From contig BCGN01000010.1 of assembly GCA_001599295.1 (NCBI GenBank), positions 186,001 to 250,000 of the forward strand: DNA of 64,000 nt, written 5' to 3'. The notes beneath the pieces are model-generated. The model was given only the letters and a program-made list of their open reading frames with translations, had not been told where the DNA came from and searched no databases. Below are positions 1-64,000 of the stretch, piece after piece; the stretch's first letter is position 1, and the number at the start of each line of letters is the position of its first letter. Source of the stretch: Sporopachydermia quercuum. Taxonomy: Eukaryota. Made by a program: the position numbers and the translations under genes.

Positions 1-2031
1 GTTGTCTGATATTGCGCCTCCTCCTTCAAGCTCATCTATGCCTATCATCTGTAGTAGCAATAAGGCAGCATGGAATAGCATTATATGGATATGATTAGGT
101 ACGTATCGCAGAGCATCCAACACATCTTTGTCCAATGTGGCTAGTCGAAGTACTGTCAACGCTGCAACGAAAGCTATTTTGTCCCAGACATCAACTGGCC
201 AGTTTGGTTGAGATGATTGCGATTGATCTTCTGCTGTGGCTATGTTTGCTTCATTTACATGATATACCGTCTCATTACTATCGAAATTTCCAGAATCTTT
301 CAATCTTCGGATGGCGGAAGAGTTAATTTGCATTTTAGCAAAATTATAGTGAATAAATGCAGACTTAGATGCCCAGCACAATATTGCTCCTTCGTTTATT
401 TCATTACCTGTGTTTAATAATTTATTAGGACTAAGCACACATGCCCAAGAAGCCATCCATTTGTACAATTTAATATCAGTTTGCCACAGAATTCCCAAAT
501 TTGAAGGGGTAATAATGTTCCATCCTCTTTGACCAAAGAGTAATTTGACTGCATGATTATATTCTACCTGTGATACAAGTCTTATATCTGAGAAGAAACT
601 GCTACTCAAGGGTTTGTCATACCCTTCGTTTGAGAGATCTTCATACTGTGGGATGAACTGTTTTTGATGACCTTCATGAGAATATTGGTTGTTATCCTGT
701 CTGTCATCTACANCATGAGAATTTCGCTGACTATTCTTAGGCTGGCTTTCAAGGGTTCTTTCCTTCTCGCTCTGCACTTGTTCTTCCATCCTAAGCAAAT
801 CAGGAACTAGCTTAATATCTGAACCGATTTCTTGCATCAAGCTTGATGATTGTTTACTGTAACAAAGAGGTGAATGCAATCTTAATCTTTCATCTTTCTC
901 CTTTATTAAAGTGCGACACTGAATCTGGGTCGTTTCTTCTCTCGGGATCAAAGGGGGTTTGTTAAATGTGATACTTTGATGTCCATCAAGTATATATAGC
1001 AAGCACCATAGCCTTAACCGTTCATCACCTGAAATGGCACTGCCGGCACTAATTCTATTGTTATCTTCCAGATTGTTACCAGGTACATTTCTTCTATTTT
1101 GCTCTCCAGAAATATTTAGTCTTAAAACAGTTGCCAGCTGAAGAGCAATTCCCACAAGCAAATTGCTATCAGGTAGCCAAAATCCCCCTATGCAGAGAGC
1201 AACAATTGCATCAATTATTTCTGCTTCGGATTTTGGTCGAGAGAACAAAATGTCTTTTGATAGCCGCTGCATTTCTAATTGTAATTTACTATTCAGGTGG
1301 TTTAAATAAGGATGATGCATTGATGCTACCGTGCAGATTGCAGCAACCAATATTGGCGAACGAATCCATATATTAGGCAATGAATAGTTTGATACTCTAA
1401 AGTCAAACAAATAAGAAGAAATGGTGATATCAAAGAAGGAAAAAAGGTCAGAGGCTTGATCAAAAGTAATTAAGCCGTTTGTGCGTAAGTCCTTTTGTGG
1501 ATTGTTTTTAGTTTTTGCAATGAAAAATGGGATTTGTGTTTGTATGGCTCTTGCGCGTCTATGGTTCGAATTGTAAACTTTATCGCTACTATTGTAATGA
1601 TTCTTATTGTTATAATTGTTGGGTTTAGTTTTTATATTATGAGGGGTATCAGCAGTCTGTCGCTGATCAACAAAGCATTGTTGCTGATGGGGATAATATG
1701 GTTCTTGAGAGTTCTGATGTCGAGTCTCGGTCAGGGGATGGTTCATGTATTGTAAATTGGGAATATTACGCAAACTGAAAGGATCTGGTAGTTGGAAGCC
1801 GTCAGGGTTGTGCTTTCTACCTTGAGGGCTGCCCTCTGGTGATGGATAATTTTCAACTGATAAACTATTCCCTCTGTAAAGAGGATAGGAAAGATTAAAA
1901 TTAAAATTATAATCATTGTTAACATCATCTGGGATTTCATTGACTTGTTTTTGCTTCTGCTTTTTTTGTCTATCTTGGAGCTCATTTGGATTCTTGGGCC
2001 GCTTTATTGGCGTTCCTTCTTCAATTGCCAT
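1..2031 (-). CDS. C-terminal (middle-homology/regulatory) part of a fungal Zn2Cys6 transcription factor, URC2/YDR520C-like; runs off the window edge
   Basis: The minus frame is stop-free from 2340 to 1 (checked by hand; absent from the ORF track because no stop lies in the window). First ATG is at 2031. Motifs SPILVAAICTVASMHHP, ALCIGGFWL, RLRLWCLLYILDGHQSITFN, DIRLVSQVEYN and YKWMASWACVLSP resemble the URC2 family as I recall it. Confidence 0.7.
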   Translation of the reverse strand, partial: MAIEEGTPIKRPKNPNELQDRQKKQKQKQVNEIPDDVNNDYNFNFNLSYPLYRGNSLSVENYPSPEGSPQGRKHNPDGFQLPDPFSLRNIPNLQYMNHPLTETRHQNSQEPYYPHQQQCFVDQRQTADTPHNIKTKPNNYNNKNHYNSSDKVYNSNHRRARAIQTQIPFFIAKTKNNPQKDLRTNGLITFDQASDLFSFFDITISSYLFDFRVSNYSLPNIWIRSPILVAAICTVASMHHPYLNHLNSKLQLEMQRLSKDILFSRPKSEAEIIDAIVALCIGGFWLPDSNLLVGIALQLATVLRLNISGEQNRRNVPGNNLEDNNRISAGSAISGDERLRLWCLLYILDGHQSITFNKPPLIPREETTQIQCRTLIKEKDERLRLHSPLCYSKQSSSLMQEIGSDIKLVPDLLRMEEQVQSEKERTLESQPKNSQRNSHXVDDRQDNNQYSHEGHQKQFIPQYEDLSNEGYDKPLSSSFFSDIRLVSQVEYNHAVKLLFGQRGWNIITPSNLGILWQTDIKLYKWMASWACVLSPNKLLNTGNEINEGAILCWASKSAFIHYNFAKMQINSSAIRRLKDSGNFDSNETVYHVNEANIATAEDQSQSSQPNWPVDVWDKIAFVAALTVLRLATLDKDVLDALRYVPNHIHIMLFHAALLLLQMIGIDELEGGGAISDN

Positions 2032-2243
2032 TCCTACTCCAAATAAATCATGGGGAGGATCAGCAGAGCTCTCATTATAATCAGCCAAAACCTCCCCATA
2101 GTTAACACTGAAAATATCAGAGTTTTGTTTCAATGAGTTGCCCTTTATTGCGTTCTTTGGACCGCCGGAATTCTGGCGAGTAAATCTCTCACTGATGTAT
2201 TTGCTGTTAGGATCCCCAGTGGAATCACTCCTTAGGTGAGAAA

Positions 2244-3315
2244 TTTTTTTTTTCTTTTTTACTTTCAGTATGATTCTTTCCTGTAGATAAGGGAGAGTTG
2301 ATCGATGAAAATGAATCGGTTCTATGATTAGCTGAACTTCTTAGTAATTGAGGCACGTAGTTATTGTTTTGGTTGAAGAAAGAAAGATTCTTTTGCAAGA
2401 TGTTAGCATGAATATCAGCTTGTGACATCTCTGAATTATTTCCGAATGGTACCTAAGATGCTGATCGATGATGCGAGTGTTGATTATCATGATTGAAAGC
2501 ACCACTTGTATCCAAACTTTCGGAAATACATGAGAGGCTAGCTTGAGGTGATTTGNTATATGAAAACTGCTGAGCCTTGTCTGATGAGTTGAGGGAAGAC
2601 GGATCATTTTCACAGCCAGTAGGTACTATATTTTTTGTGTCGTGAAGACGGGAATTATGCTCGGTAGTATACTGATTATTAGCATTAACATTTGTGTTGC
2701 TTGCTTATGATTCCGGAGATGAAGTTAAAAGATTCAGAATGTTATCCAAAGTTTTTCCAAACTTATCCAAACGATTCTCCATTGTGTTCATCCAACCAGA
2801 GTCAGGTATGCTTGTCGGATTTGCTGAAATACTTTCAGTATATTCTGGGATCTTCATTGAAAACACACATTCCAAGTTCTGAGCTTGACACCTTCTACAC
2901 GATGCTTCACCCGAATATTCGCATCGAATCCGAAAAAGTGTATAAATTATCAGTTAGTTTTCAGAATTGTTCATCTTGAAACGAAGCAAATGTAAAAGAT
3001 AATCAAGAACCAGTGATATTTCAATTATCGTGGTACTGTATTGTAATTTCAATTGCTTGGCTTCATAAATAATACAATTATTGGCATTATGTTACTTACT
3101 TTTGATTTTCGACAGTTGATACAGGCTTTTGGGGCTCTTGTCCGAGTTGTTGATTTATTTTGAGCTTTACTGACTGATTGCTTTGAACTTGAGTCAGCGC
3201 TTTGAGGGTGAGAATGGGATTGAGATTGGGAGTGTTGTTGGTTCCCAAGTATTTCATGATACTTTTGAGAACCCTTTAATGGCGTCCTACTTATCCTACT
3301 ATTCTGAGAAACCAT
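2244..3315 (-). pseudogene. Disrupted 5' part of the same Zn2Cys6 gene (zinc cluster, dimerisation coil, linker)
   Basis: Exon 3315-3100 (..KACINCRKSK), donor GTAAGT at 3099, branch AACTAAC, then an exon from 2929 (IRCEYSGEASCRRCQAQNLEC) completes C-x2-C-x6-C-x6-C-x2-C-x6-C. The acceptor is CGG, there are in-frame TAA (2707-2705) and TAG (2455-2453), and a frameshift is likely at the A10 run 2253-2244. Confidence 0.7.
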
Positions 3316-3700
3316 TTTGGTATGTTGTACAGTTACGCGTATCAATGATTCAAGAATAACTCCTCCGAAATCATAATTCTGGCTAGCTGTTTCACGGTCT
3401 TTCTTTTTAAAGGCAGTCTCTAGACTCAGCTATCTTAAGTCAAAGAATAGTTAGGAAATATGAGTTAAATTGATATTCTCATAAAGCAAACAATATGTTG
3501 TTCAGTCGAGTAAGGCATTCGATTTGTTATTCGATTGAGTAATAAATATTATGAAAGATCTCAACTTAGTAGGTAAAAGTATGGCGATTATTTGATCAAC
3601 ACGGTGTGATATACATACTGCTACATCGAAGGCAGCTGGTACCTTACAAAAATGAACTAAAAGTTTAAATGTATCAAGAATTAAACATGATTTGACAATG

Positions 3701-3829
3701 AGAAAATGTGGAGATTTCTCCAGAAATCTCCACTCCAGCCTTAAGGTTTACCATTTTAGGATATAAGTAAGAGGATCGGAAAACTTTATTGAAAACGACG
3801 TTTGAATATTCGGCAGAAAATGTGGAGAT
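3701..3829. promoter_or_regulatory. Repeated GTGGAGAT element: 12-bp perfect inverted repeat (3708-3733) plus 15-bp direct repeat (3701-3715 and 3815-3829)
   Basis: GTGGAGATTTCT-cc-AGAAATCTCCAC; AGAAAATGTGGAGAT occurs twice. Fits the SYGGRG with AT-flank pattern of Mig1/CreA-type sites, upstream of the Zn-cluster gene. Confidence 0.45.
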
Positions 3830-5372
3830 CTGAGAGTCAAAGAACTGTGGAACATAGATATTTCAGACATACTTTAGTAGACTGTTTTGATGAGAACTCG
3901 TTCTTCCGAGCTACATAAATCTAACTTTGAAGGGATAACTGTATGAATTCAGTTAAAGTCATTCGAAGACAAAGAATTCGATTATCCTCGGATAAAGACG
4001 GTCAGCATAATCAATTGAGAGATGAATTTATAATCAAAAATGAGTGTCTGTTAGAAAAGCTCACATTAAACTTTAATTTTCTGTAAGGATATATCCCACA
4101 CGAACATCCGTTTAAAACTATACTACAATTGAATAATGAATGTTATAGGAGACTTTATTCATAAGTGAAATCAAAAGCATTAAGTCTTCTCACTAGAATA
4201 ATATTTGTTTAGTTACCCATTGGTGAAAACCAATTCCGGTTTTGATATTCGAGTTTGAACGAATATCCCATATTCAAGGTTTCTTGGATAATCCCTTTAC
4301 TTTGGCTAAAACATATTCACTTGCTTCTTACGGTAATAACCTTAGATCTAATACAAACTGTAATTGAAACTCGGTGATTTTGCCGAACATTAAATTAACC
4401 AAAAATGGTTCTTCTGTTCAAAGTTCTTCATAATAATGGGAAACAAGAAACGAGAAACAAGGTAATAATCAATGAATCGACAGTTGAAAGAATTCATATT
4501 TGCTATGAATGTTTCTCACATAAGTCAGAGAAATAACAATTCCTTTTACGTGGTTCTTAAACTTACCTAGGCATATTTTCTTAAACAGAACAGATTTGGA
4601 GGAATGAAGGCGCTGTTCTTAACATTGTTGTTATAAATTGTTATAAATATGAACATTATATTACTATTTTGGACTAGATCTTACAATGAGGTATAATAAT
4701 AAATCAGGAATTATGAAATTAAGTAATATCTTCTATGGAGAAGGCATGAATGTGTCATTATTAAAGTTAACAGAATTGTCAATTTTGCTAGCTTGCTAAC
4801 ATCAATAGAGTAGTATCATTATCAGTCTTCTTCGGAGGAATAATATCAAGTAGTTAGTCATATGACTATGAATACTAGTTGTAAATACTCATTGTACGAA
4901 GTTCGCATTACTTTCCATGTGTTACAATTTAGTACACGTTTGTAAGTATGTGCAGTCATGTAATGATACGACGATAGTTATTAAATTGAATTGTTATTAT
5001 TTGGACTATGCCCATTGAATGTCACATATTACTGAGAACTGTCCACACTGCTTTCCTTCTCTTCGCAATAATGCATTTACTTGTATCAATCTTTTAAGGC
5101 AAGTTAGTCATTCATTAAATCTTTTGTATACATACAACTCAAAATTACTAATAATGCTACAGCTAAAGTTTGGTAACAATTGAGTCTCTACAGATTCTAT
5201 TTCGCTACTCAAATGGACGTTGAAATTATAAGTCAAGTATTTAGCAACCCCAAAGAAGGCATTGAGAAAGCTTATATTCGTTTAATTACATTTAGATTTC
5301 AAGCACTTCAACCATTTCAACTGTTCTAGTCTCAGTTTCACTTTCCAACAACTAACGATACAATTTATACAA

Positions 5373-7447
5373 CTACAAAACAAGTATGCCATCTTCTTCT
5401 TCCTCATCAATAACGTAAACTCCTTCGTCGCTCAACTTGCTGCGTTTATTGATGTCATCACCGTCTTTCCTTTGGCCGTTATCAACTTCGGCAATATTAC
5501 GTTTCAACTTATTTGCAGATTCCACGACGTCCTTATTAATAGCAATTTCCTCTTCCTCTTCCTGAGTCTTTACTTTGGCAGGTATTTCAACATCCTCAAA
5601 TTGGATCTTCTCATATTTGTCATCAACCATAACATATAGTTCAAGATTAACATATTCATCACTTTCATCAACAATATAAATAAAACTCTTATCTTTGACA
5701 CCAAGATCGGTTAGCTTTTTATTCCTATTATCATCAAAGTCAGGATCGTATAAAATGCTAGAGGAGTACTGAATAGCTAGTTCGTCCTTATCATATGGCG
5801 TATGTTCAACAATTGTATTCAAGAATTCTTGTACTGTAGTATCTATGGGTAGAATAATACTATTGTACCTAATAGCACAGGAAGGACAGCTAGGTTGAGG
5901 TTCAGCTAATGATGAAGAGGATACTAAGCTGTTTGTTGATTTCGCCAGAAAGATTAATCTATGTTTGATTCCTGTACCAGGGTATATAAATGGCAATGAT
6001 TGTAAAGTAGAGTATGCAGCAATAATAGCATTGGTAGTAGTAATAGCTGGTATAATATTCCCAGCTATTTGTTTGATGTCAAACAATGATTTAGTGGGAA
6101 TATGAAAAATGTATGACCGGATTAATGCTGATGCACCAACAAACCTCAATGTGTCATCATCATCTTTATCAAAAGAGATGTCATTATAGTTGTTCTCTTC
6201 TTGACGACGTAATAAATTACGTAAAGCATCAAGGAAAACAAGAACGCATTGTCCAATGGTCCATAAATTGTTAGATTGGCTATTTATACTCGGTATCAGC
6301 TCATCAAATGTTTGTATGTCGAAATCATAGGGAGAGCTCTTGGAGTCACTTGATATTAACTTAGTGCTCTCGTTGTTAAACTGCAGTAAGACATCATAGA
6401 AGTTCAGAACTGTTGGTACCTTACGAGTTTTCCAAAGAGATTCCAGCAGTATTAGCTTTTCAATATCTCCAGCAAAGCATTTGTTGAATACCTCTTCGCC
6501 GAATTTGACGAACAGCAATGGATCTTTGCCACTGTTAGTCTCACTTAAGTAATGAGCTTTGATTCTGTCAAGCTCACGAGCATCTTTCTTCAGATTTTCA
6601 ATTTCCTTCTTTTCATCAACCCCATCTTTTGCGGCGGCATCAAAAGCTTGACTTCCATTTTGGTTTTCATTCTGCTCTGGTTCCACATCTTGATCATCGC
6701 CTTTGCTGAATAGCTTGCTAAATAAATAGTTCTTTGCCCATATAACACAATGAACAGGTTCAGAAGGTGTAGATCGAATTGTACAGACGGGAAATGATTT
6801 CGGAGTCTGCTTGGGATTGCAGTCAAAGCATTCGCTCTTGTATGGAGAAATCGGCTGAACTTGACCAAGGAAACCCATAGTACCAGACTCAATTAATGGT
6901 ATACCAGTGATAAGAGATACTTTATTAACATAATGGCGAGCTTCTAAATTATCTAACGCGTTGAATATCAAATCAAACTGTTTGAACCATTCAATTGGAA
7001 ACAATGAAGTGTCGAGAATGCTGCCAAAGTAGGGGATTACTTTGCATTTTTCAGGGTTATAGTTGAAGGATTCAACATTCCTCGCTGCAGTTGTGGATTT
7101 TGGCTTGCCTATATCATTCTTGGTAAATAGGAATTGGCGATTCAAATTTGATAGATCAATTGTGTCGAGATCTAGAATATGTATTTCCCCAAATGACATG
7201 AGAATGAGATCTTTGAGCAGTTCGCATCCAATGCCACCCGTGCCCACCATAAGTACTTTAGACTGTATCAATGTGTTAGTAGGTAAGTATAGATCACTGG
7301 ACAGAGAGGTTAACGAGATTCACATTGAATTAACTCATTTTTTAATACGAATATATTATGAGACTTTAATTTGATCAAACATACCTTTTCAATAGTTTGA
7401 CAGGTTTCGTCGCCCAGAATTCTGTTTAAATATGTCTTTCTGGCCAT
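5373..7447 (-). CDS. UBA2: SUMO-activating enzyme E1 subunit 2; exons 7447-7385, 7262-5373 (650 aa)
   Basis: GTGGIGCELLK, DLSNLNRQFLF, catalytic FPVCTIRSTP, AGNIIPAITTTNA. Intron 7384-7263 GTATGT..TACTAAC..CAG gives N-terminus MARKTYLNRILG. Confidence 0.95.
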
Positions 7448-8103
7448 ACTGGATCAGTTTACACAACACAGGCCTTTTTCTCTTAGTAAACACAACGCTT
7501 TGCCGCAAAATGAGAAGAACACTACGTTCAACTGTTTCTTGGCGGACTCTCTTTTCTGCTATATCAACGACTGGAAGCGTTTTAGAAGGTGATTCACTTG
7601 ATTTTTCTATTATAGAATTATAATAATCAGATAATACATTGATGTGCCTCCAGATGTGAAATTGCTTATTTAGTAAGAAACCTGAACCTGCTTGAAAGTC
7701 AATGCCGGGAGGGAGAAATATAAGTTACGGGATATANTTTCGGAGATTATAATTGGATGATCTCCGAAATAATGATTGTATGTGTCGTCTGATTCATCAT
7801 GCATTTGAGTCAATTCCATAGAGATCTGTAAACATGCAAATTAGATAAACAATATGACATATCATATTACTATAATACGTGTATTTGCTTATCCTTAGTG
7901 TATGTTTATTGTACGTTTACTTCAGGATATGCTCTTTCAAGTAATTGTGGAAGACGCTAAACAATCCCTGGAGGACATCATAAATCAAATCAACCAAGAA
8001 AAAATGGTTCATAATCCATTGTAAAATTTTATATACAAATATACACTTGCCTTTCATAAATATACATCATAATCATAGCCATTGATGTAAATGATGCAAA
8101 TGA

Positions 8104-9024
8104 TTAGGAGGAGGTTGGAGTGTGTTCGTCTTTTTCTGTAGAGCGAGAATCACCAAGAATAGATTGATTGAAAGGGCTATCTTCCCTACTCTTCTTCTCG
8201 GCTAGTTCCTGCCAGATTTCTGTTTTTCCTTCAATAGTATCGAAAACTTCTTCATAGCCCGGCTTCTTGTTCTTCGTTACCCCAAATAATGCACTTGTTA
8301 CTTCAGTCTTCACATCATCAGCATTTGGTTCGACTTCCAAGCCAAAGCCAAACATACGATTCCTTGGTTGATTAAACACCTCGTCTAAATGTTTCTCTAA
8401 ATCCTCCATAGTAATAATAAATTTATCTGCACTTTGATATAAGTCCAAAAGATCTATTGCTTTTCTTTCCTTTGCTTCGAAATCTGCTTGTAATCTGTTA
8501 GCCTTCCTCTTGGCAAGTAGCACTTCCTTCTCCATTGGCGTCCTTGGAATTACTATCGGATCTCTCAAAATATCCTCCATGGTTTGGATTGTAAGTCTCG
8601 TAGCTTCTGTAAGATTCTCTTCAGCGGTAACCTCACTCTTCTCTTTCTTCTGAGTGAGCTTTGCTTCTCGCTTCATTTTAGCTGCAGCTTCTCTCAAAAC
8701 AGCTTCTTTTAAGTATTCTCTTCTGGTAGCTGCTCTCTTATACTTCCACTCTTCATCAGAATTAGCAAAGGTTTCAGGAGTCTTTTTTGGTTCAGGAACG
8801 GTCTTAGCTATGAACTCTTCAGGAGTGACAACCTTTGGTGGCTTTGGGAATCTATTGGAGCCTTTTGGATGTGGAATACCTTCCTGATATGTGTTCTTCA
8901 TACTTTCACTGGCGATTTTTTCATATTTATGACCTTTTACTATCAAGTTTTTCAACACTTCCCTGGGACGGGGTAGAATACCACTCTTCCCATGCTTGAT
9001 TGCTTTCTTTGCTAGTCCTGACAT
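8104..9024 (-). CDS. PET123: Mitochondrial small-subunit ribosomal protein mS26
   Basis: KSGILP..., GIPHPKGSNR, IAKTVPEP and RREYLKEA match Pet123; lies near PUP1 as in S. cerevisiae. Confidence 0.85.
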   Translation of the reverse strand: MSGLAKKAIKHGKSGILPRPREVLKNLIVKGHKYEKIASESMKNTYQEGIPHPKGSNRFPKPPKVVTPEEFIAKTVPEPKKTPETFANSDEEWKYKRAATRREYLKEAVLREAAAKMKREAKLTQKKEKSEVTAEENLTEATRLTIQTMEDILRDPIVIPRTPMEKEVLLAKRKANRLQADFEAKERKAIDLLDLYQSADKFIITMEDLEKHLDEVFNQPRNRMFGFGLEVEPNADDVKTEVTSALFGVTKNKKPGYEEVFDTIEGKTEIWQELAEKKSREDSPFNQSILGDSRSTEKDEHTPTSS

Positions 9025-9287
9025 TTTCTTGAGTGCTTGCGATTCAGTTTTATCAATAGCAGAATCAGACTATTGATTTATCCATAGAAAAACTTAAATG
9101 CACTGTTAATAGCTGCTCANCCGGTTGATGTCACATTTCAAAGGGTGGTCTATCTTCTGACAAGTTATCTCTGAGATCATGTGTTTTGAATCTCTACCAA
9201 TGGTTTGACTATTAGATTTGTGTTGGTGAAAATTTCACAAATGCGCAAAACCAAAGCTTATAGTAACCGAAAAGGGAAGTAATAAAT

Positions 9288-9295
9288 CCGGGTAA
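9288..9295. promoter_or_regulatory. Reb1-type site CCGGGTAA upstream of PET123
   Basis: Exact consensus match about 260 bp upstream of the ATG. Confidence 0.45.
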
Positions 9296-9646
9296 GTTTT
9301 ATGATACATTTTCAAAATATGAGTGGAGACGTCATGTGATATTTTGTTTGTGGAATAGTATGGTAATTGAGTGATATCTTGTTCTATATCTATAGATCAG
9401 TAAGGTAAACAAACCTAATAATATTTGTAAGTTATAATACATTATAGCTAGAGATAGTAATATGTTTCATGGCTTGTTCATTTATCAACAATGTCAATTA
9501 GTGTTTTTAAGAATAAGTCTAATAATAATTCAATAGAATACTATTTTAAAAGTAGAACTATTAAATATATAAATCAAGAATCGTATAATAATTCAGAATT
9601 TACTGGTCCCTTATGTAATTTTGATTATCTGTTGGATACAGAGTGG

Positions 9647-11314
9647 TCACTTCCCCCATGCTAAATACACAGCTTCACTAACAGCTCTTCCCATTTTCTT
9701 AGTAGAAAGTGCTGAACCAAACGTATCAAACATTAGATTCTTCTTTGCATCTTCAGTTGGGAGCTGTCTGTAAGCTTGTAAAAGATCTTTCGGGGTAGGG
9801 AACTGTTTTTGTATGGTCACAGCTTTCTCAAATGATACACCACGTACACTCATGAGCATTCGAATGTACACTTCCTTAACGGTAAGAACGCCTTTTTTAT
9901 TCAGTAATTCTTGGAACGTGTCAAAAGTTATAAATACATCCTCTGTCCCAAGCTTTTGAACCTTCTTCTTCTTGAATTCTGCTATCCCAAGGTTGNTCTC
10001 TATGTCGCGAACCTTCATTACCGTAAGCGTTTTGCTTCTATAGTAGTTGATGATGTGATGTGTTGTCAGCACAAGAAATCTGATGGACTCATCTAAGGAT
10101 GTTGATCTCCGCAAGAAAAAGTCATTCACCATAAGAACCAAGCTCATACTTGTTTGGATAGCATCAATGTAGCCAGATTTATTGACGTTTGCTAGTTCCT
10201 CCACTAAATAATAAATATTTCTTATTCCGCTTCTTTTCAATCGAACCTTTTGCTCTTCGTATCGTCCGTCCTTGATACTTGCTATCAAATCATCTAATCT
10301 TTTTCTTTCCACAATGTAATCCAGAACAATCTCTTCTTTCGTGCTCTTATTTTGAGCTATCCAAAGAGCATCGCCCAAAGAAAGAGAGCGCATTTCGCAT
10401 ACTACATCTAGCAGGCGTAACTGCTCTAGAATATAGTCCCTATCGCTTACAGAGCGGACTTCTCTAGTGTCAATGATTAGTTTTATATTGTACGAGCCAG
10501 CTGGCCATGCTACTTGAATGTCATTTGTTCCTATAGTTTGTTCCTGTGATGAAAAGTTTCTGGAAGTCTGTCTGCTTATCTGGTATGAATCAGTTCTACT
10601 CAACGTGTCGATAATGGTTGTGCTATTGCTAGCTGATGGTCTTTCAGATTGATCTGATGTATCATTACCGNTAGCTTGCAGTTTTTTCTCAGCTTCCAGC
10701 ATTTTAGAAGCAATCTCTTTGCCTTCTTCTGTTATGAAGTAATATACTGGTTTGCCAGATGAATATATCAACCCATTGGTAATCAAAGTCTTACTAGAGT
10801 TCCAAGCAGAATAATGCTGATTAGATGTTACTGATGCAAATCCAACTTCACATAAAGGAGCAGCAAGTCGCATCAAATCGCCCTTGGATAGACCATTTCC
10901 TGTTGTGTCATTGGTGAATAGCGCAAGCAAAAGTGCATATCCTCCAGACCTATATCGAGGAATATATGTTCTAGGTTTCTTTTTTGGCTTAGATATTTCG
11001 CTGTTGGAAGCAGACCGCTTTGCACTGGAAGTTGAGCCATCGTCAGGTTTTTCAGCAGGCTTTACTGGCTTTCTGAATCCATTTGCAGTGCAGTAAGAGG
11101 TCAGCCTTTTCTCTAGCTTGCTGCATAAACCGGGACCGAAATATTTTAGCTCTTTTAAGTCTTGAGGGTACTGAAAGGATTTTGGACAGCTTGAAAGAGA
11201 ATCAAAAGCTCTTTTATATGTCGACGCTACCTGAGAACGATTTTGTACACCTTTATCATATAACTCTTTTATCCACTTTAGAAACAGATCATTCAAACGT
11301 TCTGGTAAATCCAT
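9647..11314 (-). CDS. MUS81: Crossover junction endonuclease (XPF/ERCC4 family)
   Basis: N-terminal HhH (LKYFGPGLC), winged-helix YIPRYRSGGYALL, IIDTRE, GDALW, VERKRLDDL..SIKDGRY and C-terminal HhH. Confidence 0.95.
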   Translation of the reverse strand: MDLPERLNDLFLKWIKELYDKGVQNRSQVASTYKRAFDSLSSCPKSFQYPQDLKELKYFGPGLCSKLEKRLTSYCTANGFRKPVKPAEKPDDGSTSSAKRSASNSEISKPKKKPRTYIPRYRSGGYALLLALFTNDTTGNGLSKGDLMRLAAPLCEVGFASVTSNQHYSAWNSSKTLITNGLIYSSGKPVYYFITEEGKEIASKMLEAEKKLQAXGNDTSDQSERPSASNSTTIIDTLSRTDSYQISRQTSRNFSSQEQTIGTNDIQVAWPAGSYNIKLIIDTREVRSVSDRDYILEQLRLLDVVCEMRSLSLGDALWIAQNKSTKEEIVLDYIVERKRLDDLIASIKDGRYEEQKVRLKRSGIRNIYYLVEELANVNKSGYIDAIQTSMSLVLMVNDFFLRRSTSLDESIRFLVLTTHHIINYYRSKTLTVMKVRDIEXNLGIAEFKKKKVQKLGTEDVFITFDTFQELLNKKGVLTVKEVYIRMLMSVRGVSFEKAVTIQKQFPTPKDLLQAYRQLPTEDAKKNLMFDTFGSALSTKKMGRAVSEAVYLAWGK

Positions 11315-11963
11315 CTTTGATCATTGTATTGGTCCTGTCATATGACGATTCCGAAACCATATGATGAGATCATTGATGGTAGACACTATAGCTGTAAAAC
11401 AAATTATATCAATATGAACGTTGAGTTCTGATTTATTCTCCTATCTTTTAGGCAATAATAACTATCACACGGGGTTTTTGATTTATTGTACTTTAACTAT
11501 CGCTCTATAGTTAATTATTTTGTATGATGAACCTGCTTTGTTGATTTATTGCTCTTTACTCTGTTCAGCACGAAGAGACGCAATGATTTGGTTTCAATAG
11601 TTTCCGTTTGTTAAAGATAATCTCCGTAATAGCCTTCTTCTTCTTGGGTTAAGGAGGATATCACGAACTGGCTATTCGAGTTGGAAATCACTAATTTGAA
11701 TCAGGACTGCATATAGCTGCTCAGTTCTAACTCTGGAAATAAAACATTCGACAAAGAAAACCGTTCTTTTTATCTTTTCTGCCTTTGATTGTTGTATCTA
11801 AAATCTGCTTGAATACAGTTTCAGTTCACGTAATCAGTAGTTTATCTCTAGCTTCACGTCTTATAGAATAGTATGGTGAAATGAATGGGTGTACTTCATA
11901 TATACGATGTAAACGACTACCTTTTCAGACATCTCATCCAAGCTATGTATCATTCAAGTTATG

Positions 11964-11971
11964 TTTGCCAC
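11964..11971 (-). promoter_or_regulatory. Rpn4/PACE-like element GTGGCAAA upstream of PUP1
   Basis: TTTGCCAC about 130 bp upstream of a proteasome subunit ATG; 8 of 9 match to GGTGGCAAA. Confidence 0.55.
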
Positions 11972-12099
11972 AAAAACTCCTATGATAAAGGCAAATGTTC
12001 CATCAAACAACATTGACAGTCAGTAACCGAGAGCTTTATTACCTATGACATTAAATAATACCTAGATACCTCTTTTTTGAATCCATCAGTTGTTTAATA

Positions 12100-12930
12100 A
12101 TGGCTGGACTTTCATTCGAAAACTATCAACGAAACCAATACCTACAAGCTCAAGGAGTTGCAGTTCCTAATGCTACCTCCACCGGTACAACGATTGTAGG
12201 ATGTCGATTCAAGGGAGGTGTTGTTATAGCTGCTGATACTCGAGCGACAAGTGGAGATATTGTTGCTGATAAGAACTGTGAAAAATTACATAGAATTGCC
12301 CCAAAGATTTGGTGTGCCGGAGCTGGTACCGCAGCTGATACAGAAATGGTGACTCAGTTGATGGCATCTAACCTCGAATTACATTCTATGTCAACAGGAA
12401 GAGAACCAAGAGTTGTGACATGTTTACAACAATTAAAACAACATTTGTTCAAATATCAAGGCCATATTGGTGCATACCTAATTCTAGCAGGTGTTGACCC
12501 CACTGGTCCAAAGCTTTTCTCCATTCAAGCTCATGGATCGACAGATGTTGGTTTCTACCAGTCATTAGGATCTGGTTCTCTGGCAGCTATGGCTGTTTTG
12601 GAATCAAAATGGAAAATGGATTTATCAAAGGAAGAAGCAATTGATCTATGTGCCGAAGCAATTGAGTCTGGTATTTGGAATGATTTGGGTTCAGGTTCTA
12701 ATGTTGATTTATGTGTGATGGAGCAAGGGAGAGATGCTGTTTTACATAGAAATTACAGGACACCTAATCAAAGAGCTCAAAAGGAAAGATCGTATAAGTA
12801 TAAGAGAGGTACCACCAGCGTGCTAAGTACGTCAATCTATGATATGGTGAATCTGGAAGAAGAAACTGTGTTTGGTTTTAATGATGCTGCTGTACAACCC
12901 GAACACATGGAGGTGGATACTCAAGCTTGA
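12100..12930 (+). CDS. PUP1: 20S proteasome beta-2 subunit
   Basis: MAGLSFENYQRN propeptide, TSTG|TTIVG catalytic Thr, GIWNDLGSGSNVD. Confidence 0.97.
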   Translation: MAGLSFENYQRNQYLQAQGVAVPNATSTGTTIVGCRFKGGVVIAADTRATSGDIVADKNCEKLHRIAPKIWCAGAGTAADTEMVTQLMASNLELHSMSTGREPRVVTCLQQLKQHLFKYQGHIGAYLILAGVDPTGPKLFSIQAHGSTDVGFYQSLGSGSLAAMAVLESKWKMDLSKEEAIDLCAEAIESGIWNDLGSGSNVDLCVMEQGRDAVLHRNYRTPNQRAQKERSYKYKRGTTSVLSTSIYDMVNLEEETVFGFNDAAVQPEHMEVDTQA

Positions 12931-13301
12931 ATCAGTAAACAGGTAGTAAGCATAGTATATAAAAGATCAATAAAGAGAAAGTGCAGAAAAATTGGAATAC
13001 AAAGAGAGATTAACTGGCCTTATCAATAGATTTAAATTAATTGCTTTAAATTCGTATGCTATAGTGTTGCAATATGTTAACAAATCGAATCTTTTGTACA
13101 CTCCTTATGTGGTCCCTTAATCATGTCGAGGTTTATGTTGATGATGTTTATGTCAAAGATTGGAACATTAGAATGTATAAGGAAGGGAAAGTGAAATGGT
13201 TGTTCCAATTGTTACTGATTACTTGATAGCCCGTCTAATGAATCACTTGTTACTAAATCATATATTTACTTCAGTATTTAGTCTTTTTCGTTAACTCTTA
13301 C

Positions 13302-13973
13302 TCACTTCTTGACTAATGTCTTGAGTGCTATGTTACAACCTTCAACAATAGCGATATGCTCAATTGCATGCACACGAGATTCGTACTCTTCCACTGTTTC
13401 TCCTTTTATCAATTCCAACTCTTTAACAACTAATGGCTCACCTTCATCAACTTCCTGAATAACTTTGTGAATCATAACACCTGCTTTAGTAATTTCACCT
13501 TTTTGACCAGCAGCCCATGCCCTTTCAATTGCATTAATTCCAGCAAATGCACCTGGTAATGCAGGATGAAGATTGATAATAGGAATATCAGCTTTGTAGA
13601 TAGGTTCCAGAAATGCTGGTGAGAGAATCAACATCCAGCCTGCACATACTATTATATCTGGTTGTTTATACCCTGTGACTCCTTCTTTGCCTTTGGTAAT
13701 TAATGTAGCTAAATCGGTATCGAATTGGTTTCGTTTTTGTTTTCTTTCCTCCACTTGATCCTTGTGAACTCCTTTGTAGTAACTTTTCAATTCATGCGTC
13801 CAGATATTTGGCACGCCCGCTTTCTTGGCTCTTTCTATACCAAAAGCAGTGCTTGAAGACGATATAATAGTGGTGATTTCACCATCAATAACTCCCGATC
13901 TGCAAGCCTCAATCAGCGCTTGAAGGTTGGTTCCTGAACCAGATATTAACACCAGTATTGATGCTTTGCTCAT
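13302..13973 (-). CDS. ADE8: Phosphoribosylglycinamide formyltransferase
   Basis: VLISGSGTNLQALI, CAGWMLIL, INLHPALPGAF, GVMIHKVIQEVDEG. Confidence 0.96.
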   Translation of the reverse strand: MSKASILVLISGSGTNLQALIEACRSGVIDGEITTIISSSSTAFGIERAKKAGVPNIWTHELKSYYKGVHKDQVEERKQKRNQFDTDLATLITKGKEGVTGYKQPDIIVCAGWMLILSPAFLEPIYKADIPIINLHPALPGAFAGINAIERAWAAGQKGEITKAGVMIHKVIQEVDEGEPLVVKELELIKGETVEEYESRVHAIEHIAIVEGCNIALKTLVKK

Positions 13974-14711
13974 TCTGCAAGCTTTTTCTATGAGTTATAT
14001 GCCTATTACAAACTCTAATGGCTAGAAGGTTACATCAGTATAAAGTATATACATTCTCCATATTATATCAGCTGTTTATTCACTCTATCTCTTTCTTGTA
14101 CATAAAATTTTTTTGTGTATGATCACGGTATAGGAAAAAAAAGCTGATGAATGATTGTGGTTTGAGGACTTCGAGTCTCACTATTTCTGTAAAGGGGTCC
14201 AATGGGGTCCAAACTGGAGATAGTTCAAAAGGGGGTAGAAGAGAGATCAGTGGGTAAGTCGATTGGTGGACAGTGTTTTCATATAGATTAATTAGTATAG
14301 AGATTGAAGCATGTTCGATATCAATGTTCAACAGCAAACATGGTTACTTTATAGGACGAAATAATAATTTGGTATAGCATACAGTGTAAATAATGGGAAG
14401 AGTAATCCAAGTAACGTTTGTTCANCTAACCCTAAAACACCTACTTCCCTCTCTACAACATAGTAGTAATCAGAGAAGATATATCTCTATTGATATACCT
14501 ATGATGATATCTAACAAAGTAAATAGATAACCAATAAACAATAAATAATAAATAAATAATAATTGTAGAGCTATAAAAACAAAATTTTGAACCAACATAG
14601 TGACTACTGAAGAAATATTCATATATGATAATGGTATGCAGATAACATTAAATGTTACCAAATTCCTTTCTTTCAGCATTAACATCTATCGGTTTTCTAT
14701 GAAGAGTTCAT

Positions 14712-16456
14712 TTATAATCTCTTGATAACTTCTTCGGTAAAGTTCTTGGTGGAAGAAGATCCCTTCAAATCCTTGGTTCTGTTTTCAGGACCACTAGCAA
14801 TGGTCGTCAAAACAGCTTTTTCAATCTTGTCAGCATACTGATCTAGATGCATATGTCTCAACATCATGCAAGAAGATAATAGCAAAGCTGTAGGATTGGC
14901 CAAACCCTTACCAGCAATATCAGGAGCAGATCCGTGGACAGCTTCGAAAATACTGACCTTATCGCCCATATTACCAGAAGGAGTCAATCCTAAACCACCA
15001 ATAAGACCAGAAGACAAATCGGACATAATGTCACCGTACAAGTTAGGCATAACCATGACAATATCCTTGTAAGGAGTAGGGTCAGTGACCATTTGTAAAC
15101 AGGTGTTGTCGATCAATTCAGAGGACAATTCGACATCAGGATACTCCTTAGCGACATCTCTGGCAGTTTGTAAGAATAAACCGTCAGCAAGCTTCATGAT
15201 AGATGCCTTGTGTACGACTCTAACTCTTGGCTTACCAATAGATTTGGCATATTCAAAAGCATATCTAATTACTCTTTCAGAAGCTTCCTTGGTGATCAAC
15301 TTGATAGATTGCACTACACCTGGAACAACGGTGTGTTCAATACCAGAGTATTCACCTTCAGTGTTTTCTCTAATCAAAACAGTGTCAACACCATCATAAG
15401 GGGTCTTGAAGCCAACAACTGACTTACAAGGGCGAACATTGGCAAATAAGTTGAAAGTTCTTCTCAAAGTCAAGTTAAGAGAAACGTGACCTTTACCAAC
15501 AGGAGTAGCCAAAGGTCCTTTCAAAGCAACCAAGTTCTTCTTGACTGATTCAACAGCTGTAGGGGGAATGGTGGTCTTACCATCAACGAAGATAGGAGTG
15601 ACATCGACAGGTTCCCAAACGATAGGAACCTTAGCAGCAGAGTAAATGTCCTTGACAGCCTGGGAGATCTCAACACCAATACCATCACCCTCAATCAAAG
15701 TAACAGTGTATTTGCCCTGTTTTTCTTGTTAGTATTATGCTCTTCAGAGAAAATGTTCAGCTGGCTCGATCGACGGTGGGGAACATATTCTTAGGTGCTC
15801 TGTGTTGAAGAGATGCATGGGGTGATGAGATCCGGATAAAGGGTATAACTGTATGGTATATTTGTAGAATTATTACACTCGAGGAAATATTCATTTTGGA
15901 CCTAAATTCCAATCAGGATAAACAACTCATGATAACATTCATAGTGACATTCATGTACTTCCTCAATTGGTTGATTGATCGATTGATTGATTGATTGCTA
16001 ATTATCTGCCATACCCACTGTTCGCCAGTGCTATATAAATAGGCTCTTTCTCAAACAGTTTTCATCCAATATATCAATCAACCCTCAGAGGATATTATTT
16101 TCATCCAGAACTATACTCATTACATATCATTTTCCATAACCTCTTTTCTCCTAAAGATTTCCGAAGAATATTCATTCGAATGCAACCAACACGTCCACCG
16201 ACGAATTGGAAGGCCATCGCCAATCTTCCATAATAAACATACATCACTGTTCTTCTTTCCTTCAAATGAAGCAACAGAAGTAGCATAAGTTCTGGCGTAT
16301 GATCTAGCAGCCTATAATCGTCAAATTGTTAGTAGTCCAACTAATATTTTGATTCTCATCCCTATTTCTCTCTTGATCTACCAATATCCGTCTACTTACC
16401 AAAGCTCTGCTCGACGAGATCAAAGATGATCGAAACATTTTTCTACTGGACATCAT
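14712..16456 (-). CDS. IDH2: Mitochondrial NAD-isocitrate dehydrogenase catalytic subunit 2; exons 16456-16400, 16311-16243, 15716-14712
   Basis: [24 protein letters not shown]. Two upstream exons ([19 protein letters not shown] | [23 protein letters not shown] | [12 protein letters not shown]) join by GTAAGT..TACTAAC..TAG (88 nt) and GTATGT..TACTAAC..CAG (526 nt) and supply a mitochondrial presequence. Confidence 0.93.
15970..15997. repeat. (GATT)n microsatellite in IDH2 intron 2
   Basis: gttgattgatcgattgattgattgattg. Confidence 0.7.
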
Positions 16457-18311
16457 TGTGTTTGTTCTCTTCTTTAGTTGCTATTCAAACTAATCACCAC
16501 TTAATATCAATATCAATGACAGCTCAATTGGATATTAACTGATCTTCAATTCCTATTCCTGGTATTTACATTTGATTATTGGTTACTTCGTCAATTCTTT
16601 CCCGTCTTGATTGATATATCTGGTTGTAAGGAAGAAAACTCCTCTAATAAATGCATCCCCCTGTGAAAGCACTAATCTGAGTTGGGTTTTGGGTTTGTAT
16701 TTTCAAGTTCGGGAAATGTATGCTAAACTTTAAATAGGACACAAAATAGGAGAGAGAAGATAGGAGGATGGAGGTTTCTGATTAGGTGATATGGAAATGA
16801 TCCGGACAACTCGGATGTGTTGGGAATGTATGGAATTGGTAGGGCAAGTAAGTGTTTGGTTGAATATATCAACGAATTTAATATTTATAGAAGATGAAGA
16901 GTTCTATTTGATGACAGTTAGAGGAAAATAAATTATTGGCTTAGTTAGAAATAAGCACAAGAAGCTGAGGTTGGTGAAATCGGTTAGAGGTGTGCAAGTC
17001 AATTGTCAATTGATGGACAGATGTTTATGATATTGTGACAGTTCGATGAATGATGGTTTACCTTGCATCTTGTATTGAGCAGCTGATAAATTCACTCTTT
17101 ATTCAGTATATTTATAACTTATAGAAAGCAGTTACTACAATGTGCACATACTACCTCAGCATTCTTCTTAAAAGTCATGCTTCTACTTCGGTGTCGGTGT
17201 TTATGAAAATGCACTACCTGCATGTGTCCTGCAGGTGTGCGGTATTATACTTGATCCATACAAGTTCATGGTTAGATGTAATGTGAAAGGTTCCTGAATA
17301 TATATATTGGTTGGATGGTATAGAATATCGCTCAAGAGGTCAAAACAGCTATTTATGAATAGATTATCGTTTTTACTTATAGTTGTTGCAGAAAACGGTA
17401 TTTTAACTGTATTAAGTAATATACCATTGGGGTATCACATAGTCAATGCTTCAATTGACGGCCAAGGAAATCAGTAGGCATTCATTCATATTTGACAATT
17501 CAGCGTTGCACGAAGAGAGATGCGAAAAATGGGTGAGTGAATTCAATCGTAAACTGTAAGTAGAAAATAATAAAACGAAACAAGTGAAATTGTCTATGTG
17601 CGTGGTTCGGATCTCCTCCCCGAAATTCGCACACAGTGTGATAAGCGATGTCCGAGTGCCGGCTTTCAGTTCAGAGAATTCAGAGTTGAGTGATTATGGA
17701 AAGTAAGTCTTCGAGCCGGTAATGGACTAAATGGTAGTAGCTATGAATTTTCAGCAAGAGAAAATAGACAGGAAATGATGAGATAGATACTTTTACTACT
17801 ATAATCGAGCGGAGATATTGCAATTACATTAGCACTTGATTATAGAGCTGGTTTTTTTCTGTTTTGATTTTGATTGTAGCCGAAATATAGATGTTGTTGA
17901 TGAAAGCATTGGAAAATTTTACTTTTGCAATAGCAGTCGATACTCATAAAGGATGGGAGTGAAAGGTATGTGGATCATTCAACGCAGGATGTCACAATAT
18001 TCCTATTCTCCGTTTGACTTTTACCCCGAGTTTATTCTCTAGATTTTTGTTCATTTTTGACGGAACATTCCATTTCTGTTTACGTCAACAGCAGGATAAT
18101 AGTGCGTATACAGTAGATACGTCCTCGCCATATTCGGTAGATCCGTTTTTTGTTGGAAAAAATACCCCCCCAGAAGATGAGTATCTAATCTCGATACAGT
18201 ACAACGAAGGAATATATGAAAACAATCATTCAATTCAATTGTTTATTATCACTGAATATTTTCTATTGATCGCAGTTAGCAAAGTGATTCAAATACACAA
18301 AACAAACTGTT

Positions 18312-20462
18312 TTATATAACTTTCTTCATACAGCTAGCAGCTCCGTTTCCATCTCTTACTACCCCAAGTTCCAGTAGCTTTGCAAACGCATTGGAAAAGT
18401 CTCTGAAGAATGCGGATTGATCATTAGCATATATTTCTACCCATTTTTTAAAGTCGTTATCTTTCATTAATGCCATATCTGTTTTAAGCATCATGATAGG
18501 TTGCCCATTTGAGTCTTCTGGTTGTCTTGTAATGTACTGTTGATTACCTGACCCACTAACCTCTACCAGTTTCCATTGATTATTGTTATAATTGTTCATT
18601 AGATTGATGAAAAACGAATTGTCAAAGCTGGTTGGATGTTCGTCCCAAGTTCCATCATAACCGGATATTTTATGATGGCATCTACCTACCGTATGTGCTC
18701 CTATCAGCGCTACTATTTCACCATCACTGAAGCCCATTCTGTAAAACACATCTCGAACATGATCTGCCCCATATTTTGCAATAGGTAATCTACCGTTAGG
18801 AGGGACATAGTCCGATATATCTGAATTTTCGTCAGCTGCAATGTCTTCTATGTCTTTTCTTCCTGGTGACCAAGGCACTTCTGGTCCTCCCATGTGTTCA
18901 ATGGCAACAACACCTGCCAAAGTCCAGAGGTCAGCATAGCTAATCCAATCATGCTTTCCCTTCACAGGTTCTAGAATATTCACGGCATTTTGAAGACCTT
19001 TATTTGCTACATCAGATAGTTCTGGATTGTATCTGAAGGTTAGGTTAGTATTTTAGTAGCGCAAAGTACTAGTAGGTATTTGTTTGCGTTTCGAGTTAAC
19101 ATACCTCATTGTTGCACCATTTGATCCGCCTGTACCAGTGTTCCTATCAAAAGTGCCAGCTGCATGCCACGCCAATCTGACAATGACAGGACCATAAGAT
19201 CCATCGTCATAATTCTGATCGTCGAGTATATCAGCAATTGACTGTCTAACATTCTTGTAAGGGTCGGAAGATTGGAATAGGTTGTGAGGTTTCTTGAACT
19301 TTTTAGAAAAGGAACTTGAAAGCTTGTAGTTCATTTGCAGTTTATTGAAATGATGATCGGTCAATTTGGATGATTTCAATTTGTCACGACTTATTTTATT
19401 TCTCTTCATCTTCTCTATCAAATTCTGTCTATGTAGTTTACCTTGCGATGGTAAAAAGTTACCATCAGTGGTAACGACTCTTCGCTCTGATTTTAAAATT
19501 GATTTTGGGATTTCATAATCACTTTTGAAAGAGTCATTGATATCGTGGTTAACAGTTTTGTATTCAAGACTTGAGATCCTTTTCTTTGGCTTGATAACCT
19601 TGTTAGAAGAATGAACCCCCAAGTCCACTTTTGATGGTTTAGCTGGCTCAAACTGAATAAGTCCAGACAATGGTTTCTTCTTCAGGTCTTGGCCGAAGCT
19701 AGATTTCCTCATTGATAATTGCATATCTGATGTGTAAGAGAGATTGCCACTAAGTTTTGGTGTTGACGAAGAATACGATTCATTGCTTTTGCTTGGCCAG
19801 GATTGAAAAGGCTTTTCTGTTAGTTCTTCTTTTGTATGTTTACCACTTGTTGGCTTTTTTGCGCTTAAAGAAAATTCTGTGTCATGAGAAAATGATACCG
19901 AAGGTTTCGTTTCTTTGATGTCCTTGGGAATTTTGATCATTTTGCATAGAATATATTCAACCTTTTCTTTCCATTTAGAAAGCCCTTCCATGAGTAAGTC
20001 AAACTCTGCTTTACAAAATTTTGTCCCTTTTAAATGGTAAATCTTCCTCTTGAGTGTCATAATTATATCTTGCTTGATAAACTTATCTTTTTCTTCTTTA
20101 GCCTTGAGAATAAACCACTTAACTTTGGGAATTATAATGATTAATTTTTCTGCTATTTTGGAGAATATTTTCTCCTTGATCATCAGAAGCTTGCAGATAA
20201 GATCAGTGAGCTTTTCAAATATTATGCATACAAGTCTGATGAGATTAACAATAATAAGCATAATAATAACTATAGGCATAGTTATTATATGAGCAATAAT
20301 CTTCTTGATTTTCTGTATAAACATCTTGATCTTTTTGATTTTTGCAGCTTTCTTTTCTTTTTTCTTAGCAAGCTTACCTTTAACCTTATGATTCTTTGGC
20401 TTTTCAAATTTTGCTTTTTTGCTGTAAGCTTTGTGCTCCAGCTTATCAGAAAACTCCTTCAT
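18312..20462 (-). CDS. Class I heme peroxidase (cytochrome c peroxidase CCP2-like) with a long N-terminal extension; exons 20462-19105, 19032-18312 (692 aa)
   Basis: A 72-nt intron GTATGT..TACTAAC..CAG joins [13 protein letters not shown]. Distal [16 protein letters not shown], proximal [24 protein letters not shown] and FAKLLELGV are all present. Confidence 0.88.
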
Positions 20463-22286
20463 GTTTATTAATGTTTATATTGGTGATGATTTGTTCAAAT
20501 CTGAACTTTATAAGTAAATCAGCTTCTGTTAAAGTGATAAGTAGCGCCAATGGGAGAATGATACAATGCGCTGCTTTAGAAGACACAGATAATGATAATT
20601 TCTTTCATTCAGCGTTACTTTTAGAGGTCTTACTGCTCTTTCTTTCTCGCAGTGCTACTCTCAACGCTTCCAAATATCCTGTTGATATACGTTCATATAT
20701 GCTGATATTCGTTAATAGAAGTGATGAAGAATATACAAATAGAAAAGGAAAAAGAGGAAAAAATTAAGATAAATAGAAAGAGGGGCTTGAACCAACTTGG
20801 CGGCTAAGTACACAAACGTCTTTGTCAACCTAGCGAGGAGATAACACAAATGTAGTTTCACGTGCTGTCAGTTGTAGATTTAAAAAGCGGTAAATGGACT
20901 TCTCCATCGTGTTTCCGAATCTCAGAAGCTGGGGGCTAATGCAATGAATAATGTTTTGAGTAAACTGTAGGTTGCTAAATAAAACTCTCCTAGTTTTGTT
21001 GATTCTCAAATCGATTTCGCCCTTTTTTGTATCAGTTGATNTGTGTGCGTGATGTATTTGGAGTGTTCAAACAATCAAAGTCTAATTTTCAAATTCCCAA
21101 TTGGGTACTGTAATTGACTACTTTTAAGTTGAAACTTTATTGACATTTCGCTCAGCAATGCGAGAACCAGATATTTGAAGCTCTTTTTTCTCGCTTAATT
21201 ATCACCTTGAGCTGAACAGTGAAAACCCAAATTGCCAGTTGCTAAATTGCAAATCTCAAATCGCTTTGGTGACATCCCTTTTATATATTTTCAAAAAAAA
21301 AAAAGATTGCTAAATTGAAAAATATAGCATATATTAAATATAGACTAGATAGCAAACAAAAGTGAAAGCTGTCAAAAGAAAGGAATACTGTTCAGTAGGT
21401 ACTTACTACCTGATAATAGTAGACTCAACCACTTGCAANAACTGTGTTGTAGTAGAGAGAAATTGGTTATGCTGTGACGAATGCGTAATCAAGTTTCAAA
21501 TCAAAATGGTTAGGAACGCTAAAATTTCTCTAATTAGTTTGATTCATGAAAAAAAATTGCAATCTCATTGCTTGTTAGTCTAGTAACTATCAAAAAGTAA
21601 CTATCAAAACTGTTATCAATTCGCAAAGACGACATATGCTTCAAACTAATAGCATCTCAACTGCCAAATACGACAACATTCCATACTGAAGTAACTATTA
21701 TAAATGCAGAAACAAAACTATCTTCTAACAATATATTACTCATTAGTATCTNTTAGCATTTTTATTGCCTGAACTTGTTGATTGTATGTTATCCGGTTAC
21801 ACCTATTTGTCTTGTTGTTCTAGATATTCTAATATATTCATTTCGGATGCAACCTAATGGAGTTTGTTTTATATGCTAAGCTCAAGGATTATTCATATAT
21901 TTACCACTAAAATGTAAGATCTGAAGTTTTACTTACATTCTCTATAGCTTTTTNTGCTACAGTTCTTTTCATTCAGTTTACGTTCGATAAGTTCCGTAAG
22001 TCATTCAGTCTGTTTAGTTAGTAATAGAGTACAGTCGTTGTGAGAATAGAAATTTTATATTCTATCCAAGTTCGATTGATCTCATAGACTAGTACAAGCT
22101 CAGCTTTCTTATTTATAAAGTTTAGGTTATTAGAATAACAGACAAGCATTGGAATATTTGTATACATTTGAGAAAGACACAACGGAAAGTATATACTTTA
22201 TAATTTCCTGATTTAACTTTGTATTTTCCAATATTCATGTTATGTTCTCCGTTTTACTATATCTCCGATATTTCGCACATCTTTTT

Positions 22287-25200
22287 CTATAAAACAACAA
22301 TGTGTAACGGTTCCCTCTGTATAACAACCGATGGCGGCAATGTAAATACTCCATCAGATGCCTTCATACCATATCTCAGCTCTTCTACATCACTATCAAC
22401 GGGATCAACAATTTCCTGAAACATTGACCCCCATTCATACTCTCCTTTCTCTAAAAACACAACTCCAATATCCAGTGTCAATGATTCTCCAGGTTCAATT
22501 GGAGGATAGATAGACCTTTGCAGGACTCCGTCAAAAAAGATCTTTCTATCTGCTGCCAACACACCCGAAGTGTCATTGACTGTTATATTCAAATTGCTTG
22601 ACCCAGCATCGTTATTGGTAGATCCTTCATTGTTTAGATTAACATACGAAGAGCTGATTCTATTGCCTATGTTACTGTTANTGTTATTGTTATAGCCGGG
22701 GATATTCGCATTGCTGTTACCTTTGATTTGCCCGATTGTTCTACTGCGTAACAATGGAATATGTCTAAGCATTCCTTTGATTGGTCGATTAGTTCTATTG
22801 ATAATAACTGCTTTCAGATTCACAAATTCATCAACTGCAACATTCCAATGGGATCCTCTATTTTCCAATAAGGATTTAGTGCTATCAACAGCCTCACAGA
22901 TCTTTTCGTCCTTGCTGTTCTCCCCTTTATTGACTCCTAGCACGCAATCAGTCAATGATAGCTCAATGCCTATATTTTCAACCTGAAGAACAGATATCAT
23001 GGATGTCGACAGTCTTATACCGCGCAGTTCAACATATCCTTTACGCGATGATCCATCCTTGCTGCTGCTTTCAACCTCTTCCCATTCACCTTTAATATGC
23101 CGGAGAAGCTCTCTTCTATACCAAAAGGCCTCGCGGATAGTTTTCATTTCCTCTAAAGAATAGCCTCCGGAGACACCACTGGCTGCCATTTTCTTAGCTT
23201 TTGGCCGAAGGCTAGGTACAGGTTTTAAAGAAAAGCCGTGCGGAAAGTTGATCCGTTTCACTGGCAGAAGGAACCGTTTGCTGACTTTGCTGGGAATCAA
23301 TGATTCTACTGCAAACGAGCGCTTTACAGCACTGTTAATTTCGCAATCATACTCGTCTGTAGTGAAAGGTGTAGTGCTCATTTCCAGCTTTACCTTCATA
23401 CTTTTGCCCCAGCTATTTCGGAGATCCAGGACTAGTAAACAATAATCTGTGATTTTTTCAGTGTTATGAGCGAGCTCCTGGAGGAAATGGGCAAGTCTCC
23501 CATAGGAAGGATCCACTTTCAAGGCTTTCCCACTGCTATTCTGATCAACGAACACATCAACAGATTTCAGTATTTTCCCGCTCAGGGGGATTATATCGCA
23601 GCCTGTAAGTTCTATGCTTGAATGAACTGTAATATTAACAGGTATGGAAAAGGATCTAGTAAACAAAGAGGCATCACCGGGATCTATTAAATGGCCGTAT
23701 TGGAACTTGATGGTGGCATGGTTCATTCCTCGTTTGCCGAGCACTTCGAATTCGAGTGTTTTCTTTTGTTTTCTATTCAAATGGCTGAATGGTTTGCTGT
23801 TGGGCCGGAGTTTCACTGCTTGTTTCCGGAGCAGAAAATACTCGAGTTCAAATACTTCGTTTGGGGGCAAAGTGGAACCGGCACCGTCCTGAAGCAGNGC
23901 CGCTGTCAGCGGCTCTTCCGTCGAATCCAAGACAGAGATCTCAATGTAGTTGGCGTCGATGATATCGGAAGTGTTGATGAGCGAAACGGAGAAGATGGTT
24001 GTCTGGCCCTCTAAAAGCATGAGCCACCCCTGATTCAGGGACACGTCGGAAACAGAGATAAGTGGCTGAGAGGGGATCACCTCGAAGGAGAGAAATTTGC
24101 ATTTCGCGCCTGGATGGGTTGCCAAATCGGTCAAATCCCCTGTCGCCGGAAGCTCGGAAGCTTTTCCTTTTACGGAAAGGGGTCCGAAATATGAGCGGTT
24201 GCTGAATAAGGCAAATCCTCCGATTTTCTTCACTTTTTCGCTTAAAAAGTGTGAAATGCCGAGAACTGAAGCAACCAATGGGAAAAACTGTTTTCCTAAT
24301 CCAGCAATATCTAATACACATCCGATAATTAGAGTTTTCCCATATCCTTGAGGTCGAACGTTTACAGAAACATCAGTGACCGAAAAAGGTGATATATGAG
24401 CAAATCGAGCCGACGAGTTCGTCTCAAGAAGGATTCTCGGTTTTCCAGAAACGGCACCTTCTATTCCCAAAACATCACATACTTCCCTACTGCTGTCTGT
24501 GACCAAATCAATACTATTCACAGTTATGCCAAACCCAAACGGATTCTGTAACGAAACAATGAATTCCACGTCCTCGTTCTGGATTAAAAGCTTCTCAACT
24601 GAGTGAGTTTTTGGCTCCTTTGTTTCAAATGGATTGTAAATCAAAACATCCTCATCGTTGTTTTTGATTCCCTGTTTTAGCTTCTTCAATTTCGTTTGAA
24701 CCCAATTGTTGTGGTTGGCTTTGTTGATGTTTCTTACAACGTAGGGATCCCAGTAAATAAACTGGGGGAATGTGTCGATAGCAGAAGAACCAGAAGAAGT
24801 GCGATCGCCATTTCTAGTGCCATTGTTACCATTGCTATTATTCCTGTTGTCAGGACTCAAATGAATCCTTTTCAATGATTCATTGATCATTTGATACAAT
24901 GTGAGCTGGTATTCCTTTGTCAATGTGTCAGAAAGAGAATATAACATATAACATGCCAGTTTGATCACTGTGCCGGAATCCTTGATTTTTGTGCACAGAT
25001 TTAATACCAACATGAGAATGTTTCTCTGGATGGTTCGCCATTTGGGTACATTTGCTTTATAATGGGCAACTACAACAGTTTTGCTATCGCTGTCGTCGCT
25101 GCTGTTGCTGCTGATTCTATCAACTCTTTCGTAGATATCTCCAATGCCATAAACACTGAGTGTCTCCTGCAGAAACTCATGAAATGTCTGCTGTGAGTCC

Positions 25201-27347
25201 GAGCCCAGTAGGCCTATTATGTTATCCGCAGAGTTGCTGTAGATAGTATTAATGCTGTTTGCTATAGTGCTGACACTCATAACGGTACTGTTTCCTGCCG
25301 ATGGCTCATTCAACCGTTGGCTGGCCTGCTGAGCTTGCTGGGCCTGCTGGGCCATCTGGGGAACCAACGTAGTAAACAACAGTCTTATAACGTTAGCTCT
25401 CTTCCTATGAAACCCAAGCAAATCATACACACTGGCCATGCAACAGTAGATATCGCATTTCATTTCAATAGTTAGTAATTCATTAGGAAATTGAGCTGTA
25501 AATAGTAAACTCACTATTGAAGACACCGAGAACTTGTTGATCAGCGCTGGAGGCTCATTAATAGCTTTTGGCAGCTGTTTCACCAGTGGGGAGTTGGTGA
25601 TAATTGAATCGAGAAAAATTGGAGTTAAGATGTTGCCGGAAAGAAATAGCAGGGTCAAAAATTTGGCTAGTTTAAGGACCAGAAACGCACAGATCTGGAT
25701 GCAGACGATGGATTCCTCATCATTTGAAGGTAATTGGGACCCAATTGAGGTCAAAAGGTTATAAATATGGTAGATATGGCTCTGGATCAAGTCGTGAATC
25801 AGCTCAAAGGAATAATCCGAGTTGTTTTCTGTTCTTCCTGGCGACATTGGACGCTCGCTGCTTAAAACGTTAAGCTGGGATGAGCCGAATGAGTCCGCCG
25901 TGGTAAACGAGTTTCGCGGGGTAGAATTATAGCTTGGGACGAGCGTTGCAGTAGATCCTGTGGTAGATCCTGAGATGGAAACAGAGCCGGATGGCGCTGG
26001 CGACCCCGCGGTGGAGCTTTTCGTACGAAAAAGCTTGTTAAGGCCAGTGGTAGGTTTTTCTTTCTCCTCCTCCACCAACAGAACCTTTGGCACGGAAACA
26101 GGCTGGCCAATGTATAATAGCAGTAAAGAGGAGACAATGAAGCTGTCAATGGCGCTGGCGAGGATTGCTGAGTCTAAAGCAGTGCCATAATTGCTTGTCA
26201 CAATCGACGGGATAGAATTTACACCAGTAGATCCAGTGGAAGCTGAATTGGAGTTGCTACTAGTGGTAGGGAAGCCGGACACGGTTTCCCAACTGGGACA
26301 GTTCATGCCAAGAATTACACCCGCGGAACGGAATAATGAAATGGATTCCAGGAATTCTTCTTTTGCTTGGGCGTAGTGGCCTGCTAGCAGGAAGCAAGAA
26401 GCTCGGAAACGGGCTTTTCGAGCTTTAGAGATTATCTCACGGCGTTCTGAAGATGATAAATGCTGGACTTTCATCAAACTATTCAAGGAGTCAACAGAAA
26501 TTCCGGGACGCGTGCTCAGATTTACACCAGAGTTTCCAGAGGTGTTGCCCGATGTATTGCTGCTCCCAGAGGTCCCGCTAGAAGACGTACCAATAGAAAT
26601 AGACCCCCCGGAAAGCATCCGCGACAGACGTCTGCTGTTGGAGCGTTTGGGTAGCGAACTAGTCCCGTTGCCCAGAAATTTATAGGGCTTGGAACCATTT
26701 GGCGAAACGTTTAGAACAGACGATGTGATTCGCGTGGTGGTGCAGTAAACAGCTAGTTCTGCGAGAAACTCCGTTGACACGTCACACATCACCATTTCCA
26801 GTGAGGTGATATTAGATTCCGTAGTAGAAGGTATATACAAACAGTGAGGAAGCTGCAGAGTAGATATTTTACTCTTTGGAGTATCAAAAACAAGTATTTT
26901 ATGCACAATTGCCAACGGGAACTTCCCCCGCAGTTTGCTCATTGAGGACTCAATCATTTCGACAGATATATTGTTCTCATACTTGGTGATACCCAGTACA
27001 CATAGAGTTCTCTGGCTTGGATCTAATTCACTGTAGGCATAGGAGATAGTTTCCGGTTGAGAAGAAATGCGGAAATTATATAGGATTCTGCCGCTGGGGA
27101 AACTATTTGGCGCAAACAGGTTTCTCTCTGGTCTTTTGTCAGGGGTCACATCGCCAAGCCGAACTTGGTAAGCAGGAAGGATTCTTGCTACAAAGGCATC
27201 GAAATCAGATTTTTTCAGAGCGTTTGGGGTCGTGGGACACAGAACTGTTTTCACTCTAGCTGGATTAACAAAGGAATAGTTATCCACAGCTTTTGCCGAT
27301 GATTTTGAAGAGGAAGGCATTTTGAGGAAATAGCGAGAAGAGTCCAT
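22287..27347 (-). CDS. TRS120: TRAPPII complex subunit Trs120 (TRAPPC9)
   Basis: YSFVNPARV, VRLGDVTPD..FAPNSFPSGRILYNF, LGFHRKRA, YWDPYVVR, IYNPF, LQNPFGF, LLEGQ, FLEKGEYEWG; near ADE8 as in S. cerevisiae. Confidence 0.9.
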   Translation of the reverse strand: MDSSRYFLKMPSSSKSSAKAVDNYSFVNPARVKTVLCPTTPNALKKSDFDAFVARILPAYQVRLGDVTPDKRPERNLFAPNSFPSGRILYNFRISSQPETISYAYSELDPSQRTLCVLGITKYENNISVEMIESSMSKLRGKFPLAIVHKILVFDTPKSKISTLQLPHCLYIPSTTESNITSLEMVMCDVSTEFLAELAVYCTTTRITSSVLNVSPNGSKPYKFLGNGTSSLPKRSNSRRLSRMLSGGSISIGTSSSGTSGSSNTSGNTSGNSGVNLSTRPGISVDSLNSLMKVQHLSSSERREIISKARKARFRASCFLLAGHYAQAKEEFLESISLFRSAGVILGMNCPSWETVSGFPTTSSNSNSASTGSTGVNSIPSIVTSNYGTALDSAILASAIDSFIVSSLLLLYIGQPVSVPKVLLVEEEKEKPTTGLNKLFRTKSSTAGSPAPSGSVSISGSTTGSTATLVPSYNSTPRNSFTTADSFGSSQLNVLSSERPMSPGRTENNSDYSFELIHDLIQSHIYHIYNLLTSIGSQLPSNDEESIVCIQICAFLVLKLAKFLTLLFLSGNILTPIFLDSIITNSPLVKQLPKAINEPPALINKFSVSSIVSLLFTAQFPNELLTIEMKCDIYCCMASVYDLLGFHRKRANVIRLLFTTLVPQMAQQAQQAQQASQRLNEPSAGNSTVMSVSTIANSINTIYSNSADNIIGLLGSDSQQTFHEFLQETLSVYGIGDIYERVDRISSNSSDDSDSKTVVVAHYKANVPKWRTIQRNILMLVLNLCTKIKDSGTVIKLACYMLYSLSDTLTKEYQLTLYQMINESLKRIHLSPDNRNNSNGNNGTRNGDRTSSGSSAIDTFPQFIYWDPYVVRNINKANHNNWVQTKLKKLKQGIKNNDEDVLIYNPFETKEPKTHSVEKLLIQNEDVEFIVSLQNPFGFGITVNSIDLVTDSSREVCDVLGIEGAVSGKPRILLETNSSARFAHISPFSVTDVSVNVRPQGYGKTLIIGCVLDIAGLGKQFFPLVASVLGISHFLSEKVKKIGGFALFSNRSYFGPLSVKGKASELPATGDLTDLATHPGAKCKFLSFEVIPSQPLISVSDVSLNQGWLMLLEGQTTIFSVSLINTSDIIDANYIEISVLDSTEEPLTAXLLQDGAGSTLPPNEVFELEYFLLRKQAVKLRPNSKPFSHLNRKQKKTLEFEVLGKRGMNHATIKFQYGHLIDPGDASLFTRSFSIPVNITVHSSIELTGCDIIPLSGKILKSVDVFVDQNSSGKALKVDPSYGRLAHFLQELAHNTEKITDYCLLVLDLRNSWGKSMKVKLEMSTTPFTTDEYDCEINSAVKRSFAVESLIPSKVSKRFLLPVKRINFPHGFSLKPVPSLRPKAKKMAASGVSGGYSLEEMKTIREAFWYRRELLRHIKGEWEEVESSSKDGSSRKGYVELRGIRLSTSMISVLQVENIGIELSLTDCVLGVNKGENSKDEKICEAVDSTKSLLENRGSHWNVAVDEFVNLKAVIINRTNRPIKGMLRHIPLLRSRTIGQIKGNSNANIPGYNNNXNSNIGNRISSSYVNLNNEGSTNNDAGSSNLNITVNDTSGVLAADRKIFFDGVLQRSIYPPIEPGESLTLDIGVVFLEKGEYEWGSMFQEIVDPVDSDVEELRYGMKASDGVFTLPPSVVIQREPLHIVVL

Positions 27348-29432
27348 GCAAGGAGAAATATATGTATTGACTGATACGAGCTATAGGCAGCAGCATCAAT
27401 GAGTGGAAATAGGAAATGGCCGTTGATTGAAATTCCAAGTTTGCAATTAGAGCATTATAGAGCGCAAAATGAACTATTGAGAGGAATTGGTTGCGTAAAA
27501 GTTGTAGATGTATGAGAAAATGAGCGTGGCAGCAGCTGTAAGCTAAGCGCTGGGATTAGTGTGTGAAGGATACCTGGCAGTTGGAGTAACGGGAGAATGC
27601 AAAAGGTCAGATTTCAGCGTTATTAACAGATATTTGGTTTGCAGACTATTATCGGTAGCTGGTTACTAGATTCTGCTGCTGATATTATATATTCTTTAGA
27701 GAATGGTTATGAACAGTGGGATAAGGATCGTATGGTATTTAGTGTAATGGTTGAGCATATGCATTGGCGATAGATGCGATGCACTGAGGGGTCAGGCTTG
27801 AGCTGGAAATACACATTTGATCAATTCACAAATCTACCGCTTTCGACAACAGGATTGCCGCTAATTGGTAGAGAAATAGCTATCTCTTTGATCAATCAGT
27901 TTAGTCTTCTTCCAGCACGGTTAGCGCTGAAGGGCACAACGCTCAGTTGATGAATTGCAATTTGCGTTAGTGAAAATGAGGTGAGACGCGAGAAGTTTCA
28001 CGTGATATGTAATTTAATATTTCGGAATTAATGTAGATAATAGCGGATATTATGATGTAGGAGGACAGAGGGTAAACTTTAATCAAGTATTGCTTCTTTC
28101 TCAGTCGTGTACTTAAGGGCTGTAGTGAAACATATGATAGGAATTGTGGGAGTGATGATGTTTTTCTCTTACGAGGGAGAATGTATAGGAATCAGTAACA
28201 TAATAAGTTACTATGATTCGATGGAAGAAAACTTCAATAAATACAGTAAGTTCTCTCAAAGAAATGGTTCAAATATTCACTTCTCCTGTTCCTCGTTGTA
28301 TATAGATTACGTTCCGTTGTGTGATACTCTTCNTGATCCTTATATTCTGATCAAAGCTGTTGCAGTCCATATGTGAGGTACTTTCTTATTAGCCTTCACT
28401 ACAATAATTAAAGCATTGGGAATTGAGTGCATAAAAAAAAGAAACAACAATTCAAATATAATACAACCGAAATAAATTACCATTCATAAGTATTAAATTA
28501 TAGAGCTTTCAGTATCCTAAAAGACAATTTTCAATCTTATATGCTACTTTTCTTCTGAAAGTTCTATTATTTAATGTACAGCCTTGATACCGCCCCATAC
28601 TTCATCGATATTCATACTCTCTCCGCCTCAAACCAACCCCGATCATGCCTTGTATCTTAATCTGATCAAGAACAAATAAATGCCTACTGAACGCCGACTA
28701 TAAACGACAACAACTATATACTACTTCTACACTACTCCTCGTACCATCTACGAGTATCTACATTTAATTGATACCATTTCACAATTTATGTAACGAAACA
28801 AGCTNCCTATCATTCTCCCAATTTGCTTTTCAGTTGCCCACTCCACAAACAATAACGAAAGTGTCCACAGAAGGTTGTCTTATGTACAGCCCATTTATTT
28901 AGTAAAGTTTCAACTAAATTTCACTAAACCAATATAATTTCATTCACTTCTTGTATCTCCTTACTGAAAAGGGAAATTCTCGCCAAAAAACCTTTGAACC
29001 TCATTTTATGATGTAAACAGACTTCCTTAATTGTTTTCTTCAGCTTTTTTTTTCTTCGTTTGTTTGTTTTCGGTTGTTCTTATTATCCAATCAAAGGTTG
29101 AAAGACTGTTGGAGGAATTGTATAAAGAACAACAGGAATTGACGGTATAAATACGGTTTGAATTGATTGACTTAAAGCTCGCTGAAGGAAATAATTGATT
29201 GCTAGATTTCTGCTAACAGTTTGGCTATTAGTTTACTCATTTCAACCATATAAGCTGGAAGAGCCATCATCGTCACCAATATCAATCGATTATGAGTAGC
29301 ATCTGGTTGAGAACGCATTTCTATCTTCGAAACGACCTGTTTTCAGCTGAAAATTAAGTATCGACAAATTCCGCACATTTATTGCTATATAGCAAACCAA
29401 ATTCAACTCTCTGACGCTACACTATTGCTACA

Positions 29433-31100
29433 ATGGCTAACTACCAACCGTCTCCTGGATATGCTCCACCAGAGAACGATCCTTACCAATATCAGTACCA
29501 GAATCCGTACCAACCGCAACCGCATCCACAACAGCAACAGCAACCGGATCAATACTACAGTCAGCCACAGCACCATTGGGACCAGCAAAACCATGGTTTT
29601 GCTGGTCCAGATATTGAAAAGCCACCTGAGATTCCTGACCACAAACCGGATCCCTCAGCAGAAACGTTCGACGAAGCGTTCAAAGTCCAGAAGCCGAAAT
29701 TCAATGATTGGTGGGCAACGATCCTGTTTTTGTTGTTTGTAGCTGCCTTCATTGCTCTGGCTGTCATTGGTATTAATGCTTATAGAGAAACACATTCCTA
29801 CCAAGGCGATGGCATCTATGGCTCCAGCAATACTTCTACGCTCAACACCAGCACTATCATCTTATTGGTATTTGTAGGTGTAATTTCATTTGCCTTTTCC
29901 TTGTTAATGTTGGTGATAGCTCGAGCATGGCCTTACGGATTTATTGTTATTTGTCTATTTGGCAATGTATGTTTGGGCATTGCCATTGCCGTTTGGTACT
30001 TTACTTCGGGATTCATTGTAGGAGGGGTCATTTTCCTTGTCATTGCAGTGTTCAGTGCTTTCTGCTATTATTCCATGCGGTCAAGAATCCCCTTTTCTGT
30101 AGCAGTTCTGAAAACAGTTGTCGATTGTATGAGAACTTGCAAATCTGTATATTTCACAGCATTCATTGGCGGAATTGTTTCTTTGGCATTCACTGTGCTC
30201 CTCTCAATTGCAATTGTTGGATTATACATCAAATACGACCCATACGAGAATAATCCAGGCTGTGATGTCGGAGGAGGATCTTGTAGCTCCAGCAAGCTTA
30301 CAGGATTGCTTATTCTATTGTTTTTTTGTGGATTCTTTATTTCTGAAGTCATCATGAACGTCATTCATGTAACGATTTCTGGTATCTATGGGGTTTGGTA
30401 CTATTGTTCAAAATCCGACCAGGGAATGCCCAAATGGCCTGCGCTTGGCTCTTTAAAAAGGGCTATGACATATTCATTTGGGTCTGTTTGCTTTGGGTCG
30501 TTTTTAGTTTCGATCATCAAGCTGATCAGGCTTTTAGTCAACGTGGCAAGAAATTCAGCTGCCCAAGATGGAAATTTCTGCGCTAGTTTCTGTTTGCTCT
30601 TCGTTGAGTGCATTATCTCATGCATCGATTGGGCTCTACGTTATTTCAATCATTATGCTTACTCTTATATTGCGTTGTATGGCAAAGCGTATATTCCTTC
30701 AGCAAAGGATACCTGGTCAATATTAAAATACAAGGGAATTGATGCCCTTATAAATGACTGTTTCATCGATACAGCATTATCTTTTGCATCCGTTTTAATT
30801 GGATTCCTTGCTGGCCTGTTTGCCTATTTATACTTACACTTCACCAAACCCGAGTATAACGATGGAGGAACTTACAACGTTGCAGTGATAGCGTTTTCGT
30901 TTCTAATAGCAGTACAGTTCTGTCGTATGGTTACCGTATCAGTTTTGAGTGGAACCTCAACGTTTTTCATTGCTTTGGCAATGGATCCTGAGGTGTTTCG
31001 ACTGTCGTATCCCGATAGATTCAATGAGATTTTCAGGGCATATCCTGAAGTATTGCAACGAGTGCTTACCAGTGCTCATGCAGATCGAGGAACTGTATAA
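29433..31100 (+). CDS. PNS1: Choline-transporter-like plasma membrane protein
   Basis: P/Q-rich N-terminus, FDEAFKVQKPKFND, multiple TM helices, RAMTYSFGSVCFGS, YFNHYAYSYIALYGKAY, GIDALINDC. Confidence 0.95.
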   Translation: MANYQPSPGYAPPENDPYQYQYQNPYQPQPHPQQQQQPDQYYSQPQHHWDQQNHGFAGPDIEKPPEIPDHKPDPSAETFDEAFKVQKPKFNDWWATILFLLFVAAFIALAVIGINAYRETHSYQGDGIYGSSNTSTLNTSTIILLVFVGVISFAFSLLMLVIARAWPYGFIVICLFGNVCLGIAIAVWYFTSGFIVGGVIFLVIAVFSAFCYYSMRSRIPFSVAVLKTVVDCMRTCKSVYFTAFIGGIVSLAFTVLLSIAIVGLYIKYDPYENNPGCDVGGGSCSSSKLTGLLILLFFCGFFISEVIMNVIHVTISGIYGVWYYCSKSDQGMPKWPALGSLKRAMTYSFGSVCFGSFLVSIIKLIRLLVNVARNSAAQDGNFCASFCLLFVECIISCIDWALRYFNHYAYSYIALYGKAYIPSAKDTWSILKYKGIDALINDCFIDTALSFASVLIGFLAGLFAYLYLHFTKPEYNDGGTYNVAVIAFSFLIAVQFCRMVTVSVLSGTSTFFIALAMDPEVFRLSYPDRFNEIFRAYPEVLQRVLTSAHADRGTV

Positions 31101-31181
31101 GTGTGAGAATGGGATGGAATAACTGAGAATGTAAAGATCTAATTAATAATTACTAATAATAGTCATGAGACTGTAATAACT

Positions 31182-31247
31182 GGTAAACATAAGGTAAACA
31201 TAAGGTAAACATAAGGCAAGCATAAGGTTAGCAGAAGGTAAACGTAA
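31182..31247. repeat. 11-bp minisatellite (GGTAAACATAA), about 6 copies, downstream of PNS1
   Basis: Three perfect units followed by three progressively degenerate ones. Confidence 0.85.
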
Positions 31248-32384
31248 ATGCTTGTTACAATTTAAGAGCCGTAAAACTTTTGAACTAAGAACGGGTAGCC
31301 CTTAAATTATTTCATTGGAAATATTATGAATATTATTATTATTATTGAACCTCCATTTTGATAGCTATCGAAATGACTGATATCATTATTACTAGAGAAA
31401 TATACAGCATTTAGCATGAATCATAAGCATTAATATACAGATAGAACAGAATAAATTGACTGACCTCCTTGCATTTCAATGGGTTGATGAGTTCAATAGT
31501 TGACATTAATTAACATTAATATCAGTAATTAGACTGAAAAATAATGAGAATGCTCAAATCAGTCTCTTTTGATCTTTCATTTTATTCCTGTTGATACCTG
31601 TTAGGATATTTCCTTTTCGGTTGAGCACTATATATGTCTCGCTAAATACCCCCTTTAAATTATTCAGCTGACAAAAACTATGCCTCGACATAAAATACCA
31701 AAATGGAATTATTGTGAATATGTTTGCTTACATTAATTCCTTGTATGGCGCAGTATTTATTAAACGGTATTGATTACTACCGGCTTCAATTTCTGCATAA
31801 ATTCGGTTTCTTCTATATTAATTCACGATTTCATATAAATACCAGTAATCTTNGATTGTTGGACAATAAGGTAAATGATAATATATCCAATAGATATATC
31901 AAACTACTCAACAATATTTATTAGGTCTTAGGGCTTGAAGTTCTATAATTCAAAAACGTTCTTCCTGGAATTAGTTTGGGAGTAGGTTGTGCTGAAGGCG
32001 ATCGTGACAACTCCAATTTGAAATAAACGCGGGCATTCAAACTGTAAATGTTCTCTAAGCCTGCGCGTGTGCATTCAACCTAACATCAGCTACATTTACA
32101 TTATTCTTGAACCGAACTGTTCACTAGTATCACATCAATATATTTGCATCGTTCATAGTATGTGTTCCTGAAAGAACTTACTTTCAGTCTCAATGTCAGT
32201 GTCAGTTTCAGTCGCATCAACCACATTGCTATCGTTGCATGGATTCCATCAGCATATTTCAATCATATTCATATTTTATCGCTACTTATCCTTTCTCGAT
32301 TAACAATACATTAATTTCATTTATCATTCTTCTTCTTCTGATTTTGCTTGATTACTGAATGAACCACTATAAATGCCATCTTTT

Positions 32385-35300
32385 CTATTTATACTTAAAC
32401 ATCACTCTGTCTCCGTTGGCTCCTCCATTACCTTCTCCAGCACTAAATTGGCTTCTAGGCGTGATATTCTTCCTGCTATAATAAGCAATAAAATCCTTCA
32501 CCGCAGTTTTGATCCTCCGGAAATCATTAGAGCCTAACGCTCCATCAATAGTCTTCAATAGCTTATTTTCTTCTTTCTCATTCACTGTTCCTACTGGCAA
32601 TGAGTCTATTGCTGTTTTAGTCCATGTCAAGACCATTCTTCTTTCCTGGAGAACGTCTGATTCTTGCCCATCAATATGTCCCACTGCTAGTTTTATTGCC
32701 CGCATCATTAGATCGCTGCCTTCCGGTTGGGCGTCTCTGGGGAAAGTGAATATCATCCCGTGCAAGCATCGTAGCAGCAATTCTGGCCCGTGCTCTGAAT
32801 TAAATCTTGCCAATGCACGTCTAATTTCCAGTGGAGTAGTGATCATGGATGGTAGTGAAACAGGGGGAGTTTCCTCGCTCCAGGAAAGCAAATCGTTCAA
32901 GAATCGTACAACAGCCAACACCGGATCTAGCGTTGGAACAGTCAAGCCAAGCATTGCTACTTGGAACGTTGGAGTGAGGAGATCGCTAAGGATGAGTTTC
33001 AATGGGAAAAACGATAGAATGTCATACATCATCCGAAAGAAATCTTCTAGGAGATCTTCTATATCGGAGGGAGTTTTCCCTCCTTGCTCTTGGGCCAATG
33101 CTGCCTGGAAAAATGTAAAAAATTCTTCCATTTGAGCCCTGGCGAATTGCCAAACTGCTTCCCGCGTGGTCTCTTCATACAATGCATCGTCCGAGTACCT
33201 ATTCACCAGATTCCCACTGACCCACAGATAGCATCCTTGGTGTGTATATTTGAAGCCTTCTGATAGTAGGTTGGCGAAGTTTCCGACTTGTGAGAGTAAT
33301 TCTCTTGAAAAAGAATTCATTAGAGTTTTTAGGAGTTTCAAGCTTCTTTCTGATACTATTGACGAGTTACCGTATAGTTGAACTAGTGATTGGATCAACG
33401 ACCAGACTCTGGTGAGAAAAACGTACATTACTTCCAATGGACTGCCATTGGAACTACTGTTGCTGTTATTGCTATTGTTGTTGCTGTTGATGCCAATGCT
33501 ACTGGTGTTGCCAGGGTCTTCCAATAAGTCGGCTCTAATAGTACGGAAGACGATTGTTAGCAGTTCAAGATCATCGGCAAGCGTGACGTACAATTCCTGA
33601 GTGCCAGGAGACTTGTGGGCGACATAGGACTCTAACTTCTGGACAATGGGCGTCAGGAAGGCAATTGTCTTGCTGCAGACTTCACCTGGTTCGTAAATGG
33701 CACTTAGAACATAAGCAATGCCCTCAGTCACCTCGTACAGAGAATCCACCGGTAGAGAATGGGCAACCTGTTGGAAAAAATCCATCAACTGTTCAATATA
33801 TGCTGTGAGAAGTTGACAACAGTCCTGGCAGAAATACATCAATGCCTGGGCGCTGGCTTTCATAATCTCCTGTGTAGTGTTTTCTCTAAAGCCACTGGTT
33901 ATATAGCTTAGTTGCAGTTCCAGGTATTCTGGGTGACGGGCTGTCCATTCCGTGTACCTTCCAAGGACCAGAATTGCTGCGTAGCGGATTTTCTGGTGCT
34001 GGGGGAGTTGAACTATTAGGTTCATTAATAGGGGCATTATTCTGTTCTCTTCCAGGTCGACCTCACGGGCCATAGTGCGCATGCTGAACAAAGGAGCCTC
34101 GATACGTTGCCATGGGATAGCTTCTCTATTGGAGTTCTCCGTTAAAGCACTGTTGAGCTTATCGTAGGGGATTTCTAGTGCTGATGATGATCCTAGGACA
34201 CAGCAACAGTCTTTCAGCACATCTCCCATTTCATAGCGAAACTCTTTGAACTTATCTTCCTGTTCGGAGTTCTCAAACAGGTTTGAAAAGTCTCCGGATG
34301 GCTCCTGTGCTGTTGGATACTGCATTAGTTCAATCATAAGTTCAACCAAACGATGATATGTACCCTGGAACTCTTGCTGAGCTGCATGGTACTTTTCCAA
34401 CGTAACGACGTTCTGTAGAAGGTACCAGAAGTAAAACGTGTACTTTGCAATGTCTAAATCCTCCTTGTAGCAGGTACATTCTAGCAGGGTTTCCACCAAA
34501 GGCTTGAAATCGGTTGGATATTTCGCAATTAGCATATACCAAGCTTCGCCTGCTTCTACAAACATTCGGGTCAGGCCATTAATGATTTCTGGGTCATCGC
34601 GGTATTCTGATAGCCATGGGCGAAGTTCAATGATTTTGGCAAACAGAAGTTGTATGATTTGAAGGCCTTCTGACGAGGAGTCGTCTTTTGTTTCTTTGAT
34701 GATGGAGCATACGCAGTCCACGGCAGCATCGAATGTTGCTGGGTCTTTCAAAGCGGTAAACAGGCCATTTGTGATATCTTTACTGGATAGAACGTCCTGT
34801 AAACGCATTTCGTTGATCCACGAGTTCAAACAATCGTAAATAAGCCCAATTTGCATGGGAGTGGTAGCGGACGCCACACAGGATGATAAGATATACAAAA
34901 CCGTGGCAGTGTTATTGCCAATGAGTTCCTGGACACGCTGGTAATATTCATCATCAAGAGACTGTGATTTACGGATATCTGACACTTCCTCCGGTAGAAT
35001 TTTCAAAAATTCCAGCACCGAAGGCAAGTTTGCAGAGTCCTGTGAAAGATTGTCGAGTATTTCCTGCACTGGGTTTTCCCATTGTACAAATTGGAGAGCT
35101 AAAATGGCCAAACAGCAACTCAGCTGGATTCTCACGATACGCACGTTGTTATATGTGATAAGAAACAAAATCAAAGACTCCTTTAAAGGTATCAGGGAGT
35201 CTCTGGGAACCTGAGGCAAGTCATAGATAATTTTGCTTCTGAGAGTTTGGGCAGCAAACAATTTGATCTCTAATGAAAGTGCGTTACTGGAAGGCTCGTT

Positions 35301-35501
35301 GGAACTAGGAGGCACCGGTGGTGCAGTTTCCTGGCTCAGAATGTAGTGGCATACAGACCAAGCAGCTGGGGATTTCTGAAAAGCTTCTAGATAAGACGCA
35401 GCTTGTCCTTTTTGATCTTTATCTGAAAGGCTTGACAGAATATGCAAAGCAGTTACCACTTGTTGGAGCTCTTGTTTTTCTACTTCTCCTAACGATGACA
35501 T
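32385..35501 (-). CDS. MTR10: Importin-beta family nuclear import receptor (transportin-SR)
   Basis: YLEAFQKSPAAW, LFAAQTLRSKIIYDL, LEFLKILPEE, EDKFKEFRYEMGDVLKDCC, WQRIEAPLFSMR, LGRYTEWT. Confidence 0.95.
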   Translation of the reverse strand: MSSLGEVEKQELQQVVTALHILSSLSDKDQKGQAASYLEAFQKSPAAWSVCHYILSQETAPPVPPSSNEPSSNALSLEIKLFAAQTLRSKIIYDLPQVPRDSLIPLKESLILFLITYNNVRIVRIQLSCCLAILALQFVQWENPVQEILDNLSQDSANLPSVLEFLKILPEEVSDIRKSQSLDDEYYQRVQELIGNNTATVLYILSSCVASATTPMQIGLIYDCLNSWINEMRLQDVLSSKDITNGLFTALKDPATFDAAVDCVCSIIKETKDDSSSEGLQIIQLLFAKIIELRPWLSEYRDDPEIINGLTRMFVEAGEAWYMLIAKYPTDFKPLVETLLECTCYKEDLDIAKYTFYFWYLLQNVVTLEKYHAAQQEFQGTYHRLVELMIELMQYPTAQEPSGDFSNLFENSEQEDKFKEFRYEMGDVLKDCCCVLGSSSALEIPYDKLNSALTENSNREAIPWQRIEAPLFSMRTMAREVDLEENRIMPLLMNLIVQLPQHQKIRYAAILVLGRYTEWTARHPEYLELQLSYITSGFRENTTQEIMKASAQALMYFCQDCCQLLTAYIEQLMDFFQQVAHSLPVDSLYEVTEGIAYVLSAIYEPGEVCSKTIAFLTPIVQKLESYVAHKSPGTQELYVTLADDLELLTIVFRTIRADLLEDPGNTSSIGINSNNNSNNSNSSSNGSPLEVMYVFLTRVWSLIQSLVQLYGNSSIVSERSLKLLKTLMNSFSRELLSQVGNFANLLSEGFKYTHQGCYLWVSGNLVNRYSDDALYEETTREAVWQFARAQMEEFFTFFQAALAQEQGGKTPSDIEDLLEDFFRMMYDILSFFPLKLILSDLLTPTFQVAMLGLTVPTLDPVLAVVRFLNDLLSWSEETPPVSLPSMITTPLEIRRALARFNSEHGPELLLRCLHGMIFTFPRDAQPEGSDLMMRAIKLAVGHIDGQESDVLQERRMVLTWTKTAIDSLPVGTVNEKEENKLLKTIDGALGSNDFRRIKTAVKDFIAYYSRKNITPRSQFSAGEGNGGANGDRVMFKYK

Positions 35502-36069
35502 TTGTAATGATTTAAATGATGACTGGTTCGCTGATTAGGGATTTGACTATGAAATCTGATGGCAAGCAAAAATTGGTGTAACGAAAGGAAATAGTACGTG
35601 GGCAGTTGACTGAAGGCTCTAGCTGCTAATGGATGTAGATTGGTTGTTTGCATGGGCAAAAAGGCAAAACACAGGTAAGTATGTATAACAGAAGGGCGAT
35701 TCGTCGGATTTTTATTGATTTAAAATCTGATAACTGTAATCCAGCTGACGTTTTCCTGCTCAATTTGATATAGATCTGTTCCGTTTGATCTTAGCTATCC
35801 TATTCATGGATTCTCTTTCACCAGTGGAGCGTTGCTGGCTTTAAGTGAATCCCAAACGCTATTCACTATCGTATTAACACTGCTGCAGCCAGGTTAACCA
35901 AAAATCGCCTACTGTGCAATGAAAAGAACGTATATAGTTGTTTATATATATATATCAATATTTGAAAAACCCCAGCAGTAATCAATTGTCAGTTTATTGA
36001 GTGTGATTCGTAGATGTGTATTCATTTATTCGTAAAATTTCACTGTTTGCGTTGTGACCAGATGGAGGG

Positions 36070-36077
36070 TTACCCGG
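36070..36077. promoter_or_regulatory. Reb1-type site TTACCCGG in the MTR10-SME1 divergent promoter
   Basis: Exact consensus match. Confidence 0.5.
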
Positions 36078-36305
36078 TGGAAAAGTTATTGCTCACGGAG
36101 GAGACGTGATGTGCATTTTTGTGGTAAAGAAAGGCCTGCAATGTAAATAAGCATCAAATTGAAAGAGTTTGATTGTGCAAGTTGGATTCATTATTGTATT
36201 ACTTGTTGCAAAAGTGAAATATTTTGTGAATGGGTAATTGGCAAAATAAGGCAATTATTTTCATAGAACTACATTAAAGACACTAGTCATATACATATAA
36301 ATAGA

Positions 36306-36671
36306 ATGTCAGGACATAGACAACAAAGGGTGATGGTTCCACCCATCAATGTTATTTTTAAATACCTTCAACAACAGGCTTCAGTTCAGATATGGCTTTA
36401 TGAACAAGTAGGCAGCAAGCTTGAAGGAACCATCAGAGTAAGTAGTTGGCAGATGTGACTTCACTATGAATCAGAGATGGTTCGGAGGCAGTCATATGGA
36501 TGAATATCATTAGGAATCCACTCTAACCATTGATAGGGATTTGATGAGTTTATGAATATTGTGTTAGATGATGCTGTNGAAGTTGACGTCAATAAGAATA
36601 CTAGAATAAGACTAGGAAGATTACTCCTGAAAGGTGATAATATCACTCTGATTTCCAGTTTGGAAGCGTGA
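36306..36671 (+). CDS. SME1: Sm core protein E; exons 36306-36437, 36537-36671 (88 aa); not in the ORF track
   Basis: MVPPINVIFKYLQQ..IWLYEQ..GTIR|GFDEFMNIVLDDA.EV..LGRLLLKGDNITLI; intron GTAAGT..CTCTAAC..TAG; divergent from MTR10 as in S. cerevisiae. Confidence 0.95.
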
Positions 36672-36959
36672 TAGACTTTTGAAGAGTTTGGTTTGATAGT
36701 TGGAAGTTACAAGCTGGTAGCTAATACTTTTAGATGTAATATAAGGCTTAATACATGATTTTATTAGATGAGAAATGTTTCTGTTATGTTTCTATAAATT
36801 GGGCAGCATAAAATGATATGGGAAGATAAAAGAATGATAAAAGAACCAATAAGAAAAGTCAGAAAAAACCATCTTATTGCATACAAAGCTCAGGACTCTT
36901 ACATTTTATTCAGTATTGATCATTATCGTAACCTCTTCCTTCAGAAGACGTTGTATAAC

Positions 36960-38123
36960 CTATACAGCGAATCTCACATGCTTGACTTGCTTTGTTGATA
37001 TGTCATTACTATTACTATCATCTGTTGAGGCATCAAGATTATAAGTATGCAGATCCTCGCTATCATGAATAAAGTTTTTATCATTATCGTCATCAATCTC
37101 CATATCAACATCCTTATCAGTTTCTTGATCCCTGATTGAATTATCCACCTCAGCTGAACCACCTTTCAGCTTCTGTTGATATTTCTGATCTTTCAATTGA
37201 TTCAATCTGTATTTTCTCATCTGNCAATCTTTTTGTTTCATTATAAAATACCATTGAATCAGCGACCTTTCATTACTTGTTGGATACCTTGTTTTGAAAA
37301 CATTAGCTTTGTCCTTGAACAGTGGAGTATCACACAATGACCCAGCTTCGTTAAATAGGTATGGCCATTCTGGTTTTACTGATTGAAGTGCCCACTGAAA
37401 TGCCTGCCGCTGCCGTAATTCTTTTTTATTGGACCATGCCGATGATTTGAACTTATCCTTGGAGACAGCGCCTGTGGTTTTCCAGCTGTTAGATCCTGTT
37501 CTTGATATTCGTTTGTTCAATGGTTTACTTGCACTGGATACACTCCCAAGATCTTCCAAACAATCTAAAGGTTCCCCTTCAGATCTGACCTGTTTAGCCG
37601 CCTGTAGAAATCTTTGGAGATCTTTTCTTGCGTTTGAATGTTGTTTGTAGTANAATTTCACCATTGCAATTCTGTATTCTGGCAACAATTCTGATGCAAG
37701 TTTCGATAGCAGACCTATAAACTCTTCTAATTCTTTTGCCAGTATGTCATTTTGACTTCGAAAGAACTTTTTATCTTCCTCAGTTAAAAAATTGTCATTT
37801 TCTTGCTCTCTCAAATTTTCTATCCGTAGATACTCTAAATTTCTTTTCTCTTGTACTTCCANTTGTTTCAATGTCTCTGTAAAAGTATCAGGATCTTGTC
37901 TTATAATTTGCTCCAGTTGATTAAGCTCATCTCTCTCAGACTCAGCCAGCTCTGTTTGACTGTTATCTAGAGAGAGTCTGTCAATCTTAGTGGACACCTC
38001 TTCTATAGTTTCTTCATCGTGCTGTAGATTTGTTAAGTCTGGGCTTGGAAGCATATTGTCTTTTGGGAGCTCATCGTCAGCATCATATAGCTCGTTTGGA
38101 GGAAACGACATAAGTTGAGACAT
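36960..38123 (-). CDS. Uncharacterised 387-aa protein with acidic/coiled-coil N-half and C-terminal KHVRF motif
   Basis: Long ATG-initiated ORF with A-rich start context; family not recognised. Confidence 0.75.
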   Translation of the reverse strand: MSQLMSFPPNELYDADDELPKDNMLPSPDLTNLQHDEETIEEVSTKIDRLSLDNSQTELAESERDELNQLEQIIRQDPDTFTETLKQXEVQEKRNLEYLRIENLREQENDNFLTEEDKKFFRSQNDILAKELEEFIGLLSKLASELLPEYRIAMVKXYYKQHSNARKDLQRFLQAAKQVRSEGEPLDCLEDLGSVSSASKPLNKRISRTGSNSWKTTGAVSKDKFKSSAWSNKKELRQRQAFQWALQSVKPEWPYLFNEAGSLCDTPLFKDKANVFKTRYPTSNERSLIQWYFIMKQKDXQMRKYRLNQLKDQKYQQKLKGGSAEVDNSIRDQETDKDVDMEIDDDNDKNFIHDSEDLHTYNLDASTDDSNSNDISTKQVKHVRFAV

Positions 38124-39254
38124 TTTTTTGGTCGCAAATAGAAAATAAATTGTCTAATCGGTAATCTGGCCACAAAATTCTGTAAATTATTTATTTCTTC
38201 TCTCGCTGAAATGTTTCCAGTAGAATGCGCTGAGTTCTTCTTCAAGCTTTCTTGTTGGTTGAATGCTCTTTCTTATGACGTTCAAGGTCTATTCCTCTTC
38301 CTCTGCATTAATTGTTGTCTTTCTTTGGTAGTAGTTCATTCACTCAAAACTTTCAAAATTGTAATTGACTACATGTCAAATGGTGATATGTTAAATCTTT
38401 GCTCTATAATAGTGAATGAGATTGTTGCTGGCTGTTAACAAGAATGCTACTCCTTCTTCTATACTCATTCGAAGAACTAATTTCTTGTAAAGCAGGAAAA
38501 GACACCCTTCAACTTTTAATTCTTTGGTCTGATTTCCAGTTCTCTTTATGGTTTATGGTGTGTGATTTAAGCAGGTATATAGTTAAAATATTGTCTTCCT
38601 GTTAATCTACTTCGGTGAAATGAGTGATAAAGGATCATACATTCAGCTTATCTCATGGTCTGTCTGAGAAAGGTTATCAGAACGGAGAAGATAAAGAGGT
38701 TACTTCGGACATGGTTCATAATACCTGACAAAGTTCTGGCATTGAATTTAGTGTAATCAAGCTAGGATAATGGAAATTCTGGTCCAATTATGAAATTCAT
38801 TCAGCTTTTTATGATAGCTTGAGTAATTGTTTAGGATCCAATTCTTAGTGAAATTTATTTGGCTTGTCTTACAATCTCATCATCAATTTCATCGTTTTCA
38901 TCTTATATTCCAATCTCAGTTATGTCTTAGTAATGTGAGACGAGATATGATGATTTGTCTCTCTGGTTCTGACAAAAAAGGACACTTGACAAGAAATTCC
39001 GGAAACAATAGTAATTGTCACATTCTCCATTCACATTACAAATAAGGAGAAATAATTACTGGACGGTCTAGTCTCATCACATAATTTTGCTATCGCTTCT
39101 TCAAACAACATCCCACTTATCAGTTCGTCAATTACTTCATTGTCTAGGAAAGTATTTAACGAAGTCTGTTCATGCCTTTTCTTTACATAACTGCAATCTA
39201 ATTGTCTCACTTTGGTAACATCTGGTAAACCTATAAACGAACAGTACATTCAAG

Positions 39255-40162
39255 ATGAGACCCACTTACATCAGAGCTGGCTTCTTATCGAAGTTCACTA
39301 AATGTAAGTTAAGCAATTGATTTGCCAATTGATGAATCATTCAAGTTTTGTTATTATTCTATCGGAGAATAGTAGGGAATAGTAGAGTATAGAATACAAA
39401 CGGCTCTTGTTTTTACACTCGTCTATCTGGTTTGAAAGATGATTTTGAAAGATCTTTTGATTCTTCCATCCGACTAGAATTATCACTAACATACACTTAG
39501 CACTAAGACCCCCTGTTCTGCCCAATGAAATAACAGTTCTAGATTTCAAAAGACCAAACGAAATAGACAAATTAGTTTCTGGATGCGATCAAGATATTGG
39601 AGGTTATAGCACTGTTGATTTATCGGTTGATACAAAGNAAAATGCTTTGAAGTTTTCTGGTGTGTTGAACCTTGATACTCCTGTGGCTAAACCGGAGGTT
39701 CAGTTTTCAGGTTATTCAATGTTCAGAACAAGGAAACAAAAGACTGCTACCACTTTCTTTGGCAAAGATTCCTATTGGGACTGGAATAATTTGACACATG
39801 TTGCATTAAAGGTGAAAGGAGACAAAAGGAAGTATTTCGTCAATATTCAGGCGGAATCACCATTGCCACAAGATGTATATCAGCACAGATTGTTTCTACA
39901 TAACCCTGGGGAATGGGAAATTGTTATGATTCCACTTAATGATTTTGTGTTGACAAACTTTGGACTTATACAGGAACAACAAGGAATAGATAAATCACGG
40001 GTTAAGACAATTGGAATAGGTCTTTTGGATAAGAAGTATGGACCTTATTGCTTGTACATTGATTGGATTAAAGTGCTGGTCGGGGAACCACTAAAAGAAA
40101 AAATAAAGGAAGCACATGAACCTTCGCTTGGGCAAGGGGAGATTGTTCCTGAGAGCTTATGA
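39255..40162 (+). CDS. CIA30: Complex I assembly factor CIA30/NDUFAF1 family; exons 39255-39303, 39501-40162 (236 aa)
   Basis: Presequence-like exon 1 MRPTYIRAGFLSKFTK; intron GTAAGT..CACTAAC..TAG; CDQDIGGYS, FSGYSMFRT, KVKGDKRKYFVNIQ, DVYQHRLF, GPYCLYIDWI. Confidence 0.88.
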
Positions 40163-42375
40163 TTGGTATTATGCTTGAGTTATGAACAAGTTTCTACTAG
40201 GACCAAGTCATGTAATGATTTGAGGATCATCAATAAAAGGGTGTAATCTTAATTACCACAAATAGCAAATATCCTTTCATAAATTGAATTCAAATTTGGC
40301 CTAAATAAATACTATTAATTTTCTTAAATTTTGTTCTTTTGTGACATGATTTTAACATTAAAATGTCATTTGGGACCTTTCTAAAGCATTGATGAGCTTT
40401 ACTCTAGCAAATAAAAATAAAAATAACAAAAACTATCTCAATTGAGTAATTGAATTTATACATATGCTATGCTTTGAAATTAGTTAGGGTTTGAAAACAT
40501 GCATAGTCAAGCATGATTAAACTTTAACTGCGTAATCTTAATAATTGACATAACAGAAAATGTATGATCAATACCATCAAATTTTCTTGTTGTATCTTTA
40601 GGATTAGATAAATCTATTAGCTTTGCGTGCTAGAGTATCCTCAGAGTATTGCTTCTCTTCCTCATGTCTGTTGTGGTTTCAACAATTAATGCGAGAACTC
40701 AACAAGTTAGTAGTAATGGGGATTTCCAGATGCAAGATTATGCAGCTCTATATAATAACCAATAATTAACTAAGGAACAGATTTAAGTAGCATATGCTTA
40801 AACATTATTCATATTTGAAAAGAAGTACCGAATGACTTTATTTGATATAATTGAATGAATTTCTTTCTATCATTTGATAATATTTTGAGTAGTGTCTATG
40901 GATACATAGTGCAACATACGAGCAAGGGCTCATTTATTTTTTTTTAACTGTAGATTCAGTTGTTGCATGAGGCTTTGATGGAACATCAACATCAAAGCCT
41001 ACCCCTAAAATGAAAATGCTCCACGATTGAATGAATGGTCCCCCACATACCTCCCAGGCTAATAACTTTGAATTTGGGCGAGGCCTTTTATCATATCGTT
41101 GCCTCAAAGCTTCATATCTCTAGTCATGCTTTTCGGAGGTGGGAACTTCAATTTTAAAAAGGTCTTTGAGTATTACATCCAACAATCCGTTTTCCCGTCA
41201 ATGTTCCAATAAGAGCTACCATCTTTCGAGAAAGATCTAGTATTCTCCAGATTTTGAGTTATTATTACAGCGAAGCGTGTTCTCCAGTCAAGTACCTCCT
41301 TTTCGGGTTGCAGCCACTTCCAAAAGTACATTATTTCACCCGATTAATTTTGTATAGATACTCTTGCCGGACTTGCTGGTTTATGACTTCCAGAAGCAAA
41401 CCTCCAAACTCCAAATCAAGGCCATAGTGGGCGTATGTTCTCTTTCATATTTCTTTCATATGTTACTTCCTCAACTATCTTTTGATAGGATGTTCTGAAG
41501 AGTTGCTAACGAATTTTGACCAGAAGGAGATGAATGTCTTTTGCTAATATCATCGATTGTTTCCCGAAGGGGCGACGATAAATACGTAGAAGGAAAGTCA
41601 CTAATATTCATAACAGCTAACCTGATTTTGATTTTATATCCGTTTCTTCACATGATTCTCTCCAAGATCGGGCGAACAAATTGATGTTCGATTAGATTCA
41701 ATTTGGGTGCCACCTTGTTTATTTAAATAATAAAGGTCGGCTACATTGATGCTTTTTTCTAGATCAATCGCTCCATCTACTATGCCGTTTCCTGATACTA
41801 CTCAATAAGCGACACATCAAAAATAAAGAACTATGAGATTTATATCATCTAGCTCAAATGGTTTATAAAACATCTGACTCAAGACTTCTATAAATCACTC
41901 CCTGTTTATTTACAGCACCTCTTTGATCCAGTTCTCTAGTATAGACGGCATTCAGGTAGTATTAAACCTTAATTTAATATCTCCGTTCTAATTTTCAAAC
42001 CTTAACCTTAAGCGGAAAAGGATTCTCAATACAAACCTTAAATAGAAGCCGTGCGTGTATGTCTGCTTTTCTTTTCTTTCGATTCGTTTGGTATCATCAT
42101 CTCTTCTTCTTTGCTTTGAAACTGTTTATTTTGTTTAATCATTTTAGTCAAGGCGCAAGCCGGGCAACTAAATACTTTGGTAGTTAGGTCATAGGTAGTT
42201 GAAATAGAATATTCCCGGTGACATTGTTAACATTGAAAACTGCTACTGGAGGTAGGAGAGAGTTTACTGGAGCGTCTCTTAACCTGTCCACAAAACTGAT
42301 ACTGCCCATAGCAATTTCAATCAAGAGCTCAGAATCCAGCTTATAAGTCAAGCAGGGAAATAGGGATATTCGAAT

Positions 42376-44100
42376 ATGACATCAAGGTAAGTGTTAAATT
42401 TGTTAATTTGCAGTTTTTTAAGGCCCTAGCGGTAATTCCAAGTTGAGCATTTGTAGTGTTTAGGTGTACAATCAGGAAGGGCCCTATTATATATATTATG
42501 TCGGTTGTTAGTGGAGAATTGGAACTAACCATACCCATCTACTTCTTAGATATCGCGTGGAGTGTAAGTTACACCAGAGTGTCAATTATATATTTGGAAT
42601 TATATGGATTTATACCTTTTATTAAGCATTCTTGAGAATCATGAATTTTTAGAAAATTGAATAGAGTCTAACATTGGCATTTCTATCAGATCAATTGAAG
42701 ACCCATCGTCGTGATGAGTTAATTGAATGGATTAAAGGCCTTTTGGCTGTACCATTTGTTCTCCATGCAGTGAGAACACCTTCAAGAGCAGGTGAAGAAG
42801 CGAGAGTGTCAGGAGATGCCAGAAGACGTTATGCTGAGATTTTCTTCGATTTAGAAAGAATGATTGAGGAGCAAAGTAAGTAGATGATGCCATTAGACTG
42901 AGGTGACGGACGAAATATTTATAGTTCTGCTGAGAATGATAGACAGATTGTGTTATTTACAGCTTGGCTTTCATTATCAGCCGTTAATCAATTGATTGAA
43001 GACTCTTTACTGTCAATAATTATATGCTTATCTTTGCTTATCTTATATTAACATATGTAGTTCACATTGACAGGGTTGGAGCTCCGGCAGAATCCTCAAG
43101 ACTTCGTCAGTTAGTTCCAAGCGTTGGGAGATTCTTTACCCCCTTACCTTTGGAAAGGGCCTTTTACGTTGTAGATGAAAGAAGATCAATCTCTCTAAGA
43201 AGACTCGTTGCTCCTAGTTTTAATGATATCAGAATCATACTTAATATGGCCCAAGTAATGGCTTTATCTAAGGGAGATTTGAAACTAGTTACATTTGATG
43301 GTGATGTTACTCTATACGAAGATGGACAGTCGTTAGTTCAAGACAGTTTAGTGATTCCAATGCTGTTGGAGTTACTGAAACGTGGTATTTTCATTGGAAT
43401 TGTTACTGCTGCAGGCTATTCTGAGAAAACGGGCGAGAAGTATGAACAAAGACTGTCTGGATTGCTTGAGGCTGTCAATGAATCAATCCTGCTTTCGGAT
43501 GAAGAAAAACGTCATCTTTTAATAATGGGAGGGGAATCCAACTTTCTATTCCAATTTGATGCGGAAACGGGGTCTCTCAAATGGATAGAATCTGAAGAAT
43601 GGAATTTGGATGAAGTTAAAGCATGGCAAGAAGAAGACATAAAGACCGTGCTGGATATAGGAGAACTAACGCTATCAACATTGCAGAAGAAATTGGGCTT
43701 ACCTGCGAAAGTGATCCGAAAAGAAAGAGCGGTTGGAATCGTTCCTAATCCTGGTGAAAGATTGTGTAGAGAACAGCTGGAAGAATTGGTTCTTAGTTGT
43801 CAAAGAAGACTTGATATGTCGAAAGCAGCCAATAATATTTGGTTCTGCGCTTTCAATGGCGGAGCAGACGTTTGGGTTGATATTGGCGACAAATGTTTAG
43901 GTGTTAAATCGTTGCAAAGATTTCTTGGTGGTATAAATCAGAGTGAGACATTACATATTGGCGATCAATTTGCATCAATGGGAGCAAACGATTTCAAGGC
44001 CAGATTAGCTGCAAACACTGTATGGATTGCGAATCCACAAGAGACGGTTGATGTATTGAATGATCTATTAACTTACATTGATGAGAAGGACGATTTCTGA
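42376..44100 (+). CDS. ISN1: IMP-specific 5'-nucleotidase; exons 42376-42386, 42550-42563, 42690-42875, 43061-44100 (416 aa)
   Basis: Splicing rebuilds MTSRYRVEYQLKTHRRDELIEWIKGLLAVPFVLH; HAD motif LVTFDGDVTLY, FNGGADVWVDIGDK, HIGDQF, NDFKAR. Confidence 0.95.
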
Positions 44101-45989
44101 AGGGCAAAGAATGCACGATGGCTTACAGCTAAAGTTACTAATTGAATGTTGGCAGAGCGGTCATAAGCTGTGAGAGCTTGAATCAAATACGTAATAGAGA
44201 GTGAATGAAAACAATGAAAAAATTATCAAAAGTTGTTGATTAGGTGAATTTACTATTGTTGATAGGAAAGTCGTTGATTGGTAGTTCAGATAGAACGAAG
44301 TAAATGTAAATAATAAATAGCTTGGCTATTCAGTTATAGAATTTAGCATTTGACGGTAACCTTCGATTCTTACTGAGTTGATAGACTTAAAATTGCACTC
44401 AATTGATAATTAAAAACATGAGAATAATTGCTTATCATTCACTAGTTCAATAATAGAAAGCGAATAAAGATATTGACTCGACTTATTCACAATAATTAGG
44501 AATCAATTGAGTTGAGATTTGAGGCCCGGAAATAATAAGGTTCTAGCTTAATTTTAAGTTACGAGACTATGCATATGATGTCGAAACTTATTTTGTAAAA
44601 AAGCATCTCTAGATGTTATCAATATTACTGTAGTTTCTCATCTAAATCTTATCCCATCAATGAATACCAAAGATAGTATTTCTTGTAGAAACTGATTCAG
44701 TTATGTTTTTTTCTATTTCAATCTTAATGCATCTTCATTTGCTTTCCTTTAGAATATTAGACTATTATTCCCATAATCAGGGATTCTAATACTTTCTAAT
44801 CTTTATCCGGCTCAAACCGCGACTATTGCAAAATCCGTAGTCCGGATTGAATTTTTGTATTTATCGCCACGTGATACTCCGGATTATGTTGTCCTGATGG
44901 CAATCAACATTATTCATTCTTTTATAAAAGAATTGAATTTTCTACTTGGTTTTATTTTTATGTATTGACATATCGTTGCTACCTGCTTGAAATAAACGTC
45001 TAAAATTCCACCCATATTGCCTCCACTATAACTAGTTGTCTGCTGTTCCCTTTGATTCATCTCGCATCAGCTTATCATACTGTGGAAAATCGACAATCCC
45101 TACAAGCTAAAGACTAGAGGTCTTTGAGTTTCATTAATTGACCACCAAAAAATATATTTGGATTCTATTAGAAACTGTTTATACTTTATCTGTAATAATA
45201 TCATAGTATATACTATCAATAATTCAATAATCAGCTTTCAGCTCATCTATGTTCATCTCGGTCTCAGTCTCTCTCTCAAACACATACAGCTTATTCCCAG
45301 TCATTAAGTATTTTACTTTTTTACTACCTTTTGAAACTTATCCAATCTTATATATCTTGCCCTAAATATCTTAATAGCAAACATATTTAAGAACTGCCCT
45401 TTCCTCATATCATCATATGAACAAAAACAAAGTCATCACCGCTTCCTCCATTCACTCGTTCTTTCAACCCTTTCCCCTACCGTCCACTACCGTCCACTGT
45501 CACTCATCCCAACTATTCCCGTTTTCGTTGCATGTCACGTTTTCTTATACCGAGCAAACATCTTTAGTTGGTTCTACCTTTTTTCCTTATCGGAGGCTAG
45601 CAAAGTACTAAGAAGATTTGCCATTTAATATCATGGTAAGATTATATTCTTATATAGAAAGAATAAATTTTTTTTGCTTTTAATAGTTGAGTTGAATAAC
45701 TTGAATTAACCGAACTAAAATATCATAGAGCGCTTTAATATTGATAGAAAAAACAATTGCTGAATTGCTTTGGTTCTGTGGTAAGAGAAATCATAGGAAC
45801 AAAGGAAGGATAAGGAGAGGAATAAACTGATAAAGAATAGAAGAAAGAGAAACAAACAATTATCGGGCCATTGAGTACATTATCTATTCATTGGAATATC
45901 CGAATAGCTGATTATTTGTCTTACCGGCAGGAGTTATACTATTTGCAAATAAAAGCAACAAACCTGTTACTTTTTATTTACATAATAAG

Positions 45990-47188
45990 ATGTTTAGTTT
46001 GCTTTTCTCCACTGCGAGGTAAGTTATGTTAAGGATCAGATTATAAGGAAAATGTATACTGAATGAATATAAGAAGAATTTAGAAAAAACAAGCTAAGAC
46101 AAAGAAGAAATTTATGTTTCATTCAATGAGTTACATTGACTTTCATTCGCTAAACTGCGGTACTTTCATTCAGTATTCATTTTCTCAGTTCGATGTATTA
46201 CAACTTAACTAACAAGCAAACTAGTGTTCTCGTCTCGTTTATATTCCCAACTTATGCCTCAGTGAAAGCAATCGAGTCAAACGATCTACAACTTTTGAGA
46301 CCATGGATAAGATACTGGATAACTTACAGTACATTCATGCTATTTGAATCCTATGATTTTCTCCTATACAAGGTAATTCCTTTATACTCAATTCTACGAT
46401 TTGGATTTCTAACATGGATGATTCTTCCTCAAACTAAAGGCAGCGAAGTGCTGTTTATGAAATATATATCCCCATTTGCTTATAAGCACGAAAACAACAT
46501 GGAATTGTTGATACACCGTATCAACAGGGAAAATGGATATAAAGTATGGGATGAACTGATTGCTTGGCTCAAGTACACATTGTCTTTACAAACCGGTGAT
46601 AGAGAAGGTGTCAAGTCTAGAGGTAAAAAAGTCAATAAGTATGGAGATTTGAGCAAGAAAGGATCGTCAAATCCTGTTGTATCTGGTTCTGGAGATTCGT
46701 ATTCACGTAGACAATATGCTGCAAGTGTCCTTCTGATGTTCCGTGATAATAACGATAACAATTCTGCTGCGATCAACAGGACAAGCTCATTTGTCTCAAG
46801 CATATGGAACACGCTACATTCCCAAGGGTCCACACGTCCAGGCCCACTACAGGTAGCAAATGATCATCCAAGTAGTAGCAATAGCAGTAGTAGAGTGTCT
46901 AGTGGTGCTTTCACTGTTAATACACCTGCAACTAATAATGGGGCTGGGGGAACAGCTCCGGATAGAAGGATTCAATCCACTTCAAGCCTGAGTAGTAAAT
47001 TCAGGAACTTCTCATCTAATTTACATGATGATGACTTCGGTGATTATGAAGAGTATGATTTAGTAAAGAAAGATGAAATTGACAATGTTGATGCAGATGA
47101 ATATTCCGCTTTGATGTCACCTGGTAAGAAACAGATTAGAAAGTCTTATTCGTCCTCTTGGTTTAGTTGGAAAGGTAAGAATGAGTAA
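45990..47188 (+). CDS. ATG40: REEP/TB2-DP1-HVA22 family ER protein, probable ER-phagy receptor Atg40 orthologue; exons 45990-46018, 46225-47188 (330 aa)
   Basis: FIFPTYASVKAIE, WIRYW, IPLYSILRFGFLTWMILPQTKGS; long disordered tail with acidic YDLV Atg8-interacting-type motif; near RPB2 like YOR152C; intron GTAAGT..AACTAAC..TAG. Confidence 0.7.
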
Positions 47189-47768
47189 GCATGTGAAAGG
47201 ATGTCAGTAAGAAAAGAGAGTAAGATACAAGACTGCAGAGTTTTGATTACCTTGCAACTGATGAAAACTGCTCTGGCAGTTGCAGACTAGCTAGAGGTTG
47301 TACTTGGATGTTACTGAAAGATTCTTATATATCTTAGTAGTAGCAATCAACAATTATAACTTCTGCTTTCACTTCTGTTCGCGAGATATCTTTATTTTTT
47401 TGTTCAGTGAAATATACTGTAATGAATATATGGGAAATTGGGTCAATTGGTTTGGTTCGGGTTCATGCTTACATGACTATTTTTATTGGCATTGTTTATT
47501 TATATTTTATATGGTTATAAGGAATGAAATCTTCATGTTTGTCTGTCATGTAATGAAATGTTAATTGTGATATAACGATAGTTTTGTAAATTAATAACTT
47601 GTACGAATAAAACATGATTTGATTGAAACTGTTTTGTTTAAACTATGTACAAAGGTAACAAGTCAATCAACCAAACATGCAGTAAAATATATGTTTGTTT
47701 GTTAAGTGTAAAGGAGAAAAACGGATAATCTCCAACGCTATTCAATTGTTGTCAATCGTATCAAGCAG

Positions 47769-48632
47769 TTAATAGTCAAGCTTCAAATACTTAGAAACAA
47801 CTTCTCCTTTTTCTCTTCTTGTATGTCTTATCTTCGCTCTCTTCACTTTGTTAGCTAGACGTCGACCAGGAAACTTAGGGATAAATGGAGTTGCGACTGG
47901 TGCATGAGGACCTAAAATTCCGCCAAATGATGAAGGTGGTTTCAGTACATCTGAACCGAGTCTTCTGTTGACATCCTCAGAGTATTTTTGCAGCTCCTTC
48001 ATCAAACCATGACCCCATGCGTCTTTATTTTCTGGCGACTCGGGCCAGATGAAAGGCTGTTCCATATCTATAGTCATTTTCTTTACTTGTTGTTCACGAT
48101 ATCGAGGTCCTCTTGGATCTTCCCTTGTCCATTTTCTATGTAATAACTGAGTGGTGACGTTCAAAGCTCGCAGACCATAAACATGCCAGAGGTAATCTCT
48201 TAAATCCAGTTTATTGAATGATAGAGGAACGACAAACTTGGCTTGGTAAGGTGTATGTTTGGCATTTGGACGTAATAAGATAATTCTTGCGTTTGGGAAG
48301 TATACTTGCTTTTCACCAATGGTGAAATGAGCTTCTCCTTCTTCAATTGCTTTTGTTCTCTTTTCTAATAGTTTTTGAGCAAGTGTCTTGACGGGATTAT
48401 TCTTGGCCGCTGCCGTTAAATCAGTACGGTTCTTTTTCAGCCTGTTAAAAACAGATCTAGGTAATTTTGATCTTGGAGATTCGGGATAGAGCTTTTCTAA
48501 TTCTTCATCGTTCTCTAAAACTTTTTCCGGAACACCTCCAACCATTCCTGGTTTAATTGTAGCCAAAGATCTCACTTGAGTCTTCGCTGAGAGAAGCATT
48601 TTCCCGGCGGCTTTGCTCAGCAATCTAGGCAT
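47769..48632 (-). CDS. MRP20: Mitochondrial large-subunit ribosomal protein uL23m
   Basis: YFPNARIILLRPNAKHTPYQAKFVVPLSFNKLDLRDYLWHVYGL, KKMTIDMEQPFIWPE. Confidence 0.93.
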   Translation of the reverse strand: MPRLLSKAAGKMLLSAKTQVRSLATIKPGMVGGVPEKVLENDEELEKLYPESPRSKLPRSVFNRLKKNRTDLTAAAKNNPVKTLAQKLLEKRTKAIEEGEAHFTIGEKQVYFPNARIILLRPNAKHTPYQAKFVVPLSFNKLDLRDYLWHVYGLRALNVTTQLLHRKWTREDPRGPRYREQQVKKMTIDMEQPFIWPESPENKDAWGHGLMKELQKYSEDVNRRLGSDVLKPPSSFGGILGPHAPVATPFIPKFPGRRLANKVKRAKIRHTRREKGEVVSKYLKLDY

Positions 48633-48673
48633 TGTGATGTCAAATCTATAGTATGTTGAAGATGTCAGAGCGA

Positions 48674-49284
48674 CTATGTCATAGACCGATTATTAGTAAT
48701 ACCTGTAATATACTACTTCTGTTGACTAGCATTAATTGTGCGATTTTGATTGTTGAAATCGTAGGTCCTGACTTGGTGGATTTGGTTCCTGATCGACTCT
48801 ATGACCTATCTGTTGAGAGTCCTCTTGGGCAAGTATTTTAACCTTTCGTACTGTGCACCAATTATTACACTTCATCCGCGCCGAAACCTTTTTTCCTCCT
48901 AATAATAATCTGTTCCACTTAACTGTTGAACAAAATCTAACGTTCCAAGTAAACACAACTGATAATTCATTTATCTCCCATCACCCCTCCAATACTGATA
49001 AATCTTTCATTTCCTCATCATATCATGAAATCTTTCATTGGTGCTACCAGTATCTGCAATAAGGTCTGGTAAATACGCAGTAATTTAGTATTAATATTGA
49101 ATATCTCAGACCTTATAATGCTCTCTCTAACTTCACATGTAAGATATCTAACACCCATCAACCCTTTATCGGTAAGTACATTAGACGGGGGAGATTCTGG
49201 AGGAAAGTGGCACAGAAACCAAATTTGTGTAGATTTTTCATTATCCAAAGTGGAATTTTCAGGTAGGGTGCCGGTAATACTTAC
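48674..49284 (-). other. Putative 611-nt 5'-UTR intron of MRP20
   Basis: Perfect donor CAG|GTAAGTAT at 49284; TACTAAT..CATAG acceptor 41 nt upstream of the ATG. Confidence 0.45.
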
Positions 49285-49844
49285 CTGATGATATGGATGA
49301 TGATTTATTATTAGAGGTGAAAGCTAAAGGACATCAACCGGCTGGTAGCATTAAGAGGGTAGCTGTTGTAGGATCGAAAGGATTTTGCTGGAATTGACGG
49401 TTGGGACGGTGAATAGGATTGAGTTCCACGATCAGGCTATTAGTAGTGTCAGTTAATGTTGGTTAGAATAACAAGTTTTATTTGATTGTTCTGCTTGCGT
49501 GACGTGACGATAGTTTCAACAGAAGGCTAAGCATTGCTGAATCAATAACGAGATCAGGANAAATAGTTTCTTTATTAATCTTTTGCAATTTACCAAACGT
49601 GCAATCGCATGAAAGTAAAAGCAGGAGCGTTGATCCAAACTTTGTCAAGTAGGATCTCCCAAGTTTTTGTGGATCGTTTGGATTTGAGCAACAAAGTATT
49701 TGTACAATAGAGCACGAAGAAGTTTTAGAAACGTGCAAAACACATACGCAGAAAGAAAGCTACAAAACATTAAAAAAAAAAGAAAAGGACAAAAAAAAGA
49801 AACATCGCAAATCATCACAACAGAAACAACGAACAACATCAAAA

Positions 49845-52800
49845 ATGTCACAAGATCCAATGGAAGACCCCTATGGCTACGACGACGGTGAAGATACTGA
49901 AATAACAGCAGAAGACTGCTGGACGGTCATTTCCTCATTTTTCCATGAGAAAGGTTTGGTATCCCAGCAATTAGAATCATTCAATGAGTTCATCGAGTCA
50001 ACCATTCAAGAACTGGTGTGGGAAAACAAATCTTTAATTCTGGANCAGCCTGCTCAGCATACAACTCCCGACGACAACATCAACAAGCGATATGAAATCA
50101 CTTTTGGTAAGATTTACCTCTCTCGGCCTACGATGACCGAAGCGGATGGTACCACTCACGCTATGTATCCTCAAGAAGCTAGATTACGATCTCTTACATA
50201 TTCCTCTCCATTATATGTTGATATGCAGAAGAAAGTTCTGTATTCCAACGACGATGACCAGCCAGAAGGCGGAGAAGTTGAATGGAAAGAAGACCCTGAC
50301 GAGGAGACTACACCTGTATCCCAGGTTTACATTGGTAAGGTTCCTATCATGGTGAGATCAAAGTTCTGTGTGCTGTGGAAGATCTTAGACTACGAGTTCT
50401 ACGAGTTGAAAGAATGTCCTTATGATATGGGTGGTTATTTTATTATTAACGGTGGTGAAAAAGTCATCGTTGCTCAGGAAAGAAGTGCCGCCAACATCGT
50501 GCAAGTGTTTAAGAAAGCTGCTAACTCTCCTGTCAGTCATGTTGCAGAAATTCGTTCTGCTGTAGAGAAGGGCTCCAGATTAATCAGCAGTCTTCAAGTT
50601 AAGCTCTATGGTTCTGATAAAGGATCGAACCGTTCTATCCGTGCTACATTGCCTTATGTGCGTCAGGATATTCCTATATGCATTGTCTTCAGAGCTCTAG
50701 GTGTTGTGCCTGATGGTGATATCCTTGAACATATTTGCTACGACCAAACCGATTGGCAAATGCTGGAAATGCTGAAACCTTGCGTAGAAGAAGCCTTTGT
50801 TATTCAAGATAGAGAAGTAGCTTTAGATTTCATTGGTCGACGTGGTAGTGCTATTGGTGTTAAACGTGATCGTCGTATTCAATACGCTAGAGATGTTCTC
50901 ACCAAGGAATTGCTTCCTCATATCGAACAGCGCGAAGGCTTCGAATCTCGTAAAGCATTTTTCTTAGGTTATATGGTACATAGACTTCTACTATGTGCTT
51001 TAGAAAGACGTGAGCAAGATGATCGTGATCATTTTGGCCGCAAACGACTTGATATGGCCGGTCCTTTACTGGCCAATTTGTTCAGAATGCTGTTCAGAAA
51101 GCTCACCAGGGATATTTATCTCTATCTGCAGAAATGTGTAGAAACAAACAAAGAATTCAATCTAACGTTAGCAGTCAAACCAACAACTATCACCAATGGT
51201 CTTAAATTCTCACTGGCAACTGGTAACTGGGGTGAGCAAAAGAAAGCGATGTCTTCTAAAGCTGGTGTGGCCCAAGTGTTGAATAGATTCACTTATGCCT
51301 CAACATTATCCCATCTTCGTAGAACCAATGCTGATATAGGAAAAGATACAAAACTAGCAAGACCTAGACAGCTACATAATACCCATTGGGGGTTGGTCTG
51401 TCCTGCGGAGACTCCTGAAGGTCAATCTTGTGGTCTACGAAAGAATCTGTCTTTAATGTCTGGTATATCAGTTGGTACTCCTAGTGATCCTATCATCTCC
51501 TTCTTAGATGAATGGGGTTTAGAACCTTTGGAAGATTACGTTCCACATTCTAATCCAAATGCCATTAGAGTTTTTGTTAACGGTGTTTGGTTAGGTGTTC
51601 ATAGACATGCTAATGATTTAGTTGATACCATGAGATCCTTAAGAAGAAGATGTGTTATTTCTCCAGAAGTTTCCATTGTCAGAGACATCCGTGACAAAGA
51701 ATTCCGGATCTTCACAGACGGAGGAAGAGTCTTCAGACCTTTATTTGTCGTTGATAATGATCTAGGTGGGGAATCAACTGGTCAATTGGTCCTGACAAAA
51801 GACCATGTGATGAAATTACGAGAAGGACTAGAAGTTTCAGTGGCAGAAATCGAAACCGATGAAGCCGAAGAAGGATACGAAGCAAAATACGGCTGGAACC
51901 AGCTTCTAAAAGAGGGTGTAGTAGAATATATCGATGCGGATGAAGAGGAAACTACTATGATTGCTATGAGTCCTGAAGATTTGGAAATTGCCAGAAGAGC
52001 CCAGGAGCAAGGAGTGGAAATGGTAGAAGATAACATTGAACCATCCAAACGAGTGAAACAATTGTATAATAAAAATGCCCATACTTTCACTCATTGTGAA
52101 ATCCATCCTTCTATGATTTTGGGAGTAGCTGCTAGTATTATTCCTTTCCCTGATCACAACCAATCTCCCAGAAATACATATCAGTCAGCTATGGGTAAAC
52201 AAGCTATGGGTGTTTTTCTTACTAATTTTAATGCTCGAATGGATAACGAAGCACATATCTTATACTATCCCCAGAAACCTTTGGCTACAACTAGATCTAT
52301 GGAATATTTGAAGTTTAGAGAACTTCCCGCTGGTCAGAATGCTATTGTTGCTATTTTATGTTACAGTGGTTATAACCAAGAAGATTCAGTTATCATGAAC
52401 CAAGGAAGTATCGATCGTGGCTTGTTCAGAAGTTTGTATTATCATACATATTCTGACCAAGAAAGGAGAGAAGGTATGAACGTTGTACAAGAGTTCGAAA
52501 AGCCGATTCGCAGTAATACACTTCGTATGAAAATGGGCACCTATGAAAAATTAGAAGAAGATGGACTTATTGCTCCAGGAGTTCGTGTTTCTGGAGAAGA
52601 CATTATAATTGGTAAAACAGCACCTCTAGAACAGGATTCGCAAGAATTAGGTCAAAGAACAAAGCTGCATACGAAACGATGTGTTTCCACCCCTTTAAGA
52701 AGAACAGATAATGGTATTATCGATGATGTAATGATCACAACTAATCAAGAAGGATTGAAGTACGTTAAAGTGCGAATGAGAACAACCAAGGTTCCCCAAA

Positions 52801-53561
52801 TTGGTGATAAGTTTGCTTCGCGTCACGGTCAGAAAGGTACTATCGGTATTACGTATAGGAACGAAGATATGCCATTCACAGCCGAAGGATTAGTGCCAGA
52901 TCTAATCATCAATCCGCACGCTATTCCTTCTCGTATGACGGTTGCTCATTTGATTGAATGTTTACTTAGTAAGGTTGCTTCTTTACAAGGTTATGAAGGC
53001 GATGCCAGTCCTTTCACAGATGTCACTGTTGATGCTATCTCTAAACTTTTAGCGGAAAACGGTTACCAGTCAAGAGGTTTCGAGGTATTGTATAATGGCC
53101 ATACTGGTAAAAAATTAATGGCCCAAGTGTATTTTGGTCCTACGTACTATCAACGTCTTAGACATATGGTAGATGACAAAATTCATGCTCGTGCTAGAGG
53201 ATCTATTGTTTCCTTAACTAGACAACCTATGGAAGGTCGTGCCAGAGATGGCGGGTTGCGTTTTGGTGAAATGGAGCGTGATTGTATGATTGCTCACGGA
53301 GCAGCCTCGTTTTTGAAAGAAAGATTGATGGATGCATCTGATGCTTTCAGAGTTCATATCTGCGGTGTTTGCGGATTGATGAGTGTTATTGCTAATTTGA
53401 AGAAGAATAAATTTGAATGTCGGTCTTGTAAGAACAAGACAAATATATACCAGATTCATATTCCATATGCAGCTAAGCTTTTATTCCAAGAGTTGATGGC
53501 TATGAATATATCTCCTAGACTTTATACAGATAAGTCTGGTGTATCTAACAGGTCTTTCTGA
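49845..53561 (+). CDS. RPB2: RNA polymerase II second-largest subunit (divergent in nucleic-acid-contacting loops)
   Basis: [77 protein letters not shown] and C-terminal Zn ribbon. Confidence 0.98.
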
Positions 53562-54573
53562 ATGATTATGGTTAGGAAGTTACTATTGATTCAGAATACC
53601 TTGAAACCTGGATTTCTTTCTATTGGGGATTCCTTTGTATCAGTTACATAATATAAAAATAAAATACTGTTAATATTAGATGATGATAGAACAAGCATAC
53701 GTACAATATGTAGAAATCGGTTCTTGCTTCTTAAGGTTCGTTTGGTTTCTTGATGATTTGATCTTCTGATTTCTGTCCCTAATTAGTAGTTAGTTACCTG
53801 ATGGAGAATCCTTTTAGATACGTGGAAGTAGTTAGAATATTGATGGTTAGGGAAAGAGTTCTAGAGCAGACAATTTATTACTGTTGATTGTATTTATAAA
53901 TATTGATAAAGATCATGAGATGTATTGGATGCTGAGGGAGAAGTTATTATACTGTAATGAAAAATTGAGGAAGATGATGAAATGACGCTCTTGATTTCAC
54001 AGTGAGCTACACTGAAAGCTGTAGCAATACCCATAAATGATAATAAGAACAGGAAGTACTATCATTAGGTACGTGGATAGTCATACACTAATATTACACA
54101 GAACTGTATTCGTTCAAATAGTCTTGCTGTTTTCATGAAGTAGATACCGTATAAATTCATCTTCAGGACTGAAGGTTTGATATGGCTAGTGTGCCTGATC
54201 AATATAATTCAAATATAACTACTATCAAAATCAAAATTCATGATATTAACATATCGTACAAAAGAGATAAGTCGCTTTGTTTGTTCGGTTCAGCATCTTG
54301 GTAGAAGAATGAATTATTGAAGAATCTTCAGCAAGAAGCAATACTTGCAGCATTGGTTTAATAACGACTTAGCAGAATTTCTCAAGCTAACAGCTATTCC
54401 TATAATCAAATGATTATAAAAGGATTCTCTTCTTAGTATTCATAATGAACAAATAAGAACACCAACATCAAATACAACAATACGTCTCTAACATAAACAA
54501 CAATAACAATAAAAAACAAAATAAAACCTCTTGATTAGCCAAGTTTTATATACAAGTGAAATAACGATATGAT

Positions 54574-55772
54574 TTATAATCTGGAATTATAAGCAGCATA
54601 AGCTTCTTCCATTGCTTTCTTTCTAGCAGCTAAGTCTTCCAATTTTTGTTGAACCAATGGAGTTTCATCAGCAAAAGCAATCAGGTTTCGTTTATAAGGG
54701 TGTTCGTGTGTTTCAAAGACCTTTAAACGTTCCATTCGTGGCTTTCGTAGCTTATTACGTGGTAACATACCATAAACAGCTCTTTTCAGTAGTTCACCAA
54801 AACCTTTTCTATCTGCCATCATAGTCATTGGAACTTCCTTCAATTTACCTGGTTTTCCACTGTGGCTGTAGTAGTTTTTATCTTGCAATTTCTTTCCTGA
54901 TATTTTCAAATGTCGACAATTGGAAACGACAATATAATCCCCACAATCAACTAAATAGTTCAATGTTAGTAGCTGATATTAATTGTATAAATTGGTATAG
55001 CTTTCCCTGATCTTGTGGTCGTTATTCTCAGGTAGGATTGAGGATACTTTGAAATATATAACAATCATAATAAAGAAATGTAAAAGAAAGTGAACATACG
55101 CATAGGGTCATAGACAGGCTTATGTTTCCCCATTAATGTGTTAGCAATACTATTGGCAAGTCTACCAAGAGTTCTAGGGTCAGAGCTAACATCAACATGG
55201 TGCCAAGTTCTGGCAAATGCCAAAGAAGTCTAGTTGTCTGGTTAGTATTCTAGATGCATGATGATTGAGCAGTTCGAAATAAGTTGTATAAATGAGAGTA
55301 CATAAGTGGGAAATCCTGTACGCTTTCCTTAGGTTGGATGACAATTTTGAATATCCGTTATCGAGTGGGTTGAATTTTGAATACATCAATAATGTGGTGA
55401 AATGATTGCATAATAGAGGAGTAGTACCTCGTGTTAGATGAACTTGTAGACATNTATACCTTTTGTCTTGTTAGGTTTTAGTCTATACAGGTTTCAAAAT
55501 TGATTTTCTATCCTTTTCGTTATACAATTTCCATTATCTCTCGTTTTCTAATCCTTGCTACATCTAACAGCAATAGCGACGTAGCATCACCCATCGGTTG
55601 AATGAAAATAGGCAAGCGTAAATTGTTCATTCTCCATCTTTGCTTATACTCTTTAAGACTAATACATCCATTTGCTCATAGTTCAAAACAATCAATTCTA
55701 AATCAACCACTAGGCTGATTTTAATCATATAAGTAATTCAATTCAACATACTCTTCCAACGTGTTGCGACAT
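54574..55772 (-). CDS. MRPL23: Mitochondrial large-subunit ribosomal protein uL13m; exons 55772-55752, 55229-55100, 54950-54574 (175 aa)
   Basis: [64 protein letters not shown]; both introns GTATGT..TACTAAC..TAG. Confidence 0.95.
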
Positions 55773-56633
55773 TGTCGTGTCTATTATTCAGAAGCATCTA
55801 ATCCTTTATTATGAATAAGAGGAAAAGAGCAATCAGTAGATGTTTGCGAAAAATTAGAACTTTTTAGTATCAAATGGTGTTTTTGAAATCGCAANCCACA
55901 GACCACAGACAATCTTCAGCAAAACCTTGAATGAGCATATGTGCAGATTTGTGTGTGATTAATTTGAGATTTCATGCTGGAAAAGCATTGCACAAATATT
56001 TTATTTGTACAATGCATTTATGCAACTCTCATTGCAATTCCGAAAAGGGTAATCATCGTACAAATTCGAAAATGTAACCACAAACCACAAACCTCAGCTG
56101 AAAATTCAATCAGAAAATGATCAAATAGCTTATTATGTCAGTGTAGCACATATTTACACTTCCTTTTATGTTGAAGATGTATTATAATTATTGCTATACT
56201 TTTGGATAAAAATACACACCTTGAGCTTGCTTTGTAGAAATAGGTGAAGGAGTTTACAGGTGACGGTTGAGCTATTGTAGTGGATAAGGATTCTGTTTTG
56301 GACATTGGATGGTATAATCTAGAGTGTTTGAGGTGTCAGTCATTTGGAGGTTGAATCGTATTATATTGGAATCTTTTGCCGTAACAATCCTTTGAATTCA
56401 GATATCTTTGTTATTGTCTATGAAATAGGATTTTCTGCTATCGATTGTTTATTTGTTAGTTCAAAAGACTTGGAGTGAAAACAGAGGCCTATTTGATCTC
56501 AAAAAGTGAATTCTCAGCAAGGGAGGGTACCGAATTGGAAGCTTAGAAGCAAATATTATCGGAATACATACAACAAGAACTACTGCACCGACGGGAAAAT
56601 AGAGTAGGATTGAAAAGGCATAGTATAAACAGT

Positions 56634-56672
56634 AAATCAAATCAAATCAAATCAAACCAAACCAAACCAAAC
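56634..56672. repeat. Pentanucleotide run (AAATC)4(AAACC)3 in the RPB7 leader
   Basis: aaatcaaatcaaatcaaatcaaaccaaaccaaaccaaac. Confidence 0.8.
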
Positions 56673-56691
56673 TTAATATGAACCATTCAAA

Positions 56692-57586
56692 ATGTTCTTC
56701 TTAGTATGTGATCTGAGCTTATTACTGCAAGTCGACGGTATCTTTTACTATGTTCATTCCCGCTCATTTTAAACAGCTTGATCATAGTTCACAATCTGAA
56801 TTTATACTAACAAACATTATTGTTTATCTACAGAAAGATCTATCACTAAACTTAACCCTGCATCCTTCATACTTTGGTCCTAACATGGAGAAGTATCTTA
56901 GACGAAGGTTACTTGAAGATGTAGAAGGAACTTGTACAGGTCAATTTGGCTACATTGTATGTGTACTAGATTGTATGAAAATTGATGTGGGAAAAGGTAG
57001 AATTATTCCTGGTAGTGGATCAGCAGAATTTGAGGTGAGATACAGGGCAGTTGTTTGGAAGCCTTTTAAAGTAAGTAAATGATGAATGGTTTACTCGACA
57101 GACGTTGAATACTATGTTGTTTTCTTGTTACTCCCAATATACATGCATTTACCATTAGTGAGCAACAACCACATTTTTCTTATTGTGCTAACAAATATCC
57201 AAGGGAGAAGTTGTAGATGGAATGGTTTCAATGGTGAACAATATGGGGATTTTTGTTAATATTGGCCCATTGTCAGTTTTCATTTCTACCCACGCTTTAC
57301 CGTCAGATATGACATTCAACCCAAGCTCAAATCCTCCTGCTTATATGTCCGAAGATCAAGTGATTGCTAAAGGTAGTAGAGTCAGATTGAAGATAACCGG
57401 TACTAGAGTTGATGTGAATGCTATCCATGCTATGTATGTTACATTCTATGAATGGTTGATTGATTGGTGACTTTTTACAAANAGTCGATATAAAATAGCT
57501 GATGATCAGTGTGCTCATTTCTTTTGATTCATTACTAACTATTTGATAGTGGGAGCTTACGGGAAGATTATTTGGGTGCATTATAA
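56692..57586 (+). CDS. RPB7: RNA polymerase II subunit 7; exons 56692-56703, 56834-57070, 57204-57433, 57550-57586 (171 aa)
   Basis: [57 protein letters not shown]; three introns, the second with an AAG acceptor. Confidence 0.95.
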
Positions 57587-57925
57587 ACTAATATTATATG
57601 AATATTGTATACTAGAAACATGAAACAAAAACATATACTTTAAAATAAAACAAATGACAATCAAATGAGCAAAATAATAGAAACATTGACGTATTAAGGT
57701 GAACTTTCCATTATTCTCATCAACAGAACGTAAATCTATATGCGGTACAACTTTTATAACAGCCAAAGTGCATGGCTGTTTATTATGGATTATTTATTAT
57801 TATTTTANTATGATTTTATCATATTTTACTGTTATCGTCATTATTAGTTTTAGTAATTTTTGCTTGCAAATACAACAATATTTTCCTCACTTTCCTTCTA
57901 TTTTCTGCCAATTTAACGTTGACAC

Positions 57926-58948
57926 CTACTTTCCTTCATTGGCGATTTCCAATACACGATCGAACCAGTTGGCACCAGTAACATCGCTACTGGTCTTTTC
58001 AACAGGTGCATCATAATCAATCGTGAACTCAGAAACAGCAATACCGCATTTTTTCAATACGGCTGTCTCGCCAGGTAGGGAGCAATCACCATTTATGCAT
58101 AGATTCAATGCTCCATGTTTATGAGACTTATACCGGAATAAACCTGATTCTTTATCGAAATAAACCCCAAATCCATAAGCACCACCTCCAGAAAGCCTCG
58201 ATTTGATAAATGGTGGATCGATACATTCATCAGTAGACTCGTCACCAACTTTTGGTATATTGACGTTCAGACCATGTCCTAAAGGCAATAAACGTCCACC
58301 GTTCTCTTCCTGAACAGCAAACAAAGCTTCAACGAACTGAACAACCTTCTTGGCGTTAATAATAGCAGGGAATGTCTCACTGGAAGTTGGTAATTCGTCT
58401 TTGTAGTAGCTGTTATTTGAATTAGATCCCGAAAATGCTATAGCAGGAACTCCACGACCAACAGCCGTATATGTAGCGCCCATTGTTCCAGACAGTGTAT
58501 ATAAAGCTGGACCAAGATTAGTTCCTTCGTTTGGNCCAGAAACAACCAAATCGAATTTCTTCAATTCGGGAAAATGATCAGGAATTACATGATCAAAAGC
58601 CAAAGCAACACAGGAAGCAGGTGTTCCATCAAAGTAGAAAATATGGTCGTCCTCCCTATCACGACCCCAGGAAGGTTCGCCAGCTTTCACAGCGCCAAAT
58701 TCACCATCGACAGTCATAACAGGGGAACTTGGAAGATGGAAAGTGCCGCCATAGCCAGAACGTTGATGAACAGGTGATACTAAGATCACTTCATGGCCTG
58801 CATCCTTCAAAGCTTGATAAGCAGCTCGAATGTTAGTAGCTGCCCACCCGTCATCATTAGTGATAAGAATATTCTTTGCTGCAGTCTGAGAAATGCCAAT
58901 TGACAGAGCAACTGCTTTAGCAAAAGGTAAGATATTTGATAGTTTCAT
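57926..58948 (-). CDS. Secreted SurE-family acid phosphatase / 5'-nucleotidase
   Basis: Signal peptide MKLSNILPFAKAVALSIGISQTAA, then KNILITNDDG, QRSGYGG, DGTPASCV, VVSxPNEGTN, SGTMGA and GVPAIAFS. Real ATG is at 58948. Confidence 0.9.
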   Translation of the reverse strand: MKLSNILPFAKAVALSIGISQTAAKNILITNDDGWAATNIRAAYQALKDAGHEVILVSPVHQRSGYGGTFHLPSSPVMTVDGEFGAVKAGEPSWGRDREDDHIFYFDGTPASCVALAFDHVIPDHFPELKKFDLVVSXPNEGTNLGPALYTLSGTMGATYTAVGRGVPAIAFSGSNSNNSYYKDELPTSSETFPAIINAKKVVQFVEALFAVQEENGGRLLPLGHGLNVNIPKVGDESTDECIDPPFIKSRLSGGGAYGFGVYFDKESGLFRYKSHKHGALNLCINGDCSLPGETAVLKKCGIAVSEFTIDYDAPVEKTSSDVTGANWFDRVLEIANEGK

Positions 58949-61865
58949 TGCTGACTGAATATANAACTTGTGTTGGATCCTTAGCAGAAGAGAGGAGAAG
59001 AAAAGCAGTGACCCTGTGTTGCAACTAATGATCACTCAATTGATATGTTTGATACGACCTAAGATAACAACAGCTAGATACAGCTGATTTAATTGTTCGT
59101 GAAATACTCGATTCAAATCATAAATAAGCACATCTAAGTGTAAAACAACTACAATTGAGCTCTGTTTACTATCTAATCTATTGACTATAAATGTATTAAT
59201 AATGATGACAAGTTTAACAAATAGATTGTAATGGATGAGGGGAGGAAGAACAATTGGACCAGAAATGCACCTAAGGAGATTCGATAAAAAAAGGTCTCAT
59301 AATGATAAGGGTACAGAAACAAATCAGACCCTTGAACATAAGATCTCGCTGTACACAAAAGATAATAGCTAAGGGACTTTAAGTTAGGTTCGGGTACCTC
59401 GATAACTTTAATCCACTGTGCAGATTTAGACTTGTTCTTGGTAAAATGCGATGAGCTTAAGGGTCTATTAATGAATGGCTGTGTTTATGAAAAATTCAAT
59501 GATGGAAGGAATAAGAAAATTGTGAATGATACTAAATAGTTATTGAAATAATGGGTGTTCGAGTTTTTGTTTGTTATCTAAAGGATCAAGGTCTGACAGA
59601 CGTGCATTCAAAGGGTATTCAATGTAGTTCGTTCTGGTATGATGGTTGTTCTGTCTCCTGGAGACAGAATAGGTAAAAAGATTTTTATATTCAATTCAAA
59701 GGTCTATCAGATGCTTATGAGTGGTTTAACCTGTAAGAGAAGCTTTATTTTGGGAAGCTGTCTTTTGAAGAATTTAACTGAGTTGTATACCTGAAGTTGA
59801 TCGGAACAGAAACTGGACTGTGACTATTAGCTTCAGGTTTGATACCTGATCAATGGTTGGTACCATGAATGAATTTTTTCTTGAAAATTTACTATGACAA
59901 AAGAGAGAAAGAACAGAAACTAATTATTCAGTATATCGAGGAAAACTATAACATAAAAGAGTCTTCTATACTCTGTGTTCTACATTTAGTCTTCAACAAT
60001 AATAAACTCAAGGAAAAGACCTGAAACCTGTACAAAGCAACAATGATCATTGCAAACTGTTCTATTTGACCTTCTTGGGCCCCTTTCTTCGAGTTACCTT
60101 CGTTATTAGTGACTAATCGGAGTAATAAATATAATAGAAGCGACTACTCACAGATAGAACAAGCCTGATATTAAATCTTCCAATAAGCAAACCATTTTCA
60201 TTATTGTTTTAACATATTTTGACTCAAATTGCTATTAGCCAAATAATAATAAATATAAAAGATAGCTACAATAAAGTACCAGAACAGAAAATCTTTTCAG
60301 CGGGAAGAAATAGTCTTTATAAAGAAATCTTAATAACTATCTAAATTCTCGATAACCTGGCTAACGTCATATGAAGTACAATCAAGGATTGAAGTTTACC
60401 AAAAAAGCATGAAAGAAATCTGTAATAAACCTACAAATCTACTGTTCGAAACCAGTGTAACATTTCTCACTACAGGTATACGTACATATATGTATTAACA
60501 TGATATAACATATGAAATAATTGTTACTCTTATCAAAAATAGTAAAACGAATAATNTATAGTAATATACATATTTTCNGATGATATTTTGAGGTACCAAA
60601 CTTAATATCTCAATTCAGTAGGTGAAAGTTCTAGTTAGGCCATATAATTTTAAATACTAGAATTAGTGATTTCTGAAAATAAAAAATAAAAACTGACAAC
60701 TATAATAATAAAGCAGCCATAAAGCGTAGGTTGTTGCTTTGATAAATGTTCAAATAAGAGCATATGAGTCAATANGCCCAAGTAACAGTAGGTTAAGGAT
60801 AGTGAGTCCAGTCGTTTGAACTATTAGATGCTCTGCTTAGATACTGTCAAGGATTATTGATGAGATAGTTGAATTGATCATCGATATTGACTGCAATCGT
60901 TTCAAAAAAGTTCAATCTCTTGAATTCCATTCACTGTTCTAAGGAGAAATTTCTTATATATCAGTAGAATCAAATCAATAGCTTTTCTTGTTAGAAGTAG
61001 AATGATTTGAATCTTTACCTGGCAACGAGGACCTTAAGAAATAAAGCTGAGGAGAAATATTTATGCGTCAACTTTATTTTCTTGAGACCTTATTTGCGAA
61101 TAGGCCCTGTTATCAGCTTTACAAATTGTTCTTTACATCTACTTTAGATCTTGTGAGAACAACGATTGAAAGTTCCTCTTCATTTCTAATCTACTTAAAT
61201 TACATTTAATAACCAGAGATCAATCATAACGTGATTTTGAAGATCAGATAGTCACATCGAGATATGCGAAGAACTAGCCTTAAATCAAACCTCAATTCCA
61301 AGCATCAGCAAATGATGCTCATTCCAATGCTGAGTTGAACCATTCTTATCAATCAAGAAATTAAGAAAAGCGTAGATATTAAACTAGATTTGACAATCAA
61401 CAGAAACGTACATTTTTGGATTAGAAAAAATAGTGTCCTACGATTTGAAACGGTCATAGATCATGCTCATTAGTCCTTCAAAGTTATCCAGTCATTGGCA
61501 CATCTCAACTGATCAATCAATAGTTTGAATGTCGATACGTGCCAAAAAATAGACAATGGTACCATAGAACACCTATACTGCTGTCAATGGAAAAACTTAT
61601 CAATGGCTACTGGTATTTATTTTCATAATCTTGGGTTGCTTAACTTACAACAACTCTATCATCATCGTCAATTGTTAACGGTTGATGAATTATTCTCCAT
61701 ATTGTACAAGCATACAACGCAAAAGTAAGTTTATAGGTAATTAATTATACTANATTAGTCAAATCGATGCACTCTGCTTCTATATTAAAAACGTAGACAG
61801 TCGGTCTTTCATAGTTCTAATCAATAGTACTCCAATCCACCAACTTCATAACCTTCCAATCTCAT

Positions 61866-62669
61866 TCATGTAAATCCCTGTTTAATAGCAAATTCAGTAT
61901 GCTCATCAATCTCACTATAAAGCATAACTGTTAATTTCATTTCCTTAGTCCTTATACCCTATTCAGATTCAAACATTTCTACCAATATACTTACGTCGAT
62001 TCCCATGGATAAGCAATCCATACATCAGGATATGTGGCTCCTACGAAGTATCTATTTTTCAAAATATCATCATCAAGTGTAGCTCTCTTAGGCTTATCCT
62101 TGTTATGCAAAACAAAAATCCCAAACTTCGTACCATATAATCNATCTTCTCCAGCTTCAGAATCTGGTATTCCTTTTTCTTTAGCTTGTTCCCGGACATC
62201 CTTCTTTAGCTCTTCAACGGCATAGTGTAATGTACTTCTAGTATCATCAACTTCATCAACGATCAATATCCGTCTACCGATCAAATTTACGCCTTGACTT
62301 GAGAAATCAACCCATTGGGTTCTCTTGACTTCCATTCCTGCCGATTCAGCATCTGTTGAAAATGAATTCAAGTCTTCGTATAAGGACAAACCAATTGCTT
62401 GAATATGAATGTTCTTAGCTCCCTGAACCTTCAAGAATGTTCGAAGAATTCTCGCAGGGATAAATCCACCGCCGCCTGATGAATATATATAGAATTGCGG
62501 TTAATATAAAAGAAAAAGCATATAAACTAAAAAAATATTCGAAAAATGGTTTCAACCTACCAATGGCAATCATCAGATCAGGGTTGAACTTTTCTTTGAT
62601 CTCTTTGCCCACAGTTTTACATATCTTGTGGATATGGTTGTATGACATATATAGCTTATCTTCAGACAT
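61866..62669 (-). CDS. HPT1: Hypoxanthine-guanine phosphoribosyltransferase; exons 62669-62561, 62475-61995, 61914-61866 (212 aa)
   Basis: KLYMSYNHIH, IAIG|GGGFIPARILRTFLK, ILIVDEVDDTRSTL, AYPWEST|EIDEHT; introns GTAGGT..TATTAAC..CAG and GTAAGT..AATTAAC..TAG. Confidence 0.93.
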
Positions 62670-63400
62670 TGTAGTGAGTCGATGAATAGATATTTTTGAT
62701 TGAAATTGAAGATTTGGAAACGAAATTATTTGATTTTTATGTTTTATTTTTGTCAGATATTTGATTTGATGCTTCTATCAAAAGCATAAATAGATCAATA
62801 CAAGAAATAAAAGGCGAGCTGGATGAGTTGACAGAGGGCCTATAACAAAACTTTTAGTTTAAGCTCTGATCGTACTAGTTCAAGTAAATTGGCATTGCAC
62901 TAATACTAGGAAGGTTAAATAATTAGTGTAGGGTGTTCAGATGGAGTCCAACCGNTGAAAAACCTTGAATTCTATTGAAGGTAAAATATTCATGGTATAA
63001 GCGTTTGAGTAAAAGCAAAATGTCACGTAATATTATAGTAAATGAAATTAATTCTTCGCTCAATAAAAACTACCATCCTGGTTGCCTTTCCTTACTTTAC
63101 AGTTCTCTTTACACCCAATTGTACAAGAATTTTCAATGCTATTAATGCAGCCTCGCGGCTGCGGAAGACTTACATACTATACAAATAAGATTAAGATTGA
63201 AAAGCGGTTCACACTTTAATCGTAATCCGCATTATCCTGCATCAGTCTCATGAACTTAAAAAATGATCTACTACCAATTACTCACTTATTGAAATTGAAC
63301 TGACTTTTGTAAGTAATGGTTCATAGTATATCATAGAAAGCGATATAAAAANCCTAAATCTTCTCTAAAATGTCTATAAGTTATTGGTTTTAGTCCATGC

Positions 63401-63719
63401 TTATTTCTTCGTAACTTTAGCCTTACTCTTCTTCTGTAAAGCTTTCTTCAAATAAGATAGTTCCTTGGCATTGGAATCTTTCTCTTTGTCATCATCTTCT
63501 TTGTTATGCTCTAAACCACCATCAACGNTTTTCTCTTTTTTTTTTGTTTCCTGGTACTTTCCACGGGCTTTGGATTTATCGAACTGGGTATCCACTTCTA
63601 AATCGCTATAGCCATCCTCGTCTATAATCTCATCTCCTGAATCTTCGATTTCTAACCCTGCTTGGTCTTCTTCTTCAGATTCATCAATACTTATGTATCC
63701 GTCATCTTCATCATCCTCG

Positions 63720-63750
<31 letters not shown>

Positions 63751-64000
63751 CTTCATTTTCTTCGCCTTCTAAATCGTCAAGCTCTTCGAAGTATTCTACA
63801 TCGTCTTCATCGCTGTCTTCCTCATCCTCCTCTTCATAGAACCCATTCTCCAATAAATTCAGCTTATCGTCACCAGCTAAAATCTCAGTTTTTAAGGTCA
63901 TTTGATTATTCAATAATTCAAGCTTTCCTTTCAATGCAAGCAGTCTATCTAACGTTCCGCTTCTTCTGGCTAATACTGAGTATAATGATGATAAATTTGG
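63401..64000 (-). CDS. UTP5: 3' end of SSU processome t-UTP subunit Utp5 (partial; the gene starts beyond the window)
   Basis: Frame is open to the window edge: PNLSSLYSVLARRSGTLDRLLALKGKLELL followed by a long D/E tract; tandem with HPT1 as in S. cerevisiae. Confidence 0.8.

Follow-up and report, generated by a model that had tools for sequence, protein, structure and literature searches.

RPB2 of the yeast Sporopachydermia quercuum, an intact orthologue whose changes at conserved sites are concentrated in the fork and hybrid-binding/wall domains

RNA polymerase II (Pol II) usually diverges at its surface while its cleft remains fixed, as summarised in a review that also places the separation of the hybrid at the wall (PMC7111264). 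Work on archaeal RNA polymerase describes fork loop 2 as required for downstream strand separation (PMC2241882), and for Rpb2, the second subunit of Pol II, the Saccharomyces cerevisiae substitutions Q481R, N484D, I502T, K537R/E, I205V, N206Y and R120C are reported to alter poly(A) readthrough and MPA sensitivity, with the mutated regions described as close to the hybrid (PMC3564978). According to the same source, K537R and K537E change termination in S. cerevisiae, and the fork region aligns with E. coli beta (PMC3564978). Our literature search returned nothing relevant on nucleic-acid contacts of Rpb2 R857, T791, Q1112, S480 and Y459, and modelling studies alone for those of R504, K507, D505, K510 and R512; among the papers retrieved on positive selection in Saccharomycotina, no title or opening of an abstract pointed to an earlier report of selection on yeast RPB2. 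The RPB2 gene of S. quercuum is unusual in this context because its cleft loops have diverged far beyond those of the other sampled fungi, the remaining protein having changed at an ordinary pace.

The gene was analysed within a window of 64,000 nucleotides (contig BCGN01000010.1, positions 186,001 to 250,000), to which all coordinates refer. The open reading frame occupies 49845..53561 (+), stop included, and encodes 1238 amino acids in a single exon; it is clean, as the first-pass annotation of this DNA had stated, with no internal stop and a single N at 50045 (codon GAN, D or E), which yields X66. All seven Rpb2 Pfam domains are present in order and score far above their cut-offs (PF04563, PF04561, PF04565, PF04566, PF04567, PF00562, PF04560). 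The best solved match is the Komagataella Pol II Rpb2 (5x4z_B, 2163 bits), and the bit scores against solved chains place the protein with Pol II (1480-2163) rather than with the second subunits of Pol III (705-733), Pol IV/V (about 600) or Pol I (357-395). The catalytic motifs, likewise described beforehand as intact, are found here as ED 846-847, K989, K997 and H1107, corresponding to S. cerevisiae ED 836-837, K979, K987 and H1097, which we take to be active-site residues; the clamp cysteines (CxxC...CxxC), presumably zinc-binding, align with those of S. cerevisiae. The gene is a normal, intact and functional orthologous RPB2 from an isolated budding-yeast lineage without a close sequenced relative.

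The divergent residues are not the product of a faulty assembly. An error of assembly, of sequencing or of the assumed genetic code could draw on the 37 single N scattered across the window, one of which lies inside the ORF, but this explanation is close to refuted: Logan contigs from three runs of two studies span 49803-53700 without a single difference, the changes spare the universal invariants, and many of the replacements are conservative. The CTG codons align with Leu, 11 of 13 standing at columns in which Leu is the commonest residue and none at columns with a Ser or Ala majority.

The gene order around the locus is uL23m (MRP20) - RPB2 - uL13m (MRPL23) - RPB7, with ISN1, an MTR10-like gene, a PNS1-like gene and PUP1 further along. 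The upstream neighbour encodes the mitochondrial ribosomal protein uL23m (yeast MRP20-like, 47769..48632 (-); 3j6b_P, E 1e-66), the downstream neighbour mitochondrial uL13m (yeast MRPL23-like, main exon 54577..54978 (-); 3j6b_H, E 6e-37), and RPB7 (56692..57470 (+)) contains two introns at about 56704-56833 and 57071-57204. We take uL13m to be a neighbour of RPB2 in S. cerevisiae too, and measured against the gene order that we assume for S. cerevisiae chromosomes XV and IV, RPB2 is at its ancestral, orthologous position, so that the earlier argument from synteny for an ancestral copy is borne out. Scans of the window for tRNA genes and Rfam families gave no matches.

This position bears on the idea that a second, canonical RPB2 has relaxed the constraint on the present copy, which would then be specialised or decaying. 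The present gene has lost the usual avoidance of cleft domains, as such a copy might. A specialised paralogue would, however, have left a canonical copy elsewhere and have been relocated itself, whereas this gene sits at the ancestral position with a clean ORF and intact catalytic residues, and it is unchanged in every one of the 103 columns with a conservation of 95% or more among 74 diverse eukaryotic Rpb2 sequences. Moreover, only one contig per run is at least 80% like the RPB2 stretch in three runs, each with about 17 million letters of contigs. We therefore consider relaxation through a second copy very unlikely.

All sequence motifs quoted by the first-pass annotation were recovered about 10 nt or less from where it had placed them, and the S. 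cerevisiae residues that it listed, together with their replacements, proved correct. By alignment to solved Pol II chains, from which all residue equivalences were taken, S208, Y459, S480, T791, M792, R857, P1110, Q1112 and S1123 are replaced here by G, F, A, N, E, H, S, V and A. One changed segment lies in homology region B (residues 204-209, 50454..50471 (+)) and has S208G, L212I and I213V in S. cerevisiae numbering; the motif INGGEKV is read there at 50445-50465 (+). Y459F (residue 455) and S480A (residue 476) flank fork loop 1 (51207..51275 (+)), with the motifs GLKFSLATG at 51198-51224 (+) and AGVAQVLN at 51261-51284 (+); among shorter Rpb2 sequences the first position is Y in 120 of 121 and the second S in 119 of 120, and a table in PMC3564978 gives S480 as identical in human. 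The fork domain (Pfam Rpb2_3, residues 477-540 by Pfam boundaries, 51273..51464 (+)) departs from the budding-yeast consensus at 12 of 64 positions. Within it, fork loop 2 (residues 496-506, 51330..51362 (+)) has changed from the canonical TPIGRDGK(I/L)AK to [11 protein letters not shown], the changes being T500A, P501D, R504K, G506T and K510R with the basic residues kept; at the P501 position, 118 of 119 full-length fungal sequences and all 115 shorter ones have P, and D occurs in none. In beta-D loop II (residues 528-532, 51426..51440 (+)), A532S and V536R (GLVKNL to GLRKNL) are found, and R at the V536 position occurs in none of 104 shorter sequences and none of the 74 diverse eukaryotes.

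Further along, T791N, M792E and N794H at residues 801-804 (52245..52256 (+)) turn RMDTMAN into RMDNEAH (52236-52256 (+)). Neither N at 791 nor E at 792 occurs among the 74 diverse eukaryotes, in which the M792 position is freely variable and H794 is the majority state (49/74). When the protein was divided into windows of 40 residues, 481-520, 921-960, 841-880 and 1121-1160 were the hot ones. Residues 841-880 (52365..52484 (+)) differ from the consensus at 9 of 40 positions, including F855Y and R857H (z 3.0, rank 1/76), while the catalytic ED 846-847 inside this divergent stretch is unchanged; the motif RSLYYHTY lies at 52428-52451 (+). Residues 921-960 (52605..52724 (+)), a range for which we assume the name wall in the sense of Cramer et al. 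(2001), differ at 13 of 40 positions, including D936C and E945D (z 4.8, rank 1/76). According to the alignment to S. cerevisiae and Komagataella, the segment 53202..53243 (+) has changed from GPMQVL to GSIVSL (P1110S, Q1112V) and also carries S1123A; the motif [21 protein letters not shown] is located at 53193-53255 (+), and among 73 diverse eukaryotes, 63 have P at the P1110 position and one has S. We presume that this segment is the one known as switch 3.

Among 90 fungal Rpb2 sequences, 599 columns show a conservation of 95% or more; 30 of them are changed here, and 15 of these changes are unique, seen in no other sequence. The fungal set was picked by N-terminal similarity and covers fungi outside the Saccharomycetaceae. 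The first-pass annotation had allowed for the same residues being common in many unrelated yeasts, and the replacements turned out to be unshared with other yeasts. Its description of the altered positions as invariant from yeast to human was nevertheless overstated: the replacements are real, but 24 of the 30 new residues occur among the 74 diverse eukaryotes, several of them commonly, so that most represent tolerated states. In these eukaryotes the S208 position is G in 10, the S480 position A in 26, the Q1112 position V in 10 and the S1123 position A in 27, the last being A also in 12 of 89 fungi. The eukaryotic set was obtained by a search with 1171 amino acids, its best matches being protists with 40-57% identity, and it serves to define pan-eukaryotic conservation, not close relatives.

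The unusual feature of this Rpb2 is the location of the changes, not their number. With relatives excluded, the total at conserved sites is 31, as compared with 28 in P0232 (four of them mistranslation artefacts), 28 in the Hanseniaspora uvarum cluster and 24 in Saccharomycopsis (range 23-28), which is only slightly above Hanseniaspora and Saccharomycopsis and no extreme outlier. The overall rate equals that of Wickerhamomyces (111 vs 101 unique changes) and Kuraishia (110 vs 95) and is below that of Hanseniaspora, and the replacements are no more radical than those of other lineages (mean BLOSUM62 0.65 vs 0.94, p 0.24). Spurious S-to-L changes occur where CUG-Ser yeasts are translated in databases, as in P0226 and P0232. 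Such cases were left out of the comparisons of replacement radicalness, of enrichment in domains 3 and 6, of per-domain mismatch and of 40-residue windows.

Along the chain the changes are clustered, with 11 neighbouring pairs at most six residues apart where 5.0 +/- 1.9 are expected (p 0.0036). Measured against the budding-yeast consensus, the fork domain shows 18.8% mismatch, the median being 3.1% and the next highest value 9.4% (rank 1/76, z 6.7), and domain 6, comprising the hybrid-binding part and the wall, shows 15.3% against a median of 6.7% (rank 1/76, z 3.9). For the protrusion, lobe, external and clamp domains the values are unremarkable, at ranks 23-39 of 76. Pfam domains 3 and 6 contain 20 of the 31 conserved-site changes (65%), whereas 17 other yeast lineages place 54 of 185 there (29%), which gives an odds ratio of 4.4 and p 3.4e-4. 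Compared with an even distribution of changes among the conserved columns, the cleft domains are weakly enriched, with a binomial p of 0.083 for strict Pfam limits and 0.035 for wider fork limits. Of the earlier claim of clustered cleft change, the concentration in fork and domain 6 stands, whereas the total count is only little raised. Fast evolution of the whole genome, which the first-pass annotation had named as a possible objection, was rejected on the ordinary peripheral domains of Rpb2 itself and on Pup1 from the same window, the only full control protein, in which 1 of 133 conserved columns is changed (rank 32/114). Rpb7 looks ordinary by eye.

The isolation of the lineage has to be considered here. 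The closest of the 89 fungal sequences is 79.1% identical, and the nearest sampled relative is the protein P0188. In a search among shorter proteins, the best match, 81% identical over residues 405-505, shared none of the fork states, a degenerate DNA pattern for NADIGKDTK matched no metagenome contigs, and the best of 77 related metagenome loci are 75-79% identical; a relative with the same changes was found in none of the fungal, shorter-protein and metagenome-contig searches. In a lineage without sampled relatives, every change since an ancient split seems private, and the pattern could thus reflect neutral or nearly neutral drift on a long branch, the cleft distribution being functionally meaningless. 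This account is possible, though we tend to doubt it. It agrees with the lack of close relatives, with the similar clade-aware counts of Hanseniaspora and Saccharomycopsis, with the many residues known from other eukaryotes and their unremarkable radicalness, and with the weak enrichment over a uniform expectation. However, drift should raise the peripheral domains as well, other isolated or fast lineages do not place so large a share of their changes in domains 3 and 6, and Pup1 is ordinary. Furthermore, the 12 fork mismatches exceed those of all 119 other full-length fungal Rpb2 sequences, Basidiomycota and Mortierella included, among which the maximum is 8.

The concentration in the fork also invites a comparison with drug resistance. 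We take the fork, which lies beside the hybrid, to be homologous to the part of bacterial rpoB in which rifampicin-resistance mutations cluster and target-site substitutions are tolerated and selectable. By analogy with rifampicin-resistant rpoB, target-site changes might protect this Pol II from a natural product or toxin that binds in the fork-hybrid pocket, and the radical changes P501D, V536R, T791N and M792E, which occur in no other sampled eukaryote, would be in keeping with such an escape. The correspondence with the rifampicin region, however, holds by definition for any fork change and is no independent evidence; to our knowledge, no inhibitor of eukaryotic Pol II binds in this pocket. 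In addition, the changes extend as far as the wall and switch 3, well beyond the bounds of a single pocket, and Pfam revealed no biosynthetic or toxin genes in the window. Escape from an inhibitor is thus an improbable cause; if it were the cause, eukaryotic Pol II would possess a pocket not yet recognised as a drug target.

The reading that we favour, and to which we would give an even chance, is a lineage-specific shift of constraint restricted to the cleft, probably co-evolutionary, which would affect the handling of the bubble or elongation and termination. After the split from the P0188 lineage, replacements in Rpb2 would have been confined to particular domains, with the nucleic-acid-facing fork loop 2, beta-D loop II, 791-794, wall and switch 3 changing at an estimated 2-6 times the usual yeast rate, while the peripheral domains, the catalytic residues and all pan-eukaryotic invariants would have been kept under ordinary constraint. 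The most likely form of such a shift would be a run of adaptive and compensating substitutions, in which the loops co-evolved with each other and with partners such as Rpb1 and TFIIB, and the enzyme may as a result hold and separate the strands differently at either end of the bubble, with consequences for elongation, pausing, termination or start-site behaviour. From sequence data we infer that the changed residues are close in three dimensions, that selection has acted on them and that they have effects. The stronger proposal that a wild yeast rebuilt its Pol II nucleic-acid loops under positive selection, either to escape a natural product or to re-tune strand separation and start-site scanning together with matched changes in Rpb1 and TFIIB, seems unlikely to us; if true, nature would have produced a viable Pol II altered at many sites in its most strongly conserved part. 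The usual pattern of Pol II is reversed: among 76 budding-yeast sequences none has a more divergent fork and wall, and the periphery is unremarkable. The changes in fork loop 2, beta-D loop II, wall and switch 3 already coexist in a viable yeast and could be used as a set to probe elongation, termination and start-site control, and since RPB2 is a standard marker in fungal phylogeny, such acceleration of single domains can mislead the placement of this lineage.

Compared with the canonical fungal Rpb2 of S. cerevisiae (YOR151C, PDB 1i3q_B) and Komagataella (5x4z_B), against which it scores 2036-2163 bits, the protein has the same seven domains, catalytic residues, zinc cysteines and length, but residues absent from all other fungi examined occur in its fork loop 2, beta-D loop II, 791-794 and switch 3 and in parts of its wall. 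With bacterial rpoB it shares the homologous fork region, although for the Pol II pocket we know of no inhibitor. The plant subunits NRPD2 and NRPE2 (PDB 8hil_B, 7eu0_B) are also second subunits with altered cleft residues; they are, however, separate paralogues that score about 600 bits, whereas the present gene is orthologous to the RPB2 of Pol II and has kept its ancestral place. Subunit B of the archaeal RNA polymerase has the same fork loop 2, in which the basic equivalent of R504 is described as important for strand separation (Naji et al., 2008; PMC2241882); this residue is K here, a conservative change. The archaeal work, as reported there, concerns a deletion and alanine mutants, while here the length and the basic residues of the loop are kept and 5 of 11 positions are changed. 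A further comparison is with the laboratory rpb2 alleles in the fork and in homology regions A, B and D described by Kubicek et al. (2013; PMC3564978), which affect the same or adjacent positions: T500A and S480P are listed among them, I205V and N206Y adjoin the changes at residues 204-209, K537R and K537E adjoin V536R, and Q481R, N484D, I502T and R120C likewise neighbour altered sites. Those alleles are presented as single induced mutations of S. cerevisiae, whereas in S. quercuum a dozen natural changes occur together in a viable wild lineage.

The RPB2 gene of S. quercuum forms a single open frame of 1238 codons (window 49845-53561, (+) strand) with a lone N at 50045, whose codon, GAN, specifies either D or E. 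All seven Rpb2 Pfam domains were found in the protein, whose nearest solved chains are Pol II Rpb2 subunits (Komagataella, 2163 bits; S. cerevisiae, 2036; S. pombe, 2002; mammals, about 1480), as opposed to at most 733 bits for the second subunits of Pol III and at most 395 for those of Pol I. The protein retains the ED pair of the active site, both lysines, H1107 and the cysteines of the clamp. Since 11 of the 13 CTG codons are located at columns in which Leu is the commonest residue and none at Ser- or Ala-majority columns, the standard code applies. The first-pass annotation had described an RPB2 with a remodelled DNA-RNA hybrid cleft, and its observation of replaced residues was confirmed: all quoted motifs were found, each within about 10 nt of where it had been placed, and the S. 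cerevisiae residues named are correct in alignments to the solved chains. Logan contigs from three runs of two studies each span 49803-53700 with zero differing letters and zero gaps, and the assembly may derive from one of these sampled sources; per run, one contig matched the RPB2 stretch at 80% likeness or more. Isolated single Ns, including that at 50045, occur 37 times in the window, about one per 1.7 kb, and may mark heterozygous sites whose ambiguity codes were masked.

For the fungal comparison, a search with query residues 18-110 was used, which 486 proteins passed, and the best 120 full-length Rpb2 sequences were taken. They span most budding-yeast orders, Basidiomycota and Mortierella, while Saccharomycetaceae are absent because the ranking was based on N-terminal similarity. 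Removal of sequences at least 95% identical left 90, among which the highest identity to the query is 79.1%, and the FastTree phylogeny places the query as sister to P0188, the Rpb2 of another yeast, below a large clade that unites Pichiales, Serinales and Phaffomycetales with their allies. Among the 599 columns that are at least 95% conserved in the fungal set, 30 carry a changed residue in the query, and half of these changes (15/30) are private to it; the next highest Dikarya sequences have 19, 15 and 13 such changes, and P0188 has 5. Conserved columns make up 30 of its 199 departures from consensus, compared with 45 of 769 in five further lineages that lack close relatives in the set (p = 7e-5). 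This count needs tempering, as other lineages come close: when relatives at least 80% identical were dropped before conservation was judged, the query had 31 changes, the yeast protein P0232 and the Hanseniaspora uvarum cluster 28 each, Saccharomycopsis 24 and H. osmophila 23, four of the P0232 changes being S-to-L artefacts of a CUG-Ser yeast translated with the standard code. Relative-rate tests agree with the tempered count, in that the query evolved faster than P0188 (129 vs 75 unique changes, p = 1.6e-4), about as fast as Wickerhamomyces (111 vs 101) and Kuraishia (110 vs 95), and at a lower rate than Hanseniaspora (105 vs 159; 102 vs 175). In P0226, a further yeast Rpb2, and in P0232, L apparently replaces invariant serines repeatedly (10 and 4 times, respectively), as would be expected if the CTG codons of CUG-Ser yeasts had been mistranslated; artefacts of this kind swell apparent divergence in public protein sets.

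The anomaly of the query is the location of its changes. Measured as mismatch to the budding-yeast consensus and ranked among 76 sequences, the fork (Pfam Rpb2_3, 477-540) reaches 18.8% (median of the others 3.1%, maximum 9.4%; rank 1, z 6.7) and domain 6 (763-1134) 15.3% (6.7%, 11.8%; rank 1, z 3.9). The protrusion (20.7%; 17.9%, 37.6%; rank 29, z 0.18), lobe (15.5%; 12.7%, 21.5%; rank 29, z 0.49), external (28.1%; 25.5%, 42.2%; rank 23, z 0.56) and clamp (6.4%; 7.4%, 14.9%; rank 39, z -0.21) domains are ordinary, and these peripheral domains are an internal control. Among 40-residue windows, the outliers are 481-520 (z 6.7), 921-960 (z 4.8), 841-880 (z 3.0), 1121-1160 (z 2.2) and 521-560 (z 2.0), and in the fork the query is off consensus at 12 of 64 positions, the maximum among the 119 other full-length fungal sequences being 8. 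Pfam domains 3 and 6 hold 20 of its 31 conserved-site changes, whereas 17 other yeast lineages have 54 of 185 there (odds ratio 4.4, p = 3.4e-4); the share in the query ranks first among the 40 sequences with at least eight such changes. If an even distribution across the conserved columns is taken as the expectation, the excess yields only p = 0.083 with strict limits, and p = 0.035 with a wider fork (452-540) whose limits were set after seeing the data; changes in other yeasts avoid domains 3 and 6, and those in the query do not. Along the chain, too, the changes are clustered, with 11 neighbouring pairs at most 6 residues apart where 5.0 +/- 1.9 are expected (p = 0.0036).

Several elements are rewritten. 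In fork loop 2, the fungal TPIGRDGK(I/L)AK is replaced by a different 11 letters, and among the sites affected is P501, which is P in 118/119 full-length and 115/115 shorter sequences; the basic residues are retained, R504 becoming K, a state found in 10 of 120 fungi. GLVKNL in beta-D loop II reads GLRKNL, with an R absent from this position in all other sequences compared. RMDTMAN becomes RMDNEAH, the wall segment HSKRDASTPLRSTENGIVD has a different 19-letter reading, and GPMQVL in switch 3 is GSIVSL. Among 74 diverse eukaryotic Rpb2 (those of 1080-1320 aa within the 150 best representatives), 103 columns are at least 95% conserved, and the query is unchanged at all of them; of the 167 conserved to at least 90%, it is changed at 3. 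At least one of these eukaryotes carries the new residue in 24 of 30 cases (for example A480 in 26, I212 in 39, V213 in 34, H794 in 49, S532 in 25, G208 and V1112 in 10 each); "yeast-to-human invariant" was therefore too strong for S208, S480, Q1112, S1123 and M792. The replacements themselves stand. Y486F, P501D, V536R, T791N, M792E and R1060A occur in none of the 74. In radicalness, the replacements do not exceed those of other lineages, and no carrier of the changed states was found in the protein collection, the shorter proteins or the metagenome contigs.

One control was the proteasome protein Pup1 (12100-12927), for which the best 120 of 5819 passing homologues were aligned; of its 133 conserved columns, 1 is changed (rank 32 of 114). 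Rpb7, compared by eye with the solved chains of Komagataella, S. pombe and S. cerevisiae, looks ordinary in sequence, with K replaced by R at two shared positions among its first 83 residues. Its gene (56692-57470, (+)) lies two genes downstream of RPB2 and contains two introns with canonical signals, one after MFFL (GTATGT at 56704, TACTAAC at about 56806, acceptor at about 56833) and one at 57071-57204 (GTAAGT, TGCTAAC). RPB2 is flanked by the mitochondrial uL23m (47769-48632) and uL13m (54577-54978, (-)) genes. The order in 5373-58948 is UBA2, MUS81, PUP1, ADE8-like, isocitrate or isopropylmalate dehydrogenase, TRS120, PNS1-like transporter, MTR10-like importin, ISN1, MRP20, RPB2, MRPL23 and RPB7, an order in which two S. 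cerevisiae sister regions, YOR150-161 on chromosome XV and YDR386-409 on chromosome IV, are interleaved, as would be expected of their common ancestor. The block would thus be the pre-duplication arrangement, and the argument from synteny that this is the ancestral copy holds. The uL13m frame is missing the first 34 profile positions, suggesting an upstream exon, and ISN1 lies in two frames (42665-42880 and 43024-44100, (+)), suggesting an intron; with RPB7, introns seem common in the window. About 22 ORFs of at least 120 aa in 64 kb are a low gene density for a yeast. In 58950-63400, 15800-18300 and 2050-5370, no Pfam-recognisable frame of at least 70 aa was detected except a weak Zn2Cys6 match (2708-2953, (-)), and tRNA and Rfam scans gave no match.

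According to published studies, the fork loops come close to the hybrid (PMC3564978), elongation on duplex DNA needs fork loop 2, whose conserved arginine lies at the point where the strands part (PMC2241882), the hybrid separates at the wall, and the non-template strand of the open complex is held by fork loop 2 (PMC7111264). Given these roles, altered handling of both bubble ends would be expected in S. quercuum Pol II, and with it altered elongation, pausing, termination or start-site behaviour; partner changes would likewise be expected in Rpb1 or TFIIB. In S. cerevisiae, one study reports that single changes at Q481, N484, I502, K537, I205, N206 and R120 shift poly(A)-site readthrough and MPA sensitivity, and T500A and S480P are among its alleles (PMC3564978).
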